Shown here in pieces: positions 1 to 64,000 of a DNA stretch of 64,000 nucleotides. Origin of the DNA: Isurus oxyrinchus (Eukaryota); assembly GCA_026770705.1 (NCBI GenBank), contig JANJGN010000026.1:30008001-30072000 (forward strand), written 5' to 3'. Each line of letters begins with the position of its first letter. Within the stretch, counting starts at the first letter, position 1. The position numbers and the translations under genes were made by a program. The notes beneath the pieces were generated by a model. The model worked only from the letters and a program-made list of their open reading frames with translations, did not search any database and had not been told where the DNA came from.

Positions 1-1778
1 CTACATTGGTGAAATCTGTTAGTTGTGTTTAAACTGTCCTGGATCTAACAATACGTTCTGTTGAAGTGAACCTTGTGAACTGGCCGCAGTCAAATGCTCC
101 TGAAAACTGACGGGTACAAGGACATGGGGCTGCTCAGTAATCCAGGCAGCCATGCAAAGGGCAGAAAAGGGCCAATAAACTCCTTCAGGAGCAGAGGACC
201 TCACACTATCTTGTCTGACTGTACATCACACAAACATGACCGATCGTACGTCGCTCAAAAGTGGTCGATTGTTTAATCGACCTTTGAGTAGCTCCAGATG
301 GGCTGCCGCTGATCCCTAATGTGCAATCAAAGACATAAACATCATCTGATTCATCGAAAACTAAAATAAAAACCTGAAAAAGCCTTTCTGCTTCATCCAC
401 AAGTTTTACACATTAAATATTGTCCAACTTCCTTCTGATTTTGAATGCGACTGGTGTGAAACAGTGCAGAACAGCGCATGACATAAGCATGTTTTGCCTC
501 AGAGCTACCACAAATACAAATTGCATTTTAAAGCACATTTAATACAATGAAAGGTCCCTTCAGCAGGTAGTGACAGTGATCTTCGTGAAACATGAATCGT
601 GAGAGGCAGATGTGGCCGATCACCCGAGTCATCGTCTGCAATGTGGGAACACGGATAGATTTTGGCATCATAATTACCAACACTCAGATTGTAGCAGTCT
701 CATTTTAAGAGACCACGATTCTTTAAATGGAAGGAGAAATATTATCTGAATGTATTTCAATCAGCATTTGTTTGGAAAAAAAAACATAAGTTCTTCTATC
801 AATAGGTTTAATTTTTCTCCAATTCCGTTTACTTTGATATATTTACATTTAGTTTAATTTTATTTCTCCATTTCCTTTGTGCAGTTTGTGCTTCTTGCAT
901 GGGAACGTAGCAATCGTGGGAACTTGCCCCAAAGTCTCTCAGTTGTCTGTTGGGTTCAGACTGCTCAGTTTCCGCAGTAGTTTTACTGTTAGTCACTGGG
1001 AACTGTGTCTTCCCCCTCGCTGACAATTTCATTTTTTTCCGCCCATTTACTGATTGACTGGTTGAAGTTTTCTCGAACTATAATTTAACATAATATCTGC
1101 CAGAATAGGAATAATCCATTCCGCTCAAATGATTTATGCCTGTGTATTTACTGCGGACCAGCCTCCATCCGTCCGAAATCTAATTGACCATTTCCAGTCA
1201 GCTCCCTGAGTCAGTCTGTTCCGTTCTCCCTCCTGTATTTTCAAGTCTTCCCATAAATGTATCAAACCTCACTGCCCCAACGATTCCCTGCGGCAGCAAG
1301 TTCCACATTCTGACCTGCCTGTTTTTACACTTCTTCTTCTTAATGTCATTATTTGTTCTGTTAGTGACTGTCTTATTCTAATGGCTCTAGGCTCACCCAC
1401 AAATAAGCAGCTATTCCACAAATACCCCAATGAACGAACTCGTTATTTAAACGATTTCCATGAATTCTCCTTTTCTTTCCCTGTTCCATCTCTCCACAAA
1501 AAGATGTAGATTGTTCCTGATTTCTTTTCTCAGAAATGTAACAGATCAAAGTGGTTAATGTAACAAACAGAAGCAGGAGCGGCCACATTCACCTTTCAAA
1601 CCTTTTCCGCCATTCAATAATATCCTGACTCATTTCCTAGCTCAACATCACTTTGCAGCAATGTCCCCATATTCCTTGATTCTTTTAGCATCCCGAAATC
1701 CATTGAACACTTCCTTTAAAATATCCAACTACTGAGGATCCACAGCTTTCTGAGGAAGAGAATAGCTTCACTGAAGAA
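1..1778. repeat. Duplicate of 49842-51618
   Basis: Near-identical sequence at offset ~49840. Confidence 0.95.
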
Positions 1779-1803
1779 CACGTCACGGTTTGGAGTCACT
1801 TAC

Positions 1804-2064
1804 CAGCTGTGACAGTCACCTCTGTCCCAGATCCGTCTACATAACCATCTTTCCAAACGGAACAACATGCATATTTATACTGAGCTTTGCAGTAATAGGT
1901 GGCCGTTAGAACCGAATCACAAAACGGGGTTAAGACTCCAGACAGTGTCCGTAATTGGGATGGACTCGGGCAGCTTTATCTTAATTCCACACAATATCGG
2001 TTTGTTTGATCGGTAGCCACGGGGTAAACAGGCACACAGAGTAAAAAACAAACTAAATTCCCAT
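1804..2064 (-). pseudogene. Deleted relic of the germline-joined VDJ (ATYYCKAQYKYACCSVWKDGYVDGSGTEVTVTA, 1804-1906) plus dead leader (2021-2064)
   Basis: Same 276-bp deletion and leader stop as 24419-24679. Confidence 0.88.
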
Positions 2065-2964
2065 CCTTCTGCTTCCCTGAGCTAATAGTTTGTATGACGA
2101 AGAGTAGGAGGTTGCAGCAATAAAAATAGAAAATGCTGGAAAATTTCAGCAATTCTGGCAGCGTCTGTGGCGAGAGTAACAGCGTTAACATTTCCAGTCG
2201 CTGTGCAGTGCTACTGTTGCTAGGCCAGCAACCCAGGGGCGCAGGGTAATATCCTGAGGTCCCGGTTTCGAGTTTAGCCAAGGCAGATGGTGGAGTTTGA
2301 ATTGAATAAAATTCTGGCATCAAACGTCTAATAGGATGACCATAGAACCATTCTCGATTGTTGTAAAAACCCATCAGGTTCACTAATAGTTTTTAGGGAA
2401 GAAATTCTGCCAATCTTACCTGGTCTGGCCTACATATGACTCCAAGCCCACAGTAATGTTGTCTCTGAAATGCCCGGATCGCCAATAAATACTGGCCTTG
2501 CCAGTAGCGCCCACATCCAAAGAATAAATAAAACGTGTTGCCAGAACTGCTGAGCTTTTTTTCCCCAGCATTTTCTGTTTTTATTTCAGGCTTCCAGTAT
2601 CCGCAGTGTTTTGCTTAGGTATAGGAGAGTGCAGCTCTGAACTGCTCAGGGAGACTAGAACTCGGAGCTGGACTGAAATATTTTAGACAGTACAACTGAT
2701 TTGCCGAAATTGATGATCATTGATGAGCCGCCCCATTCCCATCTCTCTGGTTGCGTATTTTCTGAACAAGTGACAGGTTTAAAAACTGAACCAGCAGGTT
2801 CATGTTGCTTCTTTCGGTCTGGAAGCCTGATCTGAAGTCCCCTCTCCCATTTGTCTGGTGTACCGTTGCTGGCGGGATGGGGCGAGGGAGGTGGAATTGT
2901 TTCTATTAGGAAAGTCTGCCTTCCTCATTCTCCCACAACAATGAGATTTCAGGTGCGTCCAGGT

Positions 2965-4350
2965 GCCCTCTCCAGTGCAATCACATCCTTCCTATAATGT
3001 GGTGATCACAACTGCACGCAGAACGCCACTTGTGGCCTAATCAGCGTTTTATATACTTTCAGCATAACCTCCCTGCTCTTGTATTCTATGCTTCGGCAAA
3101 TAAAGACATGCAACCGGTTTGCCTTGTGAACCACCTTATCGACCTGTCCCGCTACCTGAAGGCAATGTGGATATGCACACCAAGGCCCCTCTGATCTTCA
3201 TTAGTTTCCAGGACCCTGTCATTCATCATGTAGTCCCTTGTTTTATTAACCCTCCCCAAGTGCATTACCTCACACTTTGCCGGGTTGAATTCTATTTGCC
3301 ACTGCTCTGCCCACCTGACCAGCCCATTGATATCCTTGCGCAGTTTACAGCTATCCTCTTCACTATTTATTGCCCTTCCAATTTTCTTGTCATCCCCGAA
3401 ATTCTTGATCATACCCGCTATATTTAAGTCCAAATTATTTATGTACACTGCAAAGAGTAAGGGCACCAGCATCGAGCCCTACGGAAGCCCACTGGAAACA
3501 GACTTCCAGTCACAGAAAAATCCCTCTACTATCACCCTCTGCTTCCTGCCTCTCAGCCAATTTTGGATCCAACTTGCCACTTTGCCTTGAGCCCCATGGG
3601 CTCTTACTTTCTCGACCAGTTTGCCATGAGGGGCCTTAACAAAAGCCTTGCCAATGTCCATGTTGACCACATCAAATGCACTGCCGTCTTCAACACTCCT
3701 GGTTACCTCTTCAAAAAATTCGATCAAATTTTCCAAACGCGACCTTCCCTTGACAAATCCATGCCGACTATCCCTGATTAATCACTGTCTCACCAAGTGC
3801 AGATATATTCTATCCCTCAGAATTCTTCCTAGTAATTTCCCCACCACTGAGGCTAAACTGGCTGGCCTGTAGTTTCCTGGTTTAACCCTTCTTCCCTTTT
3901 ATAATAGTGGGATAACGTTCGCAGTCACCCAGTCCTCTGGCACTTCACCTGTCAGGGCCACTGATACCTCTTCCCTTGCCTCTGTCAACGGCCTGGGATA
4001 CATCTCACCCAGGCCTGCCGATGTATTCACTTCTAAGGCCGCTAAACCCGCTATTACCTCTTCTGTCTCTACGTTAATTACCTCTAATATTTCATTGTCC
4101 TCCAACCTCATCGTCCTTTTCCATTGTGAAGACCGACGCAAAGTATTCATTGGGGACTGTACCTAATGTCCTCCGGTCCATGCACATATTACCTAGTTAT
4201 TCTCTTGCTCTTCATACCTCCGTATTTTCTCTTTCCCTTCGGGTTTTCCTTTACTCTACCCACCAATGCTTTCTAGTGCACCCTCCCAGCTTTCCTAAGT
4301 TCCTTTTTAAGTACCCCCCTGCACTTTTTATACTTCTAAAATTTTATGCC
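2965..4350 (-). mobile_element. CR1-type LINE ORF2 (RT) fragment; copy at ~25585-26960
   Basis: NLIEFFEEVT, WIQNWLRGRKQRV, PLLFAVYINNLD...FGDD motifs with frameshifts. Confidence 0.85.
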
Positions 4351-4936
4351 ACCTGGCCCTACAACAGGATCGCTTGCATTGGAAACCCTTTGTGTTGTGC
4401 TCCTGATTCCTTGTCTCTGCACTATGGAAAGGGCCGCTGCAGATGTCCAACTGGTGGTCGGCAGCACTTGGTTCATCTCCTGATAAATCGTTTCACATTG
4501 ACCGTCTCAGGTAGAAAAATTGCGTCCAGGATAGAATTCTGTGTTCTTGATACTTTGGACACAGGGACAGTCAGAGTTGACACTGAAAGCGGAACTTAGA
4601 GTGGCGCCAACCTGTCCTCATTTATCAGGAGAGAGATAGAGAGAGAATCCAAGCTGCTCAAGGGAATACCTCTACTGATATCCCCATTAAACAATGGTCT
4701 GGGTGGTGGCAACCTATTCCCACCCTCCAATCACCTGTTCCCTGAGGATGTCGCACATTCTTCTGCCAGGTTCATGGTTGGGCCGGAACACAGCATTATA
4801 TTCTGTGCCAGAATGTAAAGCCATAATGGGAAATATCCATTTTAGTGAGATTGAGGTAATACTGCGCACAATAATAAACAGACCATGAACATTAACCGGG
4901 ACGATTTATATCAAAGCAGGGTTTAGAGCGTCTTAC

Positions 4937-5028
4937 CGTCTGCGACAGTCACCACCGTTCCGGATCCATCGACATATTTATAAACCAACCACAGTGATGC
5001 AGCTTTCAATCATCCTGATACAAGAATT
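4937..5028 (-). other. NTCRJ: NAR-TCR J (4937-4989) with 23-RSS, cassette A
   Basis: Same as 27547-27638. Confidence 0.88.
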
Positions 5029-5369
5029 ACCGGCTCTTCAATTTACCGCGGACGCATCACCTGATAGTCACCCTATTTTTCATTATTCCAGGGGGTTAGA
5101 TCAATAACCAATATTTAGTGTTTCACAGCCTCCGTCGGTTCGAACTGTTCTTTGTGAGACTCCAAGCTCTTCGCAATTGGCCCAGGAACACGTAGAAACT
5201 TCATAGAAACTGAGGAAAATGTCAAAGAAACATAACAAAAATAGAACATTAGAATGTAATGAAACTAAACTAAAGCGATGATAACATCAATCCAACAATT
5301 TAACATCCGGGTCCGCAGCATATATATTTTAATTGTACAGATGTAAATGGTCGGGTCTCATTCATTGTG

Positions 5370-5658
5370 AAATTCTTGTACGTGTATTTGGCTTTACAGT
5401 AATAGGTGGCGGTATCTTCAACTTTCACATCCCTAATTTCAAGCGAAAATGTATTTTTTGCCCTGTTCGTCCACACAACAAATCTCCCTCCGCCGGGGAT
5501 CCGCTCCCACTTTGTCCCACTCTGTGTTTGTCTGAAGAATTGTCCAGCTTGGAAATAATTCCACGAAGCACCAGAGAAAACACAGGTGATGGTGAGAGAC
5601 TGACACTCCTTCCTGGTCACAGCTGCCGGGATCTGTGTCACTGACTGACCGAAAGAGC
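5370..5658 (-). CDS. NTCRV: NAR-TCR V apparently germline-joined to D (cassette A), followed by a 12-RSS (5342-5369)
   Basis: Same as 27980-28268. Confidence 0.88.
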
Positions 5659-5807
5659 CTGGAAATTAAAGAGAGAGAGATTTAATGGGCATTGAGAGCC
5701 AACCCATCCAATGGGGTTAAATCCTCAAATAGTGCTTGTTGTTGGAATGGACTTGGACAGTTTTATGTTTAATCCACACAATGTCGGATTGATTGATCTG
5801 TACTCAC

Positions 5808-5850
5808 TGGGTAAACAGACGCAAAGGATGCAAACAAGCAGAATCCCCAT
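5808..5850 (-). CDS. NTCRV: Leader exon of NAR-TCR V(D) cassette A
   Basis: Same as 28418-28460. Confidence 0.88.
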
Positions 5851-6269
5851 CGTTCTGTTGCCTGCAGCAGATGACTAATCTTTCGGGGAGCTGGGAACTG
5901 CAGTCCTAAACTGTTCTGTAAGAGCGGACCTCAGAGCTTGACTGAAATACTTCAGGAGAACCGAGCTGACTTTCCGAAGTCAGAGATCATTGATGGACTG
6001 CGCGGGCCCCGGGTCTCTGGCTGTGTTTTTTGTGAATAAACGATAGGAGTAAAGAGAGAGCCTAGAGCTTTCTGTCGCTTTATATGTCTGAGGAGGAGAT
6101 GTGAAATCTCCTCCCACATTCGTCTGATGTACAGGGGTGGCGGAGGGGAGTTGTTCTGCCAGTACAGCATGCCACCCTCCTTTCTCTAAAAGCGCCGAGA
6201 ACATCTCTGCTCTCCGCTCTAATTCCAATAGTGCCAGGGATTTATTGACATTAAAAAAAGACTTTCACA

Positions 6270-6920
6270 GGATGTGGGCGACTCTTACTAAGCCAGCGTA
6301 CATTGGCTAACCCTAACTGCCCTTGTCAAGGTGGTGGTGAGCTGCCTTCTTGAACAGCTGCAATCCATATCGTGTAGGTGCACCCACATTGCTGTGAGGG
6401 ATGGAGTGCCAGGGTTTTGACTCAGCGAAGGTGAAGGTACAGTGATATATTTCCAAGTCAGGATGGTGTGTGGCATGAAGGGGACCTTGCATCTGGTTGT
6501 GTTTTCATGCATCAGCGCCTTTATCCTTTGAGGTGGTATAGGTCGCAGGTTTGGAAGGTGCTGACGAAGGAGCCAAGTTGAATTCTTGCAGTGCACCCTT
6601 GTGGCTGGTAAACACTGTTGCCATTGTAAATTGCGATGGAGGGAATGAATGTTTGTGGAAGGAGGGCCAATCAATCAGGTGATTTGCCCTGGGTGGCGTT
6701 GAGCTTCTTCAGTTTTGCACGAACTACACTCATCCAGACAAGTGGGGAGTCTTCCATCACACTTCTTACTTGTGCCTTGTAGATGGTGGACAGGCTTTGG
6801 AGAGTCAGGAGGTGTGTAACTCCTCTCAGAATTCCCAAACTCTGACTTGCTCATGAGCCACAGTATTTATATGGTTAGTCCCGTTCCGTTTCTGGTCAAT
6901 GGCAAGCCCCAGCATGTTGA
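6270..6920 (-). mobile_element. 3' end of a CR1/L2-clade LINE; copy at ~28880-29530
   Basis: Reverse-complement similarity to the 3' part of the element at 15905-17665. Confidence 0.7.
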
Positions 6921-7989
6921 GAGCGATGGCTACATCTGCAGAACGTGTTGGCGTGACCTGGACTAAAATTCTGATCCGAAGGACGGCGCCTCAGGCATGG
7001 CAACGTCTCTCGAACGTGCAACTGAGCATCAGGTTACAATATATGGCATCCAATGACAATGTCACAAGGATTTAGTCTCTATCACTCGTTTAAATAAATG
7101 TTTCCTGCACCTCTGTGATTAGTTTTTAAAATAATGACTGAATTCATTAATGATTTATTTCCACATCTGCCATCTATTGGGTTTTTTTTTATCCTTGCAT
7201 TGACAGCGAATGAAGCGGCACGTTGATGGGCAACAGACGTTAGGGGAACACTGAGCGTGTGGTTCGTTTAAGAAATCACAATGAGACATGGTCTGTTGAT
7301 GAAATGAAATCTGCACATTGTGTATAAACTGTCTCTGACGCAGCAACACACTCTGACCAAAACCCTGTGAACAGGCTGCGGTCAAAAGCTCTAGAAAACT
7401 GACAAAGGTGATGTGGAAGAGCTGTACAACGTTATAAGAAAGCATGGAAAGGGTTGTAATGGATCCCGTTCATAAATGCATTTGATTAAAAAAACCTTCA
7501 ATTGATCGTCAGGACTGGTGATGATGAAATTTAATCGATTGTCATAAAAACACATCTGAGTCACCAATATTCTTCAAGGAAAGAATAAGGAAACCTGCCA
7601 TCCTTACCTTTGTCTGAGTCATATGTAACACCAGGACAGCAGCAATATGGTTGCCTCCTAACTACTCTCAAGGGCTTTTAGGAATGTGCAGCAAATATTA
7701 ACCTTGCCATAGAGGCCAACATCCAAGGAAAATTAAAAAAAAACAAAGCCCACTGCTCACAGTAGTGGTTCATTTGCCACAGTCCTAATGAGCACCAAAT
7801 TAATAACAAGTTGGCAATTATTTCATTTCTACGTAAAACAACTGCCTATCTCATATTATAAATAACCCCTTCCCTGCCTCCCAATTTACAGCTCAACATG
7901 AAAATTACCAGAGAAGTAATCACTTTTTAGGAACCCTCAGCTGAGAAGCTAATCACTTGTTATTAGTGATAGAACTTGCAACGAAATTT

Positions 7990-9010
7990 GGGCCTCTACT
8001 CCTGTTTTACCAGGCCCTGATGATTATTCTACTCATCCTGTCTTCACAATTATTATATTAGGCTACCTGTCTGTTATTGTTTCACCAGTCCATGAATATT
8101 ATTGCACAAGTCCTGTATCATCAATTAATACACGAGGCTCTGTATCTGTCACTGTTTCATTAAACCATAATTATTGTAATACTTACCCATGAATCCTTGA
8201 TTATTACACTAGGCTGTTGCTCCTGTTAATATTTAACCAGGTTCTGATTATTGATGTTATGGTCCTTGTCTCCTTGATTGATACACTAGGCCCTTGCCTC
8301 TCTTAGTATTTTATCAAATCCTTAACATTATTAATATTAATATACTGAATATTAACATACTGAATAATGTTATTATTACTCTTTCTCCTTGATTTATATA
8401 AAGCGCTAGGCCTCTGTTCATATTTTACAAGGTGTTTATTTTTTTAATGATCCCTTCCTCCTTGATTTATATAGGAGGTTCTATCTCTGTTAGTATTTCA
8501 CCAGGCCCTAATTATTACCTCATTTGCTCCTGTATCCTGAATTAGCTTCTCTCTGTATTAGTATTGCACCAGGCCCTTATTATTATTGAATTGGTCTCTG
8601 GTTCCTTGGTTTTTACACCCAGGTTCTGCCCCTGACCCTTATCAGTGTTTCACTAGGTCCTGAATATTATTTACCAGTCCTGACTCCTGGATTAAAGCGC
8701 ATGATCTCCATTCAAGTTATTAGTACTCTAGATCCTATGTCGGAGTCTATTACAATTCATCCTCGCTCAGGCATTGCTGCACTATGTGCTGCCTCTGTTT
8801 ATATTACACTCTGCCCTTTCTCAGTCGGCATTGCACGAGCCCATCATGTTTTGTTTCCATTACACTAGACGTTGTATCAGTTGGAGCTGCAGTGAGACCA
8901 TGTCTCTGTTTATATTACATTAGATCCTGTCTTTGTTCTAATTCAGCTAGACGATTTCTCTATATTACACCAAACACTGGCTGGATTATTATCGTACTGA
9001 ACATTACCTT
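7990..9010. repeat. Degenerate AT-rich minisatellite (TATTACACTAGGCCCT-like units); copy at ~30600-31620, related inverted tract at ~54970-55500
   Basis: Recurring ttattacactagg / tttcaccaggccc motifs. Confidence 0.55.
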
Positions 9011-9016
9011 GACACT

Positions 9017-11015
9017 GGGCGGAATAACACGAGCACTCGCTGATGGGGTGGCGGGGGCGTGGGGGTGCGGGGGGGGTGGGGGGGGCGGTGGTGTTGGGGT
9101 TCCGAACCCTCAAGTAGGTGGCATTCCGACTTCTGGGGCCGCCGTCGGCGGGTACCCGATGATACGCTAATTGTGCGACTTAGCAGCAAAGGCGCTTTAC
9201 AGGCCATGATGCTTGGCCTAAATAGCCAAGTGGTTATGGTACTGGGTTTGTAACCCCCAGATCAAGAGTTCAAATCTCACGATGGTGAAACAATGTAACT
9301 TCATCTGAAACAGGTGGAAACGGGTTTGTGCTCAAAAGAGTTACAGGCCATGATCCTGCCCAAAGAGTGGTATCCAGTCTCGGAAGCAGCAGGCACCTGG
9401 AACCGTTAGGTCAGCATTTTAAAGGTGTCAGATAACCGATCAGATGGCCAGGTTTCTCTCTCATAGTGAAGATTTATGCATCTTCCGGTCAGATAAGTCA
9501 ATTTAAATTTAGCTAAAATAAAAGGAAAGTTCTGCACATGCTGGAAATATGGAATAAAAACCGAGAATTCTGGAAAAACGCAGCAGGTCTGGCAGCATGT
9601 GTGGAGACAGAAACAGAGTTAACATTTCGAGTCTGTATGACACTTCTTCAGAGCTGAAGAGAGGTAGAAATGTGATGGGGCTTATACAGTTGAAGAGAGA
9701 AGTTGAATCAGGTGGAGAAAAATAGAAACTCAGAGACAGGTGAGGCTCAGGAGACGTTTGACAAACTTGTCATGGATCCCCTGTCTTCAATCATATAAAA
9801 CCCATTACATTTCTAGCTCTCTTCAACTCTAAAGAAGAGTCATACGAACTTGAAACGTTTACTTTCTCTCTCCACAAGGACTGCTGAGTATTTTTCAGCA
9901 TTTTCTGTTTTTATTTTAAACTTTACCTAATCTCTGCTAGTTATGTCAAACTTCATAAATGGAGGAAGTTTTAAAATTCTGCAAGTCTCCCACCTTTTGG
10001 CTTGAGGAGTTGTACGTGTATTACATGCTGCCATGCATTGATGTCTGCACCATCGGAGTGAGCAGATGGGCGTTCTGAAAGGGGCAAAGCTGCCTCCAGA
10101 TTGAATGATTCCATCCTTGCTGCTCTCCTGCGTGCAGCACACGATTGACTGTACCAGCTCATGCCGAGAACTGGGATGAGGAGAAAGTCCAGGAAGACTC
10201 GCGCTGCGTGGGAAGAGATAACCAACATGGCAATAGTGTTGAGGCCGTGAAGAAGACTTGGCCCCAGTGCCACATAACGCTCAATGGCCTCACGAGGTCC
10301 ATTGCAGCAACGAGGTCTCTGCCTGTCTACCTTGGGCTGGCATTAGTTTGTCTGCGCCTCTGCTGAGGGTTTCTGCGTTCCTCCTGGTTCTCTGGATCTG
10401 GCACTGCTCTGCCCCCTTCCTGAAGAACAAAAGCATCATGTGCCTCCCTGTATTCCCTTCTTCATCTCATCCTTCCCCTCCTCCAAATCCTCCTTTTCTC
10501 CTCACTGGAGGTTATGTCCCCAACGATCCCCATTTGCCTCAGATGCTTTTGACCCCTCACCCTTGGGCAATGTACAAGGAAATAATCCATCAAAAGAGCC
10601 CTCTGAATCGGAGGAGAGTTCTCCTCAAGAAAATGTCCAAAACGCTCCTCTGTCTGTTCAAATGAGCTGTCCCTCAAGCCAGTAGAGTTTGAATTTTGGC
10701 CTCAGCTGCAGTTTTAAAACCTGCCTTAACAAACTTTCCCTTAAAAAACGGATGCCTGACCTATCGTAAATGTCGCCTTGAAGTCGTATTATTGCCTTCT
10801 GGCCGTATAAAAGCAGTGAACTGATTAGTTAATTAGCCGAATTAACTTTTAAATTGATATAATAATAGCGCAGGCGGTTGCCAACTTTTTTGACAAGACC
10901 ACGGGATGTGTCATCAGAACCTGGCGTGGTGACATCGTAAACGTCGCCCGAAGTCATCAGGCCCCAGAATTGGTCCCGAGAAACGCTCCCGATCTGGGAG
11001 AGTAAAATGCAGCTC
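9017..11015 (+). mobile_element. Degenerate PIF/Harbinger-like element with a Myb/SANT-like relic, interrupted by other repeats; copy at ~31627-33626
   Basis: ERGKAASRLNDSILAALL...AAWEEITN/NSVEAVKKTWPQC...NGL resembles the Harbinger-associated Myb-like domain; imperfect terminal inverted repeats GGGCGGAATAACAC / GTAAAATGCAGCTC. Confidence 0.45.
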
Positions 11016-11687
11016 ACCATCCCTGTCACTTCTGCACTTAGCGCTTTTTCTCCGAGTCATGGCCATTTACCACCTGGTGTGACTACGTGTTGCTTACATT
11101 ACACGAGGCCCGCCTCAGTAATCACTGCACGACGAACACACATAAGAACATGGGATTTAGGAGCAGGAGTAGGCTAATCTGCTCCTCGTGCCTGCTTCGC
11201 CATTCAATTAGATCATGGCTGATCTGAATATAACCTCAGCTCCACGTTCCTGCCTACACATATATCCCTTCACCCCACCCCGACCCGCCGTCCCTCCGTT
11301 AATCAAGAATCTATTTAGCTCTTCCTTAAAAATATTCAAAGACTCTGCTTCCACCGCGTTTTCAGGGAGAGAATTCCAATAATGTTATGTACATTAGTTG
11401 CTTCATGACAATAATGTAAACAGCGACATAAAAAGAGACTCACACAGAAACATCTAAGGCAGAGCCGAGTGTAATATAAACTCACACATGGTCCAGTGGA
11501 ATAACTGACGCCTAGTCAAAAATAAATAAAGATATTTAGCATCCTGAGCGGTATTGACAGGATGGATATGAAGAGGACAATTCCTCCAATGGAAGAATTT
11601 AGAACTAGGGACCACTGTTTAAAAATAAAGGGTCACTCATTAAGACAGAGATAAGGAGCTTTTTTTCTCTCTCACCTCTGTCTTAAA

Positions 11688-14600
11688 TGTTGATGCAATG
11701 AGAATTAACATTCAATGGGAGTGGTAAGTATAACAAGACAACAGTTTTGGGTATGCAGAGCAGAAGCAACGTGAAATCAAAGGCAGCTGCAAGTCTCCAA
11801 CTGGCTCTACAGGAAACAAATGAAAAGAATGTCATTTTGAATTCTTAAGATGAAAATGCTTCGCCTGGTGTCTGGTTAAGTCTATAGGTTTCTGTTGCCT
11901 TAATGGAGATTAGTTTGGGAATTTGTTCAAAGTTAGGATAGTAGTAATTTGTAGCCATATATATCTTTAACCTGTGTAAATTAGTAAAATTTTCATTTAG
12001 CCTAACGTAAAACCTTGAGAACTGATGGTCTTATTCCTAAATTTAGAGTTGCAGCTCAAAGGTAACACTTAGAATTATAGGTATTACAGTTGTTTAAAGT
12101 TTCCCTCTGGGGTTTTTAAATGATTCCAATTTACCAACTGCATCGGTCATAACAATTCGGGGGCTCTGCTGGGAGAAATTATATTTATAATTCCTCGATT
12201 GGTTAGCAATTGGTGAATCTTAGGCCTACAATTAAGAGAGGCATTTTGAATTTAAGAGTTGGTGAGGCATTTTAGAGGTGGTGAAACGGCACGATGGCTT
12301 TGACTTGTCGGGGAGAAAAAGAGGTAACTCTGATTGGGTTGCAGAGAACCAAAAGTAAGTTAACAGAGTGGGCAGATAAGTTAAAATTGGATTTACCTGC
12401 GGCGGCAAGGAAATCAAATACAGTTAAATGTATAGCACAGCATCTACATTTGGGAGTGAAACCTGACACTAGTGAGTCGCAATTGGAGGTAGCAAGACTT
12501 CAGTTGCAAATGAAGAAGCTTGAATTTGAACAAGCAAAAGAACTGAAAACCTTGAATTTGAATAAGCAAGGGAATTTGAAATTATGAAGATGAGGAAGGA
12601 GGAAAGAGAAAGAGAGAGAGAAAGCGAATTCGAACTGAAAATGGTGGCAGTTAGAAAGGAGATGTCAGTAGGAAGAAATAATTTATCTCCAGAGTAGAAC
12701 CCAGTTAGGATATATTTAGATTTGTACAACATCTTTCAAAGTTTGAGGAAAAATATATTGAACCATTTTTATTTCATTTGAGAAGATAGTTAAACAGATG
12801 AAATGGCCACAGAAAAACTGGACTTTATTTTTACTGTATAAGTTGTTAGGTAGGAGGCTTGAAGTATATGGTTCTCTTTCAGAAGAATTGTTGGTGAATT
12901 ATGATGTGGTAAAAAAAGCTATTTTGAATGCATAAGAAATGGTCCCTGAAACATACAGGGCATAAAATTAGGAATATGAGAAAACAGCATGGGCAAACAT
13001 ATTGAGTTTGAAAGAGTAAAACAACGTAAATTTGACCAGTGGATAAAGGCATCAAAGGTAAAGGCAACCTATGCAGCTTTTAGGGAAGTCAATACTTTGG
13101 AAGAATTTGAAGATTCAATCCCTTTGATAGTGAGAGCTCATGTGGGGGAACAGAGGGTTGATTCTGTAGGGCAAGAGGCAGAAATAGCTGATGATTATGA
13201 GTTAGTTCATGGAGCTAAACCGTTTAGTCCATCAAGCTTTCAAATTGGAAAAGGTTAAAAAGTGAGCAGGTGAAAGGAAGGGAGGTAGTCAGGAAAGAGG
13301 AGTAGCTGGAAGCTGCCTGGAAGTTTTTTTCTCACAACAAAGAGGAAGGTAGAAGTGACATTCGAAAATTGAAGCGTTTTCATTTAATAAAGTGGGGCAT
13401 ACGAAGTTAATGTGTTGGAGACAGCAGGAAAAATCTGTAGAAATTATTGGAGTGCATAAAGATCTGGAAGTAAAATTATTGGGGGTTCTGAGGTTCAAGC
13501 ACAGAAGAAACCAATAGTTTGTGTACAGGTGAAACAGGCAGAATCAGTGAAATATAAGAAGTGGGGTTTTGTTCACAGTTCACTTAAGGGAATTCTGAGG
13601 AGCAGGCTGTAGAAATGTTTAAAGACTGTGCGTGAATGGAAAGTCTTTCCATGTGTACAAGGTGTAGTACGTATCGATGTTAAAATTTTAAGACACGCAG
13701 GGGCTAGTCCACCATTAATGTTGTGGGATCGTGATATTTCTTGTTCAGAAGGAGCGTTACAGGAGAAGATAATAAATAAGAGGGATTCATGGAGAGGTTA
13801 AATCTATTCCGTTGTGGAAGGTAAGTGTAAAGAGCAGGTGGAAGCCATGTGACATTATAGTTGCAGTGGTGGAAAATTGCCCATTGCAGGGTTTCAATTT
13901 ATTTTGGATAATAATATAGCTGAATGGCAAACGTGGGTGATGCCTGTGGTAGTTCAGCAGCCTATAGAAGTGTTTTAAACAGAAGTGCTGCAAAAGCAAC
14001 AGCCTAAATTATTTCCTGATTGTATTATAATGAGATCACATGCCTACAGGGAAGAACAAAATAAACAAGATAAGCAGGTATCCAAAGGCAAGAAAAAGGT
14101 GTCGAAATCCAATTATCTGGCACTGTATTTGAGAATATTCTTCAGGAAGAAGGAATGCAGGACAGTTCAGTTGAAGTGTTAACTCAAGAAGATTAGTGGA
14201 GTTACAGAAAAATGATTTTTAATTAAAACAGTTATATCAGAAAACTTATTCAGAAACCGAAGCAAAATGTTGAGGGAATACATTAGCGAGAAAATGGCGG
14301 TCGGATCATGTCTGAGCAAATTAAGCTGGAGGTAGGTGAATCAGATTGTTATCGTATTAGGTATAGGAATGAGAGTCTGAGGATTGCACATGAAATGCCA
14401 ATGGGCAGAGGGAGGGGGTGGGGGGTCTGGGTGGAGATGCTGCCATTTAGCAATTAGGAAAGCACAGGAAAAGATGCAGTGGTTATTTTCTGCCAGGGTT
14501 GTATTCAGCTTCTATAGAGCTTGTCATATATGTCAAGTAATAAGGAAGCCAGAAGCAGTGATTAAGCCGGCGCCTTTAATCCCAATACCAGCATTTGAAG

Positions 14601-15735
14601 AACCTTTTACCAGAGTCTTGATTGATTGTGTAGGACCCCTCCCTGACACTAAACGTGGAAATCAGTATTTATTAACAATAGTGGATGCACCTCTTATGTT
14701 TTCTGAAACGATATCTTTAAGAAATGTTACAACTAAGAAGATGGTGGAGGAGTTAATGAAATTGTTCACAAGATATGGCTTACCTAAAGAAATACAATCA
14801 GATCAGCGGTCAAATTTCATGTCGCAGCTGTTTAAGAAAGTAATGAACAGTTTGGGGATAAAACAATTTAAGTCAACAGCTTATCATCCGGAGCTTTGGA
14901 AATGTGGAATCAAATCTTAAAAATTGTGATAGGAGCATACTTTCTTGATTATGTACAGGATTGGGGTGCAGGAATTCCATATTTGTTATTTGCTATTAGA
15001 GACGTGCCTAACGCATCGACTGGTTTCAGCCCTTTTGAACTAGTTTGTGGTCATGAGGCAAGGGGACCACTGAAATTGATTCAGGAGGAATTGGTGGGTC
15101 ATAATTCAGAAACCTCTCTCCTGGATTACGTATAAAATTTCAGAGAAGATTAAACGGAGCATGTGAGTTGGCTCGGGAACATTAAAATATTTCATAGCAA
15201 GTGACGAAATTGAAAGCAGATATGAAGGCTAAAATTCACAGTTTTGCTTCTGGAGAGAAAATATTAGCTTTGTTCCCAGTTCAAAGTGATTCATTAAATG
15301 CAAGATTTTGTGGGCGTTACAGGATTAAAAAGAAATTCAGCAAAGTAAATTGTTTAATAAATATTTCAGATACACGAAAGGAGCAGAAGGTGTGCCATGC
15401 AAATATGCTTAAAAAGAACATTGACAGGGAAGAGGAACAAAAACAGCTGGATGATGAGAAAGAGGTAGAAGTGCAGAACTCTGAAAGTGATTTTCCTCTA
15501 ATCAAATCTTCCAACCAAGTGTCACAGTGGTTTGGAATATCAATTGCAGTCACACAAACCTATTTGTGGAAATAAGTTGTGGAAGGCACACATAGCTTCA
15601 CATAGTGTGTGTATATAAACATCATATTCAATAAGGCAACAACTTTTCAGATTAAGTCCGACAAAGTTTTCACAAGTGCAAAATGAAATTGATTTCATGC
15701 TTCAAAATGATATAATTGAGCCTAGTTGCAGTATT
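11688..15735 (+). mobile_element. Decayed Gmr1-like Ty3/gypsy LTR retrotransposon (5' LTR, tRNA-Pro-like PBS, gag, protease, integrase, start of RT)
   Basis: LTR end CATAACA then GGGGGCTC; integrase FTRVLIDCVGPLP...EIQSDQRSNF precedes the RT start RLSP...QNEIDFMLQNDIIEPSCS. Confidence 0.8.
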
Positions 15736-15909
15736 ATCCAAATGGTTGGTAACTTCAGAATGTTTCAGTGCAGAGGGATCTGTGTGTCCTCGTGCATGAA
15801 TCGCTGAAAGCTAGTAGGCAGATACAGTGGTATTGAATAGCAGGGCAGGCTCGAGGGGCTGAATTGTCTCCTCTTGCTCCTGGCTCTTATGTTCTTATGT
15901 TCTAATGTA

Positions 15910-17665
15910 AACAGCTCACTGGAGCAGGAGGGTCCTGAAATATCCTCATTCTTAATGATGGGGGAGGCCAGGACATCAGTGCAAAAAATAAGTCTGAACC
16001 ATTTGCTCCAACCTTCAGTCAGAAATGCCGAGTGGACGATCCATCTCGGCCTCCTCCAGACGTCCCCAGCATCAAAGTGGCCAGACTTCAGCCAATGTGA
16101 TATCGAGAAACAGCTGAAGGGAATGTATACTGCAAAGGCTGTGGCCCCTGACATTTTGCCAACAGTTCCAAAGACCTTTGCTCCACAGCTTGCCGCATCC
16201 CTTGCCAACCTGCTGCTGTGCAGCTAAAACACTGGCATCTGTCCAGAAACGAAGAAAATTGCCAGACAGGAATATTCCAGTCCGGCCATTTACCGCCTCA
16301 TCAGACCACTCTCGATCATCAGTAAAGTAACGGAAGGGTGCATCAACAGTACTGTCATGCAGCCCTTGCTTCTCAATAACCTGCTCACTGACACCGAGCT
16401 TGGTTTCCGCCAAGGCCACTCAGTTCCTGAAATTATTACAGCCTTGGCTCAGACATAGACAAAAGGGCTGAAATCTCAAGATGAGTTCGAAGTGACTGCC
16501 CTTCTCACCAAGACCGAATTTTACAGAGTGTGGCAACAAGGGGCCCTAGCAAAACTGGAGCCAAAGAGAATAACGGGGAAAACTCCAATGGTTGGAGTCA
16601 TGCCTAACACAAAGGAAAATGGTTGCGGTTGTTGGAGGTCAGTCATCCCAGCTCCAGGGCATCACTGCAGGAGTTCCTCAGAGTAGTGTCCTAGGCCCAA
16701 CCATTTGAGCTACTTCATCAATGATCTCCCGTCCATAATAACATCACAAGTAGAGATGTTCGCTGATGCTTGCACAATGTTCAGCACCATTCACGACTCC
16801 TCAGATACTGAAGCACTCCATGTCCATGGCCTGGACAACATCCAGGCTAGGCTGACCAATGCTGATGACTTGTCCTCCAGAAGTTACATTCACGGTACAC
16901 AAGTGCCAGGCAATGACCATCTCTAACAAGAGAGAGAGAGAGAGTAGCCAGCGTCCTTTGAAATTCAATATCATTACCATCGCTGAATCCCCCACTATCA
17001 ACATCCTGGGGGATTACCATTCACCAGAAACTGAACTGAACTAACCATATAAATACCAGTGGCAAAAAGAGCAATTCAGAGGCCGGGAATCCAGCGGCGA
17101 GTAACTCACCTCCAGACTCCACAAACCTGTCCACAATCTGCAAGGCATAAGTCAAGAGTGTGGTGGAATATTCTGCACTTGCCTGATTGAGTGCAGTTCC
17201 AACAGCGCTCAATCAGATTGACATCATTCAGGACCAAGAAGCCCGCTAGATTGGCACCCCATCCATAAACATTCACTCCCTCCCTCACCGACACAGCAGC
17301 AGCAGTGTGTACCATCTACAAGATGCGCTGCAGGAATTCACCAAGGTTCCTTAGACATCACCACTTAAATGCACGACCACTACCATCTAGAAGGGTAAGG
17401 GCAGCCAATAGATGGGAATACCACCACCTGGAAGTTTCCCTCCAGTTCACTCAGCATCCCGACTTGGAAATATATCTCCATTCTTTCACTGTCGCTGGCT
17501 CAAATTCCTGGAACTCCCTTCCTAAAAGCACTGTGGGTGTACCTAAACACAGGGACTGCAACGGTCCAAGAAGGCAGCTCACCACCTCCTCCTCAAGGAC
17601 AGTTAGGGATGGGAAATAGCTGCTGGTCGGGATAATGAAGCCCTCATTCCTTGAATTAATTAACA
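15910..17665 (+). mobile_element. CR1/L2-clade LINE RT fragment; copy at ~39115-40866
   Basis: GVPQ-like and FINDLPS...MFAD motifs, many stops. Confidence 0.8.
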
Positions 17666-17709
17666 TAAAAACAGTATTAAGTGCGCTTGGTATTTAACTA
17701 ATGTGCATA

Positions 17710-18890
17710 AGTTATTTGATGAGGTAACTGAGAGGTTTGATGAGGTGAATGCGGTTCATGTGACATACATCGACTTCGATTAAGTGCCACATAAAGCCTT
17801 GGCAAGAAAGTTAGAGCCCATGGAATACAAGGGACAGTAGGAGCATGGAAGCGATTTTATCTGAGCAGCAGGAAACATTTTGGTGAACGGCTGTTCTTCG
17901 GGCTGGAGGAAGGTATATAGTCGGATTCCCCAGGGATCGGTATTTGGGTCCTTACTTTTTCAATTTACATCAATGATCTAGACTTGAATTTACAGGGAAC
18001 AATTTCAAAATTTGTGGATTACACCAAATTTGGATCTATTGCCAAATATGAAGAAATAATGAGAAGCTTCAAAAGCACATAGACAGACTGTGAAACGGAC
18101 GGTCAAATGTCACGTGCAAGTTATTGCAGAAAAGGATGAACTGATTCATTTTAGTACTAAAAGCGAAAAGAAGCAAAACGAAATCATGGGTTCAATTGCA
18201 AAGGGGATGCAGGAGCAGAGGAGCCTTTGGGTCTATGTGCTTAAATAATTGAATAACGCAGGGCAGACTTAGAAAATGGCTACTAAATATGCAGCATGCG
18301 GGGCTTTATAAATAGGATATAGACAATACAAACAAGGAAATTACGATAAATCTGTGCAAAAGAATTGGCCTCAGCTGGAGTATTATGTCTCCTTTTGGCC
18401 ATCGCACTTTTGGATGGAAGTGAAGGCATGAAAGAGGGTGCAGAAAAGACTCATGGGAATGATCCCAGTGAAAATGAATTTCAGTTACATGGATGGCTGT
18501 TCTCTATCGAGAAGGGCAAATTAAGTGGAGATTTGATGGATTTGTTAGAGATGTGCAAAATTATGCGAGAAATGGACAATGTATATAAGGAAGGTTTGAG
18601 GATGAGAGGACTCCGATACAAGGCGATTAGTAAAAGGCACAATGGCGATATGATGGAAGTCTTTTGCCATGGACTGAGTAATTCACATCTGGAATGCACA
18701 GCCTGAGTGTGTGATGGCAGCAGATCCAATCGTGGTTTTCAATGGGGAATTAAATAATAACCTGAAGTGCAAAACATTGCAGAGCTGGAGAGAAAAGACG
18801 GATAGTAGGGCTGGGTGAGTTGCACGTGAAATGGGCTAGCACGGACACTACGGGGTGAATGGCATTTACTTGAGATATAACCATGCAATG
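17710..18890 (+). mobile_element. Old CR1 LINE RT fragment; copy at ~40911-42090
   Basis: Degenerate FDEVT, IPQGSV, IYINDLD, KFVDYTK motifs. Confidence 0.7.
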
Positions 18891-19967
18891 CTTCAGTGAT
18901 TTAATAATTCTATATACTTTCTACTTGAGAAACAACAAAATCCTTAAATGGGAACGAGGTGAGAAAATGGAAGAAATGAAGGAATGCTTCTAACAGAATA
19001 AATGGACAGGAAACACGAAATTTGGTCTTTCATGGTACGTGGGCGTCGCTAGCAAGGCCAGCGTTTGTTGCCTATCCCTAACTGCCCTTGAATTGAGTGG
19101 CTTGCTGGGCCATTTGAGAGGGAGGTTAAGAGTCAACCATATTGCTGTGGCTCTGCCCTGCCCTTGATTCAATGGTGGCCAATCATGGTTCTGTGACTGA
19201 TGGAAAGTGTTGTGGGGCCGTCGAATCCCAGGGGGAAACTTCGGTCGTCTCTGTGAGACACTCATTCAACATTCTTTGTGGTTCGTAACCTCTACAAAAG
19301 TGCAGCCGGTTATTAAGATAGAACGGCCCTAATTTAAGAGGGAGCACTGTTGAGGTACGCACGTTCTCACCCAGTGCAGCGCGGCCCGTGAACACATAGG
19401 GGCCTTTCCCAAATGCGGTAATTGTGGGAGATGCTGACCTCCAAGGAAAGGGCAATGGTGGAGTGAATCCAAACCCATACTCCCCTCAGCTGGGAACTGC
19501 CCGGTGTCTTGTACAAGAGGCTGCGGGTTCTCTTGAGCGGAGCGAATCTCTCAGCCGATTGTAGCCCGAATGCTGGAAATCACAGGAGATGGTGAAGGTT
19601 TATCAACTCAAACGAGGAAACACGGATTGAACGACAAAAGGGGAAGAAATGAATTTGCGGGTACCTGAGATAAAAGGCGGTAATGAATTCACCCTAAATT
19701 ATAAATCGGCGCATTATGATTTTTTCCAGCAAAAGGGAGATGAGAATGTGGAATAATTTCATGAACTAGATTTGAAGACAAATTGGACAGAAGATGGTTA
19801 AAAATTAAAAGGAGCGAAAAGGAAAAGCAGACTTAATGAGCTTAATCACTTTGTTCTGGTCTGTAAAATTGAAAGAGTCAATGAAACTGTATTCATGTAC
19901 AATATTTGTACTCCAAATTTCCATGCGCTTTTTTATCTCCATGTGTCTGTAATCACCGCCATGCTCA

Positions 19968-20241
19968 GGCTTTTGTACAGCTCTCTCCGTGCTCTTTATT
20001 ACTCTGTGGTGTGTCTGCAATCCCACCATGTTCAGGTTTTTGTACAGCTTTCTCTGTGCTCTGTATTACTGTGTGTCTATAATCCCACCATGTTAGGTTT
20101 TTGTACAGCTCTCTCCGTGCTCCGAATTAGTGTGTGTCTGCAATCCAATGTTAAGATTTGTACAGCGCCCTCCGGTTTCTGTATCACTGTGCACCATGTG
20201 CAGGTTTTTGTACGGCCCTCTCCCTGCTCTGTATCAATGTG
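19968..20241 (-). repeat. Tandem array of five 23-RSS units behind supporting V-delta A
   Basis: Heptamers at 20235, 20185, 20128, 20067, 20000, each 23 nt from a nonamer. Confidence 0.88.
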
Positions 20242-20547
20242 CTGTGCGCCGACTCAATGCACAGTAATACACAGCGGAGTCGCTCAGTTGTAGTTTGGAG
20301 ATCTTTATCCGGCTGATTTTCTCGGCAGGATCGTTAAAAGCAGAAATTCTTCCCTCGGCAGCATTTTCTTTATTCTCCTCTCCTGAAGCGCGCCTCTGAA
20401 GCAGATATTCCGGAACCTGTCCTGGGGACTGACGATACCAGTATGTTGCGTACTGACGGATACATGAATACTCACAGCTTAAAGTAACGGTGTCAGCGGC
20501 AGCAGAGTATTGTAAAGGCGGATTCTGGGATATCAGGAGACTGGAAT
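20242..20547 (-). CDS. STCRDV: Leaderless supporting TCR-delta V (copy A) with CDR1 Cys
   Basis: ...LSCEYSCIRQYATYWYRQSPGQ...AVYYCALSRRT; RSS CACATTG-23-ACAAAAACC. Confidence 0.88.
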
Positions 20548-22293
20548 CTGGAGGGTGAAAAATGGACATTATGTGTTTGTTTAGCTACTGCTGACATGGG
20601 AGATTTGTCAATCGCGCGAACAACTTTGTGTTATTTTTATCTTGATTTGATATCTGTTCTAACGCTGCTCATTGTTATTGAAATATGATCAACTGGGGAA
20701 TGAGGCGATATTTTCTCTTCCAGAGCGGAATTCCTCCGATCAGGACTTCACTATCTGAATGGGTTTTGGGAACAGATTCAATAGGAACTTTCAAACGGGT
20801 AATGGATCTGTTCTGAAACTGAAAAAATGCAGGAATATGGGGAATATGCATGAATGGTGGGAATAATTGGATTACACTTTTAAAGGAGCAGCATCTACAC
20901 GATGGGCCGGATGTCATCCTTCCGCTCTGTATGGTTCTATTATGTATATTAGGTTTGTGTTTATTTTCCCCGCTGAGAGACAAAGCTGAGGGAACTTCTT
21001 ATTAACAGTGAAACAGTCAGTTTCCAAAAACTATTTGTCTGACAGTGACCCAGATATAACGCATCACTGCGCACAGCACCGTCCAACAGAATGCGAATGC
21101 AATTCGTCAGCACCAATCGGGTCAAACAGATAGTGAATATCGATGGTGAAATGTCACCCATTAGCTGCAGTTTAACATTTCTCAGTAGCTTCCATCTGCT
21201 CTTGTGTCTATGAGTTTATTTTCTTCGATCAATCTATGTTTCTCCATTTCTCTTTAATTTGAAATATTTAGTTAGTTTCATGTTATTTCTATGTTTACTT
21301 TGCACTTTTTGTACTTCTTGCAATCGTGGGAACTTGTCCCAAACTCTCTCCATTGTCGTTTGGGTTCAGTCTGTTCAGTTTCCACGGTGGTTTTACTATT
21401 ATTCACTGGGAACTGCCTCTTCCGCCTCTCTGACAATTTCAATTCTTTCGCCTATTGACTGATTTTCTCCGCGTTCTCTGGGTGGAGTTTTGTCTAAGTT
21501 TTTCAATGTACTCCACCTGCAGGAGAGAGACCGGCCATTCGGCACAGTGAATTATGTTGTGGTTATACTTCATACCAGTCCCCCCAACCTGAAATCTAAC
21601 TGACCATTTCCATCCAGCTCCCTGTGCCGGCCTGTTCCATTCTCACTCCTGTATTTTCAGCCATCCCATAAATGCACCAATAATGTCTGCTCCAGCCACT
21701 CAATGGGCATCAAGTCCACATTCTGATGCATCTTAGCACACATTTTTCTTCTTAATGTCTTTGTTCTGTTAGTGACGATCTGAAATTAATGTTCTACTGA
21801 CCTGGACTCATCCACCAATATACAGCTGAAACCCATGCACTCCATTAAACCCGTTCATAATTTTAAAGATTTCTCTGAATTCTCTTCCCGGTTCTCCCTT
21901 TTCCAGAGAAAAGTAACCCAGTCTGTTCAATCTTTCCAGAGATATGTGCATTTTTGCTGATTTCTTTTCTCAGAAATTTAAGAAATCAATGCAAAGAATC
22001 TTACAATTAGAAGCAGGAATGGCCATAACAACATTCAAACCTATTCGGACGTTCAATAATATCGTGGCTGATTTTCGACGTAAGCATCACATTCCCATAT
22101 TCCTAGTTTATTTTAATAACCTAACATCTATGGAACACTCCCATTCATCCACTGAGTATCCGCAGCTCTCTGAGGTATTGAATGCAACAGGTTCAGAACA
22201 GTAGCCTGGAGAAATACCTTCAGTATCTGCCCTGTCAGCCCGTTGAGAATATGATATGTTCCAATGAGATCAGCTCACACTCCTCAAAACTAC

Positions 22294-23350
22294 TGTTGCA
22301 AAAGTACAATGAGTTTTATAATATTTTTTCTGGTTTATTATGCAGTATGTTAATGGAAGTAAGTATAGTTGGCTCTTTCTGTGTGATTTTATTGCATTTG
22401 GAGTCAAGTACGCTGCAAGCTTGAAATTATCAAAGGAACTATTTGTGTGGAAATATGCTTGAAATTTTAATATGTAAATGTGGATGCTGGCTTAGCATGT
22501 ACAGTGTAAAGGGAATTTGAGCTTCAAAGGTGTGACAGGCTGTATAAAATTAGCTAGATAAGCAAGGCTAAGGAGTTAGTTTTAATTTGTTCCTAAGGGA
22601 GCTGACACTATTGGCAACATGAAAGTTTTCATATTGTGAGGAAGATGCAGTTTTAAAGACATATGGGACAATAGAATTTACATATTAAAGAGAGAGAGAA
22701 ACATACATACGGGAGAATGAAAGGCAATGTGAGGAGAGGGCCATGTAAGATCTAACATGAGTCTGTGAAACAATCTTCATGAAGCCACCAGCCATTTTTG
22801 CATATGTTTGCTTTGTGATGTTAGTGATGTTGGGGAAGCCATTTGGAATGCCACTGTCAAGTGTGTGCTACGTTAGCTTGCTGGTTCTGTTTTAAATCAA
22901 AAATCTATTTAGACCGTTGCCTTAAAGGGGTGTATAACTGGGAGTCAAGTTAATTCAGAATTTTAGGAGTTGTTATACTAGTAAATACCTTGTCATCTCA
23001 TGTATGTGTTTGGAATATTTTATTTTGTGAATAAATATTCTAATTTAATTTCTTAAAAGTCTCTAAAGGTCTTGCTGGACTCATTACTTCAGAATCAATG
23101 CAAATATCAATTGCAAAACCGTTGTGACAGAGCGATGAAGTTTCCCTTCTGGATTTGACCCCCCTGGCACACATCACCTGGCATGTGATAATATTACAGG
23201 GGGCTCTTTGCGGAATGTTGGAAATTCCTTGATTAGTTCGGAGATGGGCAATCTTAAGGCTATGAGTGCCAGAGGAACATTGAATCCAGGAGTTCGTGTG
23301 GGGTTTTTAAAGTGGCCAGAGTGTAAAAGTGGCTGTATCCATGGCATACA
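22294..23350 (+). mobile_element. LTR with PBS-like GGGGGCTC and truncated internal region; copy at ~45664-46720
   Basis: TGTT start, 3' end similar to the LTR at 11688-12154; inserted relative to the homologous intron at 50640-51960. Confidence 0.55.
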
Positions 23351-24418
23351 TCATCTGACACGTCATAATACGAGGGAATATAGGCTGTCACTCCTTCATC
23401 TCTTCTCATAGGATAAACCATTTAACTCAGGAAGATGCATGATGAAACTTTGTTCGCTTCCTTCAACGCATATAGATCTTTTCTCATTTATGAATCTAAA
23501 ACTTTACACAGCACACAGACTGGAATCCGGTGCAGTCCTTTCCACACACAATATTTCTACCAATTGGTTTTTACTACCGAGGAGTACTGATTCATCAGCT
23601 CAGGTAGCAGTTCGTACATAGGTGGTAAGAAGCAGGAAGTTTCCTCCCTATGTTTGGGCTGGCGCCATGAGACGCATTGCGGTCTGGAGTTAATATTGAG
23701 GCTTCCCAGGGCAACTCCCTGCTCACTGTATATCACCGTGCAGCCACTTCTGGGTCTATCCGGCCGGTGGCACAGGACATACACAGGGATAGTGATGGTG
23801 CTGGATAAGACATTGTACATTATGATTCCGTGAGCTTGACTCTGCCAGGTTGTTGCTTGACAAACATGTGAGAAAGCTCTCCCAGTTTTCCCACATGCCT
23901 CCAGATGTTAGTAAGGGGGACATTGCAGGATGGACAGGCCTGGGTTTGCCATTCTCATTTCCGAAGCCTAAGCAGATTGCCGGTGGTGTGCCAAGTGATG
24001 TGGTCCATGTTCCATCCTTTTCTTTGAGACTTAGTAGCCATTTGATTCAAATGAGTAGCTTGCTCGGCCATCATTTCACCAAGTGCTTAAGAGTAAACCA
24101 CAACACTTTGTGTCCGACGTCATATGTAGTTTAGACCAGGTAAGAACAGTAGATTTCTTTCCATTAAGCAGAGTATGGTGCTGGGCAGCTCGAAACAATC
24201 GGCAGTAGTTTCATGATCACCATACTAAGAATAGCTTTTAACTCCTGGTGCTTGGATTCCACCAGCTGCTGCGGTGGGATTTGAACCAGGGTTAGCACAC
24301 AGAGGATTGACAGGGTGTTTGGGTTTCTAGTCTAATGATATTATCACGAGGCCACTCCTCCCCATGCAGATTATTTGCCTGGATATTTTGCAACACGTCG
24401 CGGTTTGGAGTCACTTAC

Positions 24419-24679
24419 CAGCTGTGACAGTCACCTCTGTCCCAGATCCGACTACGTAACCATCTTTCCAAACGGGACCACATGCATATTTATACTGAGC
24501 TTTGCAGTAATAGGTGGCCGTTAGAACCGAATCACAGAACAGGTTTAAGACCCCAGACAGTGTCTGTAATTGGGATGGACTCGGGCAGCTTTATCTTAAT
24601 TCCACACAATATCGTTTTGTTTGATTGGTAGCCACGGGGTAATCAGGCACACAGAGTAAAAAACAAACTAAATTCCCAT
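24419..24679 (-). pseudogene. Deleted relic of the germline-joined VDJ (ATYYCKAQYKYACGPVWKDGYVVGSGTEVTVTA, 24419-24521) plus dead leader (24636-24679)
   Basis: Colinear with 47789-48324 but lacks 276 bp including the splice acceptor; leader has TAG at codon 4 and a frameshift. Confidence 0.88.
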
Positions 24680-25584
24680 CCTTCTGCTTCCCTGAGCTAA
24701 TAGTTTGTATGACGAAGAGTAGGAGGTTGCAGCAATAAAAATAGAAAATGCTGGAAAATTTCAGCAATTCTGGCAGCGTCTGTGGCGAGAGTAACAGCGT
24801 TAACATTTCCAGTCGCTGTGCAGTGCTACTGTTGCTAGGCCAGCAACCTAGGGGCGCAGGGTAATATCCTGAGGTCCCGGTTTCGGGTTTAACCAAGGCA
24901 GATGGTGGAGTTTGAATTGAATAAAATTCTGGCATCAAACGTCTAATAGGATGACCATAGAACCATTCTCGATTGTTGTAAAAACCCATCAGGTTCACTA
25001 ATAGTTTTTAGGGAAGAAATTCTGCCAATCTTACCTGGTCTGGCCTACATATGACTCCAAGCCCACAGTAATGTTGTCTCTGAAATGCCCGGATCGCCAA
25101 TAAATACTGGCCTTGCCAGTAGCGCCCACATCCAAAGAATAAATAAAACGTGTTGCCAGAACTGCTGAGCTTTTTTTCCCCAGCATTTTCTGTTTTTATT
25201 TCAGGCTTCCAGTATCCGCAGTGTTTTGCTTAGGTATCGGAGAGTGCAGCTCTGGACTGCTCAGGGAGACTAGAACTCGGAGCTGGACTGAAATATTTTA
25301 GACAGTACAATTGATTTGCCGAAAACGGTGTCCCGCAGATCATTGATGAGCCGCCCCATTCCCATCTCTCTGGTTGCGTGTTTTCTGAACAAGTGACAGG
25401 TTTAAAAACTGAACCAGCAGGTTCATGTTGCTTCTTTCGGTCTGGAAGCCTGATCTGAAGTCCCCTCTCCCATTTGTCTGGTGTACCGTTGCTGGCGGGA
25501 TGGGGCGAGGGAGGTGGAATTGTTTCTATTAGGAAAGTCTGCCTTCCTCATTCTCCCACAACAATGAGATTTCAGGTGCGTCCA

Positions 25585-26960
25585 GGTGCCCTCTCCAGTG
25601 CAATCACATCCTTCCTATAATGTGGTGATCACAACTGCACGCAGAACGCCACTTGTGGCCTAATCAGCGTTTTATATACTTTCAGCATAACCTCCCTGCT
25701 CTTGTATTCTATGCTTCGGCAAATAAAGACATGCAACCGGTTTGCCTTGTGAAACACCTTATCGACCTGTCCCGCTACCTGAAGGCAATGTGGATATGCA
25801 CACCAAGGCCCCTCTGATCTTCATTAGTTTCCAGGACCCTGTCATTCATCATGTAGTCCCTTGTTTTATTAACCCTCCCCAAGTGCATTACCTCACACTT
25901 TGCCGGGTTGAATTCTATTTGCCACTGACCAGCCCATTGATATCCTTGCGCAGTTTACAGCTATCCTCCTCACTATTTATTGCCCTTCTAATTTTCTTGT
26001 CATCCCCGAAATTCTTGATCATACCCGCTATATTTAAGTCCAAATTATTTATGTACACTGCAAAGAGTAAGGGCACCAGCATCGAGCCCTACGGAAGCCC
26101 ACTGGAAACAGACTTCCAGTCACAGAAAAATCCCTCTACTATCACCCTCTGCTTCCTGCCTCTCAGCCAATTTTGGATCCAACTTGCCACTTTGCCTTGA
26201 GCCCCATAGGCTCTTACTTTCTCGACCAGTTTGCCATGAGGGGCCTTACCAAAAGCCTTGCCAATGTCCATGTTGACCACATCAAATGCATTGCCGTCAT
26301 CAGCACTCCTGGTTACCTCTTCAAAAAATTCGATCAAATTTTCCAAACGCAACCTTCCCTTGACAAATCCATGCCGACTATCCCTGATTAATCACTGTCT
26401 CACCAAGTGCAGATATATTCTATCCCTCAGAATTCTTCCTAGTAATTTCCCCACCACTGAGGCTAAACTGGCTGGCCTGTAGTTTCCTGGTTTAACCCTT
26501 CTTCCCTTTTATAATAGTGGGATAACGTTAGCAGTCACCCAGTCCTCTGGCACTTCACCTGTCAGGGCCACTGATACCTCTTCCCTTGCCTCTGTCAACG
26601 GCCTGGGGTACATCTCACCCAGGCCTGCCGATGTATTCACTTCTAAGGCCGCTAAACCCGCTATTACCTCTTCTGTCTCTACGTTAATTACCTCTAATAT
26701 TTCATTGTCCTCCAACCTCAACGTCCTTTTCCATTGTGAAGACCGACGCAAAGTATTCATTGGGGACTGTACCTAATGTCCTCCGGTCCATGCACATATT
26801 ACCTAGTTATTCTCTTGCTCTTCATACCTCCGTATTTTCTCTTTCCCTTCGGGTTTTCCTTTACTCTACCCACCAATGCTTTCTCGTGCACCCTCCCAGC
26901 TTTCCTAAGTTCCTTTTTAAGTACCCCCCTGCACTTTTTATACTTCTAAAATTTTATGCC
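25585..26960 (-). mobile_element. CR1-type LINE RT fragment (duplicate)
   Basis: As 2965-4350. Confidence 0.85.
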
Positions 26961-27546
26961 ACCTGGCCCTACAACAGGATCGCTTGCATTGGAAACCCTT
27001 TGTGTTGTGCTCCTGATTCCTTGTCTCTGCACTATGGAAAGGGCCGCTGCAGATGTCCAACTGGTGGTCGGCAGCACTTGGTTCATCTCCTGATAAATCG
27101 TTTCACATTGACCGTCTCAGGTAGAAAAATTGCGTCCAGGATAGAATTCTGTGTTCTTGATACTTTGGACACAGGGACAGTCAGAGTTGACACTGAAAGC
27201 GGAACTTAGAGTGGCGCCAACCTGTCCTCATTTATCAGGAGAGAGATAGAGAGAGAATCCAAGCTGCTCAAGGGAATACCTCTACTGATATCCCCATTAA
27301 ACAATGGTCTGGGTGGTGGCAACCTATTCCCACCCTCCAATCACCTGTTCCCTGAGGATGTCGCACATTCTTCTGCCAGGTTCATGGCTGGGCCGGAACA
27401 CAGCATTATATTCTGTGCCAGAATGTAAAGCCATAATGGGAAATATCCATTTTAGTGAGATTGAGGTAATACTGCGCACAATAATAAACAGACCATGAAC
27501 ATTAACCGGGACGATTTATATCAAAGCAGGGTTTAGAGCGTCTTAC

Positions 27547-27638
27547 CGTCTGCGACAGTCACCACCGTTCCGGATCCATCGACATATTTATAAACCAACC
27601 ACAGTGATGCAGCTTTCAATCATCCTGATACAAGAATT
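27547..27638 (-). other. NTCRJ: NAR-TCR J (27547-27599, LVYKYVDGSGTVVTVAD) with 23-RSS, cassette B
   Basis: AATTCTTGT-23-CACTGTG, GTAAGA donor. Confidence 0.88.
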
Positions 27639-27979
27639 ACCGGCTCTTCAATTTACCGCGGACGCATCACCTGATAGTCACCCTATTTTTCATTATTCCA
27701 GGGGGTTAGATCAATAACCAATATTTAGTGTTTCACAGCCTCCGTCGGTTCGAACTGTTCTTTGTGAGACTCCAAGCTCTTCGCAATTGGCCCAGGAACA
27801 CGTAGAAACTTCATAGAAACTGAGGAAAATGTCAAAGAAACATAACAAAAATAGAACATTAGAATGTAATGAAACTAAACTAAAGCGATGATAACATCAA
27901 TCCAACAATTTAACATCCGGGTCCGCAGCATATATATTTTAATTGTACAGATGTAAATGGTCGGGTCTCATTCATTGTG

Positions 27980-28268
27980 AAATTCTTGTACGTGTATTTG
28001 GCTTTACAGTAATAGGTGGCGGTATCTTCAACTTTCACATCCCTAATTTCAAGCGAAAATGTATTTTTTGCCCTGTTCGTCCACACAACAAATCTCCCTC
28101 CGCCGGGGATCCGCTCCCACTTTGTCCCACTCTGTGTTTGTCTGAAGAATTGTCCAGCTTGGAAATAATTCCACGAAGCACCAGAGAAAACACAGGTGAT
28201 GGTGAGAGACTGACACTCCTTCCTGGTCACAGCTGCCGGGATCTGTGTCACTGACTGACCGAAAGAGC
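27980..28268 (-). CDS. NTCRV: NAR-TCR V apparently germline-joined to D (cassette B), followed by a 12-RSS (27952-27979)
   Basis: ...KECQSLTITC...TATYYCKAKYTYKN then CACAATG-12-CCATTTACA, followed by sequence homologous to the D-J spacer of the 53 kb cassette. Confidence 0.88.
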
Positions 28269-28417
28269 CTGGAAATTAAAGAGAGAGAGATTTAATGGGC
28301 ATTGAGAGCCAACCCATCCAATGGGGTTAAATCCTCAAATAGTGCTTGTTGTTGGAATGGACTTGGACAGTTTTATGTTTAATCCACACAATGTCGGATT
28401 GATTGATCTGTACTCAC

Positions 28418-28460
28418 TGGGTAAACAGACGCAAAGGATGCAAACAAGCAGAATCCCCAT
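28418..28460 (-). CDS. NTCRV: Leader exon of NAR-TCR V(D) cassette B (MGILLVCILCVCLP)
   Basis: 43-nt open exon, GTGAGT donor. Confidence 0.88.
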
Positions 28461-31400
28461 CGTTCTGTTGCCTGCAGCAGATGACTAATCTTTCGGGGAG
28501 CTGGGAACTGCAGTCCTAAACTGTTCTGTAAGAGCGGACCTCAGAGCTTGACTGAAATACTTCAGGAGAACCGAGCTGACTTTCCGAAGTCAGAGATCAT
28601 TGATGGACTGCGCGGGCCCCGGGTCTCTGGCTGTGTTTTTTGTGAATAAACGATAGGAGTAAAGAGAGAGCCTAGAGCTTTCTGTCGCTTTATATGTCTG
28701 AGGAGGAGATGTGAAATCTCCTCCCACATTCGTCTGATGTACAGGGGTGGCGGAGGGGAGTTGTTCTGCCAGTACAGCATGCCACCCTCCTTTCTCTAAA
28801 AGCGCCGAGAACATCTCTGCTCTCCGCTCTAATTCCAATAGTGCCAGGGATTTATTGACATTAAAAAAAGACTTTCACAGGATGTGGGCGACTCTTACTA
28901 AGCCAGCGTACATTGGCTAACCCTAACTGCCCTTGTCAAGGTGGTGGTGAGCTGCCTTCTTGAACAGCTGCAATCCATATCGTGTAGGTGCACCCACATT
29001 GCTGTGAGGGATGGAGTGCCAGGGTTTTGACTCAGCGAAGGTGAAGGTACAGTGATATATTTCCAAGTCAGGATGGTGTGTGGCATGAAGGGGACCTTGC
29101 ATCTGGTTGTGTTTTCATGCATCAGCGCCTTTATCCTTTGAGGTGGTATAGGTCGCAGGTTTGGAAGGTGCTGACGAAGGAGCCAAGTTGAATTCTTGCA
29201 GTGCACCCTTGTGGCTGGTAAACACTGTTGCCATTGTAAATTGCGATGGAGGGAATGAATGTTTGTGGAAGGAGGGCCAATCAATCAGGTGATTTGCCCT
29301 GGGTGGCGTTGAGCTTCTTCAGTTTTGCACGAACTACACTCATCCAGACAAGTGGGGAGTCTTCCATCACACTTCTTACTTGTGCCTTGTAGATGGTGGA
29401 CAGGCTTTGGAGAGTCAGGAGGTGTGTAACTCCTCTCAGAATTCCCAAACTCTGACTTGCTCATGAGCCACAGTATTTATATGGTTAGTCCCGTTCCGTT
29501 TCTGGTCAATGGCAAGCCCCAGCATGTTGAGAGCGATGGCTACATCTGCAGAACGTGTTGGCGTGACCTGGACTAAAATTCTGATCCGAAGGACGGCGCC
29601 TCAGGCATGGCAACGTCTCTCGAACGTACAACTGAGCATCAGGTTACAATATATGGCATCCAATGACAATGTCACAAGGATTTAGTCTCTATCACTCGTT
29701 TAAATAAATGTTTCCTGCACCTCTGTGATTAGTTTTTAAAATAATGACTGAATTCATTAATGATTTATTTCCACATCTGCCATCTATTGGGTTTTTTTTT
29801 ATCCTTGCATTGACAGCGAATGAAGCGGCACGTTGATGGGCAACAGACGTTAGGGGAACACTGAGCGTGTGGTTCGTTTAAGAAATCACAATGAGACATG
29901 GTCTGTTGATGAAATGAAATCTGCACATTGTGTATAAACTGTCTCTGACGCAGCAACACACTCTGACCAAAACCCTGTGAACAGGCTGCGGTCAAAAGCT
30001 CTAGAAAACTGACAAAGGTGATGTGGAAGAGCTGTACAACGTTATAAGAAAGCATGGAAAGGGTTGTAATGGATCCCGTTCATAAATGCATTTGATTAAA
30101 AAAACCTTCAATTGATCGTCAGGACTGGTGATGATGAAATTTAATCGATTGTCATAAAAACACATCTGAGTCACCAATATTCTTCAAGGAAAGAATAAGG
30201 AAACCTGCCATCCTTACCTTTGTCTGAGTCATATGTAACACCAGGACAGCAGCAATATGGTTGCCTCCTAACTACTCTCAAGGGCTTTTAGGAATGTGCA
30301 GCAAATATTAACCTTGCCATAGAGGCCAACATCCAAGGAAAATTAAAAAAAAACAAAGCCCACTGCTCACAGTAGTGGTTCATTTGCCACAGTCCTAATG
30401 AGCACCAAATTAATAACAAGTTGGCAATTATTTCATTTCTACGTAAAACAACTGCCTATCTCATATTATAAATAACCCCTTCCCTGCCTCCCAATTTACA
30501 GCTCAACATGAAAATTACCAGAGAAGTAATCACTTTTTAGGAACCCTCAGCTGAGAAGCTAATCACTTGCTATTAGTGATAGAACTTGCAACGAAATTTG
30601 GGCCTCTACTCCTGTTTTACCAGGCCCTGATGATTATTCTACTCATCCTGTCTTCACAATTATTATATTAGGCTACTTGTCTGTTATTGTTTCACCAGTC
30701 CATGAATATTATTGCACAAGTCCTGTATCATCAATTAATACACGAGGCTCTGTATCTGTCACTGTTTCATTAAACCATAATTATTGTAATACTTACCCAT
30801 GAATCCTTGATTATTACACTAGGCTGTTGCTCCTGTTAATATTTAACCAGGTTCTGATTATTGATGTTATGGTCCTTGTCTCCTTGATTGATACACTAGG
30901 CCCTTGCCTCTCTTAGTATTTTATCAAATCCTTAACATTATTAATATTAATATACTGAATATTAACATACTGAATAATGTTATTATTACTCTTTCTCCTT
31001 GATTTATATAAAGCGCTAGGCCTCTGTTCATATTTTACAAGGTGTTTATTTTTTTAATGATCCCTTCCTCCTTGATTTATATAGGAGGTTCTATCTCTGT
31101 TAGTATTTCACCAGGCCCTAATTATTACCTCATTTGCTCCTGTATCCTGAATTAGCTTCTCTCTGTATTAGTATTGCACCAGGCCCTTATTATTATTGAA
31201 TTGGTCTCTGGTTCCTTGGTTTTTACACCCAGGTTCTGCCCCTGACCCTTATCAGTGTTTCACTAGGTCCTGAATATTATTTACCAGTCCTGACTCCTGG
31301 ATTAAAGCGCATGATCTCCATTCAAGTTATTAGTACTCTAGATCCTATGTCGGAGTCTATTACAATTCATCCTCGCTCAGGCATTGCTGCACTATGTGCT

Positions 31401-34298
31401 GCCTCTGTTTATATTACACTCTGCCCTTTCTCAGTCGGCATTGCACGAGCCCATCATGTTTTGTTTCCATTACACTAGACGTTGTATCAGTTGGAGCTGC
31501 AGTGAGACCATGTCTCTGTTTATATTACATTAGATCCTGTCTTTGTTCTAATTCAGCTAGACGATTTCTCTATATTACACCAAACACTGGCTGGATTATT
31601 ATCGTACTGAACATTACCTTGACACTGGGCGGAATAACACGAGCACTCGCTGATGGGGTGGCGGGGGCGTGGGGGTGCGGGGGGGGGGGGGGGGGGCGGT
31701 GGTGTTGGGGTTCCGAACCCTCAAGTAGGTGGCATTCCGACTTCTGGGGCCGCCGTCGGCGGGTACCCGATGATACGCTAATTGTGCGACTTAGCAGCAA
31801 AGGCGCTTTACAGGCCATGATGCTTGGCCTAAATAGCCAAGTGGTTATGGTACTGGGTTTGTAACCCCCAGATCAAGAGTTCAAATCTCACGATGGTGAA
31901 ACAATGTAACTTCATCTGAAACAGGTGGAAACGGGTTTGTGCTCAAAAGAGTTACAGGCCATGATCCTGCCCAAAGAGTGGTATCCAGTCTCGGAAGCAG
32001 CAGGCACCTGGAACCGTTAGGTCAGCATTTTAAAGGTGTCAGATAACCGATCAGATGGCCGGGTTTCTCTCTCATAGTGAAGATTTATGCATCTTCCGGT
32101 CAGATAAGTCAATTTAAATTTAGCTAAAATAAAAGGAAAGTTCTGCACATGCTGGAAATATGGAATAAAAACCGAGAATTCTGGAAAAACGCAGCAGGTC
32201 TGGCAGCATGTGTGGAGACAGAAACAGAGTTAACATTTCGAGTCTGTATGACACTTCTTCAGAGCTGAAGAGAGGTAGAAATGTGATGGGGCTTATACAG
32301 TTGAAGAGAGAAGTTGAATCAGGTGGAGAAAAATAGAAACTCAGAGACAGGTGAGGCTCAGGAGACGTTTGACAAACTTGTCATGGATCCCCTGTCTTCA
32401 ATCATATAAAACCCATTACATTTCTAGCTCTCTTCAACTCTAAAGAAGAGTCATACGAACTTGAAACGTTTACTTTCTCTCTCCACAAGGACTGCTGAGT
32501 ATTTTTCAGCATTTTCTGTTTTTATTTTAAACTTTACCTAATCTCTGCTAGTTATGTCAAACTTCATAAATGGAGGAAGTTTTAAAATTCTGCAAGTCTC
32601 CCACCTTTTGGCTTGAGGAGTTGTACGTGTATTACATGCTGCCATGCATTGATGTCTGCACCATCGGAGTGAGCAGATGGGCGTTCTGAAAGGGGCAAAG
32701 CTGCCTCCAGATTGAATGATTCCATCCTTGCTGCTCTCCTGCGTGCAGCACACGATTGACTGTACCAGCTCATGCCGAGAACTGGGATGAGGAGAAAGTC
32801 CAGGAAGACTCGCGCTGCGTGGGAAGAGATAACCAACATGGCAATAGTGTTGAGGCCGTGAAGAAGACTTGGCCCCAGTGCCACATAACGCTCAATGGCC
32901 TCACGAGGTCCATTGCAGCAACGAGGTCTCTGCCTGTCTACCTTGGGCTGGCATTAGTTTGTCTGCGCCTCTGCTGAGGGTTTCTGCGTTCCTCCTGGTT
33001 CTCTGGATCTGGCACTGCTCTGCCCCCTTCCTGAGGAACAAAAGCATCATGTGCCTCCCTGTATTCCCTTCTTCATCTCATCCTTCCCCTCCTCCAAATC
33101 CTCCTTTTCTCCTCACTGGAGGTTATGTCCCCAACGATCCCCATTTGCCTCAGATGCTTTTGACCCCTCACCCTTGGGCAATGTACAAGGAAATAATCCA
33201 TCAAAAGAGCCCTCTGAATCGGAGGAGAGTTCTCCTCAAGAAAATGTCCAAAACGCTCCTCTGTCTGTTCAAATGAGCTGTCCCTCAAGCCAGTAGAGTT
33301 TGAATTTTGGCCTCAGCTGCAGTTTTAAAACCTGCCTTAACAAACTTTCCCTTAAAAAACGGATGCCTGACCTATCGTAAATGTCGCCTTGAAGTCGTAT
33401 TATTGCCTTCTGGCCGTATAAAAGCAGTGAACTGATTAGTTAATTAGCCGAATTAACTTTTAAATTGATATAATAATAGCGCAGGCGGTTGCCAACTTTT
33501 TTGACAAGACCACGGGATGTGTCATCAGAACCTGGCGTGGTGACATCGTAAACGTCGCCCGAAGTCATCAGGCCCCAGAATTGGTCCCGAGAAACGCTCC
33601 CGATCTGGGAGAGTAAAATGCAGCTCACCATCCCTGTCACTTCTGCACTTAGCGCTTTTTCTCCGAGTCATGGCCATTTACCACCTGGTGTGACTACGTG
33701 TTGCTTACATTACACGAGGCCCGCCTCAGTAATCACTGCACGACGAACACACATAAGAACATGGGATTTAGGAGCAGGAGTAGGCTAATCTGCTCCTCGT
33801 GCCTGCTTCGCCATTCAATTAGATCATGGCTGATCTGAATATAACCTCAGCTCCACGTTCCTGCCTACACATATATCCCTTCACCCCACCCCGACCCGCC
33901 GTCCCTCCGTTAATCAAGAATCTATTTAGCTCTTCCTTAAAAATATTCAAAGACTCTGCTTCCACCGCGTTTTCAGGGAGAGAATTCCAATAATGTTATG
34001 TACATTAGTTGCTTCATGACAATAATGTAAACAGCGACATAAAAAGAGACTCACACAGAAACATCTAAGGCAGAGCCTAGTGTAATATAAACTCACACAT
34101 GGTCCAGTGGAATAACTGACGCCTAGTCCAAAATAAATAAAGATATTTAGCATCCTGAGCGGTATTGACAGGATGGATATGAAGAGGACAATTCCTCCAA
34201 TGGAAGAATTTAGAACTAGGGGCCACTGTTTAAAAATAAAGGGTCATTCATTTAAGACAGAGATAAGGAGCTTTTTTTCTCTCTCACCTCTGTCTTAA

Positions 34299-37200
34299 AT
34301 GTTGATGCAATGAGAATTAACATTCAATGGGAGTGGTAAGTATAACAAGACAACAGTTTTGGGTATGCAGAGCAGAAGCAACGTGAAATCAAAGGCAGCT
34401 GCAAGTCTCCAACTGGCTCTACAGGAAACAACTGAAAAGAATGTCATTTTGAATTCTTCAGATGAAAATGCTTCGCCTGGTGTCTGGTTAAGTCTAGAGG
34501 TTTCTGTTGCCTTAATGGAGATTAGTTTGGGAATTTGTTCAAAGTTAGGATAGTAGTAATTTGTAGCCATATATATCTTTAACCTGTGTAAATTAGTAAA
34601 ATTTTCATTTAGCCTAACGTAAAACCTTGAGAACTGATGGTCTTATTCCTAAATTTAGAGTTTCAGCTCAAAGGTAACACTTCGAATTATAGGTATTACA
34701 GTTGTTTAAAGTTTCCCTCTGGGGTTTTTAAATGATTCCAATTTACCAACTGCATCGGTCATAACAATTTGGGGGCTCTGCTGGGAGAAATTATATTTAT
34801 AATTCCTCGATTGGTTAGCAATTGGTGAATCTTAGGCCAACAATTAAGAGAGGCATTTTGAATTTAAGAGTTGGTGAGGCATTTTAGAGGTGGTGAAACG
34901 GCACGATGGCTTTGACTTGTCGGGGAGAAAAAGAGGTAACTCTGATTGGGTTGCAGAGAACCAAAAGTAAGTTAACAGAGTGGGCAGATAAGTTAAAATT
35001 GGATTTACCTGCGGCGGCAAGGAAATCAAATACAGTTAAATGTATAGCACAGCATCTACATTTGGGAGTGAAACCTGACACTAGTGAGTCGCAATTGGAG
35101 GTAGCAAGACTTCAGTTGCAAATGAAGAAGCTTGAATTTGAACAAGCAAAGGAACTGAAAAACCTTGAATTTGAATAAGCAAGGGAATTTGAAATTATGA
35201 AGATGAGGAAGGAGGAAAGAGAAGGAGAGAGAGAAAGCGAATTCGAACTGAAAATGGTGGCAGTTAGAAAGGAGATGTCAGTAGGAAAAAATAATTTATC
35301 TCCAGAGTAGAACCCAGTTAGGATATATTTAGATTTGTACAACATCTTTCAAAGTTTGAGGAAAAATATATTGAACCATTTTTATTTCATTTGAGAAGAT
35401 AGTTAAACAGATGAAATGGCCACAGAAAAACTGGACTTTATTTTTACTGTATAAGTTGTTAGGTAGGAGGCTTGAAGTATATGGTTCTCTTTCAGAAGAA
35501 TTGTTGGTGAATTACGATGTGGTAAAAAAAGCTATTTTGAATGCATAAGAAATGGTCCCTGAAACATACAGGGCATAAAATTAGGAATACGAGAAAACAG
35601 CAAGGGCAAACATATTGAGTTTGAAAGAGTAAAACAACGTAAATTTGACCAGTGGATAAAGGCATCAAAGGTAAAGGCAACCTATGCAGCTTTTAGGGAA
35701 GTCAATACTTTGGAAGAATTTGAAGATTGACAGTGAGAGCTCATGTGGGGGAACAGAGGGTTGATTCTGTAGGGCAAGAGGCAGAAATAGCTGATGATTA
35801 TGAGTTAGTTCATGGAGCTAAACCGTTTAGGCCATCAAGCTTTCAAATTGGAAAAGGTTAAAAAGTGAGCAGGTGAAAGGAAGGGAGGTAGTCAGGAAAG
35901 AGGAGTAGCTGGAAGCTGCCTGGAAGTTTTTTTCTCACAACAAAGAGGAAGGTAGAAGTCACATTCGAAAATTGAAGCGTTTTCATTTAATAAAGTGGGG
36001 CACACGAAGTTAATGTGTTGGAGACAGCAGGAAAAATCTGTAGAAATTATTGGAGTGCATAAAGATCTGGAAGTAAAATTATTGGGGGTTCTGAGGTTCA
36101 AGCACAGAAGAAACCAATAGTTTGTGTACAGGTGAAACAGGCAGAATCAGTGAAATATAAGAAGTGGGGTTTTGTTCACAGTTCACTTAAGGGAATTCTG
36201 AGGAGCAGGCTGTAGAAATGTTTAAAGACTGTGCGTGAATGGAAAGTCTTTCCATGTGTACAAGGTGTAGTACGTATCGATGTTAAAATTTTAAGACACG
36301 CAGGGGCTAGTCCACCATTAATGTTGTGGGATCGTGATATTTCTTGTTCACAGGGAGCGTTACAGGAGAAGATAATAAATAAGAGGGATTCATGGAGATG
36401 CTAAATCTATTCCGTTGTGGAAGGTAAGTGTAAAGAGCAGGTGGAAGCCATGTGACATTATAGTTGTAGTGGTGGAAAATTGCCCATTGCAGGGTTTCAA
36501 TTTATTTTGGATAATAATATAGCTGAATGGCAAACGTGGGTGATGCCTGTGGTAGTTCAGCAGCCTATAGAAGTGTTTTAAACAGAAGTGCTGCAAAAGC
36601 AACAGCCTAAATTATTTCCTGATTGTATTATAATGAGATCACATGCCCACAGGGAAGAACAAAATAAACAAGATAAGCAGGTAGTCCAAAGGCAAGAAAA
36701 AGGTGTCGAAATCCAATTATCTGGCACTGTATTTGAGAATATTCTTCAGGAAGAAGGAATGCAGGACAGTTCAGTTGAAGTGTTAACTCAAGAAGATTAG
36801 TGGAGTTACAGAAAAATGATTTTTAATTAAAACAGTTATATCAGAAAACTTATTCAGAAACCGAAGCAAAATGTTGAGGGAATATATTAGCGAGAAAATG
36901 GTGGTCGGATCATGTCTGAGCAGATGAAAGCTGGAGGTAGATCAATCATATTGTTATCCTATAAGGGTATAGGAATGAGATTCTGAGGATTGCTCATGAA
37001 ATGCCAATGGGCAGAGGGAGGGGGTGGGGGGTCTGGGTGGAGAGGGTGCCATTTCGCAATTAGGAAAGCACAGGAAAAGATGCAGTGGTTATTTTCTGCC
37101 AGGGTTGTATTCCACTTCTATAGAGCTTGTCATATATGTCAAGTAATAAAGAAGCCAGAAGCAGTGATTAAGCCGGCACCTTTAATCCCAATACCAGCAT

Positions 37201-38340
37201 TTGAAGAACCTTTTACCAGAGTCTTGATTGATTGTGTAGGACCCCTCCCTGACACTAAACGTGGAAATCAGTATTTATTAACAATAGTGGATGCACCTCT
37301 TATGTTTTCTGAAGCGATATCTTTAAGAAATGTTACAACTAAGAAGATGGTGGAGGAGTTAATGAAATTGTTCACAAGATATGGCTTACCTAAAGAAATA
37401 CAATCAGATCAGCGGTCAAATTTCATGTCGCAGCTGTTTAAGAAAGTAATGAACAGTTTGGGGATAAAACAATTTAAGTCAACAGCTTATCATCCGGAGC
37501 TTTGGAAATGTGGAATCAAATCTTAAAAATTGTGATAGGAGCATACTTTCTTGATTATGCACAGGATTGGGGTCCAGGAATTCCATATTTGTTATTTGCT
37601 ATTAGAGACGCGCCTAACGCATCGACTGGTTTCAGCCCTTTTGAACTAGTTTGTGGTCATGAGGCAAGGGACCACTGAAATTGATTCAGGAGGAATTGGT
37701 GGGTCATAATTCAGAAACCTCTCTCCTGGATTACGTATAAAATTTCAGAGAAGATTAAACGGAACATGTGAGTTGGCTCGGGAACATTAAAATATTTCAT
37801 AGCAAGTGACGAAATTGAAAGCAGATATGAAGGCTAAAATTCGCAGTTTTGCTTCTGGAGAGAAAATATTAGCTTTGTTCCCAGTTCAAAGTGATTCATT
37901 AAATGCAAGATTTTGTGGGCGTTACAGGATTAAAAAGAAATTCAGCAAAGTAAATTGTTTAATAAATATTTCAGACACACGAAAGGAGCAGAAGGTGTGC
38001 CATGTAAATATGCTTAAAAAGTACTTTGACAGGGAAGAGGAACAAAAACAGCTGGATGATGAGAAAGAAGTAGAAGTGCAGAACTCTGAAAGTGATTTTC
38101 CTCTAATCAAATCTTCCAACCAAGTGTCACAGTGGTTTGGAATATCTATTGCAGTCACACACACCTATTTGTGGAAATAAGTTGTGGAAGGCACACATAG
38201 CTTCACATAGTGTGTGTATATAAACGTCATATTCAATAAGGCAACAACCTTTCAGATTAAGTCCGACAAAGTTTTCACAAGTGCAAAATGAAATTGATTT
38301 CATGCTTCAAAATGATATAATTGAGCCTAGTTGCAGTATT
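34299..38340 (+). mobile_element. Decayed Gmr1-like LTR retrotransposon (duplicate)
   Basis: As 11688-15735. Confidence 0.8.
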
Positions 38341-38344
38341 ATCC

Positions 38345-39110
38345 AAATGGTTGGTAACTTCAGAATGTTTCAGTGCAGAGGGATCTGTGTGTCCTCGTGC
38401 ATGAATCGCTGAAAGCTAGTAGGCAGATACAGTGGTAACAAGGAAGGCAAATGGAATTTTGGTATTTATTGCTAATGGAATACATTAAGATGAAGATAGT
38501 GAAGCGTTGTTGCAACTGTACAAGGCATTGGTGAGACCGCACCTGGAGCATGGTGCACAGTTTGGCTCCCCTTACCTGAGGAAGGATGTTGTTGCATTGG
38601 AGGCAGTTCAGTGGAGGTTCACTAGATTGATTCCAGAGATGCGGGGATTGTCGTATGAGGAGAGATTTAGCAGTACAGGCCTATGCTTGCAAGAGTTTAG
38701 ACGGATGAGTGGAGATCTAACTGAGGTATATAAGATGATAAAGGGGATAGATAAAGTAGACGTGGAGCAGATGTTTCCCCTTTTGTGGCATTCTAGAACG
38801 AGAGACCATAGTCTTAAGCTAAGGGGTGATAGTTTTGAATTAAAGAAGAGGAGGAATTACTTTTCTCAAACCGTCATGAATTTGTGGAATTCACTATCTC
38901 AGAATGCAGTGGATTCCGGGACACTGAATAAATTTAAGCAGGAGATAGACAGATTATTATTTAGTAACGGGTTGAAAGGTTATGGGAGAGGGTGGAAAAT
39001 AGGAGTTGAGGCCGAAATGAGGTCAGCCATGATCGTATTGAATAGCAGGGCAGGCTCGAGGGGCTGAATTGTCTCCTCCTGCTCCTGGCTCTTATGTTCT
39101 TATGTTCTAA
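38345..39110 (+). mobile_element. CR1 LINE 3' fragment (unit 1 copy at ~15740-15905 has a ~600-bp internal deletion)
   Basis: LYKALVRPHLE...SPYLRKDVVALEAVQWRFTRLIP C-terminal CR1 ORF2 motif. Confidence 0.85.
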
Positions 39111-42100
39111 TGTAAACAGCTCACTGGAGCAGGAAGGTCCTGAAATATCCTCATTCTTAATGATGGGGGAGGCCAGGACATCAGTGCAAAAAATAAGTCT
39201 GAACCATTTGCTCCAACCTTCAGTCAGAAATGCCGAGTGGACGATCCATCTCGGCCACCTCCAGAGGTCCCCAGCATCAAAGTGGCCAGACTTCAGCCAA
39301 TGTGATATCGAGAAACAGCTGAAGGGAATGTATACTGCAAAGGCTGTGGCCCTTGACATTTTGCCAACAGTTCCAAAGACCTTTGCTCCACAGCTTGCCG
39401 CATCCCTTGCCAAGCTGCTGCTGTGCAGCTAAAACACTGGCATCTATCCAGAAACGAAGAAAATTGCCAGACAGGAATATTCCAATCCGGCTATTTACCG
39501 CCTCATCAGACCACTCTCGATCATCAGTAAAGTAATGGAAGGGTGCATCAACAGTACTGTCATGCAGCCCTTGCTTCTCAATAACCTGCTCACTGACACC
39601 GAGCTTGGTTTCCGCCAAGGCCACTCAGTTCCTGAAATTATTACAGCCTTGGCTCAGACATAGACAAAAGGGCTGAAATCTCAAGATGAGTTCGAAGTGA
39701 CTGCCCTTCTCACCAAGACCGAATTTTACAGAGTGTGGCAGCAAGGGGCCCTAGCAAAACTGGAGCCAAAGAGAATAACGGGGAAAACTCCAACGGTTGG
39801 AGTCATGCCTAACACAAAGGAAAATGGTTGCGGTTGTTGGAGGTCAGTCATCCCAGCTCCAGGGCATCACTGCAGGAGTTCATCAGAGTAGTGTCCTAGG
39901 CCCAACCATTTGAGCTACTTCATCAATGATCTCCCGTCCATAATAACATCACAAGTGGAGATGTTCGCTGATGCTTGCACAATGTTCAGCACCATTCACG
40001 ACTCCTCAGATACTGAAGCACTCCATGTCCATGGCCTGGACAACATCCAGGCTTGGCTGACCAATGCTGATGACTTGTCCTCCAGAAGTTACATTCATGG
40101 TACACAAGTGCCAGGCAATGACCATCTCTAACAAGAGAGAGAGAGTAGCCATCGTCCTTTGAAATTCAATATCATTACCATCGCTGAATCCCCCACTATC
40201 AACATCCTGGGGGATTACCATTCACCAGAAACTGAACTGAACTAACCATATAAATACCAGTGGCTTAAAGAGCAATTCGGAGGCCGGGAATCCAGCGGCG
40301 AGTAACTCACCTCCAGACTCCACAAACCTGTCCACAATGTAGAAGGCATAAGTCAAGAGTGTGGTGGAATATTCTGCACTTGCCTGGTTGAGTGCAGCTC
40401 CAACAGCGCTCAATCAGATTGACATCATTCAGGACCAAGAAGCCCGCTAGATTGGCACCCCATCCATAAACATTCACTCCCTCCCCCACCGACACAGTAG
40501 CAGCAGTGTGTACCATCTACAAGATGCGCTGCAGGAATTCACCAAGGTTCCTTAGACATCACCACTTAAATGCACGACCACTACCATCTAGAAGGGTAAG
40601 GGCAGCCAATAGATGGGAATACCACCACCTGGAAGTTTCCCTCCAGGTCACTCAGCATCCCGACTTGGAAATATATCTCCATTCTTTCACTGTCGCTGGC
40701 TCAAATTCCTGGAACTCCCTTCCTAAAAGCACTGTGGGTGTACCTAAACACAGGGACTGCAACGGTCCAAGAAGGCAGCTCACCACCTCCTTCTCAAGGA
40801 CAATTAGGGATGGGAAATAGCTGCTGGTCGGGATAATGAAGCCCTCATTCCTTGAATTAATTAACATAAAAACAGTATTAAGTGCGCTTGGTATTTAACT
40901 AATGTGCATAAGTTATTTGATGAGGTAACTGAGAGGTTTGATGAGGTGAATGCGGTTCATGTGACATACATCGACTTCGATTAAGTGCCATATAAAGCCT
41001 TGGCAAGAAAGTTAGAGCCCATGGAATACAAGGGACAGTAGGAGCATGGAAGCAAATTTATCTGAGCAGCAGGAAACATTTTGGTGAACGGCTGTTCTTC
41101 GGGCTGGAGGAAGGTATATAGTCGGATTCCCCAGGGATCGGTATTTGGGTCCTTACTTTTTCAATTTACATCAATGATCTAGACTTGAATTTACAGGGAA
41201 CAATTTCAAAATTTGTGGATTACACCAAATTTGGATCTATTGCAAAATATGAAGAAATAATGAGAAGCTTCAAAAGCACATAGACAGACTGTGAAACGGA
41301 CGGTCAAGTGTCATGTGCAAGTTATTGCAGAAAAGGATGAACTCATTCATTTTAGTATTAAAAGCGAAAAGAAGCAAAACGAAATCATGGGTTCAATTGC
41401 AAAGGGGATGCAGGAGCAGAGGAGCCTTTGGGTCTATGTGCTTAAATAATTGAATAACGCAGGGCAGACTTAGAAAATGGCTACTAAATATGCAGCATGC
41501 GGGGCTTTATAAATAGGACATAGGCAATACAAACAAGGAAATTACGATAAATCTGTGCAAAAGAATTGGCCTCAGCTGGAGTATTATGTCTCCTTTTGGC
41601 CATCGCACTTTCTGATGGAAGTGAAGGCATGAGAGAGGGTGCAGAAAAGACTCATGGGAATGATCCCAGTGAAAATGAATTTCAGTTACATGGATGGCTG
41701 TTCTCTATTGAGAAGGGCAAATTAAGTGGAGATTTGATGGATTTGTTAGAGATGTGCAAAATTATGCGAGAAATGGACAATGTATATATGGAAGGTTTGA
41801 GGATGAGAGGACTCCGATACAAGGCAATTAGTAAAAGGCACAATGGCGATATGATGGAAGTCTTTTGCCATGGACTGAGTAATTCACATCTGGAATGCAC
41901 AGCCTGAGTGTGTGATGGCAGCAGATCCAATCGTGGTTTTCAATGGGGAATTAAATAATAACCTGAAGCGCAAAACATTGCAGAGCTAGAGAGAAAAGAC
42001 GGATAGTAGGGCTGGGTGAGTTGCACGTGAAATGGGCTAGCACGGACACTACGGGGTGAATGGCCTTTACTTGAGATAAAATCATGCAATGCTTCAGTGA

Positions 42101-43168
42101 TTTAATAATTCTATATACTTTCTACTTGAGAAACAACAAAATCCTTAAATGGGAACGAGGTGAGAAAATCGAAGAAATGAAGGAATGCTTCTAACAGAAT
42201 AAATGGACAGGAAACACGAAATTTGGTCTTTCATGGTACGTGGGCGTCGCTAGCAAGGCCAGCATTTGTTGCCTATCCCTAACTGCCCTTGAATTGAGTG
42301 GCTTGCTGGGCCATTTGAGAGGGAGGTTAAGAGTCAACCATATTGCTGTGGCTCTGCCCTGCCCTTGATTCAATGGTGGACAATCATGGTTCTGTGACTG
42401 ATGGAAAGTGTTGTGGGGCCGTCGAATCCCAGGGGGAAACTTCGGTCGTCTCTGTGAGACACTCATTCAACATTCTTTGTGGTTCGTAACCTCTACAAAA
42501 GTGCAGCCGGTTATTAAGATAGAACGGCCCTAATTTAAGAGGGAGCACTGTTGAGGTACGCACGTTCTCACCCAGTGCAGCGCGGCCCGTGAACACATAG
42601 GGGCCTTTCCCAAATGCGGTAATTGTGGGAGATGCTGACCTCCAAGGAAAGGGCAATGGTGGAGTGAATCCAAACCCATACTCCCCTCAGCTGGGAACTG
42701 CCCGGTGTCTTGTACAAGAGGCTGCGGGTTCTCTTGAGCGGAGCGAATCTCTCAGCCGATTGTAGCCCGAATGCTGGAAATCACAGGAGATGGTGAAGGT
42801 TTATCAACTCAAACGAGGAAACACGGATTGAACGACAAAAGGGGAAGAAATGAATTTGCGGGTACCTGAGATAAAAGGCGGTAATGAATTCACCCTAAAT
42901 TATAAATCGGCGCATTATGAATTTTTCCAGCAAAAGGGAGATGAGAATGTGGAATAATTTCATGAACTAGATTTGAAGACAAATTGGACAGAAGATGGTT
43001 AAAAATTAAAAGGAGCGAAAAGGAAAAGCAGACTTAATGAGCTTAATCACTTTGTTCTGGTCTGTAAAATTGAAAGAGTCAATGAAACTGTATTCATGTA
43101 CAATATTTGTACTCCAAATTTCTATGCGCTTTTTTATCTCCATGTGTCTATAATCACCGCCATGCTCA

Positions 43169-43615
43169 GGCTTTTGTACAGCTCTCTCCGTGCTCTTTAT
43201 TACTCTGTAGTGTGTCTGCAATCCCACCATGTTCAGGTTTTTGTACAGCTTTCTCTGTGCTCTGTATCACTGTGTGTCTATAATCCCACCATGTTAGGTT
43301 TTTGTACAGCTCTCTCCGTGCTCCGAATTTCTGTGTGTCTGCAATCCAATGTTAAGATTTGTACAGCGCCCTCCGGTTTCTGTATCACTGTGCACTATAT
43401 TCAGGTTTTTGTACATCTCTCTCCGTGCTCTGTATTACTGTGTGTCTGCAATCCTACCTTGTTCAGGTTTTTGTACAGCTCTCTCTGCGCTCTGCATCAC
43501 TGTTTGTCTATAATCCCACCATATTAAGTTTTTGTACAGCGCCCTCCGGATTCTGTATCACTGTGCACCATGTGCAGGTTTTTGTACAGCTCTCTCCCTG
43601 CTCTGAATCACTGTG
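43169..43615 (-). repeat. Tandem array of eight 23-RSS units behind supporting V-delta B
   Basis: Heptamers at 43609, 43559, 43498, 43436, 43386, 43329, 43268, 43201, each 23 nt from an ACAAAAACC-like nonamer. Confidence 0.9.
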
Positions 43616-43921
43616 CTGTGCGCCGACTCAATGCACAGTAATACACAGCGGAGTCGCTCAGTTGTAGTTTGGAGATCTTTATCCGGCTGATTTTCTCGGC
43701 AGGATCGTTAAAAGCAGAAATTCTTCCCTCGACAGCATTTTCTTTATTCTCCTCTCCTGAAGCGCGCCTCTGAAGCAGATATTCCGGAACCTGTCCTGGG
43801 GACTGACGGTACCAGTGTACTGCGTACTGACAGATACCTGAATACTCACAGCTTAAAGTAACGGTGTCAGCGGCAGCAGAGTATTGTAAAGGCGGATTCT
43901 GGGATATCAGGAGACTGGAAT
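43616..43921 (-). CDS. STCRDV: Leaderless supporting TCR-delta V (copy B) with CDR1 Cys
   Basis: Acceptor ...caccctccag; SSLLISQNPPLQYSAAADTVTLSCEYSGICQYAVHWYRQSPGQ...LSDSAVYYCALSRRT; perfect 23-RSS; no leader exon recognised upstream. Confidence 0.9.
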
Positions 43922-46900
43922 CTGGAGGGTGAAAAATGGACATTATGTGTTTGTTTAGCTACTGCTGACATGGGAGATTTGTCAATCGCGCGAACAACTT
44001 TGTGTTATTTTTATCTTGATTTGATATCTGTTCTAACGCTGCTCATTGTTATTGAAATATGATCAACTGGGGAATGAGGCGATATTTTCTCTTCCAGAGC
44101 GAATTCCTCCGATCAGGGCTTCACTATCTGAATGGGTTTTGGGAACACATTCAATAGGAACTTTCAAACGGGTAATGGATCTGTTCTGAAACTGAAAAAA
44201 ATGCAGGAATATGGGGAATATGCATGAGTGGTGGGAATAATTGGATTACACTTTTAAAGGAGCAGCATCTACACGATGGGCCGGATGTCATCCTTCCGCT
44301 CTGTATGGTTCTATTATGTATATTAGGTTTGTGTTTATTTTCCCCGCTGAGAGACAAAGCTGAGGGAACTTCTTATTAACAGTGAAACAGTCAGTTTCCA
44401 AAAACTATTTGTCTGACAGTGACCCAGATATAACGCATCACTGCGCATAGCACCGTCCAACAGAATGCGAATGCAATTCATCAGCACCAATCGGGTCAAA
44501 CAGATAGTGAATATCGATGGTGAAATGTCACCCATTAGTTTCAGTTTAACATTTCTCAGTAGCTTCCATCTGCTCTTGTGTCTATTAGTTTATTTTCTTC
44601 GATCAATCTATGTTTCTCCATTTCTCTTTAATTTGAAATGTTTAGTTAGTTTCATGTTATTTCTATGTTTACTTTGCACTTTTTGTACTTCTTGCAATCG
44701 TGGGAACTTGGCCCAAACTCTCTCCGTTGTCGGTTGGGTTCAGTCTGTTCAGTTTCCACGGTGGTTTTACTGTTACTCACTGGGAACTGCCTCTTCCGGC
44801 TCTCTGACAATTTCAATTCTTTCACCTATTGACTGATTCTCTCCGCTTTCTCTGTTTTGTCTAAGTTTTTCAATGTACTCCATCTGTAGGAGAGAGACCG
44901 GCCCTTCGGCACAGTGAATTATGTTGTGGTTATATTCCATACCAGTCCCCCCAACCCGAAATCTAATTGACCATTTCGATCCAGCTCCCTGTGCCGGCCT
45001 GTTCCGTTCTCCCTCCTGTATTTTCAGCCTTCCCATAAATCCACCAATAACGTCTGCTCCAACCACTCAATGTGGCAACAAGTTCCACATTCTGATGAGT
45101 CTTAGCACACATTTTTCTTCTTAATGTCTTTGTTCTGTTAGTGACGATCTGATATTAATGTTCTACTGACCTGGACTCATCCACCAATATACAGCTGGAA
45201 CTCATGCACTCCATTAAACCCGTTCATAATTTTAAAGATTTCTCTGAATTCTCTTCCTGGTTCTCTCTTTTCCAGAGAAATGTGACCCAGCCGGTTCAAT
45301 CTTTCCAGAGATATGTGCATTTTTGCTGATTTCTTTTCTCAGAAATTTAAGAAATCAATGCAAAGAATCTTGCAATTAGAAGCAGGAATGGTCATAACAA
45401 CTTTCAAACCTGTTCGGACGTTCAATAATATCGTGGCTGATCTTCGACATAAGCATCACATTCCCATATTCCTAGTTTATTTTAATAACCTAACATCTAT
45501 GGAACACTCCCATTCATCCACTGAGTATCCGCAGCTCTCTGAGGTATTGAATGCAACAGGTTCAGAACAGTAGCCTGGAGAAATACCCAGCAGTATCTGC
45601 CCTGTCAGCCCGTTGAGAATATGATATGTTCCAATGAGATCAGCTCACACTCCTCAAAACTACTGTTGCAAAAGTACAATGAGTTTTATAATATTTTTTC
45701 TGGTTTATTATGCAGTATGTTAATGGATGTAAGTATAGTTGGCTCTTTCTGTGTGATTTTATTGCATTTGGAGTCAAGTACGCTGCAAGCTTGAAATTAT
45801 CAAAGGAAGCTATTTGTGTGGAAATATGCTTGAAATTTTAATATGTAAATGTGGATGCTGGCTTAGCATGTACAGTGTAAAGGGAATTTGAGCTTCAAAG
45901 GTGTGACAGGCTGTATAAAATTAGCTAGATAAGCAAGGCTAAGGAGTTAGTTTTAATTTGTTCCTAAGGGAGCTGACACTATTGGCAACATGAAAGTTTT
46001 CATATTGTGAGGAAGATGCAGTTTAAAGACATATCGGACAATAGAATTTACATATTAAAGAGAGAGAGAAACATACATATGGGAGAATGAAAGGCGATGT
46101 GAGGAGAGGGCCATGTAAGATCTAACATGAGTCTGTGAAACAATCTTCATGAAGCCACCAGCCATTTTTGCATATGTTTGCTTTGTGATGTTAGTGATGT
46201 TGGGGAAGCCATTTGGAATGCCACTGTCAAGTGTGTGCTACGTTAACTTGCTGGTTCTGTTTTAAATCAAAAATCTATTTGGACCGTTGCCTTAAAGGAG
46301 TGTATAACTGGGAGTCAAGTTAATTCAGAATTTTAGGAGTTGTTATATTAGTAAATACCTTGTCATCTCATGTATGTGTTTGGAATATTTTATTTTGTGA
46401 ATAAATATTCTAATTTAATTTCTTAAAAGTCTCTAAAGATCTTGCTGGACTCAATACTTCAGAATCAATGCAAATATCGATTGCAAAACCGTTGTGACAG
46501 AGCGATGAAGTTTCCCTTCTGGATTTGACCCGCCTGGCACACATCACCTGGCATGTGATAATATTACTGGGGGCTCTTTGCGAGATGTTGGAAATTCCTT
46601 GATTAGTTCGGAGATGGGCAATCTTAAGGCTATGAGTGCCAGAGGAACATTGAATCCAGGAGTTCGTGTGGGGTTTTTAAAGTGGCCAGAGTGTAAAAGT
46701 GGCTGTATCCATGGCATACATCATCTGATACGTCATAATACGAGGGAATATAGGCTGTCACTCCTTCATCTCTTCTCATAGGATAAACCATTTAACTCAG
46801 GAAGATGCATGATGAAACTTTGTTCGCTTCCTTCAACGCATATAGATCTTTTCTCATTTATGAATCTAAAACTTTACACAGCACACAGACTGGAATCCGG

Positions 46901-47788
46901 TGCAGTCCTTTCCACACACAATACTTCTACCAATTGGTTTTTACTACCGAGGAGTACTGATTCATCAGCTCAGGTAGCAGTTCGTACATAGGTGGTAAGA
47001 AGCAGGAAGTTTCCTCCCTATGTTTGGGCTGGCGCCATGAGACGCATTGCGGTCTGGAGTTAATATTGAGGTTTCCCAGGGCAACTCCCTGCTCACTGTA
47101 TATCACCGTGCAGCCACTTCTGGGTCTATCCGGCCGGTGGCACAGGACATACACAGGGATAGTGATGGTGCTGGATAAGACATTGTACATTATGATTCCG
47201 TGAGCTTGACTCTGCCAGGTTGTTGCTTGACAAACATGTGGGAAAGCTCTCCCAGTTTTACCACATACCTCCAGATGTTAGTAAGGGGGACACTGCAGGA
47301 TGGACAGGCCTGGGTTTGCCATTCTCATTTCCGAAGCCTAAGCAGATTGCCGGTGGTGTGCCAAGTGATGTGGTCCATGTTCCATCCTTTTCTTTGAGAC
47401 TTAGTAGCCATTTGATTCAAATGAGTAGCTTGCTCGGCCATCATTTCACCAAGTGCTTAAGAGTAAACCACAACGCTTTGTGTCCAACGTCATATGTAGT
47501 TTAGACCAGGTAAGAACAGCAGATTTCTTTCCATTAAGCAGAGTATGGTGCTGGGCAGCTCGAAACAATCGGCAGTAGTTTCATGATCACCATACTAAGA
47601 ACAGCTTTTAACTCCTGGTGCTTGAATTCCACCAGCTGCTGCGGTGGGATTTGAACCAGGGTTAGCACACAGAGGATTGACAGGGTGTTTGGGTTACTAG
47701 TCCAATGATATTATCACGAGACCACCCCACCCCATGCAGATTATTTGCCTGGATACTTTGCAACACGTCGCGGTTTGGAGTCACTTAC

Positions 47789-48133
47789 CAGCTGTGACAG
47801 TCACCTCTGTCCCAGATCCGTCTACAGAACCATCTTTCCAAACAGAACCACATGCATATTTATACTGAGCTTTGCAGTAATAGGTGGCCGTGTCTTCAAC
47901 TCTTACATCCCGAATTTCCAGCGAAAAAATATTTTCTGCTTTATTTATCGACACAACAAATCTTCCCCCACTGGAAATCCACTCCCGCTCTGTCTCGGTC
48001 TGGGTTTGTCTGAAGAAATGTCCGTCCTCTAATCGATGGGAATTACCTTTGAAAGCACAGGTGATGGTGAGAGACTGACACTCCTTCACGGTCACCGCTG
48101 CCGGGGTCTGTACCACTGACTGACTGAAAGAGC
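47789..48133 (-). CDS. NTCRV: Germline-joined NAR-TCR VDJ exon, intact, phase 1-1, 345 nt
   Basis: Acceptor ttaatttccag; SFSQSVVQTPAAVTVKECQSLTITC...TATYYCKAQYKYACGSVWKDGSVDGSGTEVTVTA; donor GTAAGT; no internal RSS or intervening DNA. Confidence 0.93.
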
Positions 48134-48281
48134 CTGGAAATTAAACAAAGAGACTTTAATTGGCCGTTAGAACCGAATCACAGAACGGGGTTAAGACCCC
48201 AGACAGTGTCCGTAATTGGGATGGACTCGGGCAGCTTTATCTTAAGTCCACACAATATTGGTTTGTTTGATCGGTAGCCAC

Positions 48282-48324
48282 GGGGTAAACAGGCACACAG
48301 GGTAAAAACAAATTAAATTCCCAT
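48282..48324 (-). pseudogene. Inactivated leader exon of the germline-joined V (ATG GGA ATT TAA...; donor GTGGCT)
   Basis: Aligns to the functional leader at 54098-54140 but has a stop at codon 4 and a degenerate donor. Confidence 0.88.
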
Positions 48325-48376
48325 CCTTCTGCTTCCTGGAGTTGATAGTTTGTATGACGGGGAGCAGGAGATTGCA

Positions 48377-48893
48377 CCAATAAAAGCAGAAAATGCTGCA
48401 GAAATTCAGCAAGTCTGGCAGCGTCTGTGGAGATAGTAACAGCGTTAACATTTCCAATCGCTGTGGAGTGGTGTTGTTGCTAGGCTAGTAGTCCAGGGGC
48501 GCAGGGGAATATCCCGTGGCCCCGCGTTCGAGTTTAGCTAAGGCAGATGGTGGAGTTTGAATTGAATAAAAATCTGGAATCAAAAGTCTAATGGGATGAC
48601 TATAAAACCATTGCCGATTGCTGTAAAAACCCATCAGGTTCACTAACAGCTTTTCGGGAAGAAAATCTGCCAATCTTACCTGGTCTGACCTACATATGAC
48701 TCCAGACCCACAGTAATGTGGTAGTCTCTGAAATGCCCGGATAGCCAATAAATGCTGGCCTTGCTAGTGGCACCCACATCCAAAGAATAAAATAAAAGGT
48801 GCTGCCAGAACTGCTGAATTATTTCCAGCATTTTCTGTTTTTATTTCAGGTTTCCAGCATCCACGGTGTTTTGCTTAGATGTAGGAGACTGCA
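48377..48893. mobile_element. Palindromic repeat with nested SINE, inserted in the promoter of the joined V (also ~2120-2635 and ~24735-25250)
   Basis: Inverted AAAGCAGAAAATGCTG / CAGCATTTTCTGTTTT arms; flanking duplication AGGAGATTGCA / AGGAGACTGCA; absent at the homologous 54180 promoter. Confidence 0.7.
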
Positions 48894-51800
48894 GCTCTGA
48901 ACTGCTTAGGGAGACTGGAACTCAGAGCTGGACTGAAATATCTTAGACAGTACAGTTGATTTGCAGAGGACGGTGTTCTGCGGATGATTGATTAGCTGCC
49001 CCATTCCTATCTCTCTGCTTGTGTGTTTTCTGAGCCCCATTCCTATCTTTCTGCTTGTGTGTTTTCTGAACAAGTGACAGGTTTAAAACGGAACTAGCAG
49101 TTGCATGTTGCTTCATTGGGCCTGTAAGCCTGATGTGAAGTCCCCTCTCCCCTTTGTCTGATGTACAGTGCCCAGCGTAATGGGGCAAGGGAGGTGGATT
49201 TGTTTCCGTTAGTGAAATCTGCAGCCCTCATTCTCCCACAGTAATGACCTTGCAGGTGTGTCCATGTGTGTTTGGTAAATGGTATTTTATGAGAATGGAG
49301 TGTGAGAGAATCCCTCTTTCTCCAATATTATTCTAACTGTCATGAAAAAACGGAAAATGCTGGAAAGAACTCGGCAAGTCTGGCAGCATCTGTGAAGAGT
49401 GAAACAGAATTAACATTTCGAGTCTGTATGATTCTTCTTCAGAGCTACCTGTGCCGGAAATTATTAAACATCTCCCTGAACTTGCTGTTCGGTCTTCAGT
49501 TGAAAGTCTGTTCCAAGGGAAGGAGCCTTACACCCGCCATAGTCCAGCAACTGAGGATCAGATTACAATGTGAGACAGTCCAGTGACTTTACCAATATTC
49601 AGGCGGAAGTACAGAAATACCACAAAGAATAAACTCTCCACTTCATTGAAACAAGTGCTTGCCGCAACTTTTCCCTATGACTTGCATTTAAAATGATGTT
49701 TCCAGAAAGCAATGTTTGATTTCCAGGTCTGGTTTATTCAGAGTTTGCAGTTGTAGTGTTAAAACATGAAGCCACACTCAGAGGGACAGTTGAAATGGGG
49801 GCGGACACTGTGCTTGGGAATTGTTTAAAATATCACACCCACTACATTGGTGAAATCTGTTAGTTGTGTTTAAACTGTCCTGGATCTAACAATACGTTCT
49901 GTTGAAGTGAACCTTGTGAACTGGCCGCAGTCAAATGCTCCTGAAAACTGATGGGTACAAGGACATGGGGCTGCTCAGTAATCCAGGCAGCCATGCAAAG
50001 GGCAGAAAAGGGCCAATAAACTCCTTCAGGAGCAGAGGACCTCACACTATCTTGTCTGACTGTACATCACACAAACATGACCGATCATACATCGCTCAAA
50101 AGTGGTCGATTGTTTAATCGACCTTTGAGTAGCTCCAGATGGGCTGCCGCTGATCCCTAATGTGCAATCAAAGACATAAACATCATCTGATTCATCGAAA
50201 ACTAAAATAAAAACCTGAAAATGCCTTTCTGCTTCATCCACAAGTTTTACACATTAAATATTGTCCAATTTCCTTCTGATTTTGAATGCTACTGGCGTGA
50301 AACAGTGCAGGACAGCGCATGATATAAGCATGTTTTGCCTCAGAGCTACCACAAATACAAATTGCATTTTAAAGCACATTTAATACAATGAAAGGTCCCT
50401 TCAGCAGGTAGTGACAGTAATCTTCATGAAACATGAATCGTGAGAGGCAGATGTGGCCGATCACCCGAGTCATCGTCTGCAATGTGGGAACACGGATAGA
50501 TTTTGGCATCATAATTACCAACACTCAGATTGTAGCAGTCTCATTTTAAGAGACCACGATTCTTTAAATGGAAGGAGAAATATTATCTGAATGTATTTCA
50601 ATCAGCATTTGCTTGGAAAAAAAACATAAGTTCTTCTATCAATAGGTTTAATTTTTCTCCAATTCCGTTTACTTTGATATATTTACATTTAGTTTAATTT
50701 TATTTCTCCATTTCCTTTGAGCAGTTTGTGCTTCTTGCATGGGAACGTAACAATCGTGGGAACTTGCCCCAAAGTCTCTCAGTTGTCTGTTGGGTTCAGA
50801 CTGCTCAGTTTCCGCAGTAGTTTTACTGTTAGTCACTGGGAACTGTGTCTTCCCCCTCGCTGACAATTTCATTTTTTTCTGCCCATTTACTGATTGACTG
50901 GTTGAAGTTTTCTCGAACTATAATTTAACATAATATCTGCCAGAATAGGAATAATCCATTCCGCTCAAATGATTTATGCCTGTGTATTTACTGCGGACCA
51001 GCCTCCATCCGTCCGAAATCTAATTGACCATTTCCAGTCAGCTCCCTGAGTCAGTCTGTTCCGTTCTCCCTCCTGTATTTTCAAGTCTTCCCATAAATGT
51101 ATCAATACTCACTGCCCCAACCATTCCCTGCGGCAGCAAGTTCCACATTCTGACCTGCCTGTTTTTACACTTCTTCTTCTTAATGTCATTATTTGTTCTG
51201 TTAGTGACTGTCTTATTCTAATGGCTCTAGGCTCACCCACAAATAAGCAGCTATTCCACAAATACCCCAATGAACGAACTCGTTATTTAAACGATTTCCA
51301 TGAATTCTCCTTTTCTTTCCCTGTTCCATCTCTCCACAAAAAGATGTAGATTGTTCCTGATTTCTTTTCTCAGAAATGTAACAGATCAAAGTGGTTAATG
51401 TAACAAACAGAAGCAGGAGCGGCCACATTCACCTTTCAAACCTTTTCCGCCATTCAATAATATCCTGACTCATTTCCTAGCTCAACATCACTTTGCAGCA
51501 ATGTCCCCATATTCCTTGATTCTTTTAGCATCCCGAAATCCATTGAACACTTCCTTTAAAATATCCAACTACTGAGCATCCACAGCTTTCTGAGGAAGAG
51601 AATAGCTTCACTGAAGAAATTTCTCTTCTTCTCAATTCTCATGTTTGGGTCCTTATTCTGAAACTGTAACCCCTTGTTATAGGCTTCACAGCCTGGGGAG
51701 ACACCCACCGGGAATCTATCGTGCCCTGGATGTTAGATTTCTAATGAAATTACATCTCATTCATCTAAGATCTAGGGAACATATGTCCAGACAACTCAAT

Positions 51801-52831
51801 CTCTTCTTTACTACAATCCCTTTATCTCAGGGATCGGTCTGATGAACCTTTGCTGCTCGCCCTCCAAGGCATGTAGATGCTTCCTTCAGTAGGGAGACCA
51901 AAACTTTACACAGCATTTCAGACTGGAGCCCATTTCAGTCCTTCCATCCATAAAACTCACCCACCCGCACTGGGCTCGGAATGTACTTTGAATGGGCCAG
52001 AGATCCTCCAATCCTTCTCTCCCTTTCGATGAATTATTTGTTGTTTCCTCTAAATGAACATTCCCCCAATTTATAACTTACAATTGTTTCCTTATTTTCC
52101 TGTTCTCCTTTATAAGATTAATACATCATCCTCACTTTCTCACTGCATTGTGTTGCTTTAATACACAGGAATCAGGGATACAGATACATTTCAGCAATCC
52201 CATCCCTCAAACATCTACATTCAATATAGAGAAGTGTCTGCAGTTCCAAACTTTCACATTTCAGTTTGAGGGCGGAAAAGTAGGAAATTGGTTATATGAA
52301 AGAAATGGCGGGGACAATGTCGTTAATTTCAGTCACTGATTGTCCAATAATACAATTCCATCTGGGCCCACATCCGGATCTCTTATATCTGAAGCCCGTT
52401 GTTTCACTCTCCGCTTTTCTCCCGGGTCAGGTATTGAACGAGCCGCTGCAGGCATCCGAACAGGCCGCAGTTGTGTTGAGTTTATTCACCCGGTTCCTGA
52501 TTCACATTGCGCGGCTCGGACTGCAATCTGCTGCCCAGGAGAGACCTCTGTGACCCCGCTCCCGGGGTCTAAGGGACAGACAGAGCTCCCTCGATCACAG
52601 TTAACACCGGGAGTGGATTCCAGATTGTCGACAATCTGCGCTCATTAAAAGCGATTCAGAGTGTGAGAGTCCGTGATGTTGATATTGTCCCCGATGTGCC
52701 CGTTACAACAATAATGGTCCAGATTCCGCCAACTCCCACATCCCACCCAAACTCCACTGATATCAATAATAAACTGACGGTGAACATTACCCGGGACAGT
52801 CGGTAACCCGGTGGTGTTTGGAGTCACTTAC

Positions 52832-52918
52832 CGGCTGTGACAGTCACCACCGTCCCGGATCCATCCGCATATTTACCACCACAGTGACTCCGCTCTCAGT
52901 CTCCCCGGTACAACAACC
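52832..52918 (-). other. NTCRJ: NAR-TCR J segment (52832-52879, GKYADGSGTVVTVTA) with 23-RSS and GTAAGT donor
   Basis: GGTTGTTGT-23-CACTGTG upstream, GxGT-VTV motif, phase-1 donor. Confidence 0.9.
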
Positions 52919-53233
52919 ACCAACAACTCGACCTGGCGGGAAATCATCATCAGACAGTAGAAACTGCCCAATTATTCAGCGGATTTAAATAAATAAACAA
53001 TATTCAATGTTTCAAAGTCTCTGTCAGTTCAAACTGTTCTTTGTGAGGCCCTGAGCTCTGAGTAAATGGCCTCCAGAACGAGATGTTCGCTTCATATAAA
53101 CCGAGAATAATATCAAAGAAAGATAACTGAATGGTGGAAATTACCATGAAATTGAACCAGGTTCCAGCGATAATAACATCAACCCGACAATTCACTATCC
53201 GGGCCCGGAGAATTTATATTTAAATTATACAGA

Positions 53234-53306
53234 TGTGTTTGGTCAGGTCTCTCCCACTGTGACTCCCCCATCCATACACACAGTGTTAAAAGTCAGTATA
53301 AATTCC
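53234..53306 (-). other. NTCRD: NAR-TCR D segment (53262-53278, TGTATGGATGGGGGAGT) flanked by two 12-RSS
   Basis: GGAATTTAT-12-CACTGTG | 17 nt | CACAGTG-12-CCAAACACA; perfect heptamers, divergent nonamers. Confidence 0.85.
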
Positions 53307-53628
53307 CCCGGGCACTTGGTGAGATTTGGGAACATTAGTTAAACAGCGGAGACTGCGGTTCCCGGTTCCAGCTGTTAGACCAGTATCACATCTGGCGTTG
53401 GGGGTTTGTAACCAGGATCGGTCATTCCCAATCTCCATTCACTGACACCAATCCTGGGAAAAACATCACATCTGCACACACTGGGCATTTATAGAACTCA
53501 AGATGTTAACAGCAATAAGCCAATCTCATTATAAACTAGATTGTGGGGCAGACGGTGTGAGGCGGAACTGTGGGGCTTTAACTGCAGAACTCCGCTTTTT
53601 TCATTTGTTTCTGTGATAATCTGCAGTG

Positions 53629-53666
53629 AGTTTTTGTATCGCGGGAAGCCGAGGCCCATCACTGTG
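53629..53666 (-). promoter_or_regulatory. V 3' recombination signal (23-type; CACAGTG-22 nt-ACAAAAACT)
   Basis: Consensus heptamer, near-consensus nonamer, 22-nt spacer counted. Confidence 0.9.
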
Positions 53667-53949
53667 GATCTGTAGTACTGAGCTTTACAGTAATAGGTGG
53701 CGGTGTCTTCAACTCCCACATCCCGAATTTCTAGCGAAAATGTCTTTTCTGCTTTATTCACCGACACAACAAATCTCCCCGCGCTGGAGATCCGCTCGCG
53801 CTCTGTCCCGATCTGGGTTTGTTTGAAGAAATATCCCGTTTGGAAATTATACCACGAAGCACCGGAGAAAACACAGGTGATGGTGAGAGACTGACACTCC
53901 TTCCTGGTCACCGCTGCCGGGGTCTGTTTCACTGACTGACTGAAAGAGC
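53667..53949 (-). CDS. NTCRV: NAR-TCR (IgNAR-like) V segment, unrearranged, open frame
   Basis: Acceptor ttaatttccag; SFSQSVKQTPAAVTRKECQSLTITC...GYFFKQT...GRFVVSVNKAEKTFSLEIRDVGVEDTATYYCKAQYYR; short FR2/CDR2 as in vNAR, non-canonical FR1 Cys (KEC) typical of NAR-TCR V; RSS follows. Confidence 0.92.
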
Positions 53950-54097
53950 CTGGAAATTAAACATTGAGAGTTTAATGGGCCATCGGAGCCGAACCAGAGA
54001 ACGGGGTTAAACCCCCAGACAGTGTCTGAAAATGGAATGGACTCGGGCAACTTTATATGAAATCCGCACAATGTCGGTTCGTTTGATCGGTACTCAC

Positions 54098-54140
54098 GGG
54101 GTAAACAGATACACAAGGTGAAAACAAGGAGGATTCCCAT
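54098..54140 (-). CDS. NTCRV: Leader exon of unrearranged NAR-TCR V (MGILLVFTLCICLP, phase-1 donor GTGAGT)
   Basis: ATG at 54140, 43-nt hydrophobic signal-peptide exon, canonical donor; splices in frame to the V exon at 53949. Confidence 0.9.
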
Positions 54141-54164
54141 CGTTCTGCTGCATGGAGCTGGGGG

Positions 54165-54175
54165 TTTATATGACG
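54165..54175 (-). promoter_or_regulatory. Putative TATA box (TATAAA) with adjacent CRE half-site (TGACG) upstream of the NAR-TCR leader
   Basis: Motifs 25-35 nt upstream of the leader ATG; CRE-like elements are known in TCR V promoters. Confidence 0.45.
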
Positions 54176-57100
54176 GGGAGCTGGAGACTGCAGCCCTGGA
54201 CTGCACTGGGAGACCGGACCTCAGAGCTGGACTGAAATACTCTAGCGGGGTTGATTTGCAGAGGGCAGTGTTGTTGAGATCATTGATGGGGCGCACGGTT
54301 CCCGGGTTGCTGGCTAAGTGCTGTGTGAATAAGCTAAATAGAGACTGCAATTTTCTGCCTCTTCATTTGGTTTGTGATCCGGATGTGAAAGTTCATCCCA
54401 CAATACTCTGGTGTTCAGGGGTGGGGGAGGGGAGCTTTTCTTTCTGCCAGTTGCGCTGCCGCCTCCCTTTCCCTGCAGTGATGAACTGTGAGGTCGGTGA
54501 ATGTGTTTGCATTGGGTGGTGTTTGTTAAAGGTGGAATGTAGGCCCAGGACACCATGAGAGCCACCACCCGCCCCCGCCCTCCACCACCATCACCACCAC
54601 CCCAGCCCCCTCGCCCGTACACCGGCATTCCGGAGATGGTTTAACATCTCCCGGAACGGACTGGCGGGACCTCAGTTAGACTTCAGTTAGACCCGGCAAC
54701 TGGGGGCCAGGTTACAGTATGAGGAGTCCAGTGACATTGCCAATATCCTGGCAGATGTACACAAAGTACACAAAGAGCAAATAGCAGCTCGTTACCTTAC
54801 TTGGCTAGGTGGCTAATGTCGGCTTCAGAATAATGCCAATAGTACGGGATCTGGAAGCATAGGAACATACGAACAGGAGAAGGCCATTCAGCCTGTCGAG
54901 CCTGCTCCGTCATTCAATACATTCATGGCTGATCGAACACTTCAAAGCCTTTTTAAGCCGTAGTAATTCAAGCATGGCCGAGCGTAATGCAAACAGACAC
55001 GTGTAATGCCGCAATAAATGAGATTGGGTCTCATGTACCGTCAACAGAGAAACAGGCTATTGTAATATAAAGAGTGACATTATCTTGTGTAATACTGAGA
55101 CAGGATGTTGCCTAACACTAATGGAGACGACCTCTTGCAATAATAACTGAGATATGACCTAGGATCATATAGACAGAGATGCAATTTATTGCAAATAACT
55201 GAAAAAAGGAACGAATGCAATATAAAGTGAGATGTGCTCTAGTGTAGTTCGATTGGGGCAGTGCCTAGTGTAATATAAACATAAGCATTAAAATGTTGTC
55301 AGTAATAACAAAAATAGGGCCTCGCCTAACATAAGCGGAGGCATATCTAATGCAGTAATAACTAAGACATCATCTAGTGTAACAGTGCAGTGCAGTAATA
55401 AATGAGGCGACCTCTGGTTCAATATAAACAGAGGGATTGTACAGTGTACTAATAAATGAGTATTACATAATCCTTGAGTAACTGTGTACGACCAGGCACT
55501 GAGCTCATGCACTGAGGTGGCCGTCACTCAAGTAACAGTAGAGGTGTTCAGACTCTTATACCACGAATTTGTTTTATTTTAAAAGGAAAAAAAACTGCGG
55601 ATGCTGGAAATACAAAATAAAAACAGAAACAGAAACAGAAAAACCTGGAAAAACTCAGCAGGTCTGTCAGCATCGGGCTCACCTCCGCCAATGCTGCCAG
55701 ACCTGCTGAGTTTTTCCACGTATTTCTGTTTCTCTTTTTTTTTTATTTTAACTTGCTGTTTTTTTTCTGTTAGCTGCGTGCTAATATTTGCCTTTGTTTC
55801 CCATTGTTTCTTTTAGCGTCATCCCCATTTTCCTGATTAAAATCTCCAGGATTCTCCAATTTCATGTTTCCTGGTGTCACTGAGGAGTCTACAGACTGTG
55901 TGTGCGTCCCAGAACTTCAGTCAGTGTTAGTCTCTCTTGTCTATTTGTATTACCCAGAGCAGTGATGATCCATTTCCCGCAGTTCACTGCACCATGTGCC
56001 ATATGGGAGAATAACCACTATCAACTGTTTACTTTCTGTGCTTTTATATTTATAAATACATTTCTGCATCAATACCCTTCTGCTATTCACGCTTTATGCC
56101 ACTAACTGTCCTCACTTCAGCATTATATATCACTCTCTGTTAATATGTTCTTCTACCACTCAATGTAATCAATCTCACCTTCATTTATGTCCCTCTGTTA
56201 GTGTTTCTCTGCATTGTCACTATACTGAGTCTCATTTTTTTATCAAACTCCCTATGCATCGCCCATCGTTCTTAGTCTCAACTTTATATTCGGCATTGTG
56301 TAGGTGTCTGAAAGCATATAGATAAACACAGGGCTAATCTGTAGACGAGGTACACATTAGCCTGTCACAGCTCAATGTTTCAAATCTTTAACTAGTGAGA
56401 GCAGACGGCACTGAAATTATTCACCATGGGGACCTCATTCACTGATCATCCAGGTAAGTCTCTCAGGTCTTTAACCATTGAGGCCAGACAGGCACTGAGC
56501 CGATATACGATGGTGATGGTGGAGGCTGCAGCGGAAGGAGGGGGTTTCACTCAGCGTCACCGGAACATTGTTCAGTTTTTAAACATTCCGTATAAAGTGT
56601 GGGGCTGATGCACCGTGGAGCAGGCGGCACTCCGTGCACAGGGACAATGTTCAGATCTTCCTTTCAATCACTGCCATCGCACGATTCAATAATTTTAACC
56701 CGCTCTCTTCTTTTCTGCTTCCTGCCTGGATTTGTTAACTCGGTTTATTTATATCATTTCTGCTTTTATTCATGCTTCTCTCTCTCCGTCTCCCTCTTCC
56801 GTTTACAATCCACAGGATCCCCTGCTAATAGTCGGTGAGAAATTCTCCGTCCATTTACTGAATGCGCTGGACTTTCTTTATATAAGGAGCTGGGTTTGGA
56901 CGGCTGAGAGTAGCTATGAGGTGCGGGGAGTCGGAGGTTGGGGGTGTCCCGTGGGGGGAGTTCGAGTCTGAGAGGTGGGGGAGTCCCTGAGAGTTCGGAG
57001 GTGTGGAAGGAGACTCGTGGGCGTCGGTGTGGCTCTGTACAAAGTTACCCAGAAGCTAGAAGTGGTTTTAATTCTAACTTTTTCTGGGCAACTCTTGATG

Positions 57101-58909
57101 TCGGACAGTCGGAACCATTCGAGTTTTGCAATGTAAATTGTATTTTCTGTTTGTTCCCAGTACAGAGCAATTGCCCATGGGAAGTTTCCATTTCCCGGAC
57201 AATTGCCGTGTAAACCTTGCCTGGGAACTCCAGGCCGGGGTGTTCCCCGGCGCATCTTTGGTGTATCCTCCACTTACACGGCCTTGGAGCTCGGAGGTCA
57301 TGGCCCAACAGAATGGTGCGGTTTTCTTGCACCTTTAACGGGGCTCCGCCTGAATCTGACACTAATGTTGAATATTTGCCCTTGTTTCCCGGTGTTCGAG
57401 CGCCGTCTGCTGAGCATTAACTGAGCCGCTGGTTCTGGCATTTTGACCGGGATCCGCCGTATCTCTGCCGTGGGGCTTGTGCACAGAAATACTCGGCTGC
57501 GTGGCAGTTAAAACCTCAGCTCCGTTATCTTGGCAGTTCTGTTAAATGTAGAAGAGAATTGACCAACAATGTCTGTCTTATTGTTTTCATTCTCACCGAT
57601 CAGATTATTGAGGAGCTGTGGATGTTGCTCGGGCTGCTGACTATACCAGAACAAATGGTTATGGAGCAAAAATAAAAAAAAGCTGGAAAAACTCAGCAGG
57701 TCCGATAGCATCTGAGGAGAGGAAGACAGTTAACGTTTCGAATCCGTATGACTCTTTGTATGGTTATGGAGATATGTTTTCAAGATGCAGATCACGTGGT
57801 GTTACTGTCGCCTTCGGCATCATTTCAGCTTCGACATCATTTCAGCAACCGACCCGACCACCGTGTCTGGATGGCTCCATCCTAACGTAAAGTAGTCGGG
57901 TAGATGTCATCATTATCAGGATCATCATCACCATCGTTTCAAGTAGCTTCATCAGCAGCAGCATCACCTTACAATTAATAACATGTGGGTTACAACAGTC
58001 AGAGGGAGAACGGAATTTTCTGGGAAGGAAATACTTACTAAGAAGTGATATAATGACGAGGACCGGGTGTGATGTAATTCCCCATGATGCTCGCTGAGTC
58101 TGTGACTCTACAGTCCGCCAAATCCTCTGTCAGGGCAGAAGTGCAGATCCCCGGCGCACTGTACAGTTGATCCAACCAACGTCAAACCAGGAACAGTGGG
58201 AACCACCTTCCTAATCACAGGAAAGGCAAGGAAGGTCAGAGCGAGAGAAACGAACAGAACTATGGGGGATAAAAACAAAAAAAAAACTGCGGATGCTGGA
58301 AATCCAAAACAAAAACAGAATTACCTGGAAAAACTCAGCAGGTCTGGCAGCATCGGCGGAGAAGAAAAGAGTTGATGTTTCGAGTCCTCATGATCCTTCG
58401 ACAGAACTATGGGGGAGGCGGCCGCGGGCACTGTTGTCACTCGTAAAATCTATTGAAATGAGCTGAATTCAAGACTAATGCGCTCAACAGAAATTATATA
58501 ATTCTGCTGGTCTGTAAGGACTGTGTTACGTTTATAGTCATTTAAAATCTGGGGAAAACGACAGGGATTACGGAATTGTATTATTCTGTAATTACAGATA
58601 TTTTCATAGTTGAAATCAGTTAAAACAAGGGGTTGAATTTGTCTTGGGGAACAGAACAATGTATTGGAGCTGGGCTGTTGATTAACACTGAAATAAACTT
58701 TCCAATTATGGGTGTCTAAGGAAACGTCACACTACTGAGCATGAATACGAGATCAAACGCCATTTCTTCTCAAGTATTTTTAAGAAAGTATCTGTCAGGA
58801 GGTGGGAATCCGCGGCCTGATGCGCCACCTGGTGGCCGGATTTAATGAATCTTATTTTCACTGATCTTACAAAACACGGGAACAGTACGAGTTGCCCCGA
58901 GGCCTTTCT

Positions 58910-59207
58910 CACTGATGGTCTCAGCACACAGTAATACACGGGGTTGTCAGCGACCTGAAGCACAAACAAGGTGAAAGCAGCTATATTCTTGGGTATTTTT
59001 CGAATGACTGAAAAACGACCTTTAATGTTCTTTCCACAAGAATGTGCCCGAATTACGAAAGCTGGAGCCGGGTTCTGGTTTTGACGATGAAGTTGCAAAA
59101 AATAATTCACATCGGAAGTTGAATAGAGGCAATTTATGCTCATCGAGATTCCTCCAGTTAAAGGGCTTCTGTTGACCACTGTCCGACTGAACCTCCAGAA
59201 CTCACTA
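58910..59207 (-). pseudogene. TCR alpha/delta V pseudogene
   Basis: SINCLYSTS...GRFSV...ADNPVYYCVLRP Ig-V motifs; FR1 frameshift after the acceptor, conserved Trp lost, heptamer CATCAGTG and nonamer degenerate. Confidence 0.75.
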
Positions 59208-59293
59208 CTGCAGAAATTATTTCATGGTTAACCATGGAAACATAATGAACAACAGATAACGAATAGATGAATTAATATATAGATGGCGGTATG

Positions 59294-59377
<84 letters not shown>
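59294..59377. repeat. (GATA)n microsatellite
   Basis: Direct reading. Confidence 0.97.
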
Positions 59378-59378
<1 letters not shown>

Positions 59379-60905
59379 ATGGGCAGATAGGTGGAAGGGT
59401 GGCTGGATAGATGGATAGATAGACGAATGGAGGGATGGACAGGTGGAGTGATGGAAAGATGGGCAGATCGGGTTTGGAGAGATGGATGGATGGGCGGATG
59501 TAAAAACAGCAAATGCTGGAAAAGCTCAGCAGGTCTGACAGCATCTGTAGAGAGAACCAATGTTAACGGTTTAGAGTCCGTATGACTCTTCTTCAGATGG
59601 ATGGATGAATTGGTGGAGTGTGGGTGGATTTGCCTGAAAAATGCTGTTCCACATTTTCATCTTTACGATTGACTGCTGCATAACTTGCAGCAGGCCCTCT
59701 ATTCCATTTGTGTCTGTCTGTTGCTTTCAGTCCTTCCCGATTTTCTGGATCCTTCCAATTCCTTGGCTATTGACAGCTGAGGAGCTGAACGTCACCATGT
59801 GCAGCCTGGAGATATCCCTGCGGCACTGATGATCCTTTTCTGCTGATGCTGAATCTTCATCTCAAAGTTAGAAATCGATTTCATGACTGTGATGAGAAAC
59901 GAGGATTATAACATGTGCAACATGCAGCCTTTTCACGTACAACAAAGCACTCAACATATTCTCAACCAAATTACTTCAATCGCAGCGGAAACAAAGCAGA
60001 TGGTTGAATACATACATTTTTTCCCATTTCCCTAGTAATTTCTTGCTGCTCTGTGATTCTGTTCAGTCACACAATTCTGAACACCACGGGTAAACGTGCA
60101 TGAACTGTGACTTTCTTTACTGCAAAACAGTGATTGAAAACGATTATCACAATGAAACATATCGGACGGGTATTACAGATTGTTGTTGCAAATTCAAAAG
60201 CCCTTAACCCCTTTAACCACACACCCAAGAAGCTTTCCATTCAGTACATTCGTGCAGAGAATCAATTCTTCACGACTTGGAAGGGTGAGGTCAGTACTCC
60301 AATGAGATATGCTCAGGATCGCCGCAATGGAGATTCTAGTTAGATCAGACATGGTGCATGAAATAGACAGAACTGAGTTGGCGAAGTGGCTGAAGTGATT
60401 TGCATCACAGTTTTGAACAAGAATACAGGGTCAGTGCTCTATTGGACAATATGAATCCAAACTCATGTTTTTCATACGGTTGCAGCTACATTGTGAGACG
60501 TTTTAGGATCGGAAAGAAGTGGTGTTGTGATATGAAGCCTCCAACCAGAAATCAATGTGGGAATATTCAGTAATTACCTTTCCACACTAATTTCTGCTCT
60601 GAATTTATACTTTGAAACCCTTTGCAAATGTTCAAAACTACGGCAAAATGAATTATTAATATTGTTATTAATATAGTCATTAATATTATATTGGGGAAAT
60701 GTTTTTAGGTAAACAGCACAGAGTTCCTTAATACACAATTGATGCTCCCTCATTGCAGAAGAGGATCTCTACATTTAACGAGGATAATTACCTGTTCTGT
60801 GCACATTGCCATTCATGTTCAATGTCCCACTATCAGGACCAACTGTCGCTGTGCTAACTAACAGAAACAGTGACAGACAAATGGAGAGATAGTTCCAGAT
60901 CCATG

Positions 60906-62035
60906 TGTTATGGCGTAGCAGATGATATGTGGCCAGGTGGACCAAATCCACAAGGGAAATGTGGTCACGCCATCACAAAGGTTTTCAATTTGTAATTATT
61001 ATGAGAAGATGAGTGAACTGCCTTCAGAGGCGACGAGTCCACTAAGACTTTTAGAGATTTTAAAAATTAAATTAAAATACATATTGACAAAATAAGAGAT
61101 ATCAAAAACATACATAATAGTGCTATTACACAATACTGTAGCAAATCCTAAAATTCTGAATTAATCTGACTCTCAGTTACATACCCCCTTTAAGGCAGCA
61201 GTCCAAAATCATAGAATCACAGAATCACACAGTGCAGAAGAGACCTTTCGGCCCATCGAATCTACACCCGACAAGTGAGAAACACCTGACCTACCTACCT
61301 AATCCCATTTACAGCACTTGGCCCATAGCCTTGAATGTTGTGACGTGCCAAGTGCTCAGCCAGATACTTTTTAAAGGATGTGAGGCAACCCGCCTCCACC
61401 ATCCTCCCAGGCAGGGTGATTTCAGATTTCAAAGAAAACCAGCAAGTTAACCCAGTACTCACTTGGCAGTGGAATTGCAAATGGTTTGTTCCAACTTCAG
61501 TTCCTGGACAGAGCCGGCTTATGCACAAAAAGCTGGAGGCTTCTCGAAGGCTGTTTCACACATTCCTGATAGATCTTACATGGTCCTCACCTCACATTGC
61601 CTTTCATTCTTTTTTATGTAATTTTATCTCTCTTTAATATGTAAATTCTATTGTTCCATATGTCTTTGGAGTGGTACCTTTCCTATAATAAAGAAAAATT
61701 CATGCTCCAATATTATCAGTAACCTTTGAGAAAAATAAACACACTCCTTAGCCTTGCTTAGCTGGCTACTTTTAAACTTGAAATCCATACAATCCTTTCA
61801 TTTATCTAAAAAGGCAAATCCATTCCCACCCTGCATGCTAAGCCAGCGCCATGGTTATTCATTAGCATTTCAAACACATTTCTACACCTAGCTTCTTTTG
61901 ATAATTCCAAGCTTGCAGTCTACCTGACTCCAAATGTATTTAAATCACACAGACAGAACCAAATATATTCACTCCCATAAACCTACTTTACTATAAACTA
62001 GAAAAATATTATGAAATTATTACACTTTCCTAACA
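60906..62035 (-). mobile_element. Solo LTR related to 22294-23193, with a LINE tail nested at ~61207-61415
   Basis: TGTTA...TAACA termini; reverse-complement similarity to the LTR 3' end. Confidence 0.55.
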
Positions 62036-62619
62036 ATAGGTGTTCCCAAGCTATCATAATGCAAAAAATATATATATTTCTTGGTATTTTTGCCATTGAT
62101 CATGTTTAATAAACGTCAGCTGTGCCTCAGTCCATTAATGGTTTGATCTACTGATAGTTCCAAACATTCAACTTTCCCATACAATCGATGGCTTGTAACT
62201 GAATGATCTCACTGTATCAATAATCCTCAACCCTTTCACCACTCCTAATCGATTGGTGTTTCACAATCTATTAATGGTCTCCAATTCTGTAACGATTCAA
62301 GGCCCAATGAATATTCTTTTGTTTAAGGAAATGAGCTAGTTGGTCCACAAATTATTTGAATTACTGTGAAGGTCTGGCTAACCTACAAACTGGTTGGAAC
62401 TTAGAGTACAACTCACACAGTGAAGGAGCTGTTCTGTTGTCAGGTTCAAGATCACACCCACAGTCAGTGCCTGTGCTACCAGCGGAACTCTACGATAGGG
62501 CTTGTGGTACCGTTGGAGCCAGCTTCAGTCTGATTTAACTATGTACCTATGTATAAAGTTGAGCCATTGGATGGCTGGATTTATATTTATTTATGTCATA
62601 TTCATTCACAAGGGACTTT

Positions 62620-62952
62620 GGTTGTCAGCTGTGGCTCAGTTGGCAGCACTTTCCCCTCTGACATTAAACTGGGGGCCGTCTGCCCTCTCAGGAGATGTGA
62701 AAGATTCCATGGTACTATTCCATCTGGAAGTGCTAGGAGTTATCCCCGGTGCCTTAGCATTTATCAGTCAATAAACATTTTAAAATACGCAAAGGCGCAG
62801 ATTACCTGGTCATTATCATATTGCGGTTTGTGGGAACTTGCTGTGCTCAAACAGGCTGCGGTGTTTCCTACATTCCAACTGTCAATATACATCCTAAGTG
62901 CATTTTAGGTTGTAAAACACTCGGAGACTTCCGGTGATCGTGAAAGGCACTG

Positions 62953-62955
<3 letters not shown>
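62620..62955 (+). mobile_element. DeuSINE-type (SacSINE1-like) SINE
   Basis: tRNA-like head GCTGTGGCTCAGTTGG, core GGTCATTATCATATTGCGGTTTGTGGGAACTTGCTGTG, tail CGTGAAAGGCACTGTAA; family assigned from memory, not by search. Confidence 0.55.

Positions 62956-62999
<44 letters not shown>
62955..62999. repeat. (AT)n microsatellite
   Basis: Direct reading. Confidence 0.97.
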
Positions 63000-63004
<5 letters not shown>

Positions 63005-64000
63005 TCCCCCTTTTCCTTTTTAGGAAGTATAGATGCAAAATGAAAAGTGTTGGATTGAGCCAATAAGTCATAGACTTCTAGAATGAACCCGTGCTCCCGG
63101 CTGGGAAGGAGGTCATTTAAAAAAAAACTATCGAATTTATCTCATGCTGTCTCACCAATCCCACCACACATCCTGCAGCCCCTCCCCATACCCCACCCAC
63201 ACCACCACCCGCGCTGTTTCCTCATAGCCCAGAAATTTATGCCCATTGAAGACCATGTCTTCGTTGATAATGGATCAAGCTCTACACTGTTGTCCCACTT
63301 ATATTGCTCTGGAGCATGAGGCCTTTTATATTATGTAAAGCTGTTTTTTAACTTTTATTTCACTACATCATACCCGAGCGTTTGGAAGACATTGGGGTGG
63401 AACTTATGACTGTAATGGGGTAAGAAGGAATAACATGACAACAGAAATAGTGTGAAACTTGCTGGAGAGCAGAAAGTGTTTCATTTCTTTCCAAGCAAGG
63501 GAAATAATAAATCAGGATTTTTAAACTGAGTAAATTTAGGTCAGATATAGATAGTGCCACTTGCAAAACTTACAACACTCTCAACGTTTATGTCAGGAGT
63601 TTCGATTTAATGCTGAGCGAAGCACTTAACACTGAAACGCAGAGGCTGGTGGGTATTTGCTCAACATCCTTGGAATAATTTAGTCCATTTTCCAACAGAA
63701 CTCGAGGAACAGAGGTATTCCTTGGTGAGGGAATGCTCAATATATTCTCAATCAAAGTTAAACACATTAAACGAACAGCAAATTCATTTTCAATAAAATA
63801 AAATCTGGAACATAATAGGTACAATTGGTCATTTATCTTTGAGGACTTCACTTGTCAGTAAATCTGATGCGATCGCTCACACACACACATTTCAGCTTAA
63901 GATCCCATCTTTCCTACCTCGGAGGCTCTGTAGCACCTGAAGAATCGGAGAAAATCACCGCCACCACATTTCAGGTGGTTCCATGAAGAAAAAATCTCTC

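What the first reader, a model, noticed from the sequence alone, without database searches (positions are those of the whole stretch)
27547..28460. Partly pre-joined cassette: NAR V fused to D with a 12-RSS, needing only one V(D)-to-J step
Seen: here and at 4937-5850 the V runs into CACAATG-AATGAGACCCGA-CCATTTACA, which matches the D 3' RSS of the 53 kb cassette (CACAGTG-GGAGAGACCTGA-CCAAACACA), and then into the homologous D-J spacer. The V 23-RSS, the ~350-bp V-D spacer and the D 5' RSS are gone. The post-Cys end is 6 nt longer than in the unjoined V. Leader, frame and J 23-RSS are intact, so the 12/23 rule is still met. The window therefore holds unjoined, VD-joined and VDJ-joined states of one gene family. 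Alternative explanation: a heptamer-to-heptamer deletion rather than a RAG coding joint.
Basis: partly seen in the sequence, partly recalled or inferred. Interest (0 to 1): 0.8.

Follow-up and report, generated by a model that had tools for sequence, protein, structure and literature searches.

The report
D-less shark NAR-TCR V-J cassette
In a shark T-cell-receptor locus, one antibody-like "NAR" V gene has inherited a layout in which the D piece and two of the four recombination signals are gone, so a single V-to-J cut-and-paste step could build its binding loop; whether V and D were truly fused, and whether the gene is still used, is not shown.

Summary
On the minus strand at 27547-28460, and in a 100% identical copy at 4937-5850, an intact NAR-TcR leader and V run straight into a 12-spacer RSS. 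That RSS, and the 313 bp after it, are homologous to the D 3' RSS and D-J spacer of the unjoined V-D-J cassette at 52.8-54.1 kb. About 405 bp are missing: V 23-RSS, V-D spacer, D 5' RSS and D.

The layout is germline. Contigs of a second, coded species, from two studies, span it without indels (13 substitutions in 867 nt).

The locus is NAR-TcR, not IgNAR. A leaderless, phase-matched supporting delta V lies 7 kb downstream.

"V fused to D" is not shown.
- The 26-nt end after the Cys codon has no likeness to the free D.
- It is only about 2 nt longer than V ends inferred for unjoined relatives.

Three origins stay open: a RAG VD coding joint with almost no D left, a RAG hybrid joint that swapped the RSS, or a heptamer-to-heptamer microhomology deletion. 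A 7-nt microhomology deletion did occur 3 kb away.

Function is untested. The 12-RSS nonamer is weak (4 of 9) and no RNA was found.

The scan has already noted at least eight D-less NAR-TCR cassettes elsewhere in this genome.

The parts
28418..28460 (-). Leader exon of the D-less NAR-TcR V (ATG at 28460; 43 nt; phase-1 donor GTGAGT at 28417-28412)
   Evidence: The translation starts MGILLV, as in the database NAR-TcR models.
27980..28268 (-). V exon with 26 nt after the Cys codon (28008-28006). V-set fold; Cys in the a-b loop (KEC); FFRQ in place of WYRQ
   Evidence: translation. (Pfam V-set, E 3.5e-09, 37.3 bits against a cut-off of 26)..
27952..27979 (-). 12-spacer RSS flush with the V end: heptamer CACAATG, 12-nt spacer, weak nonamer CCATTTACA (4 of 9 to consensus). 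Positional homologue of the D 3' RSS of the unjoined cassette
   Evidence: 20 of 28 identical to 53234-53261. Not found at 3 or fewer mismatches.
27639..27951 (-). 313-bp spacer homologous to the D-J spacer of the unjoined cassette. This is the stretch that one V-to-J join would excise
   Evidence: 219 of 311 identical; no heptamer-like site. (score 111 against -57.5 +/- 8.5).
27600..27638 (-). J 23-spacer RSS: heptamer CACTGTG, 23-nt spacer, nonamer 6 of 9 to consensus
   Evidence: 3 mismatches to consensus; 14 matches in the window against 0.80 expected..
27547..27599 (-). J segment (53 nt; ...YVDGSGTVVTVAD) ending in a phase-1 splice donor GTAAGA (27546-27541)
   Evidence: No difference in the second species.
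4937..5850 (-). Identical second copy of the whole cassette, in the neighbouring 22.6-kb tandem unit
   Evidence: 1201 of 1201 identical for 4800-6000 against 27410-28610..
20242..20547 (-). Leaderless supporting TCR delta V exon 7 kb downstream of the J. Phase-1 acceptor; CDR1 Cys shifted by 2 residues. It is followed by a 23-RSS at 20203-20241 and further RSS-like repeats
   Evidence: sequence. (V-set, E 1.4e-15).. The same J-to-delta-V junction appears in NCBI models.
52832..54140 (-). Comparator: the unjoined NAR-TcR cassette. It holds leader, V, a 22-spacer RSS, about 350 bp, D 5' 12-RSS (53279-53306), D (53262-53278), D 3' 12-RSS (53234-53261), J 23-RSS (52880-52918) and J
47791..48134 (-). 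Comparator: the fully joined VDJ exon. Its own leader carries a stop at codon 4 and the donor reads GTGGCT
   Evidence: The CDR3 holds a D-like core, 9 of 11 to the free D, but 130 of 2000 shuffles do as well.

Best explanation
This is a germline-inherited, D-less NAR-TcR cassette of the TCR delta locus. The V coding end abuts the 12-RSS that sits 3' of D in the unjoined paralogue. That RSS faces the cassette's own J 23-RSS across 313 bp.

Origin (inferred). A deletion of about 405 bp has ends that coincide with RSS borders. I think it was most likely made by RAG in germ cells, by one of two routes:
- a standard V-to-D coding joint that left almost no D, or
- a hybrid joint between the V coding end and the D 3' signal end. 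This pairing is 12/23-legal. Both RSSs point the same way, so a hybrid joint deletes the DNA between them.

How it would work (inferred).
1. In thymocytes one 12/23-legal V-to-J deletion removes 27979-27600. An untrimmed join is in frame: 2 nt plus 1 nt make one codon, and no stop arises.
2. The phase-1 J donor then splices to the leaderless delta V at 20547.
3. That delta V must itself rearrange to TCR delta D and J segments outside the window.

The result would be a three-domain delta chain whose NAR CDR3 has one junction instead of two.
For: - Anatomy and positional homology.
- The 12/23 pairing is intact.
- No hidden D or heptamer lies in the spacer.
- Germline status: one contig in each of two studies of a second coded species spans 27350-28216 with 13 substitutions and no gaps. 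The source species' own reads agree.
- NAR-TcR context: leader, a-b loop Cys, no Trp in the WYRQ motif, and a leaderless phase-matched delta V with a Cys in CDR1. These criteria are as quoted in PMC1845163. NCBI models of basking and white shark show the same J-to-delta-V junction.
- RAG has plausibly acted on this family in the germ line, because a fully joined VDJ exon lies in the same window.
- Germline VD-J joining and germline hybrid joints with RSS swapping are on record for shark Ig genes: PMC4279169 and PMC2193153.
- The frame is open in both species despite about 14% nucleotide divergence (35 of 260) and 23% protein divergence from the nearest in-window paralogue.
Against: - No D-derived nucleotides can be shown.
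- The V end is only about 2 nt longer than ends inferred for unjoined relatives. A classical VD joint would therefore need 13 or more nt trimmed from a 17-nt D, stopping at the heptamer.
- A RAG-free 7-nt microhomology deletion gives the same product, and one such deletion is present 3 kb away.

Against current function:
- The 12-RSS nonamer matches 4 of 9, with the A-run lost.
- The J nonamer matches 6 of 9.
- The RSSs are no better conserved between cassettes than the spacer: 20 of 28 and 27 of 39, against 70%.
- The two species differ in leader plus V at 6 nt, 4 of them amino-acid changing, and at about the non-coding rate.
- This V departs from three nearly invariant framework residues and is the most divergent of 13 lamniform V domains compared.
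- No database model is its orthologue; the best is 79%.
- No RNA run held it.
Confidence: 0.55

Rival explanations
1. A RAG-independent deletion removed the interval. The V-RSS heptamer and the D 3' heptamer are 7-nt direct repeats about 400 bp apart. Replication slippage or microhomology-mediated end joining between them removed one heptamer and everything between. The complete V end was left flush with the D 3' RSS, with no D contribution.
For: - The product predicted is exactly what is seen.
- There is no D likeness.
- The V end falls within about 2 nt of the lengths inferred for unjoined V ends.
- A 269-nt deletion bounded by a 7-nt repeat (ACGGCCA) removed the body of the joined VDJ exon in both neighbouring units, so this kind of deletion does get fixed here.
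Against: - The end points fall exactly on a 12/23-legal pair of RAG cleavage sites, in a lineage known for germline RAG activity (PMC4279169; PMC2193156).
- A fully joined VDJ exon lies in the same window.
- At 26 nt the V end is longer than all of the roughly 17 inferred unjoined ends (16-24 nt).
- Other windows' notes report D-like ends in sister cassettes. These are unchecked leads.
Confidence: 0.33
2. One reading: a classical germline V-to-D coding joint. The last nucleotides before the heptamer are a trimmed or diverged D.
For: - It is the commonest documented kind of partial joining in shark Ig clusters (PMC4279169).
- The architecture fits.
- The end is 6 nt longer than in the in-window unjoined V.
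- One ENA protein (P0003) and a Mustelus model (P0034) read as a V end plus about 11 extra nt before a heptamer. This hints that true VD-joined NAR-TcR genes exist elsewhere. It is an amino-acid-level inference.
Against: - The D 3' end next to an uncut RSS should survive untouched. Yet the 8 nt before the heptamer match the free D's 3' end at 2 of 8, while the adjacent spacer is 70% identical.
- The whole end matches D no better than chance.
- Basking-shark V ends of 24 nt resemble this one.
Confidence: 0.3
3. Whatever its origin, the cassette is now a decaying relic. It rarely or never recombines, and is kept intact only by recent duplication and homogenisation.
For: - Both nonamers are weak.
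- Divergence between the two species looks neutral, with 4 of 6 coding changes replacing an amino acid. One of them, in the second species, falls on a nearly invariant Asp.
- Three departures from nearly invariant framework residues, and the longest branch among the V domains compared.
- The partner delta V has lost the family's CDR1 Cys position, and its heptamer reads CACATTG.
- No annotated orthologue and no RNA.
Against: - The open frame, both Cys residues, the splice sites, both heptamers and the J motif are intact in two species, with no indel in 1301 nt.
- The frame has stayed open over a divergence of about 14% in nucleotides (35 of 260) and 23% in protein from the nearest paralogue.
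- Six differences are too few to measure selection.
- The RNA runs on offer were tiny (22-155 million letters) and their kind was only guessed.
Confidence: 0.35

Closest known systems
Partly germline-joined (VD-J) immunoglobulin heavy-chain clusters of cartilaginous fish
   Same: Inherited loss of the V RSS, the V-D intervening DNA and the D 5' RSS. A 3' RSS still faces an unrearranged J. Split and joined copies of one family lie side by side. The origin is attributed to RAG in germ cells (passages of PMC4279169, and PMC2193156).
   Different: This cassette sits in the TCR delta locus (NAR-TcR), not in an Ig cluster, and no D-derived nucleotides are recognisable. I found no report of germline joining for NAR-TcR in searches. 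The primary NAR-TcR papers were not held.
Germline hybrid joint with RSS swap in a horned-shark V-D-D-J-C cluster (as described by Lewis and Wu 2000)
   Same: A RAG product in which an RSS is exchanged between coding ends. It was proposed as the way 12- and 23-spacer RSSs were swapped in evolution (passages of PMC2193153). Here the V would have traded its 23-RSS for a 12-RSS.
   Different: The documented case is an inversion between two D segments. Here the outcome would be a deletion that also removes D. The product cannot be told apart from a microhomology deletion with the data in hand.
Canonical NAR-TcR (doubly rearranging TCR delta of sharks and chimaeras)
   Same: Leader-bearing NAR-type V with an a-b loop Cys and no Trp in the WYRK motif. 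A J that splices to a leaderless supporting delta V with a Cys in CDR1 (criteria quoted in PMC1845163; tested).
   Different: Canonical NAR-TcR is described as using separate VDJ rearrangements for both V domains. Here the NAR domain has no free D and needs one V-to-J step. The partner delta V has its CDR1 Cys two residues off the family position.
TCR mu of marsupials and monotremes
   Same: A three-domain TCR chain in which one V domain has lost somatic diversity. The supporting V is germline-joined in marsupials and D-less in platypus (passages of PMC3457774).
   Different: TCR mu evolved independently. The simplified domain there is the membrane-proximal supporting V. Here it is the distal, presumably antigen-binding NAR V.
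IgNAR type III clusters with germline-fused D1-D2 (recalled, from no call)
   Same: Partial germline joining in the sister NAR V family that limits CDR3 diversity.
   Different: That is a D-D fusion inside an Ig cluster with recognisable D sequence.

Membership tests
NAR-TcR (TCR delta with an N-terminal NAR V) | The NAR-type V has its own typical leader peptide | tested here: met
   ATG at 28460, a 43-nt leader, a GTGAGT donor and a phase-matched acceptor. The leader aligns with database models.
NAR-TcR (TCR delta with an N-terminal NAR V) | Cys in the a-b loop, and no canonical Trp in the WYRK motif | tested here: met
   The translation reads ...RKECQSL... and ...FFRQ.... The criteria are quoted from PMC1845163.
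NAR-TcR (TCR delta with an N-terminal NAR V) | The J splices to a supporting delta V that lacks a leader | tested here: met
   The J ends in a phase-1 donor (27547/27546). The delta V exon starts at 20547 behind a polypyrimidine-CAG acceptor, in phase 1. NCBI models show the same junction. I did not search exhaustively for an upstream leader exon.
NAR-TcR (TCR delta with an N-terminal NAR V) | Conserved Cys in CDR1 of the supporting delta V | tested here: inconclusive
   A Cys is present, but two residues N-terminal of the family position, which here holds Arg. The copy at 43913-43629 and the 11 lamniform models keep the family position.
NAR-TcR (TCR delta with an N-terminal NAR V) | The NAR domain is assembled by V-D-J rearrangement | tested here: not met
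   There is no free D and no heptamer-like site between V and J. The cassette at 53 kb does meet this feature.
NAR-TcR (TCR delta with an N-terminal NAR V) | Expressed as a TCR delta chain in T cells | not testable with these tools
   No run on record as RNA held the stretch. Nothing from the one RNA-guess run that was laid fell on it.
Germline-joined VD-J antigen-receptor cluster | V RSS, V-D intervening DNA and D 5' RSS are absent while the 3' RSS and J stay unrearranged | tested here: met
Germline-joined VD-J antigen-receptor cluster | Inherited, not somatic | tested here: met
   The same junction appears in contigs of a second coded species from two studies, and in the source species' reads.
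Germline-joined VD-J antigen-receptor cluster | Recognisable D-derived nucleotides at the junction | tested here: not met
   Best match to the free D is 5 of 11, and 1611 of 2000 shuffles do as well. The end is about 2 nt longer than inferred unjoined V ends.
Germline RAG hybrid joint (RSS swap) | A coding end joined directly to the partner's intact RSS, the partners being a 12/23 pair oriented so that the hybrid joint deletes | tested here: inconclusive
   Geometry and spacers fit: a V RSS with a 22-nt spacer and a D 3' 12-RSS, both pointing downstream. The V end is full-length and flush with an intact heptamer. The product is the same as that of a microhomology deletion.

The most novel reading that the evidence does not exclude
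A RAG hybrid joint in the germ line exchanged this V's 23-RSS for the 12-RSS that lay 3' of D, and threw D away. One step thus turned a V-D-J T-cell-receptor cassette into a V-J cassette. The same 64 kb also holds the unjoined parent type and a fully joined VDJ exon. That would make it a living series of RAG reshaping a TCR locus in inherited DNA, covering RSS swapping, D loss and pre-joining. Until now such events have been documented only for shark immunoglobulin clusters.
Probability: 0.2. Interest if true: 0.7.

Novelty: new variant of a known kind. Interest (0 to 1): 0.45.

Why it matters
NAR-TcR is described as a doubly rearranging receptor whose distal, antibody-like domain gets its diversity from V-D-J joining. 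A heritable D-less version has one junction instead of two, so its binding loop is shorter and partly fixed. That is the trade-off discussed for germline-joined shark antibodies.

It also bears on whether germline RAG activity, well documented for shark Ig clusters, has remodelled a T-cell receptor locus, and by which route: coding joint, hybrid joint or none. This window is useful because the split, D-less and fully joined states lie side by side with alignable flanks.

The case is weakened because the decisive points are open. Neither a D contribution nor present use is shown. The same class has already been noted many times elsewhere in this genome.

Tried and rejected
IgNAR cluster, rejected. 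The J ends in a splice donor that leads to a leaderless delta V, not to constant exons. The database relatives are two-V NAR-TcR-type models.

Assembly artefact or somatic rearrangement, rejected. Independent contigs of a second species carry the same junction.

Hidden D in the spacer, rejected.

The D-less state as ancestral, with the V-D interval inserted later: judged unlikely. V ends inferred for bamboo, epaulette, zebra and basking shark relatives run into a heptamer. Where the read-through shows the spacer, it is followed by 23-spacer-type sequence. This rests on amino-acid read-through only.

The 6 extra nt as proof of D, rejected.

Identity of copies A and B as a sign of selection, rejected. 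The central 7.5 kb of the unit has 11 differences, against 54 and 75 in the flanks. The cassette is simply inside a homogenised block.

Led nowhere:
V-end lengths are therefore inferred from protein read-through.
- The first and third protein word searches gave only 4 and 8 hits.
- The search of earlier findings returned nothing by sequence and nothing on unjoined cassettes.
- The primary papers were not held: Criscitiello 2006 and Ott 2021. I did not look up Deiss 2019 (recalled). They or their supplements may already describe D-less cassettes.
- I did not compute an RSS information-content score, because no model was at hand.
- I did not use the big representative search, the structure tools or the RNA-family tools, because the protein family was not in doubt.
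Full report
WHAT IS THERE

All genes discussed lie on the minus strand. At 28460 an ATG opens a 43-nt leader with a GTGAGT donor. A 149-nt intron follows, then a V exon (28268-27980) that is a V-set domain (Pfam E 3.5e-09, 37.3 bits against a cut-off of 26).

After the second Cys codon (28008-28006) come 26 nt, encoding KAKYTYKN plus 2 nt. Directly behind them stand the heptamer CACAATG, a 12-nt spacer and the nonamer CCATTTACA (27979-27952). Then come 313 bp of spacer, a 23-spacer RSS (27638-27600) and a 53-nt J (27599-27547). The J encodes the ...DGSGTVVTV... motif and ends in a phase-1 donor.

The stretch 4800-6000 is identical to 27410-28610 at 1201 of 1201 positions.

WINDOW LAYOUT

A self-comparison shows tandem units of about 22.6 kb. 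Segment 1777-15832 matches 24392-38437 at 99.0% over 14,070 columns, and two further blocks match at 98.3% and 96.9%. A third, more diverged unit starts near 47.8 kb.

tblastn with the V exon finds four full NAR-type V exons:
- the two identical ones;
- one at 53950-53675 (77% protein identity);
- one at 48134-47856 (69%).

It also finds two 12-residue remnants (24521-24486 and 1906-1871) and a weak V-like hit at 59 kb.

The 53-kb gene is a complete unjoined cassette. It has a V with a 22-spacer RSS, about 350 bp, a D 5' 12-RSS, a 17-nt G-rich D, a D 3' 12-RSS, a spacer, a J 23-RSS and a J.

The 48-kb exon is a fully joined VDJ. Its own leader has a stop at codon 4, and its donor reads GTGGCT.

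THE HOMOLOGY CLAIM

A three-way alignment and pairwise counts show how the cassette matches the unjoined one:
- V exon: 225 of 260.
- Intron: 113 of 148.
- D-J spacer: 219 of 311.
- J: 43 of 48.
- Its 12-RSS against the D 3' RSS: 20 of 28.

The spacer alignment scores 111, against -57.5 +/- 8.5 (maximum -31) in 300 shuffles. The 413 nt from V end to D of the unjoined cassette find nothing in this cassette: local score 13, against 11.7 +/- 1.4 in 100 shuffles. No heptamer-like site (1 or fewer mismatches) lies in the 313-bp spacer.

By consensus alone the 12-RSS is poor. The scan at 3 or fewer mismatches finds only the two RSSs that flank the free D (2 matches, 0.94 expected). I count 1 heptamer mismatch and 5 nonamer mismatches here. 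The J 23-RSS has 3 mismatches and is among 14 matches, against 0.80 expected.

WHICH LOCUS

The J does not lead to constant exons. Seven kb downstream (20547-20242) lies a V-set exon (E 1.4e-15). It has a polypyrimidine-CAG acceptor in phase 1 and no leader, and it is followed by a 23-RSS.

The V has a Cys in the a-b loop and FFRQ in place of WYRQ. These are the features that PMC1845163 quotes for NAR-TcR V and its supporting delta V (passages read).

A word search with a basking-shark model found 75 proteins at E of 1e-10 or below, among 452 candidates. Most are models of about 230-235 residues from elasmobranch genome annotations, reading leader, NAR V, J, delta V. They have the same J-to-delta-V junction.

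The closest named relatives are Cetorhinus and Carcharodon models, so I infer the source to be a lamniform shark.

GERMLINE STATUS

Of 24 runs listed, 20 hold half or more of the sampled words. Four runs are of one sample of organism A. Sixteen runs, from five studies, are of organism B at about 0.55 of the words. Four RNA-guess runs hold next to none.

I laid 4 of the 24 on 27350-28650.
- The organism-A run gives a contig over 27350-28213 with one other letter. That letter is the base of copy A.
- The two organism-B runs, from different studies, each give a 1301-nt contig covering 27350-28216, with 13 other letters and no gaps.
- No indel or joint was reported in any run.
- The RNA-guess run laid nothing.

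The layout is therefore inherited and predates the split of the two species.

Organism B differs at 21 listed positions of 1301:
- none in either heptamer, either RSS spacer or the J;
- one in each nonamer (the last base of the 12-RSS nonamer, the second base of the J nonamer);
- five in the V exon and one in the leader. Four of these six change an amino acid.

The rates are 1.7% in the V exon and about 1-3% in the non-coding parts. Six coding differences cannot measure selection, but they give no sign of constraint.

IS THERE ANY D IN IT?

1. The 26-nt end matches the free D no better than chance. The best match is 5 of 11, and 1611 of 2000 composition-preserving shuffles do as well.

2. The 8 nt before the heptamer match the D's 3' end at 2 of 8, although the adjoining spacer is 70% identical. 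In a VD coding joint the D end next to the uncut RSS should be untouched.

3. Database proteins that read through the V end let me infer where the heptamer begins. The inferred lengths between the Cys codon and the heptamer, in roughly 17 V genes that look unjoined, are 16, 18, 20 (in-window), 21, 22, 23 and 24 nt.

4. Two basking-shark models have 24-nt ends, reading KAQYKYKT and KAQYRYDK, followed by residues that fit the start of the 23-RSS seen at 53 kb. The end here reads KAKYTYKN plus 2 nt.

So the 6 extra nt relative to the in-window V is mostly V-end length variation. At most about 2-4 nt are of unknown origin.

By contrast, the fully joined exon at 48 kb keeps a D-like core. It matches 9 of 11, although 130 of 2000 shuffles do as well. 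A loose end of an organism-B contig shows a variant of that core that I read as 10 of 11.

THREE ORIGINS FIT

(a) A standard germline V-to-D coding joint. This is the known habit of shark Ig clusters (PMC4279169 passages; PMC2193156 passages). It would need the 17-nt D trimmed by 13 or more nt, stopping at the heptamer.

(b) A germline RAG hybrid joint.
- The V RSS (22-nt spacer, 23-type) and the D 3' 12-RSS are a legal pair and point the same way.
- Joining the V coding end to the D 3' signal end therefore deletes everything between them. It gives a full-length V end flush with an intact 12-RSS, which is what is seen.
- Lewis and Wu describe a documented germline hybrid joint in a horned-shark cluster, and propose this route for swapping 12- and 23-spacer RSSs (PMC2193153 passages).

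(c) A RAG-free deletion between the two heptamers, which are 7-nt direct repeats.
- The product is the same as in (b).
- This is not far-fetched. In both neighbouring units the joined VDJ exon has lost 269 nt between two copies of a 7-nt repeat.

My odds are about 0.30 for (a), 0.20-0.25 for (b) and 0.33 for (c), with the rest for other routes. That is a little over one half for a RAG-made event. The notes of other agents speak of D-like ends in sister cassettes elsewhere in this genome. They are leads that I could not test.

HOW IT WOULD WORK (INFERRED)

One 12/23-legal deletion of 27979-27600 joins V to J. An untrimmed join is in frame, because 26 nt leave 2 nt over and the J frame starts after 1 nt. 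The J frame has no stop. The donor at 27547/27546 then splices in phase to the delta V at 20547. That delta V must itself rearrange to delta D and J segments outside the window.

The NAR CDR3 would have one junction and a largely germline-fixed N-terminal half.

IS IT STILL USED?

For:
- The open frame, both framework Cys residues, the splice sites, both heptamers and the J motif are intact in two species.
- There are no indels.
- The frame has stayed open over about 14% nucleotide divergence (35 of 260) and 23% protein divergence from the nearest paralogue.

Against:
- The nonamer matches 4 of 9 and has lost the A-run. The J nonamer matches 6 of 9.
- Divergence between the two species looks neutral.
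- This V departs from three nearly invariant framework residues. Its mean identity of 70.7% to 13 other sequences is the lowest of the set, apart from one chimeric model; the other 12 sequences range from 73.4% to 81.0%.
- None of the 81 stored proteins is its orthologue; the best is 79%.
- Its partner delta V has the CDR1 Cys shifted by two residues, and its heptamer reads CACATTG. The 43.9-kb copy keeps the family pattern and a perfect RSS.
- There are no RNA data.

I put present function at roughly 0.55-0.65.

COMPARISON WITH WHAT IS KNOWN, AND NOVELTY

Partial and full germline joining and a germline hybrid joint are established for shark Ig genes. NAR-TcR is described as using separate VDJ rearrangements for both domains. 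TCR mu offers a convergent case of a simplified V domain.

Four full-text searches found no report of a germline-joined or D-less NAR-TcR gene:
- NAR-TcR with germline-joined: 7 papers.
- NAR-TcR name variants: 64 papers.
- TAILV or NAR-TCR from 2017 on: 117 papers.
- Germline-joined with shark and TCR: 13 papers.

I read only passages of nine of those papers. The primary papers were not held and supplements were closed, so this absence is provisional.

I rate the cassette a new variant of a known kind. It is real, heritable and of moderate interest. Its mechanism is unresolved and its use untested.

The scan has noted the same class at least eight times on other pieces of this genome.

Noticed in passing
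24515-24521 and 1900-1906 (compare 47892-48160): In both 22.6-kb units the joined VDJ exon has lost 269 nt, namely its acceptor and most of the V body. The loss lies between two copies of the 7-nt repeat ACGGCCA, and only the last part of framework 3, the CDR3 and the J remain. The third unit keeps the whole exon.
   Followed up: yes
20242-20547 versus 43629-43913: The supporting delta V downstream of the D-less cassette differs from its 97.5%-identical copy mainly in CDR1 (four amino-acid changes within nine residues). The family's CDR1 Cys is replaced by Arg, and a new Cys appears two residues earlier. Its RSS heptamer reads CACATTG, while the other copy has a perfect consensus 23-RSS.
   Followed up: partly
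43169-43615 and 19968-20241: Behind each supporting delta V lies a tandem run of 23-RSS-like units at 3 or fewer mismatches: eight at 43 kb and four at 20 kb. Across the window there are 14 matches, against 0.80 expected.
   Followed up: partly
1777-15832 versus 24392-38437: Differences between the two tandem units are very uneven: 11 in the central 7.5 kb (4000-11499, which holds the cassette), against 54 and 75 in the flanks. This suggests recent gene conversion or unequal crossing-over, not uniform age.
   Followed up: partly
58900-59200, minus strand: A divergent V-like exon scores below Pfam's V-set cut-off (24.4 against 26 bits), with Leu in place of the conserved Trp. A basking-shark NCBI model (P0031) starts with its apparent counterpart fused to a NAR V, so the neighbourhood seems conserved in lamniforms.
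   Followed up: no
P0009 and P0018 (white shark NCBI models); window 47791-48134: White-shark annotation models contain exons very like the joined VDJ exon here. One 329-residue model strings part of a first NAR-type VDJ domain and a complete second one before the delta V. These are computational models, not transcripts.
   Followed up: no
P0003 (ENA) and P0034 (Mustelus asterias model): Read at amino-acid level, these V genes carry about 11 extra nt between a typical V end and a heptamer. In P0003 a 12-spacer nonamer is possible. They may be true VD-joined NAR-TcR genes in another shark order. I could not fetch the DNA.
   Followed up: no
28186-28273 in read laying: Framework segments of the V exon collect summed contig depth of up to about 17,850, against about 100 for the flanks, in the source species. 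This hints at a very large NAR-TcR V family. The tool warns that this figure is not a copy number.
   Followed up: no
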